A DNA stretch of 64,000 nucleotides from an uncultured bacterium (GTDB lineage Bacteria > Patescibacteriota > Minisyncoccia > Phycocordibacterales > CAIRYW01). Below are positions 1-64,000 of the stretch, piece by piece. The stretch lies in the NCBI GenBank assembly GCA_963766885.1, contig CAVYBO010000001.1, positions 68,352-132,351 on the forward strand, read 5' to 3'. The position numbers were made by a program, and so were the translations under genes. The notes under the pieces are model-generated. The model did not search any database. It worked only from the letters and a program-made list of their open reading frames with translations, and was not told where the DNA came from. The first letter of the stretch is position 1. The number at the start of each line of letters is the position of its first letter.

Positions 1-1159
1 TCGGCAGAAAAAAGTGCTTAATATTATTCCTTCAGAAAATTATTGTTCACAAGATGTCCTGACAGCTTTAGGCTCAATCTTTGACAATAAGTATGCAGAG
101 GGATATCCACATAAACGTTATTACGGAGGACAAACTTATACCGATGAACTCGAGGATCTAACAAGAGATAGAGCGCTTAAACTTTTTGGATTGGATAAAA
201 ATAAATGGGCAGCAAATGTTCAGCCTCTTTCTGGTGCGCCTGCAAACTTGGCAGTATATCTAGGTCTAGTGCCAATTGGAGGAAAAATTATGGGAATGGA
301 ACTTTCTTCTGGAGGACATTTAACTCATGCTCAAAAAGTTTCAATAACGGGAAAAGTTTGGAAAAGAGTGCCGTACATAGTTGACCCAAAAACTGAACTT
401 CTTGATTATGAAGAAGTTAAGAAAATAGCTATGAGAGAATTACCAAATATTATTGTGGCTGGCTTTACTGCGTATCCAAGAATTGTTGATTGGAAAAAAT
501 TCAGAGAAATCGCAGATGTGTGCGGAGCGATTCTTATGGTTGATATGGCTCATATTGCTGGATTAATTGCCGGAAAAGCATATCCATCGCCATTTCCTTA
601 TGCAGATGTTGTTACTACAACTACTCACAAAACTCTCCGCGGTCCAAGAGGCGCTCTGATTTTTGCCCGAACAGATAAAAAGATTAAAAATGAAAAAGGT
701 AAAGAATTTTCTTATGCAGAACTTATAGACAAAGCTGTTTTTCCTGGTCTTCAAGGAGGACCTCATATGAGCCAGATTGCGGCTGTGGCTGTAGCTTTAA
801 AAGAAGCATCAACACCTGCATTTAAGCAATATTCTAAACAAGTTATAAAGAATGCCAAAGCTTTAGCAGAAGAACTTCAAAAACTTGGATGGAGAATTAT
901 TTCCGGTGGTACAGATTCACATCTTATTTTGATTGATACATGGATGAATGGCAAAGGGATTCCTGGTAAAGATGCAGAAGCCTTGCTAGAAAAAAACGAT
1001 ATTATTTGCAACAAAAATACAATTCCCGGCGAAACTCGTTCACCGTTTGATCCATCTGGTATTCGTTTGGGAAGTTCTGCCGAAACCACTCGCGGCAAAA
1101 AGGAAAAAGACTTCAAAAAAATCGCCGAAAAAATTGATAAGATTTTAAGAAAAAAATAA
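1..1159 (+). CDS. glyA: serine hydroxymethyltransferase, 5'-partial (frame continues to window edge)
   Basis: Translation SENYCSQDVLTALGSIFDNKYAEGYPHKRYYGG...HLTHAQK...TTTHKTLRGPRG is the conserved SHMT core. About 30 N-terminal residues are missing at the window start. Confidence 0.9.
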   Translation, partial: RQKKVLNIIPSENYCSQDVLTALGSIFDNKYAEGYPHKRYYGGQTYTDELEDLTRDRALKLFGLDKNKWAANVQPLSGAPANLAVYLGLVPIGGKIMGMELSSGGHLTHAQKVSITGKVWKRVPYIVDPKTELLDYEEVKKIAMRELPNIIVAGFTAYPRIVDWKKFREIADVCGAILMVDMAHIAGLIAGKAYPSPFPYADVVTTTTHKTLRGPRGALIFARTDKKIKNEKGKEFSYAELIDKAVFPGLQGGPHMSQIAAVAVALKEASTPAFKQYSKQVIKNAKALAEELQKLGWRIISGGTDSHLILIDTWMNGKGIPGKDAEALLEKNDIICNKNTIPGETRSPFDPSGIRLGSSAETTRGKKEKDFKKIAEKIDKILRKK

Positions 1160-1160
1160 T

Positions 1161-1487
1161 ATGAATGAAGGTGAGAAATACATAACTCCAGAAAATCCTG
1201 GTAGCGAAGAGAGTATAAAAATTAAAAAACTTGTCCAAGCAATTATTCTAAAAAGATACTTTAATACAGAAAATCTTGATGCAGATAAAGTCTTGGACTG
1301 GCTCAATAAAAATTCAAAAAAATTTAACGATCTATTAAAAGAATTGGAGCATGAAGATACTCATCTTTATCAACACACACTGCAAACTCCAGAAGCCACT
1401 GCTGATATTATTTGGCAGAGAATGTTTGGATCAGAAATTGATAAAGCTGCGGAAGTCATAGAAGAAGAAATGGATCAGGCAGCCTAA
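1161..1487 (+). CDS. hypothetical small acidic protein
   Basis: 108-aa ORF packed tightly between glyA and tmk. No motif recognised. Confidence 0.3.
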   Translation: MNEGEKYITPENPGSEESIKIKKLVQAIILKRYFNTENLDADKVLDWLNKNSKKFNDLLKELEHEDTHLYQHTLQTPEATADIIWQRMFGSEIDKAAEVIEEEMDQAA

Positions 1488-1491
1488 ATAA

Positions 1492-2154
1492 ATGAAAAAA
1501 GGAAAATTTATTGTAATTGAAGGAACGGATGGATCGGGCAAGACTACTCAAACTGAAGCTTTGCTCAGACGATTAAAAAAAGATGGAATTTCTTCGGAAT
1601 CTATACGTTTTCCACAATACGAAAAAAATCTTTTTGGTTCGCTTATTCGCGAATGTTTGGACGGCAAGCACGGAGATTTTATTTCTGTTGATCCCAAAAT
1701 AGCATCTGTTTTGTATGCCTGCGATAGATTTGAAACCATTTCAAAAATAAAAAACTGGCTTAAGGAAGGCAAGGTTATTATTGCTGACAGATATGTATCC
1801 TCCAATCAAATTCATCAGGGAGGGAAAATAAAAGATGAAAAAGAGAGAGCAAAATTTTTGGATTGGCTCGGAGCGATGGAATACGATACTCTTGGAGTAA
1901 TTAAACCAGATACTGTGTTTTATCTGAGTATGCCTTATGAGATATCTTTGGAGTTGATTTCAAACAGGAAAGGTACAAAAGATGCTGCGGATTCAAATTT
2001 TGAGTATTTAAAAAATTCAAAAGAAGCTGGCGAGTATATGGTTTCAAGGGAAAATTTTTGGACAAAAATTGATTGCGCGCCAAAAGGTAAGCTACTTGCA
2101 AAAGAGGAAATTGCAGACTTAGTTTGGAAAAAGGTTTCTAGCGTGATTAAATGA
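1492..2154 (+). CDS. tmk: thymidylate kinase
   Basis: N-terminal P-loop FIVIEGTDGSGKTTQ and DRY motif ADRYVSS, 220 aa. Confidence 0.85.
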   Translation: MKKGKFIVIEGTDGSGKTTQTEALLRRLKKDGISSESIRFPQYEKNLFGSLIRECLDGKHGDFISVDPKIASVLYACDRFETISKIKNWLKEGKVIIADRYVSSNQIHQGGKIKDEKERAKFLDWLGAMEYDTLGVIKPDTVFYLSMPYEISLELISNRKGTKDAADSNFEYLKNSKEAGEYMVSRENFWTKIDCAPKGKLLAKEEIADLVWKKVSSVIK

Positions 2155-3860
2155 CTCTCATGAAAGAAGAAATAAGGAAACATATAAATACAGCAACAAA
2201 AGAGCTTTTTGAAAACAGCTCTGATTTTTCTATTGAATATCCAGAAAATAAGTTTGGAGATTATTCTGCAAATATTGCTTTTGCACTATCAAAAGATTTA
2301 AAAAAATCTCCAAAAGAAATCGCCGAAAAAATTACAGAATGTTTGAATAGTAAAAAGTTAAAAATTTTTGAAAAAATAGAAGTGGCTGGCGGAGGATTTA
2401 TAAACTTTTTTCTTTCAGATGAAATTGTTATAGAAAATTTGCTCAAGGTGAAAGAAGAAGATTTTGGCAAAGGAAACCCGCTTTCAGGCAAAGAGATTCT
2501 TTTTGAATATACAGATCCAAACGCTTTCAAGGCTTTTCATATCGGGCACCTGATGAGTAATGCAATTGGCGAGTCCATTTCAAGGCTTGCAGAATTTCAG
2601 GGAGCAGATGTCAAAAGAATCTGCTACAGCGGAGATGTTGGACTTCATGTGGCCAAAGCTATTTGGGGAATGATTCAGAATAAAAAAGGTTTTCCTCACG
2701 ATAATGATTCACTTGAAGACAAAATAAAATTTATTTCAGATGCATATGTTTTTGGCAACACTCAATATGAAGAGAGTGAATTTGCAAAAAAAGAAATTGA
2801 GATAATAAACAAAAAAGTTTTTGAAGGGAGTGATCGAGAGATTTTAATTTATTATGAAAAAGGAAAGCTTTGGAGTTTTGAGCATTTCAAAGAAATTTTT
2901 GAAAAGCTTGGAACAAAGTTTGATAAATTGATTTTGGAAAGCGAAGTTGCGCCCGTGGGGCAGAAGAAAATTGCAGAAAATATGGGAAAAGTTTTTGAAG
3001 AAAGTGACGGAGCGGTTGTCTTCAAAGGCGAGAAGCATAATTTGCATACACGTGTGTTTTTAACTTCTCAAGGTTTGCCAACTTACGAAGCTAAGGAACT
3101 TGGTCTTTTTGAGAAAAGGAAAGAATTGTTTCCAAAATATAGTTTGTCATTTGTTGTTACCGCAAACGAGCAGAAAGAATATATGAAAGTTGTTGTAGCG
3201 GCTGAAGAGGAAATCAATCCAGGCAGCGGAGAAAAATTCAGGCACATCACTCATGGACTGCTTCGTTTCAAAGATGGCAAGATGTCTTCCAGAATTGGGA
3301 ATGTTATTACAGGAGAATCTTTGATTTTTGAGGTTGAGGAATCAGTAAGAGAGAAAATAAAAGACAAAGAACTGGATGAAAAAGAGAAAAAAGAAATTTC
3401 TGAAAAAGTAGCAATTGCCGCAATCAAATATCAAATACTAAAACAGTCTCCCGGCAAAGATATTATTTTTGACAAAGAGAAGTCAATTTCTTTGGAGGGC
3501 GATTCTGGGCCATACATTTTGTATGCCTACGTGCGCGCAGTTTCTATTTTGAAAAAAGCTGAAGCAGAAAATTTAAAATCATCCAAAGCGCCAAAAAATT
3601 GGCAAGCTACAGCAATTGAGAAATTAATTCTAAGGTTTCCGGACATTGTAGTGGATTCTTTTGAAAACCTTGGACCGCAAAAATTGGCAGAATATTGCTT
3701 GGATTTGGCAGCAACTTTTAACGCTTTTTATGCAGAGACCCAGATTGTGAATTCTGAGGATTCAAATTCAGGATATAAAATAAGTATTGTGGAAAATTTT
3801 GCCAAAGTTTTAGAAAAAGGGCTCTGGCTCCTTGGAATCTCGACAGTTCAGAAAATGTAG
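2151..3860 (+). CDS. argS: arginyl-tRNA synthetase
   Basis: HIGH motif (FHIGHLMSNAIGE), class I layout, KMSSR motif and the typical C-terminal ...QKM ending. 569 aa. Confidence 0.9.
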   Translation: MTLMKEEIRKHINTATKELFENSSDFSIEYPENKFGDYSANIAFALSKDLKKSPKEIAEKITECLNSKKLKIFEKIEVAGGGFINFFLSDEIVIENLLKVKEEDFGKGNPLSGKEILFEYTDPNAFKAFHIGHLMSNAIGESISRLAEFQGADVKRICYSGDVGLHVAKAIWGMIQNKKGFPHDNDSLEDKIKFISDAYVFGNTQYEESEFAKKEIEIINKKVFEGSDREILIYYEKGKLWSFEHFKEIFEKLGTKFDKLILESEVAPVGQKKIAENMGKVFEESDGAVVFKGEKHNLHTRVFLTSQGLPTYEAKELGLFEKRKELFPKYSLSFVVTANEQKEYMKVVVAAEEEINPGSGEKFRHITHGLLRFKDGKMSSRIGNVITGESLIFEVEESVREKIKDKELDEKEKKEISEKVAIAAIKYQILKQSPGKDIIFDKEKSISLEGDSGPYILYAYVRAVSILKKAEAENLKSSKAPKNWQATAIEKLILRFPDIVVDSFENLGPQKLAEYCLDLAATFNAFYAETQIVNSEDSNSGYKISIVENFAKVLEKGLWLLGISTVQKM

Positions 3861-3873
3861 CTAGAATAATAAT

Positions 3874-4800
3874 ATGCAGGAAAACACAGCGGCGAAATAT
3901 ACAATCATTCTTTTCTATAAATACGAAGAGGTTCAAAACCCTGAGGGTTTTAGAGAGTGGAATAAACAAATCTGCGAAGAGCTTGGTTTGAAAGGCAGAA
4001 TAATTGTTGCCAGAGAAGGCATTAACGCAACAGTTGAAGGAAAAACCGAAGACATAGAAAAATACCTCACATCAATAAAAGAAATAGGACAAGAGAAAAA
4101 AGAATTCGGAGATTTTTCTGATATTGAAGTTAAAACAAGTGTAGGGCCAGGAAATAGTTTTCCAAAGCTCAAGGTCAAAGCAAGGCAAGAGATTGTGGCT
4201 TTGAGTTTGGGCACGGATGATTTTAGTCCGCGTCAAACTACCGGAGAATATTTGGCCCCGGAAGAATTAAAAAAATGGTACGAATCCGGCAAAGACTTTG
4301 CCATTGTGGATATGAGAAACGACTACGAATTTAAAGTAGGACATTTTAAAAATTCTATAAATCCGGATCTGGAAAACTTCAGAGATTTGTCAAAAAATAT
4401 TTTCAAACTTGAACCGCTAAAAGAAAAAACCGTTGTGACTGTTTGTACCGGAGGTGTCCGCTGTGAAAAGGCTTCTGGATTTTTGAAGAAAAAAGGATTC
4501 AAAGATGTCTATCAATTAAAGGGCGGAATGCATAAATATATGGAGCAATTTCCTGGCCAGGATTTTTTGGGAACGCTTTATACATTTGACGGCAGAGTGG
4601 TCATGGACTTTGGCGGAGAGAGGGAAGTTATCTCGCATTGCGAACTTTGCGGAGAGTCATCTGAAAATTATATAAACTGCGCATATCCGCTTTGCCACAA
4701 GCATTTTATTATCTGCCAAAAATGTTCGAAAGGTGAAGAAAATTTTTGTTCAAAAAATTGTGAAGAAAGGTATAAACAGAAATCTAAAGTTAGCATATAA
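3874..4800 (+). CDS. trhO: rhodanese-domain protein of the UPF0176/TrhO family (tRNA U34 hydroxylase-like) with a C-terminal Cys-rich tail
   Basis: N-terminus IILFYKYEEV...GRIIVAREGINATVEG and a rhodanese active-site loop CTGGVRCEKA. The C-terminal cluster HCELCGESS...CAYPLCHKHFIICQKCSKGEENFCSKNC is zinc-ribbon-like. Confidence 0.7.
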   Translation: MQENTAAKYTIILFYKYEEVQNPEGFREWNKQICEELGLKGRIIVAREGINATVEGKTEDIEKYLTSIKEIGQEKKEFGDFSDIEVKTSVGPGNSFPKLKVKARQEIVALSLGTDDFSPRQTTGEYLAPEELKKWYESGKDFAIVDMRNDYEFKVGHFKNSINPDLENFRDLSKNIFKLEPLKEKTVVTVCTGGVRCEKASGFLKKKGFKDVYQLKGGMHKYMEQFPGQDFLGTLYTFDGRVVMDFGGEREVISHCELCGESSENYINCAYPLCHKHFIICQKCSKGEENFCSKNCEERYKQKSKVSI

Positions 4801-4802
4801 AA

Positions 4803-4848
4803 AGTTACCCGGGCAATCGCAATGCGATTGCCCGGGTAATTTACTTTA
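4803..4848. terminator. perfect palindromic hairpin between convergent genes; bidirectional terminator
   Basis: TTACCCGGGCAATCGCA-ATG-CGATTGCCCGGGTAA gives a 17-bp perfect stem flanked by A/T runs. Confidence 0.6.
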
Positions 4849-5178
4849 CCGACATGCTGGTGCCGGCACCGTATGACCATAGCTGCCGTACGTGCCGCCG
4901 TCCTGTCCGTAGTTGGTTCCGTACGTGCCGCCGTAATTTGGCGTCCCGTACTGAGCAACATTGGACGGAAGGCAACGGACGGGAATTTCCTGTCCGTTGA
5001 TGATCTCGACTATTCGGACAATGCGACCGCTGCGGTCGCGGTAAATCCGGTAGTGAATTACCTCCTGCCTGCATCCCTGGGGAACTGGCTGGCAGTACTT
5101 GAGTTGGTTTTGGCAACGGTGACCACTGTTTAACGCCCCAGTGGTGAAGGCTAGCATTAGTAGAATGTACAGATTCAT
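4846..5178 (-). CDS. small secreted cysteine-rich, Gly/Tyr-rich protein (GC-rich segment)
   Basis: 110 aa. Signal-peptide-like N-terminus MNLYILLMLAFTTGALN, 6 Cys, and a C-terminal YG(T/S)YG repeat tail. Putative -10 TATAAT 7 nt before the ATG on the minus strand, suggesting a leaderless transcript. The local GC is clearly higher than the flanks, so frame assignment is uncertain. Confidence 0.4.
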   Translation of the reverse strand: MNLYILLMLAFTTGALNSGHRCQNQLKYCQPVPQGCRQEVIHYRIYRDRSGRIVRIVEIINGQEIPVRCLPSNVAQYGTPNYGGTYGTNYGQDGGTYGSYGHTVPAPACR

Positions 5179-5266
5179 TACTCGTATTATATCATACTTT
5201 ACTAAAAAATCAATAGCTGTAAAAATGCCATAAATAAAGGGAAAATGCTAAAATGCAAAGTACTTT

Positions 5267-8200
5267 ATGACAGAAGAAAATCAGCAAAAAAGCGAGCATG
5301 CAAAGCGCGAGGAAAGGATTCTTGAATTTTGGAATAAAAACCAGATTTTCCAAAAAACCTTGGATAAAAAACCTCAAAAAGGCAATTTTGTTTTTTATGA
5401 AGGCCCTCCTACGGCCAACGGCAAGCCCGGAATTCACCACCTTGAGGCCAGGGCTTTTAAGGATGTAATACCTCGATACAAAACAATGCAGGGATATTTT
5501 GTGCGCCGCAAAGCTGGTTGGGACACGCATGGATTGCCAGTTGAGATTGGAATTGAAAAAGAACTTGGCTTTAAATCCAAAAAAGAGATTGAAGAATACG
5601 GCATCGCAGCTTTCAATAAAAAATGCAAAGAAAGCGTTTTTAAGTACATTGATCTTTGGAGCAATTTTACCGATAGAATCGGCTATTGGCTCGACAAAAA
5701 AAATGCCTATTTTACTTTTGATTCAAATTATATTGAATCGCTTTGGAATATTTTCAAGAAAATTGATGATCAGAAACTTCTGTACAAAGATTACAAAGTT
5801 GTGCCATGGTGTCCGCGCTGCGGGACAACTTTATCGAGCCACGAGCTCGCTCAGGGCTACCAAGAAGACAAAGATTTGTCTGTGTATGTGAAGTTCAGAA
5901 TTGTAGAGCCTCAGAGCCACAGTCTTCGTTCGCCGTTGGCGAAATCGCCTGTGTCGTCTTCGGCTCTTACAGATTCCGAGGTTAGTGATAAGTCGAGGAT
6001 GTTACGCGCGACTTTTGCGGAGCAAAACGAAGCGCGTGACTCTGAGACTACCCAAACGTACTTACTCACATGGACAACAACACCGTGGACGCTTCCGGGA
6101 AACGTTGCTTTGGCTGTGGGAGAAAAGATTGATTATGTAAAAATAAAAATTGCCGAAGAGTTTTTGATTTTGGCTAAAGATCGACTTGCTGTTATCGTGG
6201 GCGAGTATGAAATTATTGAAGAAATAAAAGGCAAAGATTTAGTTGGTCTTGAATACGAGCCTGTTTATCCATTTATCACAGGCAACGAAAATTCTTTTAA
6301 AGTATACGCAGCTGATTTTGTAAACACAGAGGATGGCACAGGAATTGTGCATATTGCGCCGATGTATGGAGCAGACGACTTTGAACTTGGTAACAAAAAC
6401 AATCTTCCAAAACAGCATCTTGTAAACGAAGATGGAACTTTCAAAAGCGAAGTGGAATTTTTGGCTGGAAGGTTTGTCAAAGACGAAGAAACTGCGGTGG
6501 AAATAATCAAAGATTTGGCTCACAGAGGGTTGCTTTTCAAAAAAGAAAAGCATACTCACCAATATCCGCATTGCTGGAGATGCGGCACGCCGCTTATTTA
6601 TTTTGCCCGCGATTCTTGGTACATAAAAATGTCAGCGCTTCGGGAAAAATTGGTTTCTGAAAATGAAAAAATAAACTGGGAGCCGGAATATATCAAAGAA
6701 GGCAGGTTTGGCGAATGGCTCAGGGAAGTCAAAGACTGGGCAATTTCTCGCGAGCGATATTGGGGTACGCCGCTGCCCATCTGGTTTGGTGAAGATGGAG
6801 AAAAACTGGTAGTGGACTCGATTGAAACTCTTAAAAAATACACCAAAAAATCCGGCAATAAATATTTTTTAATGCGTCATGGAGAAGCGGAGCATAATAT
6901 TGAAGGTGTTTTTAGTTCTGACGAAGAAAAAGTTCATCACTTGACGGAAAATGGCACGAAACAAGCAGAAAAAACTGCCGGGAAATTAAAAAAAGAAAAA
7001 ATAGATTTGATAATTTATTCTCCTCTGACTCGCGCCAAAGAAACAATGGAAGAGGTGAAAAAAATTTTAGGAGAAAATATTTTGGCGGTTGAAGATAAGA
7101 GGGTAACCGAAGAAATATTTGCAGGGCTCTCTGGTATGAAAGAAAAAGAGTTCAAGAATCATTTTCCAACATTTGAAGACAGGCTTCACAATAGCGTGCA
7201 GAACAGCGAGACTCTTTTGGAAACAAAAAACAGAGTTGGAGAATTTTTGTATGATCTTGAAAATAAATATCAGAATAAAAATATACTGGTTGTTACTCAT
7301 GGCGGCCCTATATCGCTTATGTTTTGCGCATCAAATGGTCTTCTTGAAAAAGATATAAAAGAAAATTATAGCGGCAATTTCATAATGCCGGGTGAATATA
7401 CGGAATTAAAATTTACTCCGCTTCCGCACAATGAAAACTTTGAGCTTGATTTGCATAAGCCTTTTATTGATGAAATTGAACTTGTGTCAGATTCCGGAAA
7501 ACTTTTGAAGAGAATCAAAGAAGTTTGCGATGTGTGGTTTGATTCTGGATCAATGCCGTTTGCGCAGGATCATTATCCTTTTGAGAATAAAGAATTGATT
7601 GATAAAAATGGCGGATATCCAGCGGATTTTATTTCTGAAGCCATAGATCAAACCCGCGGATGGTTTTATACGCTTCATGCGGTTGGTGTGTTGACAGGCA
7701 AAGGCAATGCATACAAAAACGTGATTTGCTTGGGACATTTGCTCGATAAAAACGGCAAAAAGATGAGCAAGTCTTTGGGTAATGTGGTGGATCCGTGGGT
7801 AGAGATGGATAAATTCGGCGCGGATGCAATCAGGCTTTGGATGTATTCTGTAAATCAGCCAGGAGAGAGCAAAAATTATGATGAGAAGACAGTAGATGAG
7901 ATTATAAAAAAGAATTTCAATCTGCTCTCAAACGTTTACGCTTTTTATGAACTCTATAGAGATAAAGATTTGGAGACTAATGCTGCGCCAAAATCCAAGA
8001 ACGCTTTGGATATGTGGATTTTGGCGCGTTTGAATCAATTAATAAATGAGGGCACAAATTACCTTGAAGACTACAGACTGCTTCAGCCTGTGCGAATGCT
8101 CAAAGAATTTATCGAAGATCTTTCTACTTGGTATTTGAGAAGGTCTCGCGAGAAAATTCGCGAAGGCGACAAGAATGCAAAGCAGTGTTTGTATTTTGTG

Positions 8201-8794
8201 CTGAAAACTTTATCAAAATATATGGCGCCTTTTGCTCCGTTTTTTGCTGAAGATTTGTATCAGAAATTAAGATTAGAAGATGATTTTGAAAGCGTGCATT
8301 TGGAGAGTTGGCCCCACTTCGCCAAGGCTTCGCGGGGCGAGCCAGATAAAATTATTGAAGAAATGAAAAAGTTTAGAAGTGTAGTTTCTTTGGCGCTTGA
8401 AGCAAGACAAAAAGCTAATATAAAAGTACGTCAGCCGCTTGCAAAATTGTCTTTGAAAGAAAAAGTTTCTGATGAGTATGCGCAAATCATAAAAGATGAA
8501 ATAAACGTCAAAGAAGTCGTAATTGATTCTTCAATTCAAAATGAAATTGAACTCGATACAAATATCACAGATGAGCTGAAAGAAGAGGGAATGGCTCGGG
8601 AAATAATTCGCGCGATTCAGGATGCAAGAAAAGAAAAAAATCTTTCTCCAAACGACACTGTAGCGATAAATATTTCTGCCCCGGAAGAAACAATTATGCT
8701 CGTAAAAAAATATCAAAAGGAAATCCAAAAACCAACATCTGTTGAAATAAAAGAATTGAAAAATTCAGTCGAATTAAAAATTGAAATTCTGTAG
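5267..8794 (+). CDS. ileS: isoleucyl-tRNA synthetase with two in-frame insertions, one a complete histidine phosphatase (PGAM-like) domain
   Basis: HHLEARAFKDVIPRY (HIGH-like), WTTTPWTLPGN (CP1), WAISRERYWGTPLPIW, DVWFDSGSMPF and KMSKSLGNVVDP. 1175 aa, longer than typical. Confidence 0.9.
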   Translation: MTEENQQKSEHAKREERILEFWNKNQIFQKTLDKKPQKGNFVFYEGPPTANGKPGIHHLEARAFKDVIPRYKTMQGYFVRRKAGWDTHGLPVEIGIEKELGFKSKKEIEEYGIAAFNKKCKESVFKYIDLWSNFTDRIGYWLDKKNAYFTFDSNYIESLWNIFKKIDDQKLLYKDYKVVPWCPRCGTTLSSHELAQGYQEDKDLSVYVKFRIVEPQSHSLRSPLAKSPVSSSALTDSEVSDKSRMLRATFAEQNEARDSETTQTYLLTWTTTPWTLPGNVALAVGEKIDYVKIKIAEEFLILAKDRLAVIVGEYEIIEEIKGKDLVGLEYEPVYPFITGNENSFKVYAADFVNTEDGTGIVHIAPMYGADDFELGNKNNLPKQHLVNEDGTFKSEVEFLAGRFVKDEETAVEIIKDLAHRGLLFKKEKHTHQYPHCWRCGTPLIYFARDSWYIKMSALREKLVSENEKINWEPEYIKEGRFGEWLREVKDWAISRERYWGTPLPIWFGEDGEKLVVDSIETLKKYTKKSGNKYFLMRHGEAEHNIEGVFSSDEEKVHHLTENGTKQAEKTAGKLKKEKIDLIIYSPLTRAKETMEEVKKILGENILAVEDKRVTEEIFAGLSGMKEKEFKNHFPTFEDRLHNSVQNSETLLETKNRVGEFLYDLENKYQNKNILVVTHGGPISLMFCASNGLLEKDIKENYSGNFIMPGEYTELKFTPLPHNENFELDLHKPFIDEIELVSDSGKLLKRIKEVCDVWFDSGSMPFAQDHYPFENKELIDKNGGYPADFISEAIDQTRGWFYTLHAVGVLTGKGNAYKNVICLGHLLDKNGKKMSKSLGNVVDPWVEMDKFGADAIRLWMYSVNQPGESKNYDEKTVDEIIKKNFNLLSNVYAFYELYRDKDLETNAAPKSKNALDMWILARLNQLINEGTNYLEDYRLLQPVRMLKEFIEDLSTWYLRRSREKIREGDKNAKQCLYFVLKTLSKYMAPFAPFFAEDLYQKLRLEDDFESVHLESWPHFAKASRGEPDKIIEEMKKFRSVVSLALEARQKANIKVRQPLAKLSLKEKVSDEYAQIIKDEINVKEVVIDSSIQNEIELDTNITDELKEEGMAREIIRAIQDARKEKNLSPNDTVAINISAPEETIMLVKKYQKEIQKPTSVEIKELKNSVELKIEIL

Positions 8795-8820
8795 AATTGT
8801 AGAGTGTTATAATTAGTTGT

Positions 8821-9378
8821 ATGAAAAAACGTGTTGTTATTGTTCATGGATATGGCGGAGCACCGGAAGGATGCTGGAAACCTTGGCTTAAAAAAGAATT
8901 AGAAGCACAGGGGTTTGATGTAAGTGTTCCTTTAATGCCAGATACTGATTATCCAAAACTTTCTCCTTGGCTTGCAAAATTAAATGAAGTTATTGGCAAT
9001 CCAGATGAAAATCTGTTTTTGATTGGACATAGTCTTGGAACGCCAACTATTTTGCAATACCTTTCAAGGTTATCAGAAGGCGTGAAAATCGGCGGAACGA
9101 TTTTTGTGGCAGGATTACCATCGTTTCCAGAAATAAAAGACGACGTGGGAGAATTTTTTGCTGAAGAAAAAATTAAACAAGCTAAAAATCATTGCGATAA
9201 ATTTGCCGTTATATATTCAAATGGAGATGAACATGTGTCGATAGAAAGAGCAAAACAATTTTCTCAGAATTTAGAAGCGCAAGAAATATTTATTCAAGAT
9301 AAAGGGCATTTCTCAGACGACGACCAGGTATTTGAACTTCCTGAAGCTCTTGAAGTAATTCTTGGCATGTCCAAATGA
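8821..9378 (+). CDS. alpha/beta serine hydrolase (YdeN/RBBP9-like)
   Basis: VVIVHGYGGAP...LIGHSLGT contains a GxSxG nucleophile elbow. 185 aa. Confidence 0.6.
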   Translation: MKKRVVIVHGYGGAPEGCWKPWLKKELEAQGFDVSVPLMPDTDYPKLSPWLAKLNEVIGNPDENLFLIGHSLGTPTILQYLSRLSEGVKIGGTIFVAGLPSFPEIKDDVGEFFAEEKIKQAKNHCDKFAVIYSNGDEHVSIERAKQFSQNLEAQEIFIQDKGHFSDDDQVFELPEALEVILGMSK

Positions 9379-9980
9379 GCTATACTAAATACACCACAGA
9401 TGCATTTGTAATTGCTTCTAAAGACACTGGAGAAGCAGATAAAATTTTTAAGCTTTACACCAAAGATTTTGGAATGGTTTTTGGAATTGCCAAAAGCGTG
9501 CGGCTTCTGAAATCAAAACTGAAAAATCATTTGAGTGCTGGAAATAGAATAAAAGTGTCTTTAGTGCGAGCTAAAGATTTTTGGAGAATTGTTGAAGCTG
9601 AAAGGATGAGCAAAGGAGAACAAGAATTTTCTCTTCGGGTTATGCCTGATGGCTCTCATAGAAAATTCTTGTTCTCCTTTTCTAGGATTCTTGCTGTTTT
9701 GTCGCGTCTTGTTCACGGCGAAGAGCAGAACGAAACAGTTTTTAATGTTCTTGTAGAAGCACAAAAGGCTTTGGAAGAAAGCGCGCCGGAGCACTATGAA
9801 GCGATTGAGATTATGGCTTCTTCCAAAATAATTGCAGCTTTAGGATACGGAAGCAACGAGGCGCTTTTTGAAAAGATAATCGCATCAAATTTTGGAGAAG
9901 AGGAAGCTATCGGAGTGATAAAAGAAAAGCGACAGATTATATCGATAATAAACAAAACTCTGGCCCATACCCAACTTTGA
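9375..9980 (+). CDS. recO: DNA repair protein RecO-like (short form, no zinc finger)
   Basis: The N-terminal OB-fold pattern TDAFVIASKDTGEADKIFKLYTKDFGMVFGIAKSVR resembles the RecO N-domain, and the C-terminal ALGYG matches a RecO motif. 201 aa. Confidence 0.5.
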   Translation: MSYTKYTTDAFVIASKDTGEADKIFKLYTKDFGMVFGIAKSVRLLKSKLKNHLSAGNRIKVSLVRAKDFWRIVEAERMSKGEQEFSLRVMPDGSHRKFLFSFSRILAVLSRLVHGEEQNETVFNVLVEAQKALEESAPEHYEAIEIMASSKIIAALGYGSNEALFEKIIASNFGEEEAIGVIKEKRQIISIINKTLAHTQL

Positions 9981-10025
9981 TTACATAGCTTCAATTCTCT
10001 TTTTTATATATAATTTGTAGGTTAA

Positions 10026-11975
10026 ATGTCTGAATCAGATGACAGCAGAATAGAAAGATTAAGAAAGGCGCTTTATTCAAAGAGCACCAATATAGAAGTT
10101 CCGCATCTTCTTGATCTCAAAAAACACAAAACTGAAGTTTCTACAGACTGGCAAAAAGAAGAGCCAGAAAAAACCGCGCCTATAGATATTAATTCAGAAT
10201 ATGATGTGGCCCGTGTCAAAAAATCACGCTTGATAAGAATCATGCTTGAGGGCGCGGCTGTATTTTTTCTGCTCTCTATCGCTTTTGCGGCTTTTGTTTT
10301 GTTTAAAGGCGTCAATGTAATTTCTCCAAATAAAATTGAACTTAATATTGTTGCTCCAGCCTCAATTCCTTCGGGTCAAGCCGCTTCTTTGGATATTTCT
10401 TTAACAAACCAGAACAGCAGCTCCCTTCAATTGGTTGATGTGATATTAAATTATCCTCAAGGTACAAGAAGTGCCGATGATCAAAGTCAAGAACTTACCC
10501 AAGATAGAGTATCTTTTGATTCGATTGCTCCAGGACAGACCGTGGAGGGCGCTTCGCGGGCGATTTTTTTTGGAGAAGATGGCACGACAGAAAAAATAAA
10601 TATTGAAATTGATTATCGTGTTTTTGGTTCTAACACAGTCTTTACCAAAAATTCCGAATATGATGTTGCCATCGGCACAGCGGCGCTTTCTTTGACTTTG
10701 GATTCTGACAGCCAAGTGACATCAGGTCAAAATATAAATATGACACTGACAGCCAAATCAAACTCGTCAAGTGTCGTCAAGGATGTCCTGCTCCAGGCCG
10801 CGTTTCCTTTTGGATTTACACTTTCCAGTTCAACGCCGAGTGTTTTGCCGCAAAACAATAACACTTGGGATTTGGGCGACATTGAGCCGGGTGGGGAACG
10901 GACCGTAAAAATTTCCGGTGTTGTTACTGGAGAACAGGACGAAGTAAGATTTTTCAGGTTTACGCTGGGGCTCGGATCTTCTGATAATCAGAATTCGCTT
11001 CAGACTCTTGTGGCATCTGCAGAAAATCAGCTTGTGGTTCAAAAGCCGTTTATTGGCACTGATGTTGTTCTAAACGGTCAGTCCTCAGACGGTTATATCA
11101 TGACGATGGGCGGACAGATTAACGGTACAATAAATTGGCAAAATAATCTGGATGTTCCTGTAAGTAATTTGCAGATTTTGACAACGGTCAAAGGAGATGT
11201 TTTGGATCCAAATAGTTTTTCTGCAGCTGATGGAGGTATAGTGCGTTCAGATGCCGGTACTTTTTCATGGAGTCAGTTTGAGGAGGATGCGCTTGCTAAT
11301 GTGACACCGGGGCAGAACGGGGCTTTGAATTTTTCATTGTCTACGTTGCCGATTTCTTCAAGCGCGCTTTCAAATGTCAGGAATCCGTCTGTTTCCATAA
11401 ATATAAACATCAAAGGCAGAATAATTTCAGACGCAAACTTGCCTGAGGATATAAATTCAGCGTTTTCCAAAAACATTCCAGTCAATACTTATGCAACCGT
11501 TGACGCGCAGGTGGTCCATTCAATCGGGCCTTTTACAAACACAGGGGCATTGCCTCCAAAAGTTAATCAGCCGACGGAATACACAATCATATGGACAGCA
11601 TCAAATATGTTTAATGATTTAGACAACGCTAAAGTCACTGCGACTTTGCCGAATTTTGTCACTTGGACTGGGGTTACTTCGCCTGCTGCTGAACAAATAT
11701 CTTTTGATCCAACGTCAAGACAAATAACTTGGAATTTGGGCACTCTTCTGGCTACTGGCGGCTCTGCTAGCGGACTGAGGCAAGTAGATTTTCAAATTGC
11801 GTTTACTCCAAGCAATAATCAAGCTGGTCAGAATCCTTTGCTTATGAATGACGCGGTTCTTTCTGGCACTGATTCGTTCACCAATCAAAATCTTTCTTTC
11901 ACTTCCGGAGACACGAGTTTGTCTATGCCTACAGATCCGGCCTTCAATAATGGTGATGATGTTGTCACGAATTAA
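10026..11975 (+). CDS. membrane-anchored protein with a large S/T/N-rich extracytoplasmic repeat domain
   Basis: Cytoplasmic N-terminus, a single TM segment (LIRIMLEGAAVFFLLSIAFAAFVLF), then ~570 aa of beta-rich repeats reminiscent of DUF11/CARDB. Confidence 0.5.
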   Translation: MSESDDSRIERLRKALYSKSTNIEVPHLLDLKKHKTEVSTDWQKEEPEKTAPIDINSEYDVARVKKSRLIRIMLEGAAVFFLLSIAFAAFVLFKGVNVISPNKIELNIVAPASIPSGQAASLDISLTNQNSSSLQLVDVILNYPQGTRSADDQSQELTQDRVSFDSIAPGQTVEGASRAIFFGEDGTTEKINIEIDYRVFGSNTVFTKNSEYDVAIGTAALSLTLDSDSQVTSGQNINMTLTAKSNSSSVVKDVLLQAAFPFGFTLSSSTPSVLPQNNNTWDLGDIEPGGERTVKISGVVTGEQDEVRFFRFTLGLGSSDNQNSLQTLVASAENQLVVQKPFIGTDVVLNGQSSDGYIMTMGGQINGTINWQNNLDVPVSNLQILTTVKGDVLDPNSFSAADGGIVRSDAGTFSWSQFEEDALANVTPGQNGALNFSLSTLPISSSALSNVRNPSVSININIKGRIISDANLPEDINSAFSKNIPVNTYATVDAQVVHSIGPFTNTGALPPKVNQPTEYTIIWTASNMFNDLDNAKVTATLPNFVTWTGVTSPAAEQISFDPTSRQITWNLGTLLATGGSASGLRQVDFQIAFTPSNNQAGQNPLLMNDAVLSGTDSFTNQNLSFTSGDTSLSMPTDPAFNNGDDVVTN

Positions 11976-12015
11976 ATAAAGCGTAATTTATATTTTTATG
12001 CTATAAATTCTATCT

Positions 12016-13440
12016 ATGACAAAAGATCCAAACAATAGCGCAAATAACAGCGACATCAGCAAAATGGAAAAAATAATCAGCCTTTGCAAAAGGAGGGGAT
12101 TTGTTTATCAAGGCTCGGAAATTTACGGAGGTCTTGGGGGTGTATATGATTACGGACACTATGGAGCAATGCTAAAAAACAATATACGTGATTCTTGGAT
12201 AAAACATATGATTCAGTTGCGCGACGATGTTTACCTTTTAGATAGCGCTATTTTTATGCATCCAACCACATGGGTGGCTTCAGGTCATGTGGCAAGTTTT
12301 GATGATCCGCAAATCGAATGTAGAAATTGTCATAATCGCATGAGAGCAGACCATATACTTGAAAGTTTTGGTATTTCAGCGGACAAAGCTACAATCGAAT
12401 TTATAAATGAAGAACTTGATAAATTAAGAAAAGAAAAAAAACTGAAATGTACTAATTGTGGTTCCTCAGATATAACCCAAGCAAAAAAATTTTCACTAAT
12501 GGTTAAATCAAATTTTGGATCACCAACGGATGCATTAACAGAGGATAATGTTGTTTATCTTCGCCCAGAGACATGTGGTGGCATATATTTGCAATACAAA
12601 AACACGGTTGATTCACTTCATCCAAAGTTACCTTTCGGTATTGCTCAGGTAGGCAAGGCTTTTAGGAATGAAATCGCAGCAAGACAGTTTATTTTCCGAA
12701 CGAGGGAATTTGAACAAATGGAAATGCAGTATTTTCTATATCCTTCAATGATGAAAGAAAATTATGATATGTGGAAGAAAATCAGGTGGGATTGGTATCT
12801 AAAATATGAAATTCCGGAGAGTAAGATTCGTTGGTATAAACATGAAAAATTGGCCCACTATGCTTCCGAAGCGTATGACATCGAATATAATTTTGAAACA
12901 CTTGGAGGATTTAAAGAAGTTGAAGGCATTCATGCCAGAGGAGATTGGGATTTATCACAGCATTCAAAATTTTCTGGTGTTGACCTGAGTTACTTTGATG
13001 AAGAAAAGAAAGAGAGATTTATTCCTCATATCATGGAAACATCTGTTGGTTTGGCTCGTCTTCTGCTTATGTTCATTGATAATGCGTATACAGAAGATGA
13101 ATTAGGCGGAGAAAAAAGAATTCTTCTTAAACTTCCTTATGAGCTTGCTCCGATTAAGGTTGCCGTTTTTCCACTGTTAAAAAATAAACCGGAATTAGTT
13201 AAAAAAGCTAAGGAAATTCATGAGATGCTTAGGTCCCATATAATGTGTGAGTTTGACGACAACGGCAACATCGGCAAAAGATATCGAAGACAAGATGAAA
13301 TCGGTACGCCGTTTTGCATCACAGTTGATTTCGACACTATGGAAAAAGATGCGGGTGTGACAATTCGCGATAGAGACACAGGCACGCAGGAGAGAATAAA
13401 AATTTCTGAAATTTTGGAATTTATAAAATCAAAAATCTAG
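12016..13440 (+). CDS. glyQS: glycyl-tRNA synthetase (class II, alpha2 type)
   Basis: FVYQGSEIYGGLGGVYDYGHYG, class II motifs FRNEIAARQFIFRTREFEQMEMQYF, and an anticodon-binding C-terminus. 474 aa. Confidence 0.9.
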   Translation: MTKDPNNSANNSDISKMEKIISLCKRRGFVYQGSEIYGGLGGVYDYGHYGAMLKNNIRDSWIKHMIQLRDDVYLLDSAIFMHPTTWVASGHVASFDDPQIECRNCHNRMRADHILESFGISADKATIEFINEELDKLRKEKKLKCTNCGSSDITQAKKFSLMVKSNFGSPTDALTEDNVVYLRPETCGGIYLQYKNTVDSLHPKLPFGIAQVGKAFRNEIAARQFIFRTREFEQMEMQYFLYPSMMKENYDMWKKIRWDWYLKYEIPESKIRWYKHEKLAHYASEAYDIEYNFETLGGFKEVEGIHARGDWDLSQHSKFSGVDLSYFDEEKKERFIPHIMETSVGLARLLLMFIDNAYTEDELGGEKRILLKLPYELAPIKVAVFPLLKNKPELVKKAKEIHEMLRSHIMCEFDDNGNIGKRYRRQDEIGTPFCITVDFDTMEKDAGVTIRDRDTGTQERIKISEILEFIKSKI

Positions 13441-13489
13441 TTTTCTTTTTGATTGACGTAATATATTTTGTGTTATAAAGTCATTTTTA

Positions 13490-13813
13490 ATGAAGACGAT
13501 CTTTTCGACTGACCCAGAAGGTGCTCAAAGATTTCTGGACACAATCAAGTTCTCCGAACTGTTTTCTCCTCGCACAAGAGCTGGGACGGATGACGTTTTG
13601 CCCATTGATCAATATGAAATCAAACCGGGAAATAATAAGACCGAAGTTTGGGTTCAGGCAGGTATTCTGATTGCACAGGATTTTTGCCAAAGACTTATCG
13701 AAGAATGTGGTCTGACTCACAAAGACACTACGGAGATGAATATCATGACCCAAGCTGTCAACTTCGATACGCCCTTCGGTTTTACTTTTCATGTCGTCGT
13801 CGTGTTTGCCTAA
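13490..13813 (+). CDS. hypothetical protein in a GC-rich segment
   Basis: 107-aa ORF followed by a hairpin terminator (GCAGACGGCCTTACCGCTTTCTGC plus a T-run) that supports plus-strand transcription. The minus-strand ORF 13487..13792 is the antisense alternative. Confidence 0.3.
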   Translation: MKTIFSTDPEGAQRFLDTIKFSELFSPRTRAGTDDVLPIDQYEIKPGNNKTEVWVQAGILIAQDFCQRLIEECGLTHKDTTEMNIMTQAVNFDTPFGFTFHVVVVFA

Positions 13814-13876
13814 GCAGACGGCCTTACCGCTTTCTGCTATTTTTATTATTAATTTTTTGTTAAGATTGCTTTTAAT

Positions 13877-15148
13877 ATGAAATTCAATAAAAAGACTTTA
13901 AAAAACGGCCTAAGGATTATTACAGTACCGATGAAGGATACAGAAACAGCCACTGTCATGGTGCTTGTTGAGGCAGGTAGTAATTATGAAGATAAGAAAA
14001 TCAACGGTCTTTCGCATTTTCTTGAGCATATGTGTTTCAAAGGCACCGAGAAACGGCCGTCTTCAGCGCAGATAAATTACGAGCTTGATGCGCTTGGCTC
14101 GCGTTCAAACGCTTTTACCTCAAACGAATACACAGGCTACTACGCCAAGGCGCATTACGGCAAGCTCTCGCAAGTTTTGGACATTGTTTCTGATGTTTAT
14201 TTAAATTCCACTTTTCCGGAAGAAGAAATGGAAAAGGAAAAAGGCGTAATCATTGAAGAGATAAATATGTACGAAGATATGCCGCAGAGCAAAGTCGGCG
14301 ACGTGTATATGGAATTGCTTTACGGCTCGCAGCCAGCTGGAATGCCTGTGATTGGTCCAAAAGAAAATATCCAAAAAATGAAAAGGGAAGATTTTTTGAA
14401 ATACAGGCAAGCGCATTACGTGCCAAGCGCCACGGCTGTGATTGTTTCTGGCAGAATGAATGAGAAAAAAGTAATTAAAGAAGTTGAAAATATTTTTAGC
14501 AAATTGCCAAAGGCTAAAAAGACAGGCAAAGAAACTCCAAAAGAGACTCAAAAAACTCCAGCTGTTAAATTGTTTTTCAAAGACACAGATCAGTCGCACT
14601 TAGTTTTGGGTTTTAGATCTTTTGATAGGCATGATAAGCGAAATACAGCACTGTCTTTGCTTTCAACAATTCTCGGAGGCGGAATGAGCTCCAGGCTTTT
14701 CCAAAAAATGCGAGAAGAGCTTGGCATCTGCTACTACGTTCATTCAGGCAAAGACGCTTTTACTACTCACGGCAATTTTTATATTTCTGCAGGAGTTTCC
14801 AATGCTCGTATCTTTGAGGCTATCAAAGGTATTTTTGAAGAAGTTAAAAAAATCAGAGACGGAGAAGTCTCAGACAAAGAACTTCGCAAAGCCAAGGATT
14901 ACAGGATAGGGAATATTTTCTTGGGACTTGAGTCTTCGGACGATTTTGCTAATTTTTATGGAGGACAGGAAATTTTGCGCGATAAGAAAGTTTTGACTGC
15001 AGATGAAATAGCAAAGATGGTTGAAAAAGTCACGGCCAAAGACATTCAAAAAGTAGCCAAAGAAATATTCAAAAACCAAACTATGAATTTAGCTATTGTT
15101 GGGCCGTTCAAAGATGGGGGAGAGTTCAGTAAAATCCTAAAAATATAG
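13877..15148 (+). CDS. M16 family zinc metallopeptidase (insulinase-like)
   Basis: Inverted zinc motif HFLEHMCFKGT (HxxEH). 423 aa. Confidence 0.8.
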   Translation: MKFNKKTLKNGLRIITVPMKDTETATVMVLVEAGSNYEDKKINGLSHFLEHMCFKGTEKRPSSAQINYELDALGSRSNAFTSNEYTGYYAKAHYGKLSQVLDIVSDVYLNSTFPEEEMEKEKGVIIEEINMYEDMPQSKVGDVYMELLYGSQPAGMPVIGPKENIQKMKREDFLKYRQAHYVPSATAVIVSGRMNEKKVIKEVENIFSKLPKAKKTGKETPKETQKTPAVKLFFKDTDQSHLVLGFRSFDRHDKRNTALSLLSTILGGGMSSRLFQKMREELGICYYVHSGKDAFTTHGNFYISAGVSNARIFEAIKGIFEEVKKIRDGEVSDKELRKAKDYRIGNIFLGLESSDDFANFYGGQEILRDKKVLTADEIAKMVEKVTAKDIQKVAKEIFKNQTMNLAIVGPFKDGGEFSKILKI

Positions 15149-15180
15149 AGGTGTAAAATCCTCAAAATAGTGATATATTA

Positions 15181-16233
15181 ATGCCAATGGAAGATAGGAA
15201 TATCACAGTCAATATCCACTCCGGCGCAATATTTAAAACTCTTGCAATCATTGCTTTGGCGGCAGCGATTTACTTTTTGAAAGATGTTGTATTGGTTGTT
15301 TTGACTGCTGTTGTCATATCTTCCGCCGTTGAGCCTGGAGTAATGTGGTTTGAGAAAAAAAGTATTTCAAGATTAATCGGTGTTTTGGCTGTTTACTTCT
15401 TTTTGGTTTTTGTAGTTGCTATTTTTTTCTTGTCGGTGGTACCGATATTTTTGAGCGATCTCTCTGGCATTATTTCAAATATTCCCCAGTATTTAAATCA
15501 AATCTCAAGCTACATTCCGCTTCTTGATGCTAGTTTGCTTCAAGGGTATGTGCCGATTTTACAAAACATTGCCTCTCAAGTTTCAAATGCGGGAATCGTG
15601 GACAAAATCACTTCTTCAACAAATTTTTTGGCCAATGTCCAAAATATAATCAACTCTTCGATTAGCGCAATTTTGATTTTCGTCTTATCGTTTTATTTTT
15701 CCGTTACCAAAAACGGCGTGGATAATTTTCTCCGAATAGTTACTCCTCTCAAACACGAAGCATATGTCATTGACCTGTGGCGCAGGACAAAACAAAAAAT
15801 CGGCATTTGGATGCAGGGGCAGTTGGTGCTTTGCTTGATGGTTGGCGTGATGGTTTATATTCCGCTTGCGATTTTGGGTATTAGGCATGTTTTGCTTTTG
15901 GCCGTGGCTGCGTCAGTCCTTGAAATTATTCCGGTTTTTGGTCCGACGCTTTTTGCAATTCCCGGAATCCTCTTTACTCTGCTTGATAAAGGCTTGGTCT
16001 TGGCTCTTGTGGTAACAGGAATTTACATCATCATCCAACAATTTGAAAACTATCTTTTGTATCCTGCAGTGGTCAAAAAAATAGTCGGCATTTCTCCGCT
16101 CATTGTAATTTTGGCTCTTGCTGTCGGCTACGAGCTGGTTGGATTTTTGGGGCTGATTCTCGCCATGCCGGTGTCGGTATTTATTGTTGAATATACTGAG
16201 GATCTGAACAAAAAGAGGAATAAGAATTCTTAA
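15181..16233 (+). CDS. AI-2E family transporter (UPF0118/PerM-like)
   Basis: Polytopic membrane protein of about 8 TM segments with the typical AI-2E length and hydropathy. C-terminus LAMPVSVFIVE. Confidence 0.7.
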   Translation: MPMEDRNITVNIHSGAIFKTLAIIALAAAIYFLKDVVLVVLTAVVISSAVEPGVMWFEKKSISRLIGVLAVYFFLVFVVAIFFLSVVPIFLSDLSGIISNIPQYLNQISSYIPLLDASLLQGYVPILQNIASQVSNAGIVDKITSSTNFLANVQNIINSSISAILIFVLSFYFSVTKNGVDNFLRIVTPLKHEAYVIDLWRRTKQKIGIWMQGQLVLCLMVGVMVYIPLAILGIRHVLLLAVAASVLEIIPVFGPTLFAIPGILFTLLDKGLVLALVVTGIYIIIQQFENYLLYPAVVKKIVGISPLIVILALAVGYELVGFLGLILAMPVSVFIVEYTEDLNKKRNKNS

Positions 16234-16244
16234 TAAAGGCAAGG

Positions 16245-17693
16245 ATGGAAAAATATTTTTATATCACCACAACTATTCCGTATGTGAATGCCAAGCCGCA
16301 TATTGGTTTTGCTTTGGAAATTGTTCAGGCTGATGCTTTGGCAAGAGCGCATACACTTCAGGGAGAGGAAGTATTTTTTAACACAGGTACAGATGAACAC
16401 GGCCAAAAAATATTTGATGCTGCCAAAAAGGAAGGTAAAGAGCCACAGGAATTTACTGATTTTTATGCGGAAAAGTTCAAATCCTTAAAAGAACTCTTAA
16501 ATATTTACGATGATATACATTTTATTCGGACAACAGATAAACATCATATTAAAGCAGCGGAGGAGTTTTGGAAAAGATGCAATGATTCTGGAGACATCTA
16601 CAAAGCAAAATATAAAATCAAATACTGCATAGGTTGCGAACTTGAAAAAACAGATTCAGAACTTGTTGACGGCAAGTGTCCTTTGCATCCAAATCTTGTC
16701 CTTGAAATCAGGGAAGAAGAAAATTATTTTTTCAGATATTCAAAATACCAGGACGCGCTTTTGAAACTTTACAAAACAAATCCGGAGCTTGTGGTTCCAG
16801 ATTTTCGTTTTAATGAAATCAAAAAATTTGTAGAAGGCGGCTTGCAGGACTTTAGTATTTCTCGTCCAGCTGCCAAAATGTCATGGGGAATTCCTGTGCC
16901 GGGAGACAACACACACGTGATGTATGTGTGGTTTGATGCGCTTGTAAATTATATTTCTACGCTTGGCTGGCCCGAAGATGAAAAGCAGCACCCAGAAAAT
17001 TTCCAAAAATTTTGGACAGGAAAAAACAATATTCAACTTGCCGGCAAGGATCAAATCAGAATGCAAGCTGGAATGTGGCAGGCGATGCTAATGTCGGCCA
17101 AGCTTCCACAAACTAAAACAATTTTTATCCACGGATTTATCAATTCCAGCGGACAAAAAATGAGCAAGTCTTTGGGCAACGTGATTGATCCAGAGCAGAT
17201 TGTTTCCGAATATGGCACCGATGCGCTTCGATATTTTCTTCTCCGCGAGATTCATCCTTTTGAGGATAGTGATTTTACCTTTGAGAGATTCAAAGAAAGC
17301 TATAATGCTAATTTGGCAAATGGATTGGGAAATCTAGTCTCCAGAATTATGAAAATGGCAGAAAGTAATTTGGAAAAGCCAGTTGAAATTCCAGAGAAAT
17401 CTCTAACAGAAGAATATTTTAAATTTTTTGAAAATTTTGAATTAAATAAAGCAATGGATTACATTTGGCAGAAAATTTCCGAACTGGATGAAACAATTCA
17501 GCAAAAAGAACCATTTAAACTTGTGAAAGCAAATAAAGAGGAGGGAATTAAAGTGATTGAAGATTTAGTTATTAAACTTAATTCAATTAGGCGAATGCTA
17601 AATTCTGTAATGCCGGAAACTTCTGCAAAAATAAAAAATCTTATAAAAGATAACAAATCTCCAGAAGCGCCGCTATTTTTGAGGAAGGAATAG
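16245..17693 (+). CDS. metG: methionyl-tRNA synthetase (short form)
   Basis: TTTIPYVNAKPHIGFA (HIGH-like) and KMSKSLGNVIDP. 482 aa. Confidence 0.9.
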   Translation: MEKYFYITTTIPYVNAKPHIGFALEIVQADALARAHTLQGEEVFFNTGTDEHGQKIFDAAKKEGKEPQEFTDFYAEKFKSLKELLNIYDDIHFIRTTDKHHIKAAEEFWKRCNDSGDIYKAKYKIKYCIGCELEKTDSELVDGKCPLHPNLVLEIREEENYFFRYSKYQDALLKLYKTNPELVVPDFRFNEIKKFVEGGLQDFSISRPAAKMSWGIPVPGDNTHVMYVWFDALVNYISTLGWPEDEKQHPENFQKFWTGKNNIQLAGKDQIRMQAGMWQAMLMSAKLPQTKTIFIHGFINSSGQKMSKSLGNVIDPEQIVSEYGTDALRYFLLREIHPFEDSDFTFERFKESYNANLANGLGNLVSRIMKMAESNLEKPVEIPEKSLTEEYFKFFENFELNKAMDYIWQKISELDETIQQKEPFKLVKANKEEGIKVIEDLVIKLNSIRRMLNSVMPETSAKIKNLIKDNKSPEAPLFLRKE

Positions 17694-17737
17694 AAAAATT
17701 TGACTTTGTCTTTATAAGCTTGTAAGGTTTTGGTCAT

Positions 17738-18190
17738 ATGTTCTCTGGAAAAACTGAAGTTAAGCGACTTCATTCAAAAGAAGTCACTGAAAAATGTGTT
17801 CGTGAGCTTAACCGGCTTGCTAAACAACAACATTCCGGGGCTCATCCTATGACTGTGGATGGGCTTCTTCACAAGATGGGACGGGGACTGGTCTTGGTTG
17901 TCGCGACTGCGGACGACAAGATTATCGGATTCGGATTCGTTGCTTTGCAGCAGTATCCGGCTCACTCTGTCTTAAGTCTCCACAGCCTGATTGTTTTGAT
18001 GAATCACGATTCTCTGGCGATAGGGAAGCGTATCTACGAGGCGCTCCTGGAGGAGACAAAGGGTTGGGTCTATGACCACATCGATGCTGAATGTTGGGAA
18101 AACGATGCTTATGCCTTGTCCATTCTGAGTGCCCTCGGATTCAAGCAAAGGGAAGGCCGACTGAAGTTTCGTTTCAAACCCAAGCGTTAA
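17738..18190 (+). CDS. GNAT-family N-acetyltransferase-like protein (GC-rich segment)
   Basis: 150 aa. GNAT-like core LVVATADDKIIGFGFV...LIVLMNHDSLAIGKRIYEALLEE. Local GC is visibly above the flanks. Confidence 0.45.
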   Translation: MFSGKTEVKRLHSKEVTEKCVRELNRLAKQQHSGAHPMTVDGLLHKMGRGLVLVVATADDKIIGFGFVALQQYPAHSVLSLHSLIVLMNHDSLAIGKRIYEALLEETKGWVYDHIDAECWENDAYALSILSALGFKQREGRLKFRFKPKR

Positions 18191-18255
18191 TCAAACGACT
18201 TGGGAATTTTTTATTTATGGAGATTTATATTTAAAATTTTGATACATTATTACTT

Positions 18256-19071
18256 ATGCAATTCAAATTCGTAGACAATCACGCGCACTTAAACTTCACT
18301 GCATTTGATGCGGATAGGGAGGAAGCAATACAAAGAGCCAAAGATGCCGGAGTGGCTGTGATAAATGTCGGCACTCAAAAAGACACTTCCAAAAAAGCTG
18401 TGGAAATCGCCGAAGCCAATGAAAACTGCTTTGCCATTGTGGGTTTGCATCCAGTACACACGTCAAAATCTTTCCATGATGAAAAAGAATTAGGGGAGGG
18501 CGGAGTAGAATTTACTTCGCGAGGAGAAATTTTTGACTATGAATTTTATAAAAATCTTTGCCAGTCACCGAAAGTTGTAGGCATTGGCGAATGCGGATTG
18601 GATTATTACAGACTTGAAGGAGAGACAAAAGAAATTCAGAAGAAAGCTTTTGAAGCGCAGATTAGATTGGCGGAAGAAACAGGTTTGCCTTTGATGCTCC
18701 ATCTTCGTGAAGCGTACTTGGATGCAATCGAAATTTTGAAAAATCATCCAAAGGTGAAAGGAAATTGTCATTTCTTTGCAGGCACTATTGAGGAAGCTAA
18801 AGAATTTTTGGATTTGGGATTTACGATTTCTTTTACAGGAGTAATTACGTTCGCAAAGCAATATGAAGAATTGGTTAAATTTGTGCCGCTTGAAAGTATC
18901 TTGTCAGAAACCGATTGCCCATATGTTTCGCCTGCACCTTACAGAGGAAAACGTAATGAGCCTTCATATGTAGTTGAAGTAGTAAAAAAAATCGCAGAAA
19001 TCAAAAATCTGCCGCTTGAACAAGTCTCTAAACAGCTTCTAGCCAATTCTAAAAGAGTTTTTGGGATATAA
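18256..19071 (+). CDS. tatD: TatD family metal-dependent DNase/hydrolase
   Basis: N-terminal DNHAHLNF, followed by GECGLDY and the HLR motif typical of TatD. 271 aa. Confidence 0.85.
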   Translation: MQFKFVDNHAHLNFTAFDADREEAIQRAKDAGVAVINVGTQKDTSKKAVEIAEANENCFAIVGLHPVHTSKSFHDEKELGEGGVEFTSRGEIFDYEFYKNLCQSPKVVGIGECGLDYYRLEGETKEIQKKAFEAQIRLAEETGLPLMLHLREAYLDAIEILKNHPKVKGNCHFFAGTIEEAKEFLDLGFTISFTGVITFAKQYEELVKFVPLESILSETDCPYVSPAPYRGKRNEPSYVVEVVKKIAEIKNLPLEQVSKQLLANSKRVFGI

Positions 19072-19146
19072 TTGCAAACCCACACTTTTGTGATATATTA
19101 GTTTCTGCCGTTTTAGACGGCATTTATTATTAATAATTCAATAAAT

Positions 19147-19632
19147 ATGGAAGAAAATGATGCCAAGGAGCAAGGGAGAGTCTATGAAATAGGCTTTCAC
19201 ATTGCTCCGCTTGTGGGAAACGAAAATGTTTCTCACGAAGTTTCTGGAATCAAATCTTTGCTTGAAAAAATCAATGCAGAGATCATTTCAGAAGACTTTC
19301 CAAGGCTACGTGCGCTTGCCTATCCTCTGAGTAAGAAGATAAAAGGCGCAAAAAACACTTTTAAGGAGTGTTATTTCGGCTGGGTTAAGTTTGAAGCTGA
19401 CCCGGAAAAGCTAGCTCTATTTGAAGAAGGGGTCGAAAAGCTTGAAAATATTGTCCGATTTTTGATTGTCAAAACAGTCAAAGACAACACTCTTTATGGC
19501 GCCAAGTTTGCCGCTAAGGAGAGAATGAGTTTCAAAAAGCCCGAATCTTCTGCTCCAGAAAAGAAAGAAGAGGTTAAAAAGGAGGTCAATGTGGAAGAGG
19601 TGGACAAGGCCATTGATGAGCTTGTAGTATAA
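19147..19632 (+). CDS. rpsF: ribosomal protein S6 with an acidic C-terminal extension
   Basis: YEIGFHIAP...LRALAYPL...IVRFLIVK matches the S6 fold. The rpsF-ssb-rpsR order is conserved. Confidence 0.75.
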   Translation: MEENDAKEQGRVYEIGFHIAPLVGNENVSHEVSGIKSLLEKINAEIISEDFPRLRALAYPLSKKIKGAKNTFKECYFGWVKFEADPEKLALFEEGVEKLENIVRFLIVKTVKDNTLYGAKFAAKERMSFKKPESSAPEKKEEVKKEVNVEEVDKAIDELVV

Positions 19633-19661
19633 TTGAGGAATAATAGTCTAATTAAAAAACT

Positions 19662-20120
19662 ATGTATCTAAATAAAGCTCTAATCATCGGAAACCTTACA
19701 AGAGACCCAGAAATAAAGGCTCTGCCATCCGGCATTCAAGTAGCAAGCTTTTCTGTGGCCACAAACAGAGTTTGGAAAGACAAGGAAGGCAAAAAGCAGG
19801 AGGCTGCTGACTTTCACAATATTGTTGTGTTCGGAAGACAAGCAGAAATTGTCGGGCAGTATCTCAAAAAAGGCGCATCGGTTTTGGTGGAGGGAAGAAT
19901 GCAAACCAGAAGCTGGGATGCTCAGGATGGAAGCAAAAAATACCGCACGGAAATAATTGCAGATAGAATTCAGTTTGGTCCAAAAGCAGGAGCAACTTCT
20001 GGTGGCGGATCGTTTAGTAATCCAAGCACTCCAAAGTCTGCACCTCAAGAAGATGATGCTCCAAGCCAGGACCTCAAATATCCTGATGAAGAAATAAACG
20101 TAGAAGACATTCCGTTCTAA
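19662..20120 (+). CDS. ssb: single-stranded DNA-binding protein
   Basis: OB fold LIIGNLTRDPEIK...FHNIVVFGRQAEI, a Gly-rich linker and the C-terminal acidic tail ending DIPF. Confidence 0.85.
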   Translation: MYLNKALIIGNLTRDPEIKALPSGIQVASFSVATNRVWKDKEGKKQEAADFHNIVVFGRQAEIVGQYLKKGASVLVEGRMQTRSWDAQDGSKKYRTEIIADRIQFGPKAGATSGGGSFSNPSTPKSAPQEDDAPSQDLKYPDEEINVEDIPF

Positions 20121-20144
20121 ATTCAAAAATTAACTAGAAAAATT

Positions 20145-20351
20145 ATGAAAAACACACAATGCTTTTTTAAGCAAAACAATATACATCACATCGATTACAA
20201 AGATACAGAAATTCTAAAGCGCTTTATCAATCCGCACGGCAGAATTCTGGGTAAAAAAAGAAGCGGCATTTCTGCAAAGAATCAGCGCAAGCTTGCAATG
20301 GCAATCAAACGCGCAAGATTTATGGCGCTTTTGCCTTTTGTTGCTAGGTAG
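20145..20351 (+). CDS. rpsR: ribosomal protein S18
   Basis: [50 protein letters not shown]. Confidence 0.85.
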
Positions 20352-20486
20352 ATATAATTTTTGTAAATCATTTTTAGAGCACGAAAGTTTTTCTTGCTAG
20401 AAAACTTCCTCGCTCTCGCGCCGTCGCGCTCCGAGAGTCTCTAAAAACGTTTTACAAAAATTAATTAAAATTAACTTTAGAAATTT

Positions 20487-21053
20487 ATGTCAATGCTTGA
20501 ATACAACGAAATACTGCTTCGCAAATACATTATTGTTGATGAGGAACCATACGAGGTGATTGATAATCACATCTTTAGAATGCAACAGAGAAAACCTCAA
20601 AACAAAACCAAGCTTCGCAATATGATCAGCGGCCGCGTGATGGAAATGACTTTTCACACCTCTGACAAAGTTGAAGAAGCTGAAATAGAAAAAAAAGAAG
20701 CAAAATATCTCTACAACAACAAAGGCGAGTTCTGGTTCTGTTCCCCAAAAAATCCTTCTGAGAGATATAAAATTTCAGAGCAGACTTTGGGCGAAGGAAT
20801 AAAATTTATCAAACCAAATGAGATTTTATCTCTGCTTATGTTTGGTGATCTGATTATCGGAGTCAAACTGCCAATCAAAGTTGATCTAAAAGTAGTTGAG
20901 GCTCATCCTGCAGTCAAAGGCGACACTGCTAAAGGCGGAAGCAAGGAAGTAAAGTTGGAAACAGGTGCAACAATCTACGTGCCGATGTTCATCAACGAAG
21001 GCGATGTCATCCGCATCAATACAGAAACAGGGGAATACGTAGAAAGAGCGTAA
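20487..21053 (+). CDS. efp: elongation factor P
   Basis: 188 aa with the KOW/OB arrangement. C-terminus VKGDTAKGGSKEVKLETGATIYVPMFINEGDVIRINTETGEYVERA. Confidence 0.8.
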   Translation: MSMLEYNEILLRKYIIVDEEPYEVIDNHIFRMQQRKPQNKTKLRNMISGRVMEMTFHTSDKVEEAEIEKKEAKYLYNNKGEFWFCSPKNPSERYKISEQTLGEGIKFIKPNEILSLLMFGDLIIGVKLPIKVDLKVVEAHPAVKGDTAKGGSKEVKLETGATIYVPMFINEGDVIRINTETGEYVERA

Positions 21054-21251
21054 GTTTCTCTGTGGAAAACTTTTTTCCGAGCTGTGATAATATAATTATA
21101 TGAAATTCACATACGCGTCAATTATTAAGGCCGTTCTCTCAAGTCAGCGCTTGAGGTCTTAATTCTTGTGTGTAGCATCTAGACAAAAGAATCAAGCCCT
21201 CAAGCAAGACGGCTTTTTTGTTCTTTTAACCACACAACCAAATACTAAATA

Positions 21252-21431
21252 TGGAAGCAAACAACGAATTCCTGCGCCAGTGCGTCAGGACAAATGAGCC
21301 TGTTCAAGAAGAGCTGGAACAGCAGCAACAGCAACAAGAACACCTCGGGACGGCAATATGTGTTGATATGCTCTGGGGAATCCCAGTTGGCGAAGGTGGC
21401 GTATCAATGCTGCCTTTCCCTGACGAATAAA
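21252..21431 (+). CDS. possible 59-aa ORF (Gln-run protein) in a GC-rich spacer
   Basis: ATG...TAA ORF encoding MEANNEFLRQCVRTNEPVQEELEQQQQQQEHLG..., followed by a hairpin terminator GCCGATCAAATGATCGGC plus T-run at about 21455-21490. It falls below the ORF-track cutoff. Confidence 0.2.
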
Positions 21432-21563
21432 TGTCAAAAGTTGTGGTGTCACAAAAAAGCCGATCAAATGATCGGCAATTTTTATTTTCCTAATTTATGA
21501 CTAACTTTTAATCCTCTTTATTCTAATTCCTTGAGTATCTCTTTTGCATCCTCTAGCAATTTA

Positions 21564-21770
21564 TCATTGTATTTTTTTTTGCTCTTCACTCGCAGTATCA
21601 TCATTTTCTGATGTCATAGTAATAAGTCTTTTTAGTTTTTCTCTCCTACGATCTTTTTCTGCTTTATCAATTTGGGACTCATCGCCTTTGGGATATCCAG
21701 CAACCATAGATATTAGTTCTGTTCGTGCTCCCTCAATTTCCGACATTTCATAATTATTTTGATCAATCAT
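21564..21770 (-). CDS. hypothetical acidic small protein downstream of recA
   Basis: 68-aa ORF co-directional with recA. No motif recognised. Confidence 0.25.
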   Translation of the reverse strand: MIDQNNYEMSEIEGARTELISMVAGYPKGDESQIDKAEKDRRREKLKRLITMTSENDDTASEEQKKIQ

Positions 21771-21794
21771 ATTTTTACTTTAATTATAATGTTT

Positions 21795-22902
21795 TTATTC
21801 CTCAGGCTTTTCGTCTTCGATTTCGGCAGGAGTTGGTTTGGCACTAAATCCTCCATCTTTCATAAATTTGCGGATCTTGCCCAATAGTTCATCTGCAATT
21901 TTTTTGTTGTCTCTAAGAAACTGGCGAGTAGCGTCATATCCTCGGCCTAAAATCAGATCATTATATTTGTATGAGTTGCCGCTTTTTTGCAGAAGTCCCA
22001 TCTTTTCTCCTAGTGCCATAATTTCTCCTTCGCGCGAAATGCCTTCGTTGTACATTAGGTCAAATTCTGTTTGCTTGAAAGGCGCAGCTACTTTGTTTTT
22101 GACAACCTTCACTCTTACACGGCCGCCCATTATTTCATCTCCTTTTTTGATTTGTGCGATTCTGCGAATATCCAAGCGCACGGAAGTGTAGAACTTAAGT
22201 GCTTTTCCGCCAGGAGTTGTTTCTGGATTACCAAACATCACGCCAATTTGCATTCTGATTTGATTTATAAAAATAACAATTGTTTTGGAGTGGGCAACAA
22301 TAGCTGTCAGTTTTCGCAAAGCCTGAGACATAAGGCGGGCTTGTTTGCCCACATGGTACGCTCCCATATCGCCTTCAATTTCATCTTTTGGAGTAAGTGC
22401 TGCTACTGAGTCAATAACAATGACATCTATTTTTCCGCTTCGAACAAGTGACTCCACAATTTCAAGTGCTTGTTCTCCTGTGTCTGGCTGAGAAATCAAA
22501 AGCTCATCAAGTTTGACTCCGAGACTGTCCTGCATACTGAGGATCCATTGCGTGCTCTGCGTCAATAAAAGCGCAGATGCCACCGAGCTTTTGAGCTTCG
22601 GCAATTACGTGGAGCGACAGGGTTGTTTTGCCGGAAGATTCCGGGCCAAAAATTTCTATGATTCTGCCGCGGGGAAGTCCGCCGACGCCAAGCGCTTCAT
22701 CGAGGCCGATTGATCCTGTGGAAATTGCGTTTACATCAACTCGTGGCTTCTCGCCAAGCTTCATTATGGCGTCATCGCCGAATTTTGTTTTGATTGCTTT
22801 GATGGTGTCTTCAATTCCAGATTTTCTGACATCTTTGGCGCTGATTTTTTCGGTTGCTTTTTCTCCTGCTTTGCTTTCTGTTTTTATTTTTTTCTTTTGC
22901 AT
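21795..22902 (-). CDS. recA: RecA recombinase, split into two ORFs by an apparent +1 frameshift near 22545
   Basis: The N-terminal ORF ends ...[21 protein letters not shown]. The downstream ORF continues ...[23 protein letters not shown] in the +1 frame. Removing one G in tatgcaGGacag restores [16 protein letters not shown], which matches the RecA consensus DPxYAxxLGV. Confidence 0.85.
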
Positions 22903-22925
22903 ATTGATTTTCTTTTTTCTATTAA

Positions 22926-23369
22926 TTATTTTTTCGTTGTAGTTGATGTTGTGCTTGAAACCGCATTCGTAGTAGTTGCCAGTGTGGAGCTGGCTACAAG
23001 TTCAGTCGTTGAAGCTGTCTGCGCCTGTACCAAATCCAAATGAAGCACTTTTGTGATTTCCTTTCCATACCGATCTTTAGCTGTTAATGTAATTATATTA
23101 TAGCCTGGTTGGAGCACAAAATCCTCCTCGAAATTGCCATTTTGATCGGTAAATATCTGTCTGCCATCCAGAGTGATAAACGATATGTTTTTGGCTGTGC
23201 CTATAACCTTTATAGCGCCGTTTTGGTAGAAAGTTTCTTCGTCTTGTGGCTCAGAAATGCTAATACGAGGCCCGTAAATGATTTTTTGGGCTTCAAATCC
23301 AGTGTAAATAATAAATGAAATCAAAAACAATACTCCAAACAAGATCGTTAATTTTTTCTGGACGTTCAT
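22926..23369 (-). CDS. hypothetical signal-anchored protein with an S/T-rich C-terminus
   Basis: N-terminal hydrophobic segment [19 protein letters not shown]. 147 aa, lying between ftsK and recA. Confidence 0.4.
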
Positions 23370-23378
23370 AGATTCTTT

Positions 23379-25559
23379 TTACTCGGCTATCTCTGGAGCT
23401 TCGCCTGCGCTTATGATTTCTCTTGGTCTCGCTCCGTCCCCTGGGCCGATTATCCCTCTTTCTTCAAGCAGGTCCATAAGGCGGGCAGCTCTGGCGTATC
23501 CAACACGCAGCTTTCTTTGAATGTATGAAGTAGAGGCCTTTTTGGCTTCCAAAACAATCATCTTGGCTTCTTCGTACAATTCATCATCGTCTTCATCTGA
23601 GTGTATTGAATTGTCAAAAATCGGATTGCTGCCGTCATTACCATCCTCGGCTTTATGGTTTGGATTAAGCTCAACCTGTTCAGGCAGTTCGTCTTTGAAT
23701 GAATCAAGCAGATACTTGACTACTTTTTTGACTTCATTTTCTGATATGTAGGGCGATTGGATTCTGGCTGGATCCTGCCTGTCTTGAGTAACAAAAAGCA
23801 TATCTCCTTGGCCAACAAGTTTTTCTGCCCCGGCCTTATCAATAATTGTACGTGAATCAATTTGCGAGCCAACCTTTAGTGCAATGCGTGTTGGAATGTT
23901 TGCTTTGATAAGGCCTGTGATGACATTTACAGAAGGTCTTTGAGTTGAAAGTATCAAGTGTATGCCAACTGCTCTCGACATTTGGGCCAAACGAACAATA
24001 GCTGCTTCAAGTTCTCTTGGATATGCCTGCATTAAATCGGCAAGCTCGTCTATGACTATTAGAAGATAGGGCATTGTCTCAGGTATAGTGCTTTGGTCGC
24101 TAGTTTTTTTTGCTGTTAGCGCGGGCAATAGAATATTTTTGTGGTATGAGCCAATGTCTCGCACAGACTCTTTTTCCAAAACATCGTATCTTCTGTCCAT
24201 TTCTCTGGCCGCCCATTTGAGCGCAAGGATGGTCTTTTTGGCTTCAGTAATTACAGGTGTCAGAAGATGTGGAATTTTATTATATAGAGTCAGTTCAACT
24301 CTTTTGGCATCTACCATAATAAACTTGAGCATATCAGGGGAGTTGCGATAAAGCAGGGAATTGAGGATAGAGTGAACTGTTACAGATTTTCCGCTTCCTG
24401 TAGTTCCAGCAATCAAAAGGTGGGGCATCTTGGCTAAATCGTAAAACACCGGCTTACCTGCAACATCTTTGCCAATTGAAACAAGCAAAGGTTTGTCTGA
24501 TTCCTGAAATTCTTTTGAGCCAAGCATTGATCCAAGTCCTACAACTGTCTTTGAAGTATTTGGTACTTCAATACCTACAAGTGATTTGCCCGGTATCGGC
24601 GCCTCAATTCTTATAGTCTCTGCAGCCAAAGCAAGGGCAAGATTGTCCTGAAGGCCAACAATTTTAGAAAGCTTTACTCCTTCAGCGGGCTTTAATGTGT
24701 ATCTTGTCACAGTAGGCCCTATTGTAATCTCATCCATTTCCACATCAATGCCAAAATTCTGGAGCGTTCTTTTAATGATGTTCGCGTTTGCTTTGATGTC
24801 GCCGACTCCAGGTTTTCCTGAATCTGTTTCAAGTAAAGAAAGCGGCGGAGGTGTGTAAGCGCGGTTTCTGATTATAATAGCCGCGCTGAAAAGTTCCTCA
24901 TCATCAGTTTTTGACTTTTTGACTTTTGGTGGATCTTTAGGATCTATCTTTTCAGTTTTGATTTCTTCCGGCATTTTGATCTTTGACTCATCAATATTTT
25001 CATCAGCTGGCTTATCTTTTTTGCGAAGTAATTTTTGCCAAAAGAGTAGAGCGTCACTTTGGAGGTGTGTGTCAAAGATTACCAAAACGGAAATCAAAAC
25101 AAATGCCAAAAGGATAACATTTGATGAAAAGCTTCCTAGAAGTGCAAGCATTGGCTTTGATAGCAAGCCTCCGATTTTGCCGCCTTTGCCTTCAAACCAT
25201 TCATCAAGGAGTGTTAATGCGGATATGAAGCAGAGAAGTCCAGCGCCAAGTTTGTATAGAGAAATTTTTTTTTCAAAATCTTTTATAAATGCGAAGCCAA
25301 GTAGTAGAAGCATTAAAGGAATTAAATAGTACCCAAAGCCGAATAAATATGAAAAGCCATTAAACAGTTTGTCTCCCAAGAAGCCTGATTTTCCGAAAGC
25401 CCCCATCAAGAAAACAAAAGCAAGAACAAATAGAAGTATTGCAATTATGCTCTGGAATGTTTCGTCTTTTAAGTTACCCTTTTTTGTTTTTTTGCTCTCT
25501 TCCCAATTCCTATCTTTTCTTTCCTTGTGATTGTTTTTTTTCTGATCTTTTTCTGACAT
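23379..25559 (-). CDS. ftsK: DNA translocase FtsK/SpoIIIE
   Basis: N-terminal TM helices, Walker A GTTGSGKSV, ILSTQRPSVNVITGLIKANIPTRIALKV, and a C-terminal gamma wHTH domain. 726 aa. Confidence 0.85.
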   Translation of the reverse strand: MSEKDQKKNNHKERKDRNWEESKKTKKGNLKDETFQSIIAILLFVLAFVFLMGAFGKSGFLGDKLFNGFSYLFGFGYYLIPLMLLLLGFAFIKDFEKKISLYKLGAGLLCFISALTLLDEWFEGKGGKIGGLLSKPMLALLGSFSSNVILLAFVLISVLVIFDTHLQSDALLFWQKLLRKKDKPADENIDESKIKMPEEIKTEKIDPKDPPKVKKSKTDDEELFSAAIIIRNRAYTPPPLSLLETDSGKPGVGDIKANANIIKRTLQNFGIDVEMDEITIGPTVTRYTLKPAEGVKLSKIVGLQDNLALALAAETIRIEAPIPGKSLVGIEVPNTSKTVVGLGSMLGSKEFQESDKPLLVSIGKDVAGKPVFYDLAKMPHLLIAGTTGSGKSVTVHSILNSLLYRNSPDMLKFIMVDAKRVELTLYNKIPHLLTPVITEAKKTILALKWAAREMDRRYDVLEKESVRDIGSYHKNILLPALTAKKTSDQSTIPETMPYLLIVIDELADLMQAYPRELEAAIVRLAQMSRAVGIHLILSTQRPSVNVITGLIKANIPTRIALKVGSQIDSRTIIDKAGAEKLVGQGDMLFVTQDRQDPARIQSPYISENEVKKVVKYLLDSFKDELPEQVELNPNHKAEDGNDGSNPIFDNSIHSDEDDDELYEEAKMIVLEAKKASTSYIQRKLRVGYARAARLMDLLEERGIIGPGDGARPREIISAGEAPEIAE

Positions 25560-25714
25560 TTTTTGTTGAATGAAAATATATTTTTATACTTAAATAATAA
25601 CATAAAGCCGAAAATCTCCTGATTTTGCTTATTGACTTTTACATTGTCTTTTATATTATTAGCAATGTCTCTAACATCTCCAGAAATTTTTAAAAGACCA
25701 AAAAAGACAAAAAC

Positions 25715-26476
25715 ATGGAAGAAAAAGGACAAACCAACAAAGTAGACGAGATGTCTCTAAAGGCTGTCTTTTTAAGTAACCATAAGAGCCAATATATTTT
25801 CAAAAAGACAAAGAAGATTGCAAACGCTTCGTACCTCCTGACCGATCATATAAAAGACACGGAACCTATAAAATGGGCAATCAGAAAAAACGCATCTGAT
25901 ATATTGTGCGCGGAGATGTCTTTTATAGAATCAACAAGGACAAAGCTTTTTCCAGTAATCTTAAATTTAAGAAGTTTTTTCGAAACCGCATTTGTAGCAA
26001 GGCTGGTGTCACAATCTAATGCTCAAATTATGATGTCCCAACTGGATATCCTGCTAGAGGAAATCAACAACTTAGGCATGTCTGAAAGCGCAGAGCAATT
26101 AGTTACAGATAGTTTTTTTGCTGTTGAAAAGTTGGTTTTACCGTCAAGAGAGAACGTATCCGAATCCCTACTAAGAGACAAAGTTTTTGTCCCAAAGAAT
26201 GAAGGAGTTTCTTATAAAGGACAGAGTAACAATAAAGGACAAGAAGTCTATAAAAGACATAATGTCTTAGAGACAGAAGATTTTGATAAAAGACAGAGAA
26301 GGGAGAATATATTGGCTATAATAAAGCAAAATAAAGAGGTTATGATAAAAGACATTAGCGCCAAGATCAAAAACTGCAGTGAAAAAACTATACAAAGAGA
26401 GCTTAATTCCATGCTTGCTTTGCATCTTATCAAAAAGACAGGAGAAAGAAGGTGGAGTAGATATTCACTAGTTTAA
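25715..26476 (+). CDS. hypothetical protein with a C-terminal DeoR-like winged HTH
   Basis: The C-terminus ENILAIIKQNKEVMIKDISAKIKNCSEKTIQRELNSMLALHLIKKTGERRWSRY resembles an HTH. A TTGACT...TATTAT promoter-like pair lies upstream. Confidence 0.4.
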   Translation: MEEKGQTNKVDEMSLKAVFLSNHKSQYIFKKTKKIANASYLLTDHIKDTEPIKWAIRKNASDILCAEMSFIESTRTKLFPVILNLRSFFETAFVARLVSQSNAQIMMSQLDILLEEINNLGMSESAEQLVTDSFFAVEKLVLPSRENVSESLLRDKVFVPKNEGVSYKGQSNNKGQEVYKRHNVLETEDFDKRQRRENILAIIKQNKEVMIKDISAKIKNCSEKTIQRELNSMLALHLIKKTGERRWSRYSLV

Positions 26477-27090
26477 ACGTCTACAATAATAGAACCCTTG
26501 AACCGTACTTAATCGTATGTATTACCAGCACTGAGTTAGCTTCTATTCGTTTGACTCTTTGCTATTAATTGTGTAATATATTGTTGTGGGTAAAGCTGTT
26601 TTTGGCAGTTTTCCACATGTTTGAGGTTGCGTAAGGTATAGGAAAAATAATATAATTTTCCTTACAGGAGAAACCCAGTAGAAATTTTTGGTTTCTTTTG
26701 TTCCCGTAAGACAGATAACGGACGCTAAAAATAGAGAGAACTTTGATAATAAAATAAGCCAGAATTCTTGAATTTCAACAATGATTGAAAAGGCCGAAAA
26801 TCAGTCCAAATTATGTCAACTAACTTGCTCTTATCAGTCGAAACAATAAGAGTGAGATAGTTTAAATGTTAGTTTCAATAGTGTTCTGCGTTTTTGGCGA
26901 CAAAAATTCGGAGCGCTTGAAATGTGAAAATTTTGTCGGGAAAACCTGATAGATTTTTCACACCCGGCGTTGATAAAAAATTGTCGATTCAAATTTTTTT
27001 TGATGCCGTTATCAAAAAGCAAAGATTAATTTCCACATTAATAATTTTTTAAAAGTTAATGGAAAAGTAATCTAGTTAATTAATTAATTT

Positions 27091-29193
27091 ATGAAAATCA
27101 AAAAGACAATCGCAGGAGTCTTGGGTTTTGCAATTGCACTCAGCCTTGTAGTTGTAGCAACATCTACAGCTAGCGCTGACTCAGTTAGCACAATCCAGTC
27201 TCAAATCGCATCTCTTCAGGCAGAACTCGCTTCTCTTGGAGGCACAACAATGACCACTACAACTACTGGTTCATACACCTTCTCTACAGACCTAACAATA
27301 GGTTCTTCAGGAGCTGATGTAACAGCGTTGCAGACATGGTTGATCGCAAAGGGATATTCAATCCCAGCAGGAGCAACTGGATACTTCGGTGCCCAGACTC
27401 AGGCAGCAGTTGCAGCTTATCAGACAGCTAAAGGCATCAGTCCTGCAGCAGGATACTTTGGTCCAATCACCAGAGCAGCTGTAATGGCAGATGAATCAAG
27501 CTCAAGCACTACAACTACAACTACTACAACAGTTCCAGGTTGCGCAGTTGGCGCTATGTACAGCTCTACATCAGGAGCACCTTGCACAACAATGTCAGCA
27601 ATGCCAGCAGGTTGTGTAGCAGGAGCTATGTTTAGCTCAACAACAGGCGCAGCTTGCACAACTTCTTCAACAGGAGTTTCAACAGGAACAGTAACACCTT
27701 CAACTCAGGAAGGTATCCTTACTGCAACACAAGGTCCAATCTCAAACTCAGTTTTGACTGCGGGAGAGCTTAAGGCTCCTATCTTGAACGTAAAACTTCA
27801 GGAACAGGATTCTGACATTGCTATCAAGAGAATTCAGCTTGATCTAGGTCAGAACAGCGCTATCTACAATCAGATCTTCCAGACTTTGTACGTTCTTGAT
27901 CCATCAGGAAATGTTCTTGCAACAGTTCCTATGAACTCAACAAACGTTACACAGAGTGGAAATGATTACATTCTCAACATAACTATTCCAAATTATGTTG
28001 TAAAAGCTGGCACAACAGTTAACCTTACAATCGCAGCTGACCTTTACAACTCGATTCTTCCACAATTCTACCAAGGCATTAGCTACCCAATCTTCATCCC
28101 AACTCTTGGTATTAGAGGAACTGACGGAACAGGAACAGACCAGTACTCATCAAGTCAGGTCAACGCTCCTACATTCACAATCAACCAAAGTTTGGTTAAC
28201 ACAGCTTACGCAAACATCTCTCTTGACGGATCTACACCACAAGCAAACTCAGTTCCAGTTACTGACACAACAAATGGTCAGTACCTAGGACTCCCTGTCA
28301 TGGTGTTTGATGTTAACGCTCAAAACGATGCTATCCACATACACAGCTTGACAGTTGGTGTTACTGCAGTTCAAAACGGTTCAACAGGAACTGTAACAGC
28401 AGCTTACCTATACCAAGGTTCAACAGAAGTGGCTTCAGCCTCTGTAGTTAATGGTCTTGCTACATTCAGCAACATCACTGACGGTACAGCTGGAGCTACA
28501 ACTCCTGCAAACACAACTCAGCCTTACACGGTTAAAGTTGATGTATCAGGTGTAACAACTGGAAGCATCGCAATTACAGCTTCAACAACAGCTTATGGTC
28601 AGGCGGGAACTTCAAACATTCTCTACAATTCACAGGATGGAACTATTACTGAGATTAACGGTGTAGCAACTGGTAACACTCAGACAGTTCTTGGATTCGG
28701 TCCAGCATTCAGCATTGTAAATGCTACTGGTAGTGATACTGGTCAGGCTACTAACGCAACAAACGGTACTTCTACCGCTGTGGCTACATTCGGTGTTAAT
28801 ATGCAGGCAGTTGGAGAAAACGTATTGTTTGGAACAGAAGCTTCTTCAAGCCCACTATTCAGTTACAAGATTACTGATCTAAACGGTGGTAACGATACAG
28901 CAGCATTCTCAATCGTTTCTTCAGGATTCAGTGTTCCTACAGGATCAACATTCACAACTAATAATCTTCCTGCAAACACTTTCGAGCTTCCAATCTCACA
29001 AAGTGGAACACTTAGTGGTAATAGTGCGTTCACTATTTCCTTCAAGCCTACACAGACAGCACAGCTTGGTGGTCAATATGCAGTTCAAATCACTGCTCTT
29101 AACTACAGCAATGCTTCTGGCGTCGCGCAGCCTGCTCTAACTTATCCGGCTAACCAGAGTACTTGGAGAACTAATTTCTTCGTGATTCCGTAA
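27091..29193 (+). CDS. secreted cell-surface protein: signal peptide, peptidoglycan-binding (PG_binding_1-like) domain, duplicated Cys motif and a long S/T/G-rich beta region
   Basis: Signal peptide MKIKKTIAGVLGFAIALSLVVVATSTASA. PG-binding domain LTIGSSGADVTALQTWLIAKGYSIPAGATGYFGAQTQAAVAAYQ. The Cys motif CAVGAMYSSTSGAPCTT / CVAGAMFSSTTGAACTT occurs twice. The remaining ~500 aa are T/S/A/G/N/V-rich. Confidence 0.6.
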   Translation: MKIKKTIAGVLGFAIALSLVVVATSTASADSVSTIQSQIASLQAELASLGGTTMTTTTTGSYTFSTDLTIGSSGADVTALQTWLIAKGYSIPAGATGYFGAQTQAAVAAYQTAKGISPAAGYFGPITRAAVMADESSSSTTTTTTTTVPGCAVGAMYSSTSGAPCTTMSAMPAGCVAGAMFSSTTGAACTTSSTGVSTGTVTPSTQEGILTATQGPISNSVLTAGELKAPILNVKLQEQDSDIAIKRIQLDLGQNSAIYNQIFQTLYVLDPSGNVLATVPMNSTNVTQSGNDYILNITIPNYVVKAGTTVNLTIAADLYNSILPQFYQGISYPIFIPTLGIRGTDGTGTDQYSSSQVNAPTFTINQSLVNTAYANISLDGSTPQANSVPVTDTTNGQYLGLPVMVFDVNAQNDAIHIHSLTVGVTAVQNGSTGTVTAAYLYQGSTEVASASVVNGLATFSNITDGTAGATTPANTTQPYTVKVDVSGVTTGSIAITASTTAYGQAGTSNILYNSQDGTITEINGVATGNTQTVLGFGPAFSIVNATGSDTGQATNATNGTSTAVATFGVNMQAVGENVLFGTEASSSPLFSYKITDLNGGNDTAAFSIVSSGFSVPTGSTFTTNNLPANTFELPISQSGTLSGNSAFTISFKPTQTAQLGGQYAVQITALNYSNASGVAQPALTYPANQSTWRTNFFVIP

Positions 29194-29249
29194 TCTACTA
29201 GCACTTGTGTTTCTTGCTTTAGCTTCGGCTAAGGCAAGCAAGCTAGACA

Positions 29250-29285
29250 AAACCCCTCGCGAAAGCGAGGGGTTTTGTGTTTATG
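29250..29285 (+). terminator. rho-independent terminator
   Basis: AAAACCCCTCGCGAAAGCGAGGGGTTTTGTGTTT, preceded by a second UUCG-loop hairpin CTTGCTTTAGCTTCGGCTAAGGCAAGCAAG. Confidence 0.6.
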
Positions 29286-29478
29286 CTCTAACGCCTAGGA
29301 AAAAGTTATCCACAGTTTCATCTTGAAATTTATTTTATTTTTTGTAAAATTTTATTTGTAAGATTTTGGCCAGGATCGGGAAAGACACCAAGAAAAGACT
29401 TCTCTTGGCAGATCGGAACGAGGGAAGTCTTTTCTTGGTGTGTTGGAATTTTGGTTTTTTATAAATTAAGATCGGAAA

Positions 29479-30690
29479 ATGAAATCAAAAAAACTTTTTG
29501 TATTTTTAGTAGGAGCCTTTTTGTTGTCTGTAAATTTGGTGCTTGCCGCTACAGCAAATATTACTAGCCTTGTATTCACAACTGTTCCTCAGACTCTTGC
29601 TCCGGGAGTAATTTCTCCAGCTATTACTGTACAAACAGAAAATACTGGCGGCACTGCTGAAAAAGTAGATGATACAAATGATGTCACTTTTACATCTACT
29701 TCCCAGACAGGCCAGTTTCTGAACTCTTCAGGGACTGCTGTTTCCACCACAATGGACAAAAATACATCCAGTCGCACTTTTTACTACAAAGATTCTACAA
29801 CAGGAACATTTACATTGAATGTTTCCATAAAAGGCAGAACTACAGGGGCAACGTTTTCGGCTTCACAACAAATCACAATTTCAAATTCTTCCAGTTCATC
29901 AAGTGGTTCATCTGGTGGTGGTTCTTCTACCTCAACAGCAACATCCACAGGCAGCTCTTCGGATGATGGCACTTCAACAAGCACTGATTCAACCAGCACA
30001 TCTACTAATACAGCATTGTACTCATATTCAACAGGGGCGCCAGTTTCAGATTTCTCGGAGGGTGATTTTGAATTGCAGGTTTATGCTGGCCGCGACAGAT
30101 TGGCCTTTATAAACTCGCCTGTGAATTTTAACGCCATGCTCAAAACAGATGGGTTTGCTGGAAACGTAAGCTATGACTGGTCTTTCGGAGATGGTACAGA
30201 GGCACAGGGCAAAAAAGCCATGCATATATATTCTTACCCAGGCACATACACTGTTGTTTTAAATGCTACGGACGGCGACGAAGATGCAGTGTCTAGTGCA
30301 ATTGTAAAAGTTGTGGAACCTGATGTTTCGGTTTCATTTTCAAACGGTGGAAATTCTGGGTATGTGGAAATTGCAAATAATTCAAATGATGAATTAAATC
30401 TTGGCGGATTTGAAATTCAATATGATTCAAAAAAATTTGTTATTCCTACAGACACTATAGTTAGTTCGAATTCAAGCACAAAAATTCCTTTGGATATTCT
30501 AAGTGAGAGAGATGTGTCGCTTGATTATCCAAACAATATGCCGTTGGCGGATGGCGCGCCAGAAGGATATGTTACGGATGCGGTGAATATTGAAAAAATC
30601 AGTCCAGAAAATTTGCAAAGCTTGGAAAAAGAACTTTCAGCGCTTCAGAATGAACTTGATTTGATCGAGAAAAATGGCCACAAAAATTGA
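29479..30690 (+). CDS. secreted protein with an S/T-rich linker, a PKD-like domain and a lamin-tail-like (LTD) domain
   Basis: Signal peptide. SSSSSSGSSGGGSSTSTATSTGSSS linker. PKD signature DWSFGDGTEAQGKKAMHIYSYPGTYTVVLNATDGD. LTD-like YVEIANNSNDELNLGGFEIQYDSKKFVIP. Coiled-coil C-terminus. Confidence 0.55.
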   Translation: MKSKKLFVFLVGAFLLSVNLVLAATANITSLVFTTVPQTLAPGVISPAITVQTENTGGTAEKVDDTNDVTFTSTSQTGQFLNSSGTAVSTTMDKNTSSRTFYYKDSTTGTFTLNVSIKGRTTGATFSASQQITISNSSSSSSGSSGGGSSTSTATSTGSSSDDGTSTSTDSTSTSTNTALYSYSTGAPVSDFSEGDFELQVYAGRDRLAFINSPVNFNAMLKTDGFAGNVSYDWSFGDGTEAQGKKAMHIYSYPGTYTVVLNATDGDEDAVSSAIVKVVEPDVSVSFSNGGNSGYVEIANNSNDELNLGGFEIQYDSKKFVIPTDTIVSSNSSTKIPLDILSERDVSLDYPNNMPLADGAPEGYVTDAVNIEKISPENLQSLEKELSALQNELDLIEKNGHKN

Positions 30691-33600
30691 TACTAAAATA
30701 TTTTTCAGCACATTTTTTCTACTGGTCTTTCTATTTGTAATTTTCTTTCCGCGTTTTGTATGGGCAGACACTACCGCTCCATCAGAAATTTCTGAAGACA
30801 CAACTTGGACTGCAGATCAAAACCCTTATATTGTTTCAGATTCTATGTTTATCGACGCCAGTACCACTCTGACGATTGAAGCTGGCACAGAAGTTCGATT
30901 TGAGAATGGAGCGAGCATTTATTCTTTTGGCGGTAATATTGATGTTGCGGGTGATTCTGGAAATCAAGTGAATTTTGAATCGGACGATGGCACAAATTTC
31001 GGTATATATTTCTTTGGTGGAAATTTAACTGCAAAGGATTCCAACCTTTCTGATATAGATGTTGTTGATGGGTTTGGAGCTGATTTTGATATTTCTAATT
31101 CTGAAATCTCCACTGATCGCGGGATTGACCTATTTGATCAAAGCGTTTTGGCGATTGACGGCGGAAAAATTGATTCAAATTCTTCTGATTTGGAAAGCTT
31201 CGATCAGTCGAAAGTTGATCTTTCAAACACAGAGATATCTTCAGGTGTTAGCGGACTGGCTGCAGTTTCAGTTTATGACCAATCTGCATTGAATATTGAA
31301 AACGCAACTTTTGATTCTTCCACAATAAAAGCTCTGGAAATTTTTGACAGCACAGCTGACGTTGCTGATTCAAAGTTTCTTGGCGGACTCGATGACGCAA
31401 TTGATGTTTATTCCGATGATCCGTCAAGCTTTGTTTCGTCTCTGAATATTTCTTACAGTAATATTTCAAATTACCAAGGCGCAGCTATAAAAGTTTTTGA
31501 TTCCGATGTTATTTTAAAAGAATCTGATATCAAAAATAATCAAACAGGGATTGCTTTTTATCCAGATAAAGCAGGGAGCTTTAGTGCTTACAGAGATAAT
31601 ATTCAGGGCAACAGTATTGGCGCGGAGTTTTTTCCAGAAAAAGGCTTTGAGAATTCGTTTGATGCCGAGTATAACTTTTGGGGTGATGCTTCTGGTCCAT
31701 ATGAAGTTGAAAATGATCCAAGTCTGGAGGGAAATCCAAACGGTCTGGGCGATAAAGTCTACGCGCCAGAAGCCGAAGTTTCCTATGAGCCGTGGCTGAC
31801 AGAGCCAGCAACTCACGAAAAATTAAAGCACAATCCGGTAATTATTATTCCAGGAATTTTGGGCAGTTATTTGGATAAAGAAGATGGAACAGAGGTGTGG
31901 CCGAATGTTTTAGGAGCCCTTGCAAGTATAAATGATAATTATCTAGATGATCTTATTTTGAATTCAGATGGAAAGAATTCAAGTGTTGATATTAATCCAC
32001 CAGATATTTTTAGAGAAATTAAATTTGAGGGAGCCGGAATAACTACTTTCGATGTAAATTATTTTCAAGGATTAATTTCAAAACTTGGAGAGAATTATAC
32101 AGAAGGCAACGATATGTTTGTATTTCCATACGACTGGAGATTTGATATCAATTCAATAGCTGTCAACAAGCTCGATGGATTTATAGACAACGTTTTAAAT
32201 CAAACAGGAGCTGACAAAGTTGATATTATTGCCCATAGTATGGGCGGTCTTGTGACCAAAGCATATATAGCAGATTTTGGTGGTAGCAAAATTGGTAAAT
32301 TTATTGACATTGCCACTCCACAACTCGGCTCTCCAGATTCTTTAAAAATTATTTCTTATGGAGATAATTTAGGAATTAGCTGGTTAGGGTTTCTTGGATT
32401 GAATCCAGATGAAGTGAAGAAAATATCTCAAAACTTTCCATCTGTTTATGAGCTTTTACCGAGTGAGGAATATTTTGATCTCAAAGATCCAGATTACAAA
32501 TATTATTTTGATGATTTGGGTGATGCGGATGGAGACGGAGTTAAAGGCAAGTTGAATTTTTCACAGACAATGCAGTTCTTGAAAAATTCTGGCAGAAATT
32601 CTGCCTTGGTTGACGAAGCACAAAGTTTCCAGGAAAAAATAGCAGATGTTGATCCAGAAAAGGAGGGCGTACAAACTTTTAACATTGTTGGCTGCGGTAG
32701 CCCGACAATCGGCAAAATATTTACTCTGCCAAAAGACGCAGGTAAGAACGAATACGCGCTTTCTTATATAACAGGTGACGATACGGTTCCACTCAAAAGC
32801 GCTGAAGCGCTTGATGCCGAAAAAACATATTATGTTTCTGGCGGAATTGACCACGGCACTTTGCCAAGCAATACAAATGTAAAAAATATTGTTTTTGCCC
32901 TGCTTAATAATGATGATCCAAAATTCTCAAAAAATGTAAGTTCTACAACAGCGAACTGCGCGTTGCCTAAAGGTAAGTATTTGAGCTTTCATAGCCCAGT
33001 ACAAGTGGATGTATATGATGACGCGGGTAATCATTCTGGGCCAAATGCAAATGGAGATATTGAAGACAATATCCCGGGTGTGGTGTATGACACTATTGAA
33101 GACAATAAATTTATTTTTGTTCCTGATGGCACAAATTACCAAATAAACTTTAAGGCCACCGACACGGGGTCTTTTTCGGTGGATGTTCAAGATGATGAAG
33201 ATGCGGGAGAAAATTATTTTTATTTCAAAGATATTCCAATAGATAATATAAATCTAACAGGTAGTGTTGATCTGTCTTCCTCAACGCCAGCTTTGGATGT
33301 AGATGAAAATGGCGATGGAACAGATGTTGAAACTTTGAGTCCAGATATAAGTACCACGACAGATATTTATGATCCACCAGAAAATGAATTCGCAACGTCA
33401 ACAGTATCAACATCAACTCCTACACAAATACCACCCCAAAATAATTTACTTTCTTCAATAGCTGGCGCACACCATGATCTACCAACGCTAGCCACAGCAA
33501 CTATCGCGTCTGTTATTACGACAATTTTTACAACCCCTACTGTTCAATCTAAAATAATAATTCAAAATAAACTAGTTGTACAAAAAATACTTTCTACACA

Positions 33601-33772
33601 TTCAGAACAAAATTTACCTGTTCTTGCTCCTACAAAAAAACCGATTGATTCAACAAATCTTGCTTCAGCGGGAAATTCTTCGGGTTTCAAAACCAATGTT
33701 TTTGATAAAATTTGGAGTTGGATGGAATCAATACGAAATTTTATATTAAAATCGCTAAAAATTATAAAATAA
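30674..33772 (+). CDS. large secreted protein: parallel beta-helix repeats fused to an LCAT/PGAP1-like alpha/beta-hydrolase (lipase/esterase) domain
   Basis: Signal peptide. Repetitive (N/D)xS(D/N)...I(D/E) beta-helix turns across about 300 aa. Then HNPVIIIPGILGSYLD...DIIAHSMGGLVTKAYIAD, a GxSxG lipase motif of the LCAT/DUF676 type. Long S/T/P-rich C-terminal region. Confidence 0.6.
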   Translation: MATKIDTKIFFSTFFLLVFLFVIFFPRFVWADTTAPSEISEDTTWTADQNPYIVSDSMFIDASTTLTIEAGTEVRFENGASIYSFGGNIDVAGDSGNQVNFESDDGTNFGIYFFGGNLTAKDSNLSDIDVVDGFGADFDISNSEISTDRGIDLFDQSVLAIDGGKIDSNSSDLESFDQSKVDLSNTEISSGVSGLAAVSVYDQSALNIENATFDSSTIKALEIFDSTADVADSKFLGGLDDAIDVYSDDPSSFVSSLNISYSNISNYQGAAIKVFDSDVILKESDIKNNQTGIAFYPDKAGSFSAYRDNIQGNSIGAEFFPEKGFENSFDAEYNFWGDASGPYEVENDPSLEGNPNGLGDKVYAPEAEVSYEPWLTEPATHEKLKHNPVIIIPGILGSYLDKEDGTEVWPNVLGALASINDNYLDDLILNSDGKNSSVDINPPDIFREIKFEGAGITTFDVNYFQGLISKLGENYTEGNDMFVFPYDWRFDINSIAVNKLDGFIDNVLNQTGADKVDIIAHSMGGLVTKAYIADFGGSKIGKFIDIATPQLGSPDSLKIISYGDNLGISWLGFLGLNPDEVKKISQNFPSVYELLPSEEYFDLKDPDYKYYFDDLGDADGDGVKGKLNFSQTMQFLKNSGRNSALVDEAQSFQEKIADVDPEKEGVQTFNIVGCGSPTIGKIFTLPKDAGKNEYALSYITGDDTVPLKSAEALDAEKTYYVSGGIDHGTLPSNTNVKNIVFALLNNDDPKFSKNVSSTTANCALPKGKYLSFHSPVQVDVYDDAGNHSGPNANGDIEDNIPGVVYDTIEDNKFIFVPDGTNYQINFKATDTGSFSVDVQDDEDAGENYFYFKDIPIDNINLTGSVDLSSSTPALDVDENGDGTDVETLSPDISTTTDIYDPPENEFATSTVSTSTPTQIPPQNNLLSSIAGAHHDLPTLATATIASVITTIFTTPTVQSKIIIQNKLVVQKILSTHSEQNLPVLAPTKKPIDSTNLASAGNSSGFKTNVFDKIWSWMESIRNFILKSLKIIK

Positions 33773-33788
33773 TGATAAAATTTATAGT

Positions 33789-34067
33789 ATGCCTTTCTTA
33801 AAAAATATTACTAGATTTTTTTCAGGAATAATTTTTTCCTTCATAACAATATATATCATTTTTTTTATATTTAAATATGGAGATTTTGAGGAATATATTT
33901 TTTTTGCGGTTCCTTTTGTTATATCACTTATTTTATATTTTCTTGATAACAAATTAACCGGCAATGTTAAGAAGTCACCGTATTTATTGTCAGTACTTTT
34001 TTATTTTATTATTTGTTTCAGTCTTCTTTTTTATGCTCTGGCCCATATAGGTCCAATTCATTTCTAA
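33789..34067 (+). CDS. small hydrophobic membrane protein (3 predicted TM)
   Basis: 92 aa, strongly hydrophobic (IIFSFITIYIIFFIF..., FFAVPFVISLILYFL..., LLSVLFYFIICFSLLFYALAHIG). Confidence 0.3.
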   Translation: MPFLKNITRFFSGIIFSFITIYIIFFIFKYGDFEEYIFFAVPFVISLILYFLDNKLTGNVKKSPYLLSVLFYFIICFSLLFYALAHIGPIHF

Positions 34068-34118
34068 AATTTATAAAGTATAAAACCAATTGCTAAATAA
34101 ATTTGCTTGTGGTAATTT

Positions 34119-34945
34119 TTGGGCAGAAAGAGTCGGTTCAAACCAACCGGATTAATTATGAAAATTCGCACAGCGCTGGTTTCGGTCAGCGACAAAACAG
34201 GATTGGTTGATTTCGTCAAAGAGCTGGAGAAAATGGGTGTCTGGGTGATTTCCACCGGTGGCACGAAAAAGGTCTTGCGCGACGCGGGACTTGTTGCCAC
34301 AGATATTGCGGTCTTCACAGGATCACCGGAAATTCTGGATGGCAGGGTGAAAACTCTTCACCTCAAAGTTCACGGCGGTCTGCTTTTCCGGCGCGGCAAT
34401 GCCGAGCACGAACAGGAGGCGGCTGAAAATGGCATCAAGCCGATTGACCTGGTGGTCGTGAACCTCTATCCGTTTGAGCAGACGGTCTCCAAACCGGACT
34501 GCACCGAAGAAGATGCGATCGAGAACATCGACATCGGCGGACCGTCGATGCTTCGGAGCGCTGCCAAAAACTTCGAGAGTGTCACGGTCGTGTCTGATCC
34601 GAAAGATTACGGGCGCGTGCTTGCCGAAATGAAAGCAAACGATGGCGATACTACACCTCAGTTTCGGTGGTATTTGGCCAAAAAGGTTTTTATGACCACC
34701 GCGCTCTACGACCTCTCGATCTTTTGTTACTTTGCGTGGGGGAGAATCCTCACATCAATTCAAGAGATCAAGATCAAGATGGACAACTGGCTGGAACATG
34801 CAGTGGGTCCTCACGATCACGTGTAGGTAAGGCAGAGCAATCTGCCAATTTTTTTTGCAAAAATTTATTTTATATACCACAAGGGCATTTCTGTTTTTAT
34901 AAAAAATTCCAGAACGGGTGTTCTGGTTTTGTGTGTTGCGGCTAA
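34119..34945 (+). pseudogene. purH: purH remnant: the N-terminal IMP cyclohydrolase (MGS-like) domain only, then a frameshift and truncation. GC-rich island.
   Basis: [33 protein letters not shown]...[18 protein letters not shown]...[14 protein letters not shown]...[19 protein letters not shown]...[13 protein letters not shown] is canonical PurH residues 1 to about 215. A GENPH motif (start of the AICARFT domain) appears only in a second frame, as [10 protein letters not shown] in ORF 34667..34945, then decays. The convergent purM ends here, so the AICARFT domain is absent. Confidence 0.5.
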
Positions 34946-35937
34946 GCGGCTGGGTAGTCGAAGTGTCCGTGTGGTGATTCGATCCGGACTTTGTTTGGTC
35001 CGGGGCCGAGCTTCGGTACGACTCTTCCGACGATTTGGGCATCGACGCCTTCTTCTTTTGACATTTCAATGCACTCGTCGGCGACACCTTTGCTTGGTGT
35101 GATCAATTCCAAGCGATGACCCATGTTGTACACTTCGTGCATTTCTTGCCACGACGTTCCGGCTGCTTGGATTGCCCGGAAGATCGCTGGTGTAGGGAAT
35201 AGATTGTCTTTGACGTACCTATTTCCGTGAGCACCGAACTTCATAATCTTGGTTTGTCCGCCGCCGGAGCAGTGGATAATTCCGTGAATATGCTTCGGGG
35301 ATATGTTCCACAGGATCTTTTTGACCAATGGCAGGTATGTCCGCGTCGGCGAAAGTAGTGCTTCTGCAATCGTAAAAGTTGTTCCCGGCAGGTTGTCTCC
35401 AAGCCGAAACTTTCCACGATATTGAAGGCTTGGCTTGAGCTGCGGTGCATACGTTTCCGTGTAGCGCCGATAGCAGCGAGACAACAGATCAGGAATTGCA
35501 CTGGTTAAGCCGTTGGAACCGATACTGGAATTTTCCCGCTCTTCCCACTTTGCTTTTCCGGTGGAACTGAAGCCTACAATGTAATCGCCCGGTACCATTC
35601 TACCGGCATCGATGATTGCCTTTTTCAGCAGCGAAAAGTACACGCTGTTGCCGACGTCAAACGTCCGCACGTTGTTTCCAACGCTTGCACTTTCGCCTCC
35701 GCAAAACTCGACTGGGATGCCGTAAGACTGAAGCATCTCGCAGAGTTTTTGAACGCGATCGATCAATCCGGCTATGAGTTCGGCGGCACGCTTTTTTCCA
35801 AAATAGAGCGTGTTGATGCCGATAGTCTGATTGATAAGCAAATCCTTAAGTGCGCCGATGCAGCCAACGTCGTCGAGATTCATCACGGCAGCATTGATTG
35901 CTGTGTTGATGGCCAGCTCCAGGTTGCCGGTCAACAT
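34942..35937 (-). CDS. purM: PurM-family protein (AIR synthetase-like, divergent), possibly 5'-frameshifted. GC-rich island.
   Basis: AINAAVMNLDDVGCIGA (compare LVAMCVNDL..GAEP), CGGESASVG (compare GGETAEMPG), LLSPTRTYLPLVKKIL (compare LAPTRIYVKSVLELI) and IIHCSGGGQTKI (compare AHLTGGG). A PurM-like N-terminal segment, YEARGVSS...LHADTAGSI, is readable only in a different frame upstream (35940-36125). Confidence 0.55.
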   Translation of the reverse strand: MLTGNLELAINTAINAAVMNLDDVGCIGALKDLLINQTIGINTLYFGKKRAAELIAGLIDRVQKLCEMLQSYGIPVEFCGGESASVGNNVRTFDVGNSVYFSLLKKAIIDAGRMVPGDYIVGFSSTGKAKWEERENSSIGSNGLTSAIPDLLSRCYRRYTETYAPQLKPSLQYRGKFRLGDNLPGTTFTIAEALLSPTRTYLPLVKKILWNISPKHIHGIIHCSGGGQTKIMKFGAHGNRYVKDNLFPTPAIFRAIQAAGTSWQEMHEVYNMGHRLELITPSKGVADECIEMSKEEGVDAQIVGRVVPKLGPGPNKVRIESPHGHFDYPAA

Positions 35938-36275
35938 GAAGACAAGAGCTGCAAGGGAAGGAATGCTTCCTGCGGTGTCTGCATGGAGACCTCTGGCTCT
36001 AGTTGGGTCACGTGGATCTTGCAGGATTTTGCAAAAAGCAGTCGGGGCAATTCCCTTATACAGTTTTGCAATAGCGGCGTGTACTTCGCCTTTTTGAGAC
36101 GAGACACCGCGAGCTTCGTAGTTTGATGTTGTGTTTATATAATTTGCGCCGTTACTATTTCTAGCTCTGGCGACTTGGTTGAGTTAAATTTAGCCGCTTT
36201 CAAAGGGCTTTGAGTTGAATATTACTCAATTAAAATATTTTGTCTATTATAAAAAATACCCCTTCAACAAAATGT

Positions 36276-36485
36276 TTATGGGGTTTTGTGTTCGGCAGCG
36301 GATTTTGCCAAAAGGTACGATGTTGGTCCGATTGCGACAATAAAAATTACTTGGTAGCCGAGCCAGTCGAACCAGCTATAGTTTTTGGGCATTTTTGTCA
36401 AAAGGGTCAGATACAAGAAAACAATAGTTGGGGTTGATGTAATTATCAGGGCAACGAAAAAGAACAGCCAATTCGGAATTTTCAT
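36276..36485 (-). CDS. small membrane protein (2 TM), tentative
   Basis: 69-aa hydrophobic ORF. A competing plus-strand ORF overlaps it. Confidence 0.2.
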   Translation of the reverse strand: MKIPNWLFFFVALIITSTPTIVFLYLTLLTKMPKNYSWFDWLGYQVIFIVAIGPTSYLLAKSAAEHKTP

Positions 36486-36507
36486 ACGACATATTTATAG
36501 CACTTAA

Positions 36508-36535
36508 TTGACATTTTTCAATAAAAAAGTAAACT
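36508..36535 (+). promoter_or_regulatory. putative sigma70-type promoter of the rplJL operon, with ~150-nt structured leader
   Basis: TTGACA, a 16-nt spacer, then TAAACT. The leader 36540-36690 contains hairpins, consistent with an L10 autoregulatory leader. Confidence 0.3.
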
Positions 36536-36690
36536 GATTTTACCAAGGCCAAAGACAATAGGATCTGCCTAAGACCAGATTAAAAGCCAAAAGCATCCTA
36601 TCGAGGTAAAGTAAAAGTAATTTATACACTTTTACTTCTCAACTTTATTCGGCCCTTGAGGGTCGATTTTTAGTTTAAAAAAGAAACTAT

Positions 36691-37179
36691 ATGCCAGTAT
36701 CAAAACAAAAGAAAAAAGAATCTCTAGACAAGATTTCTGGAGGATTGGATTCTGCGCAGACTGTTGTCTTTGCCACTTTCAAAGGATTGACTTTGGGGCA
36801 GACGACAGAGCTTCGCAAAGGACTTCGCGAAAAGGGAGTCTCTTACCTTGTTGCCAAGAAAACTCTAATCAGAAAAGTTCTTGAAGAAAAAAAATACAAA
36901 GGAGAAATTCCTGATCTTGTCGGAGAGCTTGCAATTGCTTGGAGCGCGGATCAAATTGCTCCGGCCCAAGGCGTTGCGGAATTCCAAAAGAAATTTGAAA
37001 AGAGAATTTCGATTCTTGGGGGAATATTTGAAGGCGAATACAGAGGCAAGGAAAAGATGCTAGAAATTGCAGCAATTCCAAGCCGCGAAGTTTTGCTTTC
37101 ACAAATTGCATTCTTGCTCAAGAGCCCTGTGCAGAGATTTGCAGTTGCGGTTTCTGAAGTCGCAAAGAAGAAAAATTAA
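36691..37179 (+). CDS. rplJ: ribosomal protein L10
   Basis: 162 aa. LDSAQTVVFATFKGLTLGQTTELRKGLREKGVSYLVAKKTL. Confidence 0.85.
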   Translation: MPVSKQKKKESLDKISGGLDSAQTVVFATFKGLTLGQTTELRKGLREKGVSYLVAKKTLIRKVLEEKKYKGEIPDLVGELAIAWSADQIAPAQGVAEFQKKFEKRISILGGIFEGEYRGKEKMLEIAAIPSREVLLSQIAFLLKSPVQRFAVAVSEVAKKKN

Positions 37180-37197
37180 AAGTTAATTGCTAAATTT

Positions 37198-37560
37198 ATG
37201 TCAAAATTTGATTCGTTCCTAACTGAACTCGAAGGAGCATCAGTCTTGGAACTAAACGAGCTTGTAAAAGCTATTGAAGAAAAATTCGGAGTATCTGCTG
37301 CCGCTGTGGCCGCTGCTCCGGCAGCAGCAGTTGCTGCAGAAGATGAAAAGTCAGCGTTCAACGTTGAGCTTACAGATTCTGGAGCAACTAAGATTGCTGT
37401 TATCAAAGTTGTTAAAGAAATCTTGGGACTTGGCCTTGCAGAAGCAAAAGCTGCTGTTGATGCCGCTCCTAAGGTTCTAAAAGAAGGAGTAAAGAAAGAA
37501 GACGCTGAAAAGATGAAGAAAGATCTTGAAGCTGCAGGAGCCAAGGTTACTCTAAAGTAA
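37198..37560 (+). CDS. rplL: ribosomal protein L7/L12
   Basis: Ala-rich hinge [15 protein letters not shown] and C-terminus [56 protein letters not shown]. Confidence 0.9.
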
Positions 37561-37573
37561 TTTGCATGCATTA

Positions 37574-37610
37574 AAGCCGCTCCGCCTTTGGCGGAGCGGC
37601 TTTTGCTTTT
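37574..37610 (+). terminator. rho-independent terminator after rplL
   Basis: AAGCCGCTCCGCCTTTGGCGGAGCGGCTTTTGCTTTT. Confidence 0.65.
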
Positions 37611-37639
37611 CCCTAAAAATTTTATGATAGAATAAAAAG

Positions 37640-38224
37640 ATGACAGACAAAATCTTTGGCAATCCGATAAGACTCAAACTCCTTAAGCTTTTTATATTTA
37701 ATCCTCAATGCGTTTTTGACATAAAAACCATTTCCAAAAAAGTCCAGGCAATAATTCCTGCCGTAAAAAAAGAAATTAAAGTTCTGGTTGCTGGCAAATT
37801 GATAAAACAAAAGCAGACTATAGATACAAAAGGTAAAAAGGTTAAAGGTTTTGGATTGGATACAAACTTCAAACACATTGAAGCCTTTAGAGATTTCCTA
37901 ATGAAAGTTTCTCCTTTAAGCGACATTAATATTTCTGAAAAAATCAATCGCGCGGGAAAGGTCAAACTTACTGCGCTTTCTGGGGTGTTCATGAATAATT
38001 CAGAATGCCGTGTTGATTTGCTTGTAGTGGGAGACAAGATAAATAAGAATATTTTAAACAGGGCAATTTTGAATATTGAATCGGAGCTCGGCTCGGAACT
38101 GAAATATGCTTTTTTTGAAACACCGGATTTTGAATACCGAAGAGCGATGGGAGATAAATTGGTCCGGGATATTTTGGAATACCCGCACAAAATCATATTT
38201 GATCGGCTCGGAATCAGTGGATAG
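37640..38224 (+). CDS. hypothetical protein with an N-terminal wHTH-like segment
   Basis: 194 aa. The N-terminus NPIRLKLLKLFIFNPQCVFDIKTISKKVQAIIPAVKKEIKVLVAGKLIK resembles an ArsR/MarR-type winged helix. Confidence 0.35.
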   Translation: MTDKIFGNPIRLKLLKLFIFNPQCVFDIKTISKKVQAIIPAVKKEIKVLVAGKLIKQKQTIDTKGKKVKGFGLDTNFKHIEAFRDFLMKVSPLSDINISEKINRAGKVKLTALSGVFMNNSECRVDLLVVGDKINKNILNRAILNIESELGSELKYAFFETPDFEYRRAMGDKLVRDILEYPHKIIFDRLGISG

Positions 38225-38356
38225 CCAAAAGTTGCCTAAATGTTACGACTTTATTTTCAGGAGCAAAGCGACTTGAAAAGAAGAAGTGCCCTTGTGGTAT
38301 AATTTAAGGATAAAAGCGGTCGCTTTGTTATAAGTTTAATAAAATTATCAGTATTT

Positions 38357-39037
38357 ATGATTCTTCAAAATTCAGCACAAGCGTTGGGCAATTCGCTGAC
38401 TAGTCTTTGGAACGGTGTAATCGCCTTTATTCCAAATATAATTATTGCAATAATCATCTTTGTCGTCGGATGGATTGTAGGCGCTCTAATTGGCAATGCA
38501 ATTGATCAGCTTTTCAAAGCTGCAAAGGTTGATCACTTTCTTAGAAAGACTGGCTTAGACAGCACTCTTGCTCGCGCTGGAATAAATCTGGATTCAGGAA
38601 AATTTATCGGAGCATTGGTAAAATGGTTTATCATTGTTGCTTTCCTTATCGCATCATTCAACGTTCTTGGACTGGTAGAAGTTACTCAATTCTTGCAGGT
38701 TGTGGTCTTGGGCTACCTGCCTCAGGTTATCGCTGCGGTGCTTATCCTTCTTGTAGCGGTGGTTGTTGGCGATGCAGTTTGCAAACTTATTGCTGGCTCT
38801 GCGAAGGCTGCAGAAATTCGCTCTGCAAATTTCTTAGGTCTTTTGGCAAAATGGGTTATCTGGGTTATCGGCGTACTTGCTGCAATTTCTCAGCTTGGCA
38901 TTGCTCAGCAGATTATTCAGACAGTATTTACTGGAGTTGTGGTGGCTTTCTCTGTGGCATTCGGTCTCGCATTCGGCCTTGGAGGCCAGCAGGCAGCTTC
39001 TGAAGTGATCGCAAAATTCCGAAACGAAATTAAGTAA
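38357..39037 (+). CDS. membrane protein with conserved TM-helix repeats (MscS-associated type)
   Basis: 226 aa with four repeated amphipathic/TM segments (…IIAIIIFVVGWIVGALIGNAI…, …WFIIVAFLIASFNVLGL…). The ORF 38623..39003 in another frame is an artefact of local GC richness. Confidence 0.45.
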   Translation: MILQNSAQALGNSLTSLWNGVIAFIPNIIIAIIIFVVGWIVGALIGNAIDQLFKAAKVDHFLRKTGLDSTLARAGINLDSGKFIGALVKWFIIVAFLIASFNVLGLVEVTQFLQVVVLGYLPQVIAAVLILLVAVVVGDAVCKLIAGSAKAAEIRSANFLGLLAKWVIWVIGVLAAISQLGIAQQIIQTVFTGVVVAFSVAFGLAFGLGGQQAASEVIAKFRNEIK

Positions 39038-39063
39038 TTTTCTCTCAAAAATATAGTCTATTT

Positions 39064-39090
39064 AAGCCCCGCGTAAGCGGGGCTTTTTGT
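39064..39090 (+). terminator. rho-independent terminator
   Basis: AAGCCCCGCGTAAGCGGGGCTTTTTGTTTT. Confidence 0.6.
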
Positions 39091-39115
39091 TTTATAAAGT
39101 AAGGGCATTTTTCGC

Positions 39116-39144
39116 TTGACTTCAATTTTGGCTTTCTATATAAT
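39116..39144 (+). promoter_or_regulatory. consensus sigma70 promoter upstream of the 23S-5S rRNA unit
   Basis: TTGACT, an exact 17-nt spacer, then TATAAT. It is followed by a ~400-nt leader with many perfect hairpins. Confidence 0.5.
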
Positions 39145-40077
39145 GCTCCCTACACAGATGTTACGAAACCATCAATTTAAACGGGAAACATAAAGCCTCT
39201 TTATTGAGTGTTATATGAATCTCCCGCTTAAAAGCGGGTTTTTTGATTCCGAAAGGAATCATTCGCCTTTGGCGAATTACCGATTGACCACACTTTGATA
39301 AATAAATCCTGCCACGACGCTTTTGGTCTTTTGCCCTGTTAGGCAATTGACTGATCGAGGTCTTTTCTTGTCGGAGGCAGATGTTGCGCTGAATTTTTCG
39401 GCGCAACAAATCTCATAAAATTTTTCTCAAGAGAATTTTATGAGGCAGGTAAATATTCCAAAATTAATTTTTTGGAATATGTAGTAAGCAAAACAATTAG
39501 TGAATTAAAAATTAACCATTTTTAATTCACAGGCGGTTTTTACATTTCCTAATAGGAAATGTAAGAGCATATGGTGGATGCCTTGGCTTCAAAAGGCTAT
39601 GAAGGACGCAGCAAAGCAGCGATATGCTTCGGGGAGGTGCCTAGCAACCTTTGATCCGGAGATTTCCGAATGGGGAAACCCAATCAAACAAGATTTGATT
39701 GTTCTATGAGTAACATCATAGTTCGCGCACACAGGGAAGTAAAACATTTCAGTACCTGTAGGAATAGAAACTAAACAGTATTCCGCGAGTAGCGGCGAGC
39801 GAAAACGGATGAGCCCAAACTGGCATTTTTTAATCTTGTTCCGCATTTTGCGTAATGAGATTAAAAACTGTCAGGGTTGCAAGGCGGCAAATATCTTTAA
39901 TGATGAAAAGTTACAAATTATTTTGTTAGGAGAATTTGCTGGAAAGCAAAGCCCTAGAGGGTAACAGACCCGTATCCGAAAACGAAATAACTTTTATTGC
40001 CGTTCTTAAGTACCTCGAGACACGAGTGGCTCGGGGGAATCTGCCGGAACTAACCGGTAAGGCTAAATACTTTTGAA

Positions 40078-40123
<46 letters not shown>

Positions 40124-41576
40124 GTTGAGGGGAGTGAAATAGATCTGAAACCATATGCTTACAAGGAGTCAGAGCGGATATTTATATCCGTCATGGCGTG
40201 CCTATTGAAGAATGAGCCAACGAGTTAATGTATAAAGCTGGCTAAAGGCGAGAGCCTGGAGCCACAGGGAAACCAAGTGTGAATAGCGCGAAATATAAGT
40301 TTTATACATTAGACCCGAAGCCAGAGCGAGCTACCCATGTGCAGGGTGAAGTTTATCGAAAGATAGATGGAGGCCCGAACCGTTGAGCCGTTCAACACTC
40401 TCGGATGACATGTGGGTTGAAGTGAAAAGCTAATCGAGCCTGGTAATAGCTGGTTCTCTCCGAAACAGCTTTTGGGCTGGCGTTGCGTGATCCTTCCGGG
40501 GGTAGAGCACTGGAAGGACTTGACAGGGAGAAATCTCGCAAGTCCTATCAACCTCCGAATACCGGAAATTTATAACGCAGCAGTTAGACCGTGGGGGCTA
40601 AGCTCCACTGGTCAAAAAGGGAAGAGCCTAGATCTCAAGTTAAGGTCCCTAAATCATAGCTAAGTGCATCACAAGGAGGTGAAGTTTCTCAGACACTGAG
40701 GAGGTTGGCTTAGAAGCAGCCATCCTTTAAAGAAAGCGTAACAGCTCACTCACTTAGAGACTTTGCACCGAAGATAATCGGGGCTAAAGCTATGTACCGA
40801 AACTGAGGGCTTTCAATTTCTTCGGAAATTGGGAGCGGTAGGAGAGTATTCGCATCTGCACTGAAGGCAAAGGGGTGACCCATGCTGGAGCGTTGCGAAG
40901 TAAGAATGTTGGCACAAGTAACCGCAATTAGAGTGAGATACTCTAACGTCGAAAGATCAAGGTTTCCTTGGCGATGAAGATCAGCCAAGGGTTAGTCGGT
41001 CCTAAGGGAATGGTGAGAACCGAACTCGATGGACACACGGTTAATATTCCGTGACTCATTGCATTGCGATGGAGGGACGAAGTTTAGTATGTATAGCGCA
41101 TTATGGATTTGCGTTTTCTTTTTAAGGATCAAGTGTAGGTAAATCCGCATTTGCCCGCAAGGGACATCCAAGAAAGGCGAGTAAGCTTGCAGCAATGCAG
41201 GCGAAGTATACAAAGCAAGCTTCCGAGAAAAACTTCTAAGCTTCAGATGCAATTGAACCGTACCGCAAACCGACACAGGTGATCAGGGCGAGTAGCCCAA
41301 GACGAACGAGTGAGAGGTCCTCAAGGAACTCGGCAAAAAAGCGACCGTAACTTCGGAATAAGGTCTGGCCACCGCAAGGTGGCCCGCAGCTAAAGTTTCT
41401 CTGGCGACTGTTTACCAAAAACACAGCTCCCTGCGAACTCGCAAGAGGATGTATAGGGGGTGACACCTGACCGATGCCAGAAGGTCAAACAGCGGCGTCT
41501 TTATATAGCAATATATAAAGGTGACTGTTGTAAGCCCTGGTGAATGTCGGCGATAACTATAATCGTCCTAAGGTAG

Positions 41577-42264
41577 GATTGCTGCCTTAGTAAAATCTAG
41601 CTATATGCTGGAAGGTCTGAGAATCTCAAGATACTATGGTATAATTATTCCATAGTAAAAAATCTATGAGTGCAGATAATCAGCAGGAAAGGCTAAAAAT
41701 TGAGAGTTGGATTGTTGGATTTACTGATGGAGAAGGTTGTTTCTCTGTAAGTATTATCAAAAACAAGACATCAAAAAGCGGTTGGCAAATATTTCCTGAG
41801 TTTGTAATAACTCAAGGAAAGAAAAGTCTTCCAGCGCTTGAAATATTTTTAAAATATTTCAAATGCGGAAAGATTTTTGTCAATCAAAGATATGATAACC
41901 ATAAAGAACATCTTTATCGTTACTGTGTCAGATCAATTAAAGAATTGCAGGAAATAATAATTCCATTCTTTAAGAAAAATCCTTTAATGACCCATAAACA
42001 GAATGACTTTGTGTTATTTTGCAAAATTATGGAAAAAATTTCTAAAGGAGAACATCTTAAAGTAGAAGGAATAATAAAAATTGCAAAACTGATTGAGCAG
42101 ATGAACCGCAAAAAGAAATCTCGGTTTTTAGAATCCTCAGAGACTACACGCTAGAACAACTATGCTACCGATAGTTTGTAAGATATAGTCCGAACTCATT
42201 GGCGACAATGAGAGTATTATAGAAATATAATACCGCGCTCGAAAGAGCAGTAACAAAATTAAGC
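41577..42264 (+). mobile_element. 23S intron 1 (group-I-like), inserted after CCTAAGGTAG (E. coli ~1917-1926 region), carrying a LAGLIDADG ORF
   Basis: The exon sequence is interrupted between GGTAG and CGAAATTCC, which are contiguous in E. coli 23S. Confidence 0.7.
41666..42154 (+). CDS. LAGLIDADG homing endonuclease (encoded in intron 1)
   Basis: WIVGFTDGEGCFSVSI is the LAGLIDADG motif. 162 aa. Confidence 0.8.
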   Translation: MSADNQQERLKIESWIVGFTDGEGCFSVSIIKNKTSKSGWQIFPEFVITQGKKSLPALEIFLKYFKCGKIFVNQRYDNHKEHLYRYCVRSIKELQEIIIPFFKKNPLMTHKQNDFVLFCKIMEKISKGEHLKVEGIIKIAKLIEQMNRKKKSRFLESSETTR

Positions 42265-42593
42265 GAAATTCCTTGTCAGGTAAGTTCTGACGCGCACGAA
42301 TGGTGTAACGACTGGAGAACTGTCTCGAGGACTTGCTCGGTGAAAATACAATACCGGTGAAGATGCCGGTTACCTGCAGTTAGACGAAAAGACCCCAGAA
42401 GCTTTACTGCAACTTGATATTGCGCTTACGCGTGTGCTGCGTAGCATAGGTGGGAGAGGTTATACGTATGATTTTGGTTGTACGGTACTCAACAGTGAAA
42501 TACCACTCTGTATTTGTGTAAGTGCTAACATTACCGGACAAAACCGGTGAAGGACAGTATCTGGTGGGCAGTTTTAGTGGGGCGCTATCCTTC

Positions 42594-43120
42594 AGGATGC
42601 AAATTTATTTGTATCTTGAATCCGTGGCGCCTCCAGGAAAATCAGACCGAAAAAAATAAAATAGGGGGACTTTGGCGAGCAATCGCCATCGAAAAATCAG
42701 CTATATGCTGGGAAATCTGGTGTATCCGGAGCTACTTATATATTATATAATTAATTATTATAAATAAAATTAATTAATATTAAATATATGAGTGAAAAAG
42801 CACCCGGTGCAGATAATCAGCAGGAAAATAATTTTAGAAGGAATATAGAAGTTTCTAAGCTAATGTTGAAAGAATACGATGAATTAAGAACCGACATAAC
42901 ATGGCTTCAAGATGCAACTCCTGAAGAAATTCAGGAATTAACGAATGCATTAAAAGACTTAAGATCCAAAGTGCAAAAAGTTGGAGAAAAGTACGGACGA
43001 AAGTCATAGAAACTAATCAAAGAAAAATTATTTTCCCCAGAGACTACACGCTGGTCTCCGCAGAAATGTGGATGAATGTATAGTCCGTCCTGCATAGCGA
43101 TATGCAGTTAACAAAGAGCC
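42594..43120 (+). mobile_element. 23S intron 2, inserted between ...GGGGCGCTATCCTTC and TAAAGAGTAACGGAGG, related to intron 1 but with a non-endonuclease ORF
   Basis: Shares with intron 1 the segment ATC(A/T)AGCTATATGCTGG upstream of the ORF, the 21-nt string GTGCAGATAATCAGCAGGAAA at the ORF start, and CAGAGACTACACGCT at the 3' end. Confidence 0.6.
42788..43009 (+). CDS. 73-aa helical hypothetical protein inside intron 2 (not LAGLIDADG)
   Basis: MSEKAPGADNQQENNFRR... shares ADNQQE with the N-terminus of the intron-1 endonuclease (MSADNQQERL), then diverges. Confidence 0.35.
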   Translation: MSEKAPGADNQQENNFRRNIEVSKLMLKEYDELRTDITWLQDATPEEIQELTNALKDLRSKVQKVGEKYGRKS

Positions 43121-43452
43121 TAAAGAGTAACGGAGGAGTCTATTAAGGTCAGCTAGGCGCGAATGGAAACCGTGCCGATAGTGCATTGGCATAAGCTGGC
43201 TTGACTGCAAGACGTGAATGTCGAGCAGATGCGAAAGCAGAGCAAAGTGAACCGACCGTTGGCATTAGATGCTGCGGAAGATTATCTGACAAAAGCTACT
43301 CTGGGGATAACAGGCTAGTTCCGCCTAAGCGTCCATAGCGACGGCGGAGTTCGGCACCTCGATGTCGGCTCATCTTATCCTGGGGGTGGAGAAGCTCCCA
43401 AGGGTTTGGCTGTTCGCCAATTAAAAAGATACGCGAGCTGGGTTCAGACCGT

Positions 43453-43845
43453 TTAGATTCTAACACCCTCCAACCCCCTCTTAATTTAAGAGGGGGCGAG
43501 GGGGAGTTATTGGAATTTAAACAGTCTGAATCGTCGAGAGAGAATTGGGCCGAGAGGTTCAATTCTAATTATTTTTTGCACAAGTTGCAGAAATATACTG
43601 TTATAGAGACAAAGCAGTCAATTAAAGTTGACTGCGTCAACCAAAAATATAAATTCACGGCGGTCGCATAGAGAAATCTGTGCGTACGAAGTTAACTTAT
43701 TCGGAAAAATCTTTGATTGATTATCAAAGACAATACCGAGCTATGTCGAAAGATGTAGTGTAGAGACTAAACGTTAACCATCTTAATTTCGAAAGAAAAA
43801 AGATGATGATATAGTCCATTCCACGAAGTGATTCGTGACAAGAAG
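43453..43845 (+). mobile_element. 23S intron 3, ORF-less, inserted in ...GGGTTCAGACCGT|...|CGTGAGACAGGTTGG
   Basis: About 390 nt with no E. coli counterpart. It contains a GC hairpin CCCCCTCTTAATTTAAGAGGGGG. Boundaries are approximate. Confidence 0.5.
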
Positions 43846-43909
43846 CGTGAGACAGGTTGGTCTCCTATCTACTGCAGGCGTTGATTCTTGAGAGGATTTG
43901 TCCCTAGTA

Positions 43910-44762
43910 GCCCGCAAGGGCCTGCTACTTCACGAAGAAATTTGTGATGACAAATTGGCTAATAACGGTGAAGTCTTCATCATTTTCTGATTCTTTCAGC
44001 AAACACATTGCAACGGTCCAGTTGATGTGCTGAGAATTTACTTGAGGACCAGAAGATGTTAAGATAATACCGTGGGAAGTCGATCTAAAATTGAAAAGAA
44101 AACAGAGTTAGCATATATTGCAGGTTTTCTTGATGGTGATGGAAGCTTGATGCTTCAAATCAAAAAACGCAAAGATGGCAATATCGGCATACGATTTATG
44201 GCCACCATTTGCTTTTATCAAGATATCAGGCATGAAAATGAGCTCAATTGGATAAGAAAAGTTTTGGGTATCGGTTATATTTCCAAAAGAAATGATGGAA
44301 TGACCGAGCTGCGAATAAATGGTTTTAAGCAAGTTGAAGAAATTCTTCAGAATTTGCTGCCATATATTCGATTTAAAAAACTTCAAGGCGATGCATTACT
44401 AAATGCATGCCATATTCTTACCAAAACAAAGTTCAAAATGCTGACACAAAAGCAAATTATGTCTTTGGTTGATTCGATCTTGGTTATACAAAATGAAAAT
44501 TATGTTACTAAGAAGAAAAAAACAAAAGAAGAATTGCTCAAAATTTTAGGTTTGACCCCGTAACGACTGTTTCTGTCTTGCAAATGCAAACAGAATGACT
44601 TCTTGAATACTGGAAAGCTCACTTTTAGTGAACAGGTATCAAGTTGTAATACGCCAACCCTTCATCCATTAAAATATTTTGATGGAAAAGGTGAAGATAT
44701 AGTCTGCTCTCCTAGAAATAGGGGGTACTGTTTAATTCTAAATTTAATGAATTAAATTAAGC
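43910..44762 (+). mobile_element. 23S intron 4, inserted in the sarcin-ricin loop region (CCTAGTA|...|GACGAGAGGACCGG), carrying a LAGLIDADG ORF
   Basis: The exon is interrupted within the AGUACGAGAGGACC motif. Confidence 0.65.
44072..44563 (+). CDS. LAGLIDADG homing endonuclease (encoded in intron 4)
   Basis: LAYIAGFLDGDGSLMLQI. 163 aa. Confidence 0.8.
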   Translation: MGSRSKIEKKTELAYIAGFLDGDGSLMLQIKKRKDGNIGIRFMATICFYQDIRHENELNWIRKVLGIGYISKRNDGMTELRINGFKQVEEILQNLLPYIRFKKLQGDALLNACHILTKTKFKMLTQKQIMSLVDSILVIQNENYVTKKKKTKEELLKILGLTP

Positions 44763-45092
44763 GACGAGAGGACCGGGATGAACTGACCTCTGGTCTATCG
44801 GCTGTTCCGCCAGGAGCACTGCCGAGTAGCTACAGTCGGGATTGGATAAGCTCTGAAAGCATCTAAGAGCGAAGCCAACCTCAAGATTAGGAATCGTTAA
44901 GATCCGTGGGAGATGACCACGTTGATAGGCGTTAGGTGGAAAGCAAGCAATTGCCTGAGCCGAGACGTACTAATTAATCGATCCTATTAGGAAATGTGAA
45001 TGCCGCTTAAGTATGCAAATACTTTGGTTGCTTTGATTACTACAAAAAAAGAAAAGACAAATTTGAAAATTGGAATCTGAATTTTTGCGAAA

Positions 45093-45165
45093 GCACCCCT
45101 AGCTTCAATGTTAGAGCGTCGGCTTCTTAAGCCGAAGGTTGCAGGTTCGAGTCCTGCGGGGTGCG
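45093..45165 (+). tRNA. tRNA-Lys (anticodon CUU), no encoded CCA
   Basis: Hand-folded cloverleaf. Acceptor GCACCCC/GGGGTGC, D stem GCTT/GAGC, anticodon stem TCGGC/GCCGA with loop TTCTTAA, T arm GCAGG-TTCGAGT-CCTGC, discriminator G. Confidence 0.8.
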
Positions 45166-45437
45166 CGCAAAATTATGTTCTTTTGAGTAAAGTAGGCCGG
45201 AAGGTGAATTTGCTTCCCCTGCTTCAATGGCTAGGGTGGTTGGGCACAATTGATAGGATATGCCAATATGTAGGTCTCGCATCGCGGCCCGCTGTTGGAT
45301 TGAGTCCTCTTGTTAGCCACTCATGCGCTGCACCTTGATTACGGGGGCACAATAAGCCTTCCGGCCTTCTTTATTCAGCAGCGCAATCATTTGATTGCGC
45401 TCAGATTCCAGTTTTCAAATTCGCATTAAATATTTTG

Positions 45438-45549
45438 TTCTGGTGATTCGTCGGAGAGGTCACACCTGTTCTCATTCCGAACACAGAAGTTAAGCTCTCT
45501 AGAGGCGATGATACTCTTTATGGAGGGGAAAGTAGCTAGTCGCCAGAAC
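45438..45549 (+). rRNA. rrf: 5S rRNA
   Basis: UUCUGGUGAUUCGUCGGAGAGGUCACACCUGUUCUCAUUCCGAACACAGAAGUUAAGCUCU... is closely similar to Bacillus-type 5S. The terminal helix TTCTGGTG/CGCCAGAA closes the molecule. Confidence 0.85.
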
Positions 45550-45607
45550 AAAGTATTTAAAAAATAAAAATTGAACATCGTGAACTTTTTGATATACTCA
45601 TAATTAT

Positions 45608-45949
45608 ATGGAGGAACCACTAAGTCAGATGGATGATAAAGTTGAACTGGTTTTGGCCCAACTCGTAAAAGCCGGTTCTAATTTATCAAAACTGCATACT
45701 ATTGTTTTTTATCTTTATCTTCCTGATGAAGTGTCTGCCAGAGAATGTGCAAAAATGATTTATGAAAAAAATCCTGATGACAAAATTAGGGTTGGATTGT
45801 CTGCTAAGCCCAATACTGTTTTATGTGAAGTAACTCGAATAATGTTGCCTGAAATTAATGCTATTAAGAATGCGGGTAGGCAGTTTGACGAAATAACCAA
45901 GAAATTAAAAGGGGTTTATGACGGATGGCAGACTGCGGTTGAGAAGTAA
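45608..45949 (+). CDS. RraB-like protein (regulator of RNase E activity B family), tentative
   Basis: 113 aa. KLHTIVFYLYLPDE...VLCEVTRIMLPE...KKLKGVYDGWQTAVEK resembles E. coli RraB (YTIEHHLSADD...DIVICCD...EKFDVEYDGWGTYFE), including the YDGW motif. Confidence 0.45.
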   Translation: MEEPLSQMDDKVELVLAQLVKAGSNLSKLHTIVFYLYLPDEVSARECAKMIYEKNPDDKIRVGLSAKPNTVLCEVTRIMLPEINAIKNAGRQFDEITKKLKGVYDGWQTAVEK

Positions 45950-46067
45950 TCGAGATTAGTTTTTCTAAGGCGATGAGTCACAGGTAAAATTCTACTGAAT
46001 TTTTCCGCGACCCCGCCTCGCGCCGCCTCGCTCCGGCTCTGAATTCCTCCAAGTATTCGGAATTCAG

Positions 46068-46114
46068 CTCTTTATGGAGGGGAAAGTAGCTAGTCGCCAG
46101 AACAAAATATTTAA
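46068..46114 (+). repeat. direct repeat of the 5S rRNA 3' end (second copy; first copy 45515..45561)
   Basis: 39 nt identical (CTCTTTATGGAGGGGAAAGTAGCTAGTCGCCAGAACAAA) plus a (G/A)TATTTAA extension. The two copies bracket the RraB-like gene. Confidence 0.75.
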
Positions 46115-46128
46115 TCTATAATTCTCGT

Positions 46129-46890
46129 ATGCTTTCTTGGGGTGCCAAAAGACAGTTGATTATCGGCTCAGTCGCAACTTTAATTGTGGTTGCTTTAATT
46201 TCTGTGCCTGTATATAAAAAGTTTTTTGATAAAATACCAACGTGTTTTGATGGAATCCAAGACGGAGATGAGGCGGGAGTTGATTGCGGCGGAACGTGTT
46301 CCAAAGTCTGCGCTTTTCAGGCAAAGCTGCCGCTTGTTTCTTATACTAGAATTTATGAAGTTTCTCCTGGCAGATACAATGTTTTGGCAATGGTAGAAAA
46401 TCTAAACCAAGGAGTTTTTGCTTCTAGTACGGAGTATTCTTTCAAGGTTTATGATAACAATAATGTTTTGCTTGCAGAAAAAGACGGCAATACTGTAATT
46501 CCCCCAGGAGAAATTTTCCCAGTTTTTGATTATGGAATAGAAACAGGTGATCGAGTTCCGCAGTCGGTTTCCTTTGCTATGCAAAGTAATATCAACTGGG
46601 AATCTGGAAGTTTTCCGCAGCCAAACCTTAGTGTAAACAACAAAGGCTGGAGCGCCACAGGCACGGCTCCTGTGCTTGAGGCTGATATTACGAACCAAGA
46701 AGTCTATCCTGTTTCCAATATTAAGGCTGTGGTGCTCGTATATGATAGTAACGAAAATGTCATCGCCGCTTCGCAGAGCCTAATTGATTCCATTCTGCCG
46801 CAAGGAACAAAAAGTGTTTTCTTTGTATGGAATACACCATTCAGTGTCTCGCCTAGCAAAACTCAAATTTTCCTAATACCAAGCGTTTAG
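46129..46890 (+). CDS. signal-anchored hypothetical protein with a CxDGxxDGDExGxDCGGxC motif
   Basis: N-terminal TM segment LIIGSVATLIVVALISVPVY, Cys motif TCFDGIQDGDEAGVDCGGTC, and a beta-rich C-terminal domain. 253 aa, immediately upstream of rodA. Confidence 0.45.
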   Translation: MLSWGAKRQLIIGSVATLIVVALISVPVYKKFFDKIPTCFDGIQDGDEAGVDCGGTCSKVCAFQAKLPLVSYTRIYEVSPGRYNVLAMVENLNQGVFASSTEYSFKVYDNNNVLLAEKDGNTVIPPGEIFPVFDYGIETGDRVPQSVSFAMQSNINWESGSFPQPNLSVNNKGWSATGTAPVLEADITNQEVYPVSNIKAVVLVYDSNENVIAASQSLIDSILPQGTKSVFFVWNTPFSVSPSKTQIFLIPSV

Positions 46891-46892
46891 CA

Positions 46893-48020
46893 ATGAAAGA
46901 CTTTTTTAAGAATGCGGGAGAAATAGATTACTTATTATTACTCGGAGTTTTTCCTCTTTTGGTTGCTGGCCTCTCGACGATCAGCGCTTTCAATGGTCAG
47001 AACACCCTTTTTTACAGAGAATTTTTCTGGATTATTTTTTCTGTGATTATTTTTTTTATTTTCAGTCGAATTGATTGGCGCTTCATGAGAAAAACTGGTC
47101 CAGTGGTCTTTCTCTACGTATTTTCTTTTTCACTTTTGATGGCGCTCTTGGTTTTAGGCAGGGCAATCAAGGGCGCTAAAAGCTGGTTTTCGTTTGGAGC
47201 TTTTTCTTTTGAACCGGTTGACTTGGCCAAGATTGCTTTGATTTTTCTATTGGCAAAATATTTTTCAAAAAGACATATGGAGATTGCCAATGTCCGGCAT
47301 ATTATTGTATCCGGATTTTATACATTTTTGATTTTTGCCGCAGTTTTGCTGCAGCCGGATTTTGGATCGGCAATTGTTATTTTTTTAATCTGGTTTGGAA
47401 TGGTCATGTTTTCCGGAATCTCAAAAAAACATTTTTTTACTGTCATTTTTGGCGGAATTGCAGTCTTTTTTCTGCTTTGGAACTTCGGTCTGCATGAATA
47501 TCAAAAAGAAAGAGTGTTGAATTTTATTCATCCTTTGGCTGATATTCAAGGAGGCGGGTATAACGCGTATCAATCAATGATTGCTGTCGGCAGCGGAGGG
47601 ATTTTGGGAAAGGGCATAGGTTTTGGCACCCAAAGCAGGCTTAATTTTTTGCCAGAATACGAAACAGATTTTATATTCGCAGCTTTTGCCGAAGAGTGGG
47701 GGTTTGTAGGTGTGCTTTTTATATGCATCGCTTTTGCCTTGGTTATTTGGAGGATTCTTTCAATTTCCGCCAAAAGCGAAAGCAATTTCGAGGCTCTTTT
47801 TGGAGTGGGTCTGGCTATATTTTTTGTCTCCCACTTTCTAATTAACGTCGGCATGAATGTCGGACTGATGCCGGTCACTGGAATCCCGCTGCCTTTTGTA
47901 AGTTACGGAGGTTCTAATCTTTTTATATCTTTTGCAGGCCTGGGTATTTTGATGGGAATGAAAAAATACGGCCGTCCCGCACATAGGGAAACAATAAGCA
48001 ATGAGTTTTTGGGAATTTAG
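46893..48020 (+). CDS. rodA: SEDS family protein (RodA/FtsW)
   Basis: 10-TM profile. Motifs LHPLADIQGGGYNAYQSMIAVGSGGILGKG, TDFIFAAFAEEWGFVG and PVTGIPLPFVSYGGS. Confidence 0.8.
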   Translation: MKDFFKNAGEIDYLLLLGVFPLLVAGLSTISAFNGQNTLFYREFFWIIFSVIIFFIFSRIDWRFMRKTGPVVFLYVFSFSLLMALLVLGRAIKGAKSWFSFGAFSFEPVDLAKIALIFLLAKYFSKRHMEIANVRHIIVSGFYTFLIFAAVLLQPDFGSAIVIFLIWFGMVMFSGISKKHFFTVIFGGIAVFFLLWNFGLHEYQKERVLNFIHPLADIQGGGYNAYQSMIAVGSGGILGKGIGFGTQSRLNFLPEYETDFIFAAFAEEWGFVGVLFICIAFALVIWRILSISAKSESNFEALFGVGLAIFFVSHFLINVGMNVGLMPVTGIPLPFVSYGGSNLFISFAGLGILMGMKKYGRPAHRETISNEFLGI

Positions 48021-48026
48021 AGCAAG

Positions 48027-48893
48027 TTAATTTTCTCTCAAAAAATTATCCCTTTCAGCAAGATATATATTGTTGATAGCATCGGCGGTGAGGCCGGAAC
48101 TAAAAACTCGCACTCGCTCTATATTTCCATCAAAAAAATTCCCTCCAGAATCGCACCAAGCACCTATTTTAATTTCCCCCTTTTCCAAATTACCACTCGA
48201 GTAGTTGATTTTATTTTCTAGTTTGCCATCAATGTAAATTGAGTTTGTCGAACCGTCTTCAACTCCTGCCACAAAATACCAAGTATTTGCCTGAGGAGCG
48301 GATACACTGTCAACTTCGCCGTTTGCCGAGGCATAGGAGGCGCTAAATTTTCCGTTATTTTGATAAATTCCATAAGCGGTTGGGCTGCCACTGTCTACAC
48401 CAACACAAGCGATAGTTCCAATACCAGAGGAGATGGCGGGTCTGACCCATGCGGCAACAGTGATGGGGTTGCTGCCCATAGGCTGATTGTTAAAAGGGGA
48501 CAAGCTTATTTCCTGTCCATTAAACACAAGCGAGTAGCCTTGATTGTTTACTGTTTCATTTGACCACATTGAAGAAGATATTCCAGATAGATTGTTCCCA
48601 AATCCAGAAGAATCTGCGGTAGTAATATTGCCTGGACCTTCATTAAAATTCCATATACCGACTGCATAAGAGGTTAAGGTGGCATCAAGATTAGATTCGA
48701 ATTCTTCCCCGTCGGCAATCTCGGTTTTCTTATTGGTAACTGTTAAACTGGCAAAGACAATACTAGATAGAAAACTAAGTATTGAAATAACAAACAGAAG
48801 TTCAACCAATGTAAATCCTTTGTTTGATTTTGAAATCATTTGAATGAAAGATAAATAACTAAAGACGCTGTAAAGAAAAATATTGAAATACAA
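48027..48893 (-). CDS. type IV pilin-like protein with a prepilin N-terminal methylation motif and a LamG/concanavalin-like C-terminal domain
   Basis: SNKGFTLVELLFVISILSFLSSIVFA is a class III signal. The true start is likely the internal Met (MISKSNKG) at about 48839. The C-terminal ~200 aa are beta-rich, LamG-like. Confidence 0.6.
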   Translation of the reverse strand: MYFNIFLYSVFSYLSFIQMISKSNKGFTLVELLFVISILSFLSSIVFASLTVTNKKTEIADGEEFESNLDATLTSYAVGIWNFNEGPGNITTADSSGFGNNLSGISSSMWSNETVNNQGYSLVFNGQEISLSPFNNQPMGSNPITVAAWVRPAISSGIGTIACVGVDSGSPTAYGIYQNNGKFSASYASANGEVDSVSAPQANTWYFVAGVEDGSTNSIYIDGKLENKINYSSGNLEKGEIKIGAWCDSGGNFFDGNIERVRVFSSGLTADAINNIYLAERDNFLREN

Positions 48894-49037
48894 ATCAAAA
48901 TTATATTAGCGCTTTTTTTGCTTTTTGCTATCCTGTGCTTCATAAGAAACCAAACCAAACCTTTCTGATTTTCAGAATTTATTTTGCGACCTGTTGGTTC
49001 ATCAAATTCTATGTTTCCCATAATTAATATTTTAACA

Positions 49038-50177
49038 TTAATGTATTAAATATAAATTCTCGGTTTCTTCCATCTGGTTTTCAAAAGAAAAATTCTCTTT
49101 AATCTTTTTATTCAGATTTTCTCCAAACGTTTCTATTTTTTCTCTGTTTTCGATGATATATAATATTCTATCCTTTATTTGCTTAATATTTTCAGGCTTT
49201 ATTAAAAGTCCATTTTTACCATCTTCAATAACATCTGGAATGCCACCAACTCTTGTTGCAATAATAGGCAGTTTGGCTAGGCCTGCTTCAAGCAATGTGT
49301 AAGGCAGACCTTCTTTTATTGAAGGGATCAAAAAAATATCAAAAGCCGAAATATATTTTTTGGCGTCAAATATTTTCCCCAAAAGAAAAACATTGCGAAA
49401 AATATTTTGATCACCAACGCTTGAAATCAATTCTTCCAAATATTTTTTCTCTTCCCCGTCGCCGATGATAAAATAATTCAAATTAATATTTGAAAGGGCA
49501 CGGATCGCATATTCAAGACCCTTGTTTCTATGAAGCTCCGCAATTGTGCCAACCCAGATTTTGCTTTCATCTAATCTTTTTGGAAAAAATTCGGAAAGCT
49601 TTGTTCTGGCCTCGTCTTTGGGATAAAGCTCGAATTCCTTGATTCCATTTTTGATCAAAGATATTTTTTTTCTTGCAAACAGCCAGTTTTTGGTTTGTCT
49701 TTTTTCTGCGTCTGATATGACAATTGTTTTGTTGCAGAGAATCACTGTCTTGTAGCAAATAATTTTTATTAATATTTTCTGAAAAGCATTTCTTTTCTCA
49801 TTAAACGGCCAGCCATGCACTGTATAAATTATTTTTTTTACGCTACTTAGTCTGCCAGCTAATGCTCCAAGTATTGCCGCTTTTGGGCTGTGAAGATGGA
49901 TTATGTCTGGTTCGAATTCCTTGATAATTTTTTTAATCTCAAAAAAAGCAAAAATATCTTTGAAAAACGAAATATTCCTTCCAAGACTCTTTATTCTAAA
50001 AAATTTTATATTTTCTTTATCCAAAACCTCTTCTAAATCTTTGCCTTTGCCGCTTGCCACAGCAACTTCATATTTTTTATTGAAATTTTCCGCTAAATCC
50101 AGCACTGCTTTTTGAGCTCCGCCAAGAGGCGCGGATTTTGTGATTATGTATAAAATTCTTTTTTTATTGCTTTTCAT
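49038..50177 (-). CDS. GT4-family glycosyltransferase (group 1)
   Basis: Conserved C-terminal EGLPYTLLEAGLAKLPIIATRVGGIPDVIEDGKNGLLIKP (the E-x7-E region). Confidence 0.8.
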   Translation of the reverse strand: MKSNKKRILYIITKSAPLGGAQKAVLDLAENFNKKYEVAVASGKGKDLEEVLDKENIKFFRIKSLGRNISFFKDIFAFFEIKKIIKEFEPDIIHLHSPKAAILGALAGRLSSVKKIIYTVHGWPFNEKRNAFQKILIKIICYKTVILCNKTIVISDAEKRQTKNWLFARKKISLIKNGIKEFELYPKDEARTKLSEFFPKRLDESKIWVGTIAELHRNKGLEYAIRALSNINLNYFIIGDGEEKKYLEELISSVGDQNIFRNVFLLGKIFDAKKYISAFDIFLIPSIKEGLPYTLLEAGLAKLPIIATRVGGIPDVIEDGKNGLLIKPENIKQIKDRILYIIENREKIETFGENLNKKIKENFSFENQMEETENLYLIH

Positions 50178-50237
50178 TTTACTCCTGATTTTTTTCTGGC
50201 TTGAAATGGCGCCTTTCTCGTGTAATATATATTACCA

Positions 50238-51581
50238 ATGCTTTCCGCAAATAAAAGGGAACCGATTATTCTCCTCGTAGGCGACATTCTGTGCTTGTTT
50301 GCGTCTCTTTGGCTGTCGCTTTTTCTGAGAGCTTTTGATTTTCCAGACTATCAGACTTTTATAATCAACCTCAGGCCATGGAGCTTTTTGTTTGCTATAA
50401 CAATCCTTTCTTTTTTTATCGCTGGCCTCTACGACAAGCATCGTTCGATGGTCCGCAAAAAGATTCCTGAACTGCTTTTCAACGCCGAGGTGGCTAACAG
50501 TATTATCGCCATAATCTTCTTCTATTTTACACCTTTTTTTGGAGTTGCCCCTAAGACCATACTTTTTATTTATATCATCATCTCTTTTATCCTGTTCTTT
50601 TTTTGGAGGATTCTTGCTTTGTCTTTGTTTTTAACCAGAGAAAAAGAGAGTGCTTTGATGATTGCTCGGGGGAATGAGGCGATTGAGCTCGAAAAAGAAA
50701 TAAACGAAAACCCCCGCTATACATTTAGAATTATAAAAAGGATTGATGCCGACAATGACAGCTTTGATTTCCAAAAAGATGTTGCCGAGAGGATTTCAAA
50801 TGAAAAGATAAAAATATTAATTGTGGATTCTTTGGATCCAAAGCTTGCAGGATTTTTGAAAAATTTTTACGAGCTTATTTTCTCCAGAGTTTTATTCTTG
50901 GAAACGAACGATTTGTACGAAGAAGTTTTTGATAGGGTGCCAGTTTCACTTCTAAATTACAGCTGGTTTATAGAACACATCAGCGCAACGCCCAGAGAAT
51001 TCTATGATTTTCTAAAAAGGGTAATGGATATTTTGATCGCGTTGCCACTTTTTTTGATTTCTTTAGTCGTTTATCCTTTTGTTTATGTTTTGGAAAAATT
51101 TGAGGGAGATAAGACCACTTTTATTTTCCAAGAAAGAGTTGGACAATTTGGTAAAATAATTAAGATTATAAAATTTCGTACAAGACTTTATGACGACAAA
51201 GGAGATTGGGGAAACGGTAGGAGTAACGATGTAACCAAAATTGGAAAATTTCTTAGAAGTACGAGAATCGATGAACTGCCGCAGCTTTGGAATATCTTGA
51301 AAGGAGATATGTCTTTGATTGGGCCGCGTCCAGAACTTCCGATGGCTGTCAAAGAATACGAGAATCAGATTTCTTATTATGGCGTGAGGCACATTATCAA
51401 GCCGGGACTTTCCGGTTGGGCGCAGATTTACGGCGAGCATCCGCATCATGGAATCGGCGTGGAAGAAACACGAAACAAATTGTCTTATGATTTGTACTAT
51501 ATAAAGAAGCGATCGCTTTTATTGGATTTAATTATTGCTCTCAAAACAATTCGAACACTTTTATCCAGACAGGGAATATAA
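50238..51581 (+). CDS. polyprenyl-phosphate glycosyl-1-phosphate transferase (WbaP/bacterial sugar transferase family)
   Basis: N-terminal TM helices. C-terminal sugar-transferase domain DILIALPLFLISLVVYPF...RVGQFGKIIKIIKFRTR...DELPQLWNILKGDMSLIGPRPE. Confidence 0.8.
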   Translation: MLSANKREPIILLVGDILCLFASLWLSLFLRAFDFPDYQTFIINLRPWSFLFAITILSFFIAGLYDKHRSMVRKKIPELLFNAEVANSIIAIIFFYFTPFFGVAPKTILFIYIIISFILFFFWRILALSLFLTREKESALMIARGNEAIELEKEINENPRYTFRIIKRIDADNDSFDFQKDVAERISNEKIKILIVDSLDPKLAGFLKNFYELIFSRVLFLETNDLYEEVFDRVPVSLLNYSWFIEHISATPREFYDFLKRVMDILIALPLFLISLVVYPFVYVLEKFEGDKTTFIFQERVGQFGKIIKIIKFRTRLYDDKGDWGNGRSNDVTKIGKFLRSTRIDELPQLWNILKGDMSLIGPRPELPMAVKEYENQISYYGVRHIIKPGLSGWAQIYGEHPHHGIGVEETRNKLSYDLYYIKKRSLLLDLIIALKTIRTLLSRQGI

Positions 51582-51595
51582 AAAGAAATAGAAAA

Positions 51596-52489
51596 ATGAA
51601 AAAATATATTGTCACAGGCGGGGCAGGATTTATCGGATCAAATTTGGCAGATGCCCTGATTGATGCTGGACATGAAGTTCACATTATCGATAATCTTTCC
51701 GGCGGCAAAAAAGAAAACATAAATCCAAAAGCAATTTTTCATAATGCAGACATAACAAAGCTAGAAGAAATAAAACCGATTTTTGAAGGCATTGATGGAG
51801 TATTTCATTTTGCTGCGCTTCCTCGTGTTCAGTATTCAATAGAACATCCTGTGGAAACAGCTGAAGTAAATATCGGCGGAACGCAAAATGTTTTGATTGC
51901 TGCCAAAGAAGCAGGAGTCAAACGAATTGTGTATTCTGCATCAAGTTCGGCGTACGGTGATCAAAAAACAATGCCGCTTGTGGAAACAATGCTTCCGATG
52001 CCCAAGAGTCCTTATGGTTTGCAAAAATACGTTGGCGAGCATCTCTGCAGACTTTGGAATGAAATTTATGGAATAGAAACTGTCTCACTTAGATATTTTA
52101 ATGTTTATGGCCCAAGGCAGGCAGATGAAGGCGCGTATGCTTTGGTTATTGCACATTTTTTGAAACAAAAAAGAGAAGGCAAACCAATGACAATCACAGG
52201 CGATGGATTGCAGACCAGAGATTTTACTCATGTGCGTGATGTTGTTAAAGCGAATATTTTGGCTATGGAAAGTGAAAATGTGGGCAAAGGGGAAGTGATG
52301 AACATTGGCACAGGAACAAATCACAGCGTTTTGGAAATTGCCAAAATGCTTGGCGGTGAGTATGAATTCATTGCTCCTCGCATAGAACCTCGCAACACTT
52401 TGGCTGACAATTCTCTCGCTAAAAAACTCATCGGCTGGGAACCAAAGGAAAATTTTGAGAAGGCGATAGAAGAGTTGAAAAAACAATAG
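51596..52489 (+). CDS. NAD-dependent epimerase/dehydratase (UDP-sugar 4-epimerase-like SDR)
   Basis: TGGAGFIGSNL Rossmann motif. The YxxxK catalytic motif is PYGLQK. Confidence 0.85.
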   Translation: MKKYIVTGGAGFIGSNLADALIDAGHEVHIIDNLSGGKKENINPKAIFHNADITKLEEIKPIFEGIDGVFHFAALPRVQYSIEHPVETAEVNIGGTQNVLIAAKEAGVKRIVYSASSSAYGDQKTMPLVETMLPMPKSPYGLQKYVGEHLCRLWNEIYGIETVSLRYFNVYGPRQADEGAYALVIAHFLKQKREGKPMTITGDGLQTRDFTHVRDVVKANILAMESENVGKGEVMNIGTGTNHSVLEIAKMLGGEYEFIAPRIEPRNTLADNSLAKKLIGWEPKENFEKAIEELKKQ

Positions 52490-52528
52490 ATTATTGCCTC
52501 TTTTTAAAATATAGATATAATACTCCCT

Positions 52529-53888
52529 ATGAACAAAATTCGGATATGGGCGGTAATCCTCATCATTTTTGGCATCTTTTTGGGCTATTTTGTCTATGCA
52601 ACGCAAAAAGGTCACACTCTTGGCGATTTTCCATTCAGATACGGCCTTGATCTTTCAGGCGGAATTCATTTGGTGTATCAGGCAGACGTTTCAAGTATTC
52701 CCGCTTCTGAAATTCAGGACTCAATGGAATCCCTCAGAGACGTTATAGAAAAAAGAGTAAATATTTTTGGCGTTTCGGAACCAGTTGTCCAGACTGAGCA
52801 AGGTTCGCTTAATGGTAAACCAATTTACGAATTGGTTGTTGATCTTCCTGGACTTACAAATTTGAACCAGGCAATCGCAACAATCAAAGCGACTCCGACT
52901 TTGGAATTCAGAATTATGAATCCAAATGCGCAGGCGATAATGGCCGCCGCCACTACGACCGTCAATGCCTCAGCGCTTTTTGGCCCAGCGCTTCTAACAG
53001 GAAAAGATTTGCAAAATGCCCAAGTTATTTTTGATCCATCAACCGGCTTGCCGCAAGTTTCTTTGACATTCAATTCCGAAGGCGCCAAAAAATTTGCTGA
53101 TATCACAACAAACAATGTCGGCAAAGTGCTTGCAATACTTCTTGATGGGTCACCTCTTTCAACTCCTGTAATCAAGGAATCAATAACAGACGGCACGGCT
53201 GTAATCAATGGAAACTTTACAGCCGAGCAGGCGCAGACTTTGGTGCGCAATCTTAAATTACGGAGCGCTTCCTTTGCCAATTTCTCTTATCGGCAGCCAG
53301 TCAATAGGCGCATCCTTGGGCGCTGGCGCATTGTCGGCAAGCGTCAAAGCGGGAATTATAAGCTTCATTATTATCGCCATATTTCTTATCCTTTGGTACA
53401 GATTACCGGGGTTAATTGCCGTGTTGGCTTTGATAATTTATACAGCGCTTAACCTCACGCTTTTTAAACTGATTCCGGTAACACTTACATCTGCCGGACT
53501 TGCGGGATTTATTTTATCCATTGGTATGGCCGTGGATGCCAACATTTTGATTTTTGAGCGAATGAAAGAAGAAATGCGCCGCGGGCTTGATTTGCAAAGC
53601 GCAATCAAAGAAGGTTTTCACCGAGCGTGGCTTTCTATCCGAGATTCAAACCTTTCTTCAATCATTACTGCAATTATTCTTTACTACTTTGCTACTTCAA
53701 CTTTGATCAAAGGCTTTGCACTTGTTTTTGGCATCGGTGTTTTGACTTCAATGTTTACAGCGATTACAGTTTCCAGAACTTTCCTTTTTGCGATCGTGCC
53801 AAAGATGGATGGCAAATTCAGCAGATTCTTTTGGAGCAACGGCGCAGCTTCTGGAAAGTTAGCAGATCAATCTGAGAAAAATAAATAA
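52529..53888 (+). CDS. secD: protein translocase subunit SecD, split by an apparent +1 frameshift near 53258
   Basis: ORF 1 carries ...GGIHLVYQ...GNFTAEQAQTLVRNLK and then degenerates. ORF 2 continues YGALPLPISLIGSQSIGASLGAGALSASVKAG...AVDANILIFERMKEE in the +1 frame. Removing one T in cttaaaTTacgga restores ...LVRNLKYGALPLP, matching the SecD consensus. Confidence 0.8.
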
Positions 53889-53902
53889 CACGCAATAAAA
53901 TT

Positions 53903-54814
53903 ATGTTTGTAATCAAATACAGAAAAATATTTTACATTTTAACCGGAATTATCATCATTGCGGCTTTGTACGGTCTTTTTGCGTTTGGTCTCAAGCAAGG
54001 AATTGATTTTCTCGGAGGAGCTCAGGTTGATATGACATATTCAAACACGCCGGATATTTCCAAAATCAAGCCTTCACTCGACAAACTGAACATCGGCGAA
54101 TATTCTCTGGTGCCTTCAGGCAAAAACGACATTCTTCTTCAAACGGAAAATCTTTCTGATGATCAAAGAACCTCTGTGCTTACGGCGCTTTCTTTGGGCG
54201 GTAGCAATCCAAGTGTAAAAAGTTTTGATTCAGTGGGCCCGATTCTTGGCGCAGAACTTCAGAAAAAATCTCTCTATGCGATTATTTTGGTAATAATTGC
54301 AATAGTTTTGTTTATCACTTTTGCCTTTAGAAAAGTTTCAAAGCCAGTATCAAGCTGGAAATACGGCGTAGTTGCAATCATCGCTTTGCTTCATGATGTT
54401 TTGATTCCGGCAGGATTCTTTGCTTACCTCGGCCATTTTTATGGCACCGAGATTGATTCGCTTTTTGTTACAGCTGTGCTTGTAGTCCTGGGCTTTTCTG
54501 TTCACGATACCATTGTGGTGTTTGATCGAACCCGAGAAAATCTGCACATAAACAATACCGAAAAAAATAAAAAAGATTTTGAAACAATCGTTGGTGAAAG
54601 CGTGAGCCAGACATTTGTGAGGTCAATTAATACATCTCTTACAGTGCTTCTTTCGCTTTTGGTTTTGTATTTCTTTGGTCCGGCTTCAACACAGGATTTT
54701 TCCTTGGCGCTTTTAGTTGGAATTTTTGCAGGAACATATTCTTCGATTTTCATAGGTTCACCGCTTCTTGTCACTCTCCAAAAATGGAGTGAAAAGAAAA
54801 ATTCAGCGAAATAA
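53903..54814 (+). CDS. secF: protein translocase subunit SecF
   Basis: 303 aa. GIDFLGGAQV... and the C-terminal 6-TM SecDF fold ...FVTAVLVVLGFSVHDTIVVFDRTREN. Confidence 0.85.
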   Translation: MFVIKYRKIFYILTGIIIIAALYGLFAFGLKQGIDFLGGAQVDMTYSNTPDISKIKPSLDKLNIGEYSLVPSGKNDILLQTENLSDDQRTSVLTALSLGGSNPSVKSFDSVGPILGAELQKKSLYAIILVIIAIVLFITFAFRKVSKPVSSWKYGVVAIIALLHDVLIPAGFFAYLGHFYGTEIDSLFVTAVLVVLGFSVHDTIVVFDRTRENLHINNTEKNKKDFETIVGESVSQTFVRSINTSLTVLLSLLVLYFFGPASTQDFSLALLVGIFAGTYSSIFIGSPLLVTLQKWSEKKNSAK

Positions 54815-54838
54815 ATAATCGTTGACAATTTTTTCTGA

Positions 54839-55123
54839 TTGCGTAGAATTTCTGTAAATAACTGTTGTTTATCTATGAAAATAATTTCGGTGGACGCGCA
54901 TAGCCGTTTCATCGGCGGAGAATCCAGCCATTCTGTCTCAATCAAAACAAATAAAGATCACGTAATCGGGGGAGGAAAATCTCAAAGAGAAGCCTTCTTG
55001 GAGGCTTTGTCAAAATTGGGTATTCCGCGGATTGATGATGTTCCTACTTTTGTTGCTTATGCTGGCGGCTCAGCCTATAAGCAACTCTGTCAGATTGGAA
55101 AGTGTCTTTCGGCCGAAGTATGA
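54839..55123 (+). CDS. small hypothetical protein (paralog A of a duplicated ~85-aa domain)
   Basis: The segment ISVDAHSRFIGGESSHSVSIKTNKDHVIGGGKSQREAFLEALSKLGI resembles the downstream paralog. The start is probably the internal Met MKIISVD. Confidence 0.3.
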   Translation: MRRISVNNCCLSMKIISVDAHSRFIGGESSHSVSIKTNKDHVIGGGKSQREAFLEALSKLGIPRIDDVPTFVAYAGGSAYKQLCQIGKCLSAEV

Positions 55124-55193
55124 TCTTGTCCCTTGCGGGACAATTTTTGTACTTGACAAAATTTATAAACGAGAGCAATGTATTTTAAGTTTT

Positions 55194-55481
55194 ATGTTTA
55201 GTTCAAAAAATCAAGCAATTCTGGAAACTCTTTTTCTCCGTATCGATACAGTTCGTGTATCGGCTCAGTCGGACGAAGTCAGTCTGGGTTTGGTTTCTGC
55301 CAGAGTGGGCGGGGAAAGTGCTATTGGCCGAATTTCAAAGCGCGATCATGTAGAAATGACCACAGGCGAGCTTCTCGAGCTAGCATTTCAAAAGGCTCTA
55401 GGCAACCTGGTTCCTGATTGGAAACAGAAAATGGCTACTATTTTCGCCAGTGGTGAATTGAAAACGGTAACGTTTCTTTAA
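55194..55481 (+). CDS. small hypothetical protein (paralog B); start taken at the internal Met of ORF 55032..55481
   Basis: VRVSAQSDEVSLGLVSARVGGESAIGRISKRDHVEMTTGELLELAFQKALGNL shares the VxV(D/S)A(H/Q)S...GGES...(K)(R/K)DHV...A(F)..AL pattern with paralog A. Followed by the terminator AGGCGCAGGAGCGCCTATTTTTATTT. Confidence 0.3.
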   Translation: MFSSKNQAILETLFLRIDTVRVSAQSDEVSLGLVSARVGGESAIGRISKRDHVEMTTGELLELAFQKALGNLVPDWKQKMATIFASGELKTVTFL

Positions 55482-55742
55482 GGCGCAGGAGCGCCTATTT
55501 TTATTTGACAAAAACACTATTTTGTTTTATCTTTGATACAGTATGCCCCATTCAATAATGAATTTGTTCTGTTCCTTCTTTGGACTTGCAGCGTTTTCCT
55601 TTGGGCTTGGCTTTCTCTGTTCGCTGACTGAGACTGCTCCTTCCGTAATTGTGGTACGTCGCGATGACTGATCAAAAATCACTCTGAAATCACATGATTT
55701 CTAAGGCCTAGCAAGGCCTATTTTTATTGTTTATTTTTGAGC

Positions 55743-55770
55743 TTGACGGCTCAAATTATATATATATAAT
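55743..55770 (+). promoter_or_regulatory. putative sigma70 promoter of the separate 16S rRNA unit
   Basis: TTGACG, a 16-nt spacer, then TATAAT. Preceded by the AGGCCT-AGCA-AGGCCT plus T-run terminator-like hairpin. A ~300-nt leader rich in perfect hairpins follows. Confidence 0.45.
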
Positions 55771-56066
55771 GGTGCCTACGTCCCCGAAAAGTAGAAGTGC
55801 GGGGATTGTTCATTGAAGTAGAAAAACTCTCATTTCTGTACAAGAAAGTGAGAGGAAATAATAGAGAATTAGTGTAAGTAAAAATCTTTTAAAACATTCA
55901 ATTGTTTTAAAAGATAAATCCAAGTATATTCCAGAATTTAATTTCAGTAGCATGGATCATCAAATGGAAAAAACTAAATAGAAAATGTTTTAATGCGTCT
56001 TCTGTTTTGTTCCGTTCTACAATTCTAAAAAATTGTTTTTCAATTTATTGATTGCAATTTTATTTT

Positions 56067-57599
<1,533 letters not shown>

Positions 57600-57762
57600 A
57601 AAATGAAACTGGCTTTATTGCCAGCGAGTCGATCTTCACACTTTTTGTGATGCTGTATCTCGACAGAATCGAGGTCTTTTTAGAGAAAGTTAATCTCTAT
57701 ATACAGGGAGGAAAGACTCCCGGATTCGAACGGAACAAAACAGAGGATGTAAAAACTCAAAA

Positions 57763-57788
57763 AACCGCCTAATGTAGGCGGTTTTTTG
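57763..57788 (+). terminator. rho-independent terminator downstream of 16S
   Basis: AAAAACCGCCTAATGTAGGCGGTTTTTTG. Confidence 0.6.
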
Positions 57789-57812
57789 CTTGGTTGACTT
57801 TAAGCTGAAAAT

Positions 57813-58100
57813 GTGATAAAATTTAAAAAGATGAATACGTTTCCCCTAAACGCCAGTCGTCCTCATCCGGACGAACGCAACAGGCCGCTTTGTGGCTTGA
57901 TCAAGCTGCTTGTCGTCATTGCTTTCGTTGCCAGTATCCCGGTGCTTTATTGCATTAGGGCTAGGCACAACGAAGCAATTAAGAAGGCTGCACAAGAACG
58001 CGCAGCAGAAATTCAGAAACAAAAACAGGAGGACGCAGGAATGTTTTCTCCACAACAACCAACAACTAACCAGAAGGAGGTGAACTTAAATGTTCATTAA
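57813..58100 (+). CDS. small single-TM protein (GC-rich cassette)
   Basis: 95 aa. TM segment LCGLIKLLVVIAFVASIPVLYCI. A possible internal start is MNTFPLN. Confidence 0.35.
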   Translation: MIKFKKMNTFPLNASRPHPDERNRPLCGLIKLLVVIAFVASIPVLYCIRARHNEAIKKAAQERAAEIQKQKQEDAGMFSPQQPTTNQKEVNLNVH

Positions 58101-58251
58101 CGATACTGATCATTTGCTATCGCAGGAGCGTAGCCGGCTTCGCTGGAAACGTTTCTACGAGATTGTGAGCTCTCCGGAGTTCTTGATCATTGCTGGCTGC
58201 ATGCTGTTGTACCTTTTCAAGCTCTATGCTGACTGGTACTTCAACAAGTAG
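58090..58251 (+). CDS. 53-aa single-TM protein with a canonical SD (GC-rich cassette)
   Basis: GGAGGTGA lies 6 nt upstream of the ATG. The product MFINDTDHLLSQERSRLRWKRFYEIVSSPEFLIIAGCMLLYLFKLYADWYFNK is followed by the terminator CAGCCGAGGA...TCCTCGGCTG. It falls below the ORF-track cutoff. Confidence 0.3.
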   Translation: MFINDTDHLLSQERSRLRWKRFYEIVSSPEFLIIAGCMLLYLFKLYADWYFNK

Positions 58252-58260
58252 CTGGATCAA

Positions 58261-58305
58261 CAGCCGAGGAAAGTGATTCGTCACTGTCCTCGGCTGTTCT
58301 GCTTT
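58261..58305 (+). terminator. hairpin terminator
   Basis: CAGCCGAGGAAAGTGATTCGTCACTGTCCTCGGCTGTTCTGCTTT, a 10-bp stem. Confidence 0.5.
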
Positions 58306-58345
58306 ATATTTTCGAAGTTTTCTGCTATATTCTTTCAACACTAAT

Positions 58346-58421
58346 GCGCGTATAGCTCAGTTGGTAGAGCATTCGACTGATACTCGAAAGGTCCTTGGTT
58401 CGAACCCAAGTACGCGCACCA
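58346..58421 (+). tRNA. tRNA-Ile (anticodon GAU), CCA encoded
   Basis: Acceptor GCGCGTA/TACGCGC, D arm GCTC-AGTTGGTA-GAGC, anticodon stem TTCGA/TCGAA with loop CTGATAC, T arm CTTGG-TTCGAAC-CCAAG, then ACCA. Confidence 0.85.
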
Positions 58422-58463
58422 GATTGTAAATAAAAAATTCCGCTTACGCGGAGTGATTTAATC

Positions 58464-58778
58464 TCAAAGGTTCCATTTGTCCATATCGGCACACATATTG
58501 AGTGAGAACCGTTCAGACGAATTATCAAAGATCATATAAATCACAGCGAGGATTGGGGGGCAGATGACCCAGCTAATAATCTTCAAGATAATACCGGCAT
58601 CACTTGAAAGTATGACTATGAAGCAAAACATGTTCGTTAGAAGCATGAAAAAGCTCGTCATTGCCAGGAGTCCGATTGGAATCCTGTTCATACCTCCAAT
58701 CCAGTAATCGATTATTTGATCGAGTCTTTCGACCGCAAGCTCCAAGTGTGCCCAGATGATAATGATCGTGAGTTTCAT
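58464..58778 (-). CDS. hypothetical membrane protein (3 TM)
   Basis: 104-aa hydrophobic ORF. Confidence 0.35.
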   Translation of the reverse strand: MKLTIIIIWAHLELAVERLDQIIDYWIGGMNRIPIGLLAMTSFFMLLTNMFCFIVILSSDAGIILKIISWVICPPILAVIYMIFDNSSERFSLNMCADMDKWNL

Positions 58779-58880
58779 TCTTTTTCCATACTATCCTAAA
58801 ATTTTAGCTAGTCAATAAATCCTTAATTATAGTGATAATATGTAGTATATGCGGGGATTAAAAGTTAATTTAAAAAACAA

Positions 58881-59096
58881 ATGAACGCACTAAATATAAT
58901 AATGATGCATCCTGTTTTGGTTACTGTTTTATTGGTCTGGTCTCTAATTTGGAAAGGAATTGCTTTGTGGAAGTCAGCTCGAAGAGGTGAGAAAGCGTGG
59001 TTTATTATTTTTATCATAGCAAATACGGTTGGAATTTTGGAAATTCTTTACATTTATATTTTTAGTAAGATGGAGAAAAATGAATCGTCGGAATAG
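58881..59096 (+). CDS. small membrane protein (2 TM)
   Basis: 71-aa hydrophobic ORF. Confidence 0.3.
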   Translation: MNALNIIMMHPVLVTVLLVWSLIWKGIALWKSARRGEKAWFIIFIIANTVGILEILYIYIFSKMEKNESSE

Positions 59097-59102
59097 TATT
59101 TT

Positions 59103-59771
59103 ATGAATTTTTATATTATTGCAACTCCAATCGGGAATCTTGAGGACATCTCTTTGCGCGCCCTGCGGATTTTGAAAGAAGTTGATTTGATTTTGTGCGA
59201 AGATACGCGAGAGACAAGAAAACTTCTAAATCATTACAGAATAAATACTCCGACCAAAAGCTATCACGCCCAGAGTAAAATTTCTGATATTGAAAAAATA
59301 ATAGAGATGCTTCAGGACGGCAAAAACTTAGCTCTTGTTTCTGATGCAGGAACCCCAACGATTTCTGATCCAGGCAGTTTGCTTGTCTCAAAAATTCGCG
59401 AGGCACTTCCGGACGCCAAAATTATTCCAGTGCCCGGAGCGTCTGCTCTAATTGCAGCATATTCTGCAAGCGGCATCACTGGCGGAGAGTTTGTTTTTTT
59501 GGGATTTTTGCCGCACAAAAAGGGCAGAGAAACTTTGTTTAAAGAAATGGCTGAGGCTAGGAGACCATTTGTATTTTATGAGTCTCCGCACAGGATTATG
59601 AAAACCCTGGAATCCTTGGTTAAATTCGCACCTGATAAAAAAGTATTTATTGGACGGGAAATAACCAAAATTTATGAAGAATTTGTGAGCGGTTCTCCTG
59701 AAGAAATGCTTAATTTTTTTAATGATAATCAAGAAAAAGTCAGAGGAGAATTTGTGGTAATAGTATATTAA
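59103..59771 (+). CDS. rsmI: 16S rRNA (cytidine1402-2'-O)-methyltransferase RsmI (tetrapyrrole-methylase fold)
   Basis: FYIIATPIGNLEDISLRALRILKEVDLILCEDTRETRKLLNHY. 222 aa. Confidence 0.8.
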   Translation: MNFYIIATPIGNLEDISLRALRILKEVDLILCEDTRETRKLLNHYRINTPTKSYHAQSKISDIEKIIEMLQDGKNLALVSDAGTPTISDPGSLLVSKIREALPDAKIIPVPGASALIAAYSASGITGGEFVFLGFLPHKKGRETLFKEMAEARRPFVFYESPHRIMKTLESLVKFAPDKKVFIGREITKIYEEFVSGSPEEMLNFFNDNQEKVRGEFVVIVY

Positions 59772-59789
59772 CTTTGGTAGAATAGTTTA

Positions 59790-60068
59790 ATGAAAAAAGA
59801 CAGAATCAATCTTGTTTTGGGTATTATTTTAATAATTTTGCCTCTAACAGGACTTCCAAGAGAATTTAAAAACATTGGCATTTATAGTTGCGGAGTTTTA
59901 ATTGTTCTAATTTCTTTGGCTTCAATATATTTTAGACATAAATTGCTCAATCCTAAACTCAAGAGTGAGATTTTTGAAGAGAGCAAACCTGTTGAGCAGA
60001 TTCCTGAAAAAATGACAGAAGAAGTTTCTGCTGAATCGGAAGAAGACAATCAAGACAGCGTTTTATAA
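59790..60068 (+). CDS. small membrane protein with an acidic C-terminus
   Basis: 92 aa, 2 TM. Confidence 0.3.
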   Translation: MKKDRINLVLGIILIILPLTGLPREFKNIGIYSCGVLIVLISLASIYFRHKLLNPKLKSEIFEESKPVEQIPEKMTEEVSAESEEDNQDSVL

Positions 60069-61159
60069 TGAAAAAAGTTTTTTTAATCACTCTTTTCATA
60101 CTGGTATTAGTAGCCCTGGTAATTTTTTTCGTACCCAACACCGTTTTTACGGATTCTTTAGTTTCTACTTTAAGTAGCACTGCTTCTACGTCTGTGTCGA
60201 TTTTACCGCAAGCTGTAACTCCAACTCTCGACAAAGCGCTTTATGATCAAGAAATGCTTGCTCTGGCGAACCATCCTATTATTCATACAAAACCAAATGC
60301 AACTTCTACCGCTTCAGCTGCTCCTTCGATAAACTATCTTTGGCCTGTCAAAACAGTGTATCCAAATTATGGAGCGCTTTTACCTTTTAATCGCATTGTT
60401 GCTTATTACGGAAATTTTTATTCAAAACAAATGGGTGTGCTTGGCGAATATCCTCCACAACAAATGCTTACGATGCTTATGAGTGAAGTTAGCAAATGGC
60501 AAGCTGCCGATCCAACAACTCCTGTAATTCCTGCGATTGATTATATTGCAGTTTCTGCCCAGGGTTCGCCTGGAGCGGACGGAATGTATCGCGCGCGAAT
60601 GCCAGCAGACCAAATACAAAAGGCTATTGATTTGGCAAATCAGGTTCACGGAATTGTTTTTCTTGATATTCAAGTTGGCAAAAGCACTGTGGAGACAGAA
60701 GTGCCGTTGCTTGCAGATTATTTAAAAATTCCAAACGTAGAACTTGCCTTGGATCCGGAATTTTCTATGAGTACTTCCGGCAAGAAGCCGGGGACTGTAA
60801 TTGGCACAATGGATGCCAGGGATATAAATTTTGCCGCTAATTTTCTGGCAAATATTGTAAAGCAAAATAATCTGGCGCCAAAAATTTTGGTGGTGCATAG
60901 ATTTACAAACGCTATGGTTACAAATTATCAAAATATCACTCCGCTTCCAGAAGTGCAGGTAGTGATGGATATGGATGGCTACGGCGGACAGCCAAACAAA
61001 ATCAAAGCTTACCACGATGTAATTTATGAAGACCCAGTTCAATTTACTGGCCTAAAACTTTTCTACAAAAACGATATTGCGCCACCAAGCACAGGAATGT
61101 TAAGCACATCTCAAGTCTTGGATCTCCAACCAAAACCTATTTATATTCAGTATCAATAG
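60068..61159 (+). CDS. secreted hypothetical protein (possible glycoside-hydrolase-like TIM-barrel domain)
   Basis: Signal peptide MKKVFLITLFILVLVALVIFF. 363 aa. The pattern FLDIQVGK...ELALDPEF...ILVVHRF is weakly GH-like. Low certainty. Confidence 0.4.
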   Translation: MKKVFLITLFILVLVALVIFFVPNTVFTDSLVSTLSSTASTSVSILPQAVTPTLDKALYDQEMLALANHPIIHTKPNATSTASAAPSINYLWPVKTVYPNYGALLPFNRIVAYYGNFYSKQMGVLGEYPPQQMLTMLMSEVSKWQAADPTTPVIPAIDYIAVSAQGSPGADGMYRARMPADQIQKAIDLANQVHGIVFLDIQVGKSTVETEVPLLADYLKIPNVELALDPEFSMSTSGKKPGTVIGTMDARDINFAANFLANIVKQNNLAPKILVVHRFTNAMVTNYQNITPLPEVQVVMDMDGYGGQPNKIKAYHDVIYEDPVQFTGLKLFYKNDIAPPSTGMLSTSQVLDLQPKPIYIQYQ

Positions 61160-61241
61160 GTTGACAAATCTAAATTTTAATTCTACTATAAAAAACAATT
61201 TGAACTTTTAACTGTCCTAAAGGACTTAGAAAGGAGTCCTC

Positions 61242-61943
61242 ATGGGCTTCTACCTGAATATGCTTTTGCTCAAGCCGCGGGAACATGACTTCGGCATTTT
61301 TGATCCTCCTCAAAGGGGTAAAAAGATCGAAAAGAAATGTACTCTCTGGGAAGTCGAGACGATTCTCAACCTGCAGAGGATATCCTGTCCTCCAAAAGAG
61401 GAAGGATTCAAGCACAAGACCGCCAAGGAACGGGCAGCGCTTCATTTCTTCAACACCTTCTTCGGCAAAGTCACTGAGTATGTGAACTTTGCTGGCCGGG
61501 ATTGCCTTGCTCCTCCGTTCGCAATTATCAAGCCTGCGGAAAAGGAGTTTTTGGCACCGTTTCATTTCTGGAAAGAACAGTTTGTCACAATTGAAGGTGA
61601 GTCGAACTGCTTCATAAAGCCGATTTCCGGCGCCTCAGTCTATGAACAGATTCCTTTCCAGGGATCAATGGAGGAACACAATGACGTCTTGGCAGAAAGC
61701 GATGGTCATGCAGCGACAGCCGACATCATCATGGCAAAGCCATTGGTCTGGGTTTCTTGCGAAATCTTGGCAGAGTGGATTGAGGAAGGTGAAAAGGTTG
61801 ATAGCTTCGTGAAGTTGAAAGAAGACGATCACGAAGCGGCGGCCTACTTCGCCATGTGGAAGGCTTGCGTTGTTGAGATGGGAAACATGGGTGCCAACTG
61901 CCTTTTTCTCTTCGACAGTCTTCACTTCGCAGACGTGGTCTAG
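61242..61943 (+). CDS. hypothetical protein (GC-rich segment; SD AAGGAG present)
   Basis: 233 aa. GAAAGGAG lies 5 nt before the ATG. Followed by the terminator TCGCACACTTTATGGTGTGCGA plus T-run. Confidence 0.35.
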   Translation: MGFYLNMLLLKPREHDFGIFDPPQRGKKIEKKCTLWEVETILNLQRISCPPKEEGFKHKTAKERAALHFFNTFFGKVTEYVNFAGRDCLAPPFAIIKPAEKEFLAPFHFWKEQFVTIEGESNCFIKPISGASVYEQIPFQGSMEEHNDVLAESDGHAATADIIMAKPLVWVSCEILAEWIEEGEKVDSFVKLKEDDHEAAAYFAMWKACVVEMGNMGANCLFLFDSLHFADVV

Positions 61944-61960
61944 TCCAAAGCTTTCGTCAG

Positions 61961-61990
61961 TCGCACACTTTATGGTGTGCGAATTTTTTA
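61961..61990 (+). terminator. rho-independent terminator
   Basis: TCGCACACTTTATGGTGTGCGAATTTTTTA. Confidence 0.55.
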
Positions 61991-62043
61991 TACAAAATTT
62001 TTACGAGCGGAGAGATCATTAAAGTTGACAAATATTTTTAAGA

Positions 62044-62313
62044 TTGTATATTAAAAATATGAAAAAAGTGTTCATTTTCGGAATCATTGATTTGTTTTAC
62101 GTCTTCCTGTCAGGAGATTGTTGGCTGATGTCCACTCTTGATAGTCACTCGGATTTGAAGATGTTTAGCATCGTATTTTTGCTGATAGGGACGGGGTATT
62201 TTTTTGTTTGTTTCTATTATCTTATCAAACAGCCCCGATCGTTAGACTTTATTGGAGACCAGTTTGGCTCCGACGTCGGGGATTTTTTGAAAAAATGGTT
62301 ACCTTCGAAGTAG
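62044..62313 (+). CDS. small membrane protein (2 TM)
   Basis: 89 aa. Preceded by TTGACA-16-TATATT and followed by the GGCAAC...GTTGCC plus T8 terminator. Confidence 0.3.
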   Translation: MYIKNMKKVFIFGIIDLFYVFLSGDCWLMSTLDSHSDLKMFSIVFLLIGTGYFFVCFYYLIKQPRSLDFIGDQFGSDVGDFLKKWLPSK

Positions 62314-62370
62314 GCAACTTAAAATGGTTGCCGATTTTTTTTATATACAAATAAGGGTATAATTTAACAA

Positions 62371-64000
62371 ATGCAAGAAGATCCTAACAAAGTTGTATAT
62401 TTTGCCGAGACGGATTCGCGGAATAAGCGAATAAAATTCGGCATAAAAACTAAAGACCGTTCTCGGCATGTCTATGTTATTGGAAAAACAGGTATGGGAA
62501 AATCAACCCTGCTTGAAAACTTGGCGATTCAGGATATTCAAACTGGCAACGGCTTGGCATTTATTGATCCGCACGGCAAAACCGCCGACCTTTTGCTTGA
62601 ATATGTGCCTGAGCATCGAATGAAAGATGTTTTATATTTTGCGCCGTTTGATATGGACTATCCTGTTTCATTCAACGTGATGGAAGATGTTGGCGCGGAC
62701 AAAAGACACTTAGTGGCAAACGGACTTATGTCTGCGTTCAAAAAAATCTGGGTAGATGCGTGGAGTGCAAGAATGGAATATATTCTCAATAATATTTTGC
62801 TGGCACTTTTGGAATATCCGGATTCAACTTTGATAGGAGTAAACCGAATGCTTGCGGATGAGGGATATCGAAACAAAGTTGTAGAAAATATTACCGATCC
62901 ATCAGTTAGATCTTTTTGGAAAGATGAATTTGCAAAATACGGTCCGCGCTATATGCAGGAAGCAGGTGCCGCAATTCAAAACAAAATTGGACAATTTATT
63001 TCCAATCCATTGGTGCGTAACATTATCGGCCAGCCAAAATCCACTTTTGACATCAGGAAAATAATGGATGAGAAAAAGATTCTTATTATCAACCTCTCAA
63101 AAGGGCGCGTTGGAGAAGCCAACGCAAATCTTTTGGGTTCTATGCTCATTACCAAAATTTATTTGGCTGCAATGAGCAGGGCAGATTTAAACGACGATGA
63201 GCTTGCCAAGCACGCTAATTTTTTCCTTTATGTGGATGAATTCCAAAACTTTGCCAATGAAAGCTTTGCGGATATTTTGTCAGAAGCTAGAAAATATAAA
63301 TTAAATCTGACTGTGGCGCATCAATACATTGAACAAATGACAGAGGAAGTGCGGGCGGCAATTTTTGGAAACGTGGGCACGATGGCGGTCTTTCGTGTAG
63401 GTGCATACGATGCCGAAGTTTTGGAAAAAGAATTTTCCCCGCAGTTTGTGATGGATGATTTGGTTTCCTTAGGTTTTGCTCAAGTGTATCTGAAACTCAT
63501 GATAGATGGTGTAACATCCAAGCCTTTTTCAGCCACAACTCTGCCTCCAGTGCCTCGTCCAGCCAAGACTTTCAGAAAGGAAATTATTGCACTATCAAGA
63601 AAAGCTTATGCAAGGCCAAGAGTTGAGGTGGAAGAAGATATCAAAAAATGGCATGAAGAAGCAAATGAAGGAGGTGAAAAGTTTGAAAGAAAACCAAATC
63701 CTTCAAACAGGCAATTTGATTCTAAAACAAGCGCTCCAAATAATTTCAAAAAGAAATCAGGAATAGACTCGGCTCTGGAGGCGGTACTTGGCAGACCAGC
63801 GACAAAACCCAGTTCAATTCCAGTGTCTGTTCCAAATCCAAATGTTGTTTCCAGCACAACTTCTTCTCCGAATCCAAAAACTTCCAAAGAGGTTGAAGCT
63901 TTGAAAAGAGAAAAGGAGCTTCGCAAAGCGGTATCACTCAGCTATTTAAAACAAAATACAAGGCAAGAAAAAGAGAAAAAAGTTCCAAGTCCAGAACATG
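62371..64000 (+). CDS. TraD/VirD4-like type IV coupling-protein ATPase, 3'-partial
   Basis: HVYVIGKTGMGKSTLLENLAIQDIQTGNGLAFIDPHGKTADLL (Walker A plus IDPHG), FFLYVDEFQNF (Walker B-like) and an S/T/P/K-rich C-terminus. The ORF runs off the window and is absent from the ORF track because it has no stop. Confidence 0.5.
   Translation, partial: MQEDPNKVVYFAETDSRNKRIKFGIKTKDRSRHVYVIGKTGMGKSTLLENLAIQDIQTGNGLAFIDPHGKTADLLLEYVPEHRMKDVLYFAPFDMDYPVSFNVMEDVGADKRHLVANGLMSAFKKIWVDAWSARMEYILNNILLALLEYPDSTLIGVNRMLADEGYRNKVVENITDPSVRSFWKDEFAKYGPRYMQEAGAAIQNKIGQFISNPLVRNIIGQPKSTFDIRKIMDEKKILIINLSKGRVGEANANLLGSMLITKIYLAAMSRADLNDDELAKHANFFLYVDEFQNFANESFADILSEARKYKLNLTVAHQYIEQMTEEVRAAIFGNVGTMAVFRVGAYDAEVLEKEFSPQFVMDDLVSLGFAQVYLKLMIDGVTSKPFSATTLPPVPRPAKTFRKEIIALSRKAYARPRVEVEEDIKKWHEEANEGGEKFERKPNPSNRQFDSKTSAPNNFKKKSGIDSALEAVLGRPATKPSSIPVSVPNPNVVSSTTSSPNPKTSKEVEALKREKELRKAVSLSYLKQNTRQEKEKKVPSPEH

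Follow-up and report, generated by a model that had tools for sequence, protein, structure and literature searches.

The ileS gene of the window, by which we mean the whole 64,000-nt stretch of DNA analysed, encodes a type-2 isoleucyl-tRNA synthetase (IleRS) within which, judging from sequence and structural models, lies a complete branch-1 histidine phosphatase domain, inserted in frame and with its catalytic set intact. It is best read as an accessory phosphatase whose dedicated partners are class Ia synthetases. The account as a whole, in which a type-2 IleRS carries a phosphatase that derives from a dedicated ileS-linked gene and acts on a phosphorylated ligand at class Ia synthetases, seems to us probable.

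The host protein

The ORF was identified as IleRS based on the NCBIfam equivalog TIGR00392 (862 bits against a cut-off of 621), and it contains the CP1 editing domain by which members of this family are recognized. Its C terminus has the type-2 organization of Anticodon_1 and DUF5915 (Pfam), and the closest PDB matches by both sequence and fold are structures of PmIleRS2, an IleRS2. The full-length AF2 model reached a pLDDT of 90 and a pTM of 0.82. Both the first Zn site and the motifs of the editing site are kept, and WTTTPWT (aa 269–275) is invariant in the orthologue alignment. The product is a functional-looking type-2 IleRS, for which homology predicts Ile-specific aminoacylation of tRNA-Ile. 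The features of the window are collected in Table 1.

Table 1 Coordinates of ileS, its embedded phosphatase and other features of the window
Feature	Residues	Position	Strand	Basis
argS, arginyl-tRNA synthetase	569 aa	2151..3860	+	Arg_tRNA_synt_N, tRNA-synt_1d, DALR_1 (Pfam)
ileS, type-2 isoleucyl-tRNA synthetase with embedded histidine phosphatase	1175 aa	5267..8794	+	single continuous ORF
Class I signature motif, non-canonical G-I-H-H	aa 55–58	5429..5440	+	sequence; conserved across clade
Lineage-specific disordered S/A/E-rich insert	aa 214–262, 49 aa	5906..6052	+	hot spot A, chain entry to editing domain
WAISRERYWGTPLPIW motif and N-terminal arm of degenerate Zn-knuckle hairpin	aa 491–526	6737..6844	+	alignments, sequence
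His_Phos_1 (PGAM-fold) domain	aa 527–720, 194 aa	6845..7426	+	Pfam; boundaries by 8c8w alignment
RHG motif; R537 and nucleophilic H538	aa 537–539	6875..6883	+	invariant in 120/120 orthologues
SPLTR motif, phosphate-binding R589	aa 585–589	7019..7033	+	S585 and R589 invariant in 120/120
E615, predicted general acid	aa 615	7109..7111	+	119/120 orthologues; aligns with catalytic Glu region of PspA
H678, second catalytic His, in THGG (aa 677–680)	aa 678	7298..7300	+	invariant in 120/120
Hairpin C-terminal arm (HNENFELDLHKPFID...VSDSGK, Cys ligands lost) and DVWFDSG strand re-entering Rossmann fold		7427..7549	+	
KMSKS motif, intact	aa 832–836	7760..7774	+	invariant in orthologue alignment
tRNA-Ile(GAT) gene		58346-58421		

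PmIleRS2 from Priestia megaterium (PDB 8c8u/8c8v/8c8w; PMC10485003) resembles the window protein in domain order, in the Anticodon_1 and DUF5915 C terminus and in a GXHH-type motif (GIHH in the window), which in IleRS2 has been tied to mupirocin hyper-resistance (PMC10485003). It differs in having an intact CxxC...CxxC knuckle of ~55 residues where the window IleRS has the 194-aa phosphatase, and in lacking the 49-aa disordered insert. The latter segment is missing in 8c8w, gapped in 91% of orthologues and modelled at a pLDDT below 50; it does not figure in the preliminary description of this DNA, which was made from sequence alone and also lacked the free-standing gene and the ValRS and ArgRS fusions reported below. 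In P0259, a NUDIX domain occupies the same hot spot. Scores against the mupirocin-resistance enzymes MupA and MupB (780 and 761 bits against a cut-off of 1900) reflect ordinary IleRS2 homology only. The GC-rich gap upstream of ileS was considered as a leader RNA and rejected, having no Rfam match and corresponding to a terminator hairpin and a small minus-strand ORF.

A complete histidine phosphatase domain

In a Pfam search of the full protein, His_Phos_1 (PF00300) matched aa 534–693 strongly (E = 3.4e-29, 102.3 bits against a cut-off of 21.7), splitting the tRNA-synt_1 match in two, and the insert on its own scored 106.8 bits against the same cut-off. Boundaries were taken from the alignment to 8c8w, in which query residue 526 corresponds to chain residue 478 and query residue 721 to chain residue 480, with one 8c8w residue between; the conserved KKSGNKY entry linker is part of the domain so defined. 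The preliminary description had placed the insert at 6850–7440, and while the insert is indeed there, its limits have moved to 6845–7426. Its GC content (35–39%) is the same as that of the flanks.

The R-H, R, E and H residues of the insert line up with the catalytic positions of PspA. No exception to the RHG Arg and His was seen among 164 embedded single-copy domains, and N544, like R537, H538, R589 and H678, is invariant in 120/120 orthologues, which are only 55–68% identical. Modelled by itself, the domain reached a pLDDT of 94.9 (AF2), and Foldseek matched this model to PspA, PhoE, CobC and GpgP (E = 5e-14; TM ~0.7 to 4ij5, 1h2e and 6nru). HMM match, catalytic-residue conservation and fold thus bear out what the preliminary description had read from the letters, a complete in-frame histidine phosphatase in one continuous 1175-aa ORF; the catalytic Arg and His, whose loss it had named as counter-evidence, are kept in 120/120 orthologues. 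The RHG, SPLTR and THGG motifs are present as it quoted them, whereas its 'GES' motif is not in the window insert, which has NSE at aa 646–648; orthologues have GGES. The embedded domain is putatively an active phosphatase.

The closest folds are small phosphomonoesterases, and by sequence and model the insert is of the short phosphatase type and not a phosphoglycerate mutase; of the earlier label, phosphoglycerate-mutase/SixA/PhoE-like, membership in branch 1 of the histidine phosphatases therefore holds and the mutase part does not. It is very improbable that the domain is the cell's glycolytic cofactor-dependent phosphoglycerate mutase (dPGM) fused to IleRS. While the PGAM fold is present and NCBIfam gives weak matches, equivalog scores are far below the cut-offs (dPGM_arch, 77–82 against 225 bits; PRK01295, 36–41 against 316; PRK14115, 33–39 against 305), and the domain has ~190 aa as against about 230–250 aa with a dPGM-specific insertion and C-terminal tail. 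Superposition gives an RMSD of 4–8 Å on true mutases, which have ~40 extra residues, compared with 2.3–3.0 Å on short phosphatases, and related genomes with the ValRS-embedded form carry two iPGM genes right beside valS.

The domain fell below the cut-off of every NCBIfam equivalog that would assign it to a specific subfamily, and identity as SixA (48–52 against 74.5 bits), PspA (74–79 against 350) or CobC (68–73 against 162.9) was rejected. PspA phosphoserine phosphatase (4ij5), PhoE/YhfR (1h2e), CobC (6nru), GpgP Rv2419c (4qih) and the riboflavin-pathway HFP (9mmh) share its fold, length (~190–210 aa) and R-H/R/E/H set, but they are 18–29% identical to it, all family-specific cut-offs are missed, and an N-x-Y motif before RHG sets the window subfamily apart. 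To our knowledge, none of these enzymes is fused to or encoded beside an aminoacyl-tRNA synthetase (aaRS).

The insertion site

The phosphatase emerges from the tip of the second Zn-knuckle hairpin, which is part of the last connective-peptide segment and lies ~35 residues before the DVWFDSG strand. The span from WGxPxP to DVWFDS is ~253 aa in the window protein compared with 52–58 aa in insert-less relatives, and the insertion offset is uniform (32–37 aa in 117/117 orthologues). The graft site is a connective-peptide hairpin (CP2 or CP3, according to the naming scheme) that interrupts the Rossmann fold; the domain had previously been described as lying inside the catalytic core, which is right insofar as it is within IleRS and wrong as to the active-site core.

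The window protein is without all four Cys ligands of the knuckle, as had been noted from the sequence, and in the N-terminal arm G508 and G511 stand where they would be. Cys loss is nevertheless not a trait of the architecture, because 63/117 insert-bearing orthologues keep both pairs. These orthologues, which have knuckle ligands and insert together, also speak against a purely structural role, in which an inactive domain would stand in for the lost Zn knuckle and stabilize the connective peptide, as the missing ligands of the window protein might suggest. A scaffold would not need catalytic residues, and the fact that the catalytic set is invariant throughout hundreds of sequences, each tandem copy included, therefore disfavours such a role; we regard it as highly improbable.

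Spread among relatives

PF00300 is present in 120/120 of the closest IleRS clusters. The embedded architecture was found in at least 398 GTDB species-level genomes (Parcubacteria/Paceibacterota), with the phosphatase inside the IleS ORF at 80/80 sampled GTDB loci. The CPR origin guessed at in the preliminary description is in keeping with the data. An insert-only word-index search of 5.8 billion clusters returned four distant free-standing matches and missed all embedded copies, proving too insensitive; embedded and free copies were recovered by a full-length query and an exhaustive phmmer search. One putative free-standing copy, P0135, was rejected as a fragment on a 636-nt contig.

The unusual architecture alone would favour a chimeric contig or the misreading of two genes as a single one. 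However, the ORF is continuous and of uniform base composition, the AF2 model of the window IleRS is confident over both insert junctions, and the same junctions recur in 120 clusters from NCBI, ENA, JGI and Logan assemblies as well as at the 80 GTDB loci. Chimeric assembly, a concern raised in the preliminary description, is excluded because the insert recurs across hundreds of independent assemblies, and the probability of any such artefact is negligible.

A free-standing relative beside ileS

In related lineages, the same phosphatase subfamily occurs as a free-standing gene of ~190 aa, and an N-x-Y-F-x-x-RHG start is common to both forms. An insert-less ileS lies directly 3′ of this gene in 42/47 loci, at gaps of −26 to +70 nt. 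Because these relatives encode it separately, just upstream of ileS, the phosphatase would seem to be a partner of tRNA-charging enzymes that has so far escaped description. A comparison of orthologues with and without the insert, suggested at the outset, has thus given both an embedded form and insert-less ileS genes with an adjacent free phosphatase; the two states are mutually exclusive, and co-occurrence was never seen. The conserved upstream neighbour of the phosphatase/ileS unit is argS, found at 40/49 free-standing loci, 15/23 embedded metagenome loci and 48/62 GTDB loci.

Phosphatase and IleRS co-diverge: their distances correlate across free and embedded states (Spearman 0.43), a value reached in 0/500 permutations. 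Embedded and free copies were not separated in a neighbour-joining (NJ) tree of the phosphatase domain. An NJ tree of the IleRS core placed 6–10 insert-less groups among insert-bearing ones, a method that we do not trust for the number of transitions; there may have been more than one transition between the two forms of IleRS. Basic charge, used as a proxy for RNA binding, at first distinguished free domains (pI 9.8) from embedded ones (pI 6.0). This signal was dropped as evidence because same-lineage controls (+10.3 versus +8.2 per 100 aa, p = 0.08) attribute most of it to the proteome composition of the lineage.

Grafts into other synthetases

The phosphatase family is also inserted in ValRS, at three different sites and recurrently (about 40/120 ValRS clusters), and is fused to the C terminus of ArgRS. 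Both are independent of the IleRS graft, and IleRS and ValRS together give at least four independent graft sites. Tandem arrays of 2–4 phosphatase copies occur, with catalytic residues kept in every copy. Other domains, namely NUDIX, GNAT, P-loop-like and Y1-transposase-like (Y1_Tnp) ones, are likewise grafted into IleRS of this clade, and finer typing of the co-grafted NUDIX, GNAT and P-loop domains with NCBIfam gave generic superfamily matches only. Connective-peptide loops of class Ia synthetases are generally tolerant of insertions.

Among ValRS relatives that are 81–88% identical, the insert is present in some and absent in others, with identical synteny and no adjacent free copy. Because its presence varies among such close relatives, the insert must be dispensable for aminoacylation in this lineage and could be a passenger, that is, a general metabolic or broad-specificity phosphatase (PhoE/PspA-like) functionally unconnected to aminoacylation. 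It would have been caught in loops that tolerate insertions, in synthetase genes whose expression in streamlined genomes is high and constitutive, the fusion only securing its expression. The closest solved relatives, which are metabolic small-molecule phosphatases, and the unrelated GNAT, NUDIX, Y1_Tnp and P-loop-like domains grafted at IleRS hot spots are consistent with this, and the ArgS fusion could come from mere loss of a stop codon between neighbouring genes. However, the linkage appears too specific and recurrent for a passenger: free-standing genes directly before ileS, mutual exclusivity of the free and embedded states, co-phylogeny with IleRS, repeated grafting across IleRS and ValRS, and retention of the architecture in hundreds of species with invariant catalytic residues all argue against it. 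We consider a passenger possible but doubtful.

The histidine phosphatase superfamily includes protein phosphatases (SixA, PGAM5 and Sts-1), and class I aaRSs are the class targeted by Hip kinases. The domain might therefore be a built-in protein phosphatase that removes inhibitory phosphorylation of the synthetase, for example on Ser by HipA/HipT-type toxin kinases, as a cis antidote or regulator. The three fusion partners, IleRS, ValRS and ArgRS, are all class I, the N-terminal half of the domain has a sub-threshold SixA match, and tandem amplification would suit an arms race. Against this, the SixA score stays under its cut-off, the fold neighbours are small-molecule enzymes, these genomes give no sign of such kinases, and a search with PADLOC models for a defence-related match returned none; a built-in protein phosphatase is unlikely.

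Proposed origin and mechanism

The domain probably originated from a dedicated phosphatase gene, which in related Parcubacteria stands apart as an ORF between argS and ileS, in many cases with translational coupling. In the clade of the window, this gene would have moved into ileS itself, fixing phosphatase and synthetase at a 1:1 ratio and holding them together in one polypeptide. The chemistry is predicted to be that of an ordinary histidine phosphatase: H538 would attack a phosphomonoester held by R537, R589 and N544, E615 would protonate the leaving group and H678 would stabilize the phospho-histidine intermediate. The substrate would belong to the phosphorylated ligands met at class Ia synthetases, and we rank first (i) an adenine-nucleotide by-product or signal and (ii) a phosphate or pyrophosphate on the 3′ end of a tRNA that prevents its charging, followed by (iii) a phospho-residue on the synthetase itself. 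Counting against a dedicated role, the solved structures closest to the domain belong to metabolic phosphatases that have no connection with translation.

More tentatively, Parcubacteria and relatives might possess an unrecognized translation accessory enzyme, a dedicated phosphatase beside or inside IleRS, ValRS and ArgRS that clears a phosphate-bearing block to charging; we hold this broader proposal to be conceivable, if doubtful. Such a block could be, for example, a 3′-phosphorylated or pyrophosphorylated CCA end made by a toxin or defence system, or a phosphorylated synthetase. If true, the proposal would add a new quality-control or counter-defence layer to aminoacylation, and rare NUDIX and phosphatase variants would form a two-step module for pyrophosphate removal.

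Comparison with known aaRS modules

aaRSs are among the best-studied enzymes, and their known accessory modules comprise editing hydrolases, tRNA-binding appendages and signalling domains. Accessory hydrolases include the CP1 editing domains and the YbaK/ProX, AlaX and DTD families, which resemble the phosphatase in being free or synthetase-fused depending on lineage. These differ in having unrelated folds and in hydrolysing aminoacyl esters, whereas the window domain is predicted to have phosphomonoesterase-type chemistry. A foreign catalytic domain inside IleRS is also a feature of ileS_w_GNAT (NCBIfam NF040702), recognized at annotation level only, in which the domain is an acetyltransferase sited in the N-terminal/CP1 region; the window protein is not of this family (333 bits against a cut-off of 1999, and no GNAT domain found by Pfam). 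In agreement with the preliminary description, a full-text literature search found no published description of a phosphatase-bearing aaRS.

We know of no aminoacylation role for a phosphomonoesterase and of no place for one in the textbook cycle. The present one has been kept by hundreds of species, its active site intact, and is adjacent to ileS when not inside it. If the coupling is functional, it hints that tRNA charging involves something phosphorylated that has not yet been recognized, be it an intermediate, a damage product, an inhibitor or a regulatory mark; this would apply at any rate to ultra-small bacteria that depend on a host and whose biology is difficult to access by other routes. 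The grafts also provide a clean evolutionary case of a neighbouring gene moved into the middle of its partner, and they chart three hot spots at which class Ia synthetase cores naturally tolerate insertions, which could be used in engineering. Lastly, because the only name that these proteins bear at NCBI is 'class I tRNA ligase family protein', we offer the present assignment as an annotation fix.

A phosphatase domain within the window IleRS

The preliminary description had placed a histidine-phosphatase domain inside one continuous isoleucyl-tRNA synthetase (IleRS) reading frame, and this was borne out by ORF calling, protein-family matches and structural alignment. The window ORF was identified as an isoleucine--tRNA ligase (NCBIfam TIGR00392, 862 bits versus a cut-off of 621) in which the Pfam domain tRNA-synt_1 is split into two stretches with His_Phos_1 (PF00300) between them (aa 534-693, E=3.4e-29, 102 bits versus a gathering score of 21.7), followed at the C-terminus by Anticodon_1 and DUF5915. 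Insert boundaries were set by alignment to the nearest solved structure, Priestia megaterium IleRS2 (8c8w), in which chain residues 478 and 480 pair with query residues 526 and 721. The GC content of the insert (35-39%) is the same as that of its flanks. One motif quoted earlier for the insert, 'GES', is absent, and the window protein has NSE at aa 646-648.

The IleRS part looks functional from the motifs that it retains: GIHH and KMSKS, the editing motif WTTTPWT, and WCPRCG and CWRC at the first Zn site. Loss of the Cys ligands, also proposed earlier, holds for the window protein and for ~43% of its orthologues, but is not a feature of the architecture. GIHH is kept across the insert-bearing clade (120 sequences) and is present in some insert-less relatives too; the scaffold is a type-2 IleRS member with a non-canonical GXHH motif, which in IleRS2 confers mupirocin hyper-resistance (PMC10485003). 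Assignments of the host enzyme to MupA/B or ileS_w_GNAT were rejected. Beyond the preliminary description, the protein has a second, disordered insert of 49 residues, which solved IleRS and 91% of orthologues lack.

Features of the window and of one related locus
Feature	Position (nt)	Strand	Remark
argS	2151-3860		upstream of ileS; same order as related loci
TrhO-like rhodanese/UPF0176 gene	3874-4800		between argS and ileS
Perfect GC-rich hairpin	4806-4838		terminator-like
Small ORF, 110 aa	4846-5178	minus	unusually GC-rich (~56%); past hairpin
ileS, 1175 aa	5267-8794	+	single unbroken ORF (ORF calling)
Class I signature GIHH, not HxGH	5429-5440	+	sequence; non-canonical GXHH form
Ser/Ala/Glu-rich segment, aa 214-262 (49 aa)	5906-6052	+	predicted disordered; at strand entering editing domain
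Inserted phosphatase, aa 527-720 (194 residues)	6845-7426	+	8c8w has one residue there
Class II aaRS with HGTP anticodon domain	12016-13440
Short MetRS-like gene, 482 aa	16245-17693
23S rRNA gene	39550-43485		~1 kb longer than Rfam model
LAGLIDADG endonuclease ORF	41666-42154		inside 23S gene
Group I intron match	43610-43838		just past annotated 23S 3' end
Second LAGLIDADG ORF	44072-44563		past annotated 23S 3' end
tRNA-Lys, then 5S rRNA	45093; 45439		within locus 39550-45548
16S rRNA gene	56060-57603		~12 kb downstream of 23S, unlinked
tRNA-Ile(GAT)	58346-58421		past 16S gene
ArgRS with C-terminal phosphatase, 720 aa	L112:3408-5570		related locus; ileS starts 5 nt later

Spread and conservation of the insert

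PF00300 was present in all 120 IleRS clusters most similar to the query (55-68% identity) in a collection of 5.8 billion proteins, and when one genome per GTDB species was scanned with a sequence pattern, relatives of the insert turned up in at least 398 species. Labels among the matches listed include Zambryskibacteria, Nomurabacteria, Adlerbacteria, Taylorbacteria, Kaiserbacteria, Paceibacterota and Minisyncoccia, all taken from MAG records and some clearly generic or mis-binned. The domain lies inside the IleS ORF in 80 of the 80 GTDB loci kept, and the insertion site is fixed, because the WGxPxP-to-RHG offset is uniform (32-37 residues in 117/117 sequences). Chimeric misassembly is excluded as the source of the insert, which recurs in the NCBI, ENA, JGI and Logan assemblies from which the 120 clusters were drawn.

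The catalytic arginines and histidines (R537, H538, R589 and H678) are invariant across the 120 orthologues, as are N544, G563, S585 and T593, with E615 (119/120), E648 (118/120) and R656 (118/120) nearly so; mean column conservation is 0.55 over the phosphatase domain versus 0.80 over the IleRS core. Catalytic residues are likewise conserved in 164 embedded single-copy domains and 110 free-standing relatives. AlphaFold modeled the full protein with pLDDT 90 and pTM 0.82 (91-97 over the insert and both junctions) and the domain alone with pLDDT 94.9 and pTM 0.92. Foldseek neighbors (RMSD 2.3-3.0 A) are short, ~200-aa small-molecule phosphomonoesterases, including PspA phosphoserine phosphatase, PhoE, CobC, GpgP and a riboflavin-pathway phosphatase, whereas true phosphoglycerate mutases align more poorly and are ~40 residues longer. 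Membership of dPGM, SixA, PspA or CobC was rejected: the insert falls far under the cut-off of each of these specific NCBIfam equivalogs, and for this reason we classify it as a phosphatase-type branch 1 member with an intact catalytic site that belongs to none of the characterized subfamilies.

Free-standing relatives adjoin insert-less ileS

Searched exhaustively by phmmer against 1.84 billion representatives, the insert had 751 matches below 1e-10, among them IleRS proteins, IleRS fragments and a free-standing family of ~190 aa. The free-standing proteins begin with Met and share with the insert an unusual N-x-Y-F-x-x-RHG opening, in which N531 and Y533 are invariant. Among 80 metagenome loci fetched with the phosphatase family (55 free-standing, 25 embedded), 47 free-standing genes have an ORF called downstream, and for 42 of these it is an immediately adjacent insert-less ileS (923-1005 aa), at gaps of -26 to +70 nt with many overlaps of 4-10 nt. 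Upstream is argS, both for free-standing genes (40/49 with a called upstream ORF) and for embedded versions (15/23 metagenome and 48/62 GTDB loci). No locus examined has free and embedded copies together, and His_Phos_1 occurs in no other ORF of the 64-kb window.

Between free and embedded forms, the pairwise distances of the phosphatase correlate with those of the IleRS core (Spearman 0.43, reached by 0 of 500 permutations); the two therefore diverged together in either state. This classical Rosetta-stone pattern argues for a functional, probably physical, IleRS-phosphatase partnership. The main rival explanation, which we regard as doubtful, is that the domain is a passenger with an unrelated metabolic substrate; it fits poorly with the adjacency to ileS, the exclusivity of the two states and the co-phylogeny.

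In a neighbor-joining tree, a set of insert-less IleRS that all have the free gene upstream forms a deep branch outside the enzymes with an insert, and further insert-less groups are interspersed (6-10 groups over bootstraps). We take the adjacent gene to be the ancestral arrangement and the embedded domain the derived one, reached perhaps by more than one transition; neighbor joining on these data is unreliable for counting events.

Other class I synthetases and insertion hot spots

PF00300 recurs in ValRS: of the 120 nearest clusters, some 40 carry it, with the labels Magasanikbacteria and Moranbacteria. One ValRS (P0212) has the domain past DTWFSSGLW...GWP, and another (P0131) has four copies, one past the QWF motif and three past WGHRIPVWY, the equivalent of the IleRS insertion site. 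Several IleRS have two tandem copies, and the catalytic set is complete in every tandem copy. A single ArgRS-phosphatase fusion was seen (L112), which could be a true fusion or a stop codon lost between neighboring genes.

On Magasanikbacteria-type contigs (L164-L169), the valS genes of close relatives differ solely in whether they carry the ~190-aa insert. The ValRS insert is a dispensable accessory in that lineage, because gene order (iPGM-iPGM...valS-tyrS-argS) is the same with and without it and no adjacent free copy lies beside insert-less valS at these loci. Enolase and the two tandem genes for cofactor-independent phosphoglycerate mutase (iPGM) lie just upstream of the valS-tyrS-argS cluster; since iPGM is present, a glycolytic mutase was rejected as the identity of the domain.

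Rare IleRS variants combine His_Phos_1 with NUDIX, at precisely the position of the disordered segment in the window protein (P0259), with a Y1 (IS200-like) transposase domain and GNAT (P0165), or with a sub-threshold P-loop/AAA_18-like domain past DVWFDSG (P0238); the GNAT domain is located past the phosphatase. Sub-typing of the added NUDIX, GNAT and P-loop domains gave generic matches only. Together with the ValRS cases, these variants define three recurrent hot spots in the connective-peptide/Rossmann region of CPR class Ia synthetases. Such promiscuous hot spots and the presence/absence polymorphism of the ValRS insert favor a passenger domain, with which the repeated independent grafts are hard to reconcile.

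Proposed function

The architecture, an intact catalytic constellation, a phosphatase-type fold, conserved linkage to class I synthetases (in operons or by fusion) and the mutual exclusivity of the two states are established; the domain is predicted to be an active phosphomonoesterase tethered to the synthetase and acting on something present there. H538 would be the nucleophile in His-phosphatase chemistry, with phosphate bound by R537, R589 and N544, E615 serving as the acid and H678 stabilizing the intermediate. Candidate substrates are an adenine-nucleotide by-product or signal and a tRNA end bearing a 3'-phosphate or pyrophosphate, each unlikely when taken singly and about as probable as the unrelated metabolic substrate of the passenger model; a phospho-residue on the synthetase is more improbable still. 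A charge-based hint of RNA binding was lost under a same-lineage control, and PADLOC gave no match.

Full-text literature searches and IleRS papers yielded no account of an aaRS with a histidine phosphatase inside it or next to it. The known kind here is an accessory domain on an aaRS, a foreign domain inside IleRS being recognized already at annotation level (NCBIfam ileS_w_GNAT), and the phosphatase is a new variation on it; the sequences are public and the biology appears undescribed. At NCBI, insert-bearing IleRS (including P0006, P0008 and P0039) go by no more specific name than 'class I tRNA ligase family protein', and one JGI entry is titled 'valyl-tRNA synthetase/broad specificity phosphatase PhoE'. 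The insert presumably disrupts rule-based naming, so that essential genes would be under-annotated in hundreds of MAGs. The association is of high interest because the aminoacylation cycle as known has no step for phosphatase chemistry, and because it is broad and conserved and has arisen convergently several times.

Other features of the window

The hairpin and minus-strand ORF separate the rhodanese gene from ileS, so the window ileS is not co-transcribed with argS. The product of this ORF has no Pfam match; its N-terminus resembles a signal peptide and its tail is rich in Gly and Tyr. CPR-like genome traits in the window include rRNA genes that are not linked, ~1 kb of extra sequence with a LAGLIDADG ORF in the 23S gene, and a group I intron; the features suggest an intron-rich rRNA locus of a kind typical for CPR, in which the 23S gene may in truth extend downstream of its annotated 3' end. 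The 23S-before-16S order is the reverse of the usual. Synthetase genes (argS, ileS, the class II aaRS and the MetRS-like gene) are clustered at 2151-17693.

Follow-up and report, generated by a model that had tools for sequence, protein, structure and literature searches.

Genes that encode only the IMP-cyclohydrolase (IMPCH) domain of PurH constitute a known and widespread class, purJ; they supply the cyclohydrolase function of purH, are often located apart from other pur genes, and typically co-occur with purV, which encodes AICARFT only, or with purP (PMC6486802). Stand-alone IMPCH genes with products of ∼196 aa occur on long contigs, such as L028, where one lies beside purD and purE. The bifunctional PurH/ATIC proteins (PDB 9ou7, 4ehi and 1g8m) have a C-terminal AICAR-transformylase of ∼310 residues. 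The canonical form of PurM is represented by TIGR00878, and two structural-genomics entries, 3mdo and 3kiz, are long-form PurM-like proteins deposited as putative phosphoribosylformylglycinamidine cyclo-ligases. Near-cognate start codons are known from E. coli, in which infC and pcnB start with AUU, and ATA is a listed start codon in translation table 11.

The 64-kb stretch of DNA analysed here (the window) contains a truncated purH gene and a purM gene that converge on a 115-nt spacer. Our preferred reading, to which we assign a probability of about 0.6, is that two functional genes, each with its own transcript, occupy the segment: a stand-alone IMPCH gene and an intact long-form purM with an AUA start. 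The spacer holds two terminators, and each gene would be transcribed from its own promoter. The features are as follows.

34090..34157, forward strand: 5' leader with promoter-like elements, preceding the IMPCH-only gene (conserved in L004; candidate promoter)
34158..34826, forward strand: IMPCH-only gene, 222 aa, purJ-like (Pfam, NCBIfam and PDB matches, dN/dS)
34739..34753, forward strand: GENPH motif in the +2 frame (six-frame search of the window)
34831..34856, forward strand: intrinsic terminator of the IMPCH-only gene, GGCAGAGCAATCTGCC followed by a T-run (terminator scan)
34900..34926, reverse strand: intrinsic terminator of purM, CCAGAACACCCGTTCTGG followed by AATTTTTT, 16 nt past the purM stop (terminator scan)
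34942..36138, reverse strand: full-length long-form PurM of the AIR synthetase family, 398 codons including the ATA start (PDB matches, open frame, dN/dS)
36136..36138, reverse strand: ATA codon, presumed translation start of purM (conservation, position, frame)
36139..36246, reverse strand: conserved promoter and 5' leader of purM (cross-lineage conservation, signature search)

Two likely annotation errors are corrected by these coordinates: the annotated purM begins at Met67 (35937) and is 67 codons short, and purH has been called from a TTG at 34119, inside its own promoter/leader region. At the 2-kb scale the segment at 34119–36138 is the GC peak of the window (0.50 vs 0.397, z ∼3.4). The 2-kb intervals starting at 34001 and 34251 head the ranking with GC contents of 0.49–0.50 (window mean 0.397, sd 0.029), above the rRNA genes. 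GC3 of purH and purM is 0.55–0.63 and that of neighbouring genes 0.19–0.37, and the composition of the two genes is foreign-looking. A sequence-only reading of this DNA had described the elevated GC content, a clean N-terminal IMPCH domain of PurH, loss of the transformylase half with GENPH in a shifted frame, and a convergent arrangement with a PurM-family gene, and our results agree with it on each of these points.

The IMPCH-only gene runs from an ATG at 34158 to a stop at 34826 and encodes an MGS-like/IMPCH domain followed by a tail of ∼28 residues. The domain, corresponding to PurH positions ∼1–196, is complete in the 222-aa product. Pfam reports MGS (7e-22) together with the first 59 positions (1–59) of AICARFT_IMPCHas; the NCBIfam purH models cover positions 1–196 of ∼510 only (E values of 6e-81 and 4e-78), the score against a custom PurH profile is 348 bits, and residues 2–206 of PurH in PDB 9ou7 match with 208 bits. 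The N-terminal 200 residues of the bifunctional PurH/ATIC structures align end to end at 55–67% identity. K65, Y104, D125 and K137, counted from the ATG at 34158, fall in invariant columns of an alignment with full-length PurH, as do the SVSDK and STGGT motifs; the catalytic residues of IMPCH in human ATIC are Lys66, Tyr104, Asp125 and Lys137. The single motif deviation is HLK in place of the otherwise invariant HPK.

Like purJ, the window gene consists of the MGS-like/IMPCH half only and has all the catalytic residues, and the purJ proteins P0128, P0136 and P0189 (∼196 aa) are 59–63% identical to its product. Typical purJ genes end directly after the domain at ∼196 aa, whereas the window gene has its ∼28-residue tail and an out-of-frame GENPH, and the parts of the window checked contain neither of the FAICAR-making partners, purV or purP. 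In a cell with no AICAR formyltransferase, the cyclohydrolase would have no obvious source of substrate. A sister organism (contig L004) has a gene that is 79% identical, truncated in the same way and with the same tail, and it shares the promoter, leader and terminator as well. Between the two, dN/dS across the domain is 0.117/1.15, a ratio of ∼0.10, with dS (∼1.15) at or near saturation. The same truncated form in the sister, this ratio and the intact catalytic residues together indicate that the gene behaves as a stand-alone purJ. In the donor-lineage search the closest non-sister matches to purH were fragments of 61–67% identity.

Upstream of the ATG lie TTGCTA-17-TAATTT, then AGAAAGAG, then a hairpin, UCGGUUCAAACCAACCGG, at 34133–34150. 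The region 34090–34157 is ∼90% identical to L004, and sequence farther upstream is unalignable. The hairpin is preserved between the two contigs despite U>C and C>U changes, and L004 has an identical hairpin and T-run after the stop codon of its own IMPCH-only gene. TTGCTA-17-TAATTT is probably the promoter, with a −10 element that is weak by consensus.

The C-terminal half of PurH/ATIC is missing here in every frame. Neither tblastn nor the custom PurH profile detected an AICARFT domain in any frame downstream of the IMPCH domain up to the purM stop. We also considered an AICARFT remnant and rejected it, as the three forward frames of 34158–34960 gave only a weak continuation of the match, in frame, as far as profile position ∼226, and nothing matched past that point. 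GENPH, the first motif of the AICAR-transformylase half, has its sole occurrence in the six frames of the window at 34739–34753, where it abuts a G5 run (34738–34742); its frame scores −4.5 bits against the custom profile. One added G gives FAWGENPH…, yet the frame still closes at 34945 without a transformylase domain. L004 is without GENPH and reads G*GHD at the corresponding site. Two stretches are candidate descendants of the PurH linker in the tail: AVGPH, which is in frame, and GENPH, which is exact but out of frame. The tail and the out-of-frame GENPH mark an independent truncation, in place, of a bifunctional purH. The AICAR-transformylase half would have been lost before the split from the sister species, and the remaining half would have been kept by selection as a stand-alone IMP cyclohydrolase (FAICAR to IMP), like purJ elsewhere. 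The locus would thereby offer a datable conversion, in place, of bifunctional purH to a cyclohydrolase-only gene.

From 36138 to its stop, purM reads through in one frame with no interruption. The sequence-only reading had placed the PurM N-terminus in another frame and considered the gene possibly frameshifted, and neither claim holds: YEARGV…HADTAGSI shares its frame with the annotated Met without an intervening stop, and one uninterrupted frame rules out a frameshift. The ORF list, in which ORFs run from the first ATG, GTG or TTG after a stop, enters purM at Met67 because none of these codons occurs upstream. The full-length product shows PurM-fold similarity across the AIRS N and C domains, with residues 5–394 aligning to PDB 3mdo (E 1e-84 to 8e-84) and 3kiz (E 1e-80 to 8e-80). 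It shares the N-terminal Y..RGVS motif, as well as HAD.AG and DX4GA, with these proteins, and differs in that its gene starts with ATA rather than ATG and has a CPR-specific promoter and leader. dN/dS is 0.07–0.1 overall and 0.10–0.15 across the first 67 codons, with dS saturated or nearly so.

The window protein is divergent from canonical PurM, scoring 67.8 bits against TIGR00878, below the equivalog cut-off of 236.35; with the Met67-truncated product, Pfam gives AIRS_C at E 1e-6 and AIRS N at 17 bits, below its cut-off of 24. As a member of a divergent subfamily, it is a predicted AIR synthetase (FGAM + ATP to AIR), and we know of no activity assay for a long-form PurM. Cyclohydrolase activity of the IMPCH-only protein is likewise predicted from its residues and domain. 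PurM is 72–75% identical to P0002–P0004 and 54–59% identical to Patescibacteria and Taylorbacteria homologues. The best match among GTDB species representatives is 58%, in Taylorbacteria, and the search of JGI metagenomes for closer relatives gave none above 49% identity. Logan contig L006, from an independent assembly, is an exact copy of purM, its leader and the ATA.

Within the frame, from the upstream stop down to the conserved PurM N-terminus, the ATA at 36138–36136 is the sole near-cognate start. The surrounding TATATAAA is invariant in four diverged lineages (the window, L001, L019 and L020), and L019 has a 15-nt in-frame insertion closely 3' of the ATA. The Taylorbacteria homologue in L009 has CTATATGAAAACAAC, that is, ATG, at the matching site. 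ATG is the start codon of all 39 other genes checked, and the organism is without an anti-Shine-Dalgarno sequence. AUA initiation in E. coli is ∼1–2% of that at AUG (doi 10.1101/063800). Lacking a canonical start codon, purM may be expressed at a very low level or not at all. An ancestral ATG would have changed to ATA, with translation most likely from the AUA at a low level. In having a conserved start other than AUG, GUG or UUG under purifying selection, with low translation expected, purM is comparable to infC and pcnB; it differs in using AUA rather than AUU and in its host being without an anti-Shine-Dalgarno sequence, and a regulatory role for the codon is conjecture. If used as we expect, it would be a natural AUA start conserved across lineages, in an organism without a Shine-Dalgarno system.

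Upstream of purM we find TAGACA-16/17-TAATAT, then TTTGAAAG, then a hairpin, GUCGCC…GGCGC, whose loop varies. Between lineages, identity across this leader is 0.82–0.96, where that of the coding sequence is 0.68–0.81 and that of the next 100 nt upstream 0.43–0.71. The signature GACAAA-N11-16-GTANTAT-N8-20-TTTGAAA occurs once per locus and always 5' of purM in seven lineages including that of the window, where there is one observed occurrence against 0.04 expected. purM would be driven by a promoter and leader conserved among CPR lineages.

The relatives also provide a genomic context. In a Patescibacteria contig (L007) the same type of purM lies among purL, purK and purD, and in the Taylorbacteria contig L009 purM adjoins rplJ, as it does in the window, with purD 3 kb away. 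The sequence-only reading took CPR-type genomes generally to lack de novo purine synthesis, and these contigs show that the absence is not absolute; Patescibacteria are not uniformly without purine-pathway genes. Long-form purM occurs without pur neighbours in the CPR-type contigs L001, L019, L020, L029 and L031. Since pur genes are often scattered, a lone purM on a contig of 4–15 kb proves little. Searches of the window for further pur genes, by tblastn with purK, purD and part of purL and by Pfam on ∼30 neighbouring ORFs, found none; the scan covered ORFs from ∼20.4 kb onward. With the Taylorbacteria purD as query, a 283,896-bp contig gave no match, and no hit exceeded 53% identity. L004 has the same AT-rich to GC-rich junction 5' of purH, and between the window and L009 the divergence of PurM (59%) is about that of rplJ (63%). 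The shared junction, the shared purM–rplJ adjacency and the similar divergence imply that any transfer is old. The sequence-only reading had proposed either a laterally acquired fragment in decay or the remnant of an ancestral pathway; the foreign-looking GC3, and the purM–rplJ synteny with purD nearby, which fits an older pur set, are in keeping with such origins, but the decay is not borne out.

The pair could instead be non-functional remains of a purine pathway that was lost or that failed, and be heading for deletion. Such a history would account for a purH without its transformylase half and with GENPH out of frame, a purM without an ATG, GTG or TTG start, the HPK to HLK change, the want of other pur genes in the window parts checked, and the frameshifts in recA and secD of the same assembly. 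We nevertheless regard it as improbable, as dN/dS is ∼0.10 for IMPCH and 0.07–0.1 for purM (at saturated or nearly saturated dS), and the retained domains show neither relaxed selection nor disabling mutations, with no internal stop or frameshift. The truncated form and its tail persist in the sister species, the promoters, leaders and terminators are more conserved than the coding sequence, and the ATA start is common to four diverged lineages. In a reduced genome, genes that look broken can still be under strong selection, for which comparison with a sister lineage was the test here. The frameshifted recA, with its site at 22515–22530, and secD do indicate that the assembly contains either sequence errors or genuine gene decay, and misassembly or sequencing error might be held responsible for the block of high GC, for the truncation of purH or for the absent purM start, the more so as a G5 run lies at the purH frame change and the purH–purM junction is covered by the window only, with L004 and L006 each stopping at the shared terminator. 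This is very improbable, however: L004, from a different organism, has the same compositional junction and truncation, L006 is exact for purM, leader and ATA, the ATA recurs in three further lineages from other samples, the purM–rplJ adjacency is seen again in L009, and correcting the G-run restores no transformylase domain.

Recruitment of both proteins to a job outside de novo synthesis is possible, albeit unlikely; they might close the rings of scavenged FGAM and FAICAR, or act on another ribonucleotide-like substrate, as ForH does in formycin synthesis. The reactions of PurM and IMPCH are both ring closures, of the imidazole ring and of the second ring, respectively. Recruitment would also suit a long-form purM that has no pur neighbours in five contigs and has its own conserved promoter signature, as well as the match of the IMPCH domain to the stand-alone ForH structure 6nko (E 2.5e-30). 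That domain scores 208 bits against true PurH, however, compared with 109 bits against ForH, and all PurH catalytic residues are present; L007 and L009 place the same purM type among purL, purK and purD, and lone genes on short contigs weigh little where pur genes are commonly scattered. Under our preferred reading of two functional genes, the pair probably serves purine nucleotide formation, either as part of a scattered pathway, or with another enzyme making FAICAR, or with intermediates from outside the cell. Should the genome really have none of the other pathway genes, the two would indicate symbiont–host exchange of pathway intermediates. A more elaborate conjecture, which we put at long odds, is that these reduced-genome bacteria keep only PurM and IMPCH, finishing ring-open intermediates or damaged nucleotides from a host or neighbour, and that the conserved AUA and a dedicated, signal-responsive promoter and leader hold purM at a trace level.

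Rfam covariance models searched against 36139–36530 gave no match at E<=5 except the L10 leader of the adjacent rplJ, and a known riboswitch 5' of purM was rejected on this basis. RNAalifold on four purM leaders predicts two hairpins with no compensatory changes, and the folds of individual sequences do not clearly outdo those of shuffled ones (z −2.0 to +0.6). Starting at a TTG, the frame of an upstream ORF stays open in four lineages, but in L009 it has no start codon. One may speculate that this ORF is coupled to the purM AUA, as its stop codon overlaps the purM start as AUAA, and as AUGA in Taylorbacteria.

Two pur genes converge in the GC-rich part of the window, a purH fragment on the plus strand and a purM gene on the minus strand, with 115 nt as the whole gap between their stop codons; the junction between them is spanned by the window sequence alone. 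GC content of positions 34119-36138 is 0.50 versus 0.397 for the window, and the top-GC 2-kb windows, which start at 34001 and 34251, reach 0.49-0.50 (window mean 0.397, sd 0.029) and exceed even the rRNA genes. Third-position GC (GC3) is 0.63 for the purH fragment and 0.55 for purM, against 0.19-0.37 for the other window genes. The sequence-only reading had seen in this segment a truncated purH and a possibly frameshifted purM, taken either for a laterally acquired fragment in decay or for the last remnant of an ancestral pathway. Its GC excess and convergent layout are borne out, as are the purH gene limited to the IMP-cyclohydrolase (IMPCH) half and the out-of-frame GENPH, whereas the purM frameshift is not; domain loss, and possibly descent from a larger set, survive from its interpretation, but decay does not, since both genes are intact units under purifying selection. 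We favor, with a probability of about 0.6, a functional purJ-like cyclohydrolase together with a functional, weakly translated long-form PurM. The pair may be the leftover of a larger pur gene set.

The neighbouring DNA resembles that of a CPR/Patescibacteria genome, in that the 23S rRNA gene is enlarged, with a LAGLIDADG ORF inside and a group I intron present, the 16S gene is unlinked to it, and the nearest protein relatives carry the names Patescibacteria, Taylorbacteria or Portnoybacteria.

Ribosomal RNA features of the window
39550-45548, region containing the 23S rRNA gene, 3.9 kb versus 2.9 kb for the model
41666-42154, LAGLIDADG endonuclease ORF inside the 23S gene
43610-43838, group I intron match just beyond the modelled 23S end
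44072-44563, second LAGLIDADG ORF, also just beyond that end
45439-45548, 5S gene
56060-57603, 16S gene, 12.6 kb beyond the end of the 23S gene, then tRNA-Ile

The 16S 3' end (57590-57603) reads …GUGGAUUAUUUC instead of …GGAUCACCUCCUUA, and the CCUCC anti-Shine-Dalgarno is therefore missing; in agreement, GGAGG-type sites are absent from all 40 gene start regions inspected, where the upstream sequence is rich in A and U.

Similarity of the ORF at 34119-34826 (plus strand) is to the first half of PurH only: Pfam finds MGS and positions 1-59 of AICARFT_IMPCHas, the NCBIfam purH models align over positions 1-196 of ~510, and PDB PurH entry 9ou7 matches at residues 2-206 (208 bits). Its real start appears to be ATG 34158, which lines up with the Met of homologues; the 13 codons 5' of it are poorly conserved (dN/dS ~0.5) and overlap a promoter-like region. 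Numbered from this ATG, the IMPCH catalytic residues K65, Y104, D125 and K137 all fall in invariant columns, and the single oddity is HLK versus HPK in all other sequences. No transformylase domain was found 3' of the fragment in any frame. GENPH is found at 34739-34753, read in the +2 frame; no other GENPH occurs in the six frames of the 64-kb window, and this one adjoins a G5 run, so it is probably a genuine scar left by the missing half. One G added at that run extends the frame only to 34945, with no more homology.

Comparison with a sister organism argues for maintenance. Contig L004 (Logan, run ERR11630394, in which the window's own purM sequence is also found) comes from an organism other than the window's and encodes an IMPCH-type protein 79% identical to that of the window. 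It shares the truncation, the tail (one of the two reads GRVMTFVQEVRIKLGTWLEQ…), the upstream genes, the promoter-like region with leader hairpin, and an identical terminator hairpin immediately 3' of the stop codon. With dN of 0.117 and dS of 1.15, dN/dS for the IMPCH domain is ~0.10; the purH fragment is maintained rather than decaying. L004 and L006, the latter an independent Logan assembly of the window purM from the same run, stop (window 34830 and 36245) precisely where the shared terminator hairpin and the conserved purM promoter lie. These break points suggest two related strains in the sample with these short sequences in common, and the sister strain may therefore also carry a purM.

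Minus-strand translation from 36210 to 34942 yields a single open frame, running from 36183, just 3' of TAA 36186-36184, to the stop codon, and YEARGVSSQKGEVHAAI…HADTAGSI shares the frame of the annotated purM Met. Annotation begins at Met67, as there is no ATG, GTG or TTG further upstream; the sole in-frame near-cognate start codon is ATA 36138-36136. The 397 residues after it match the solved long-form PurM-like structures 3mdo (E 8e-84) and 3kiz (E 8e-80) over positions 5-394. Several features support ATA as the translation start. Four lineages (the window, L001, L019 and L020) whose proteins are 72-75% identical have TATATAAA there without variation, and the Taylorbacteria homologue, L009, has CTATATGAAAACAAC at this position, so ATA has replaced an ancestral ATG. 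The 67 codons from ATA to the annotated Met, where L019 carries an in-frame 15-nt insertion, have a dN/dS of 0.10-0.15, equal to the rest of purM, these ratios being approximate as dS is saturated. L006 is identical to the window purM. ATG is the start codon of all 39 other window genes that were checked, and E. coli initiation at AUA reaches ~1-2% of that at AUG (doi 10.1101/063800).

A short upstream frame (36136-36200, minus strand) runs from a TTG within TTTGAAAG to a TAA overlapping the ATA start (AUAA). Indels that add up to 12 nt leave it open in four lineages; at that overlap Taylorbacteria have AUGA, but there the frame is without a start codon. Coupling to purM by termination-reinitiation is possible, and these features hint at it weakly.

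From the −35-like TAGACA to ATA, identity between lineages is 0.82-0.96, compared with 0.68-0.81 for coding sequences and 0.43-0.71 for the 100 nt further upstream, the pattern of a putative conserved promoter and leader. The signature GACAAA-N11-16-GTANTAT-N8-20-TTTGAAA occurs once per locus in seven lineages, always just 5' of long-form purM, with PurM proteins only 54-75% identical; in the window there is one occurrence versus 0.04 expected by chance. Its role could be that of a dedicated promoter, operator or leader.

Signature sites 5' of purM
Window, 36139-36246, minus strand
L001, 7970-8016
L019, 7859-7905
L020, 472-518
L007, 9918-9964
L029, 1058-1104
L031, 6379-6425

No Rfam family matched the purM upstream region, and its predicted leader hairpins are statistically unconvincing. 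The same 552-nt divergent intergenic region contains a ribosomal protein L10 leader (RF00557, 46.7 bits; 36531-36682, plus strand) 5' of rplJ-rplL, and between leader and purM promoter a hydrophobic 69-codon ORF (36276-36485, minus strand) with no Pfam match.

The premise that CPR genomes generally lack purine synthesis is not absolute, as related Patescibacteria have purine genes: in assembly GCA_040387635, purL, purK and purD lie no more than 10 kb from the same purM type. The Taylorbacteria contig has purM and rplJ-rplL in the divergent arrangement of the window, with purD 3 kb away; window and Taylorbacteria proteins are 59% (PurM), 63% (L10), 79% (L7/L12) and 53% (PG-binding protein) identical, so that PurM has diverged about as much as host genes at a shared locus and must have been there for a long time. 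In L001, L019, L020, L029 and L031, purM has only unrelated genes as neighbours. A GC3 excess of ~+0.2 to +0.3 over host genes is seen for pur genes in every lineage examined (window 34158-36138; purM of L001, L019 and L020; L009 1203-2453 and 5544-6854), with 0.64 for purM and 0.67 for purD versus 0.33 for rplJ in L009. Simple amelioration does not account for its persistence despite saturated synonymous sites; the genes were probably acquired long ago from a GC-richer source, and a recent transfer is unlikely.

It is known that the isolated N-terminal domain of ATIC keeps cyclohydrolase activity. Our homologue search recovered many ~196-aa stand-alone IMPCH proteins on long contigs, one encoded next to purD and purE. 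Such genes form a described class, purJ, reported from 50 bacterial genomes, mostly alongside the AICARFT-only purV (PMC6486802). Pfam searches of window ORFs beyond the first 20 kb gave no sign of other pathway steps, the most important being an AICAR formyltransferase, and neither did one purD search; together these cover a minor part of the genome.

Elsewhere in the window, recA (21795-22902, minus strand) falls into two ORFs that overlap, one covering RecA profile positions 3-98 and the other 98-262. The frame is broken near 22515-22530 by one extra T in GGACAG[T]CTCGGAGTC, which is not a homopolymer; taking it out restores the frame. The secD gene (52529-53888, plus strand) also seems frameshifted, its P1-head part (52529-53452) and SecD_SecF_C part (53208-53888) lying in different frames with a 245-nt overlap, followed by a separate secF at 53903-54814. 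These two splits therefore point to indel errors or real decay somewhere in the assembly.
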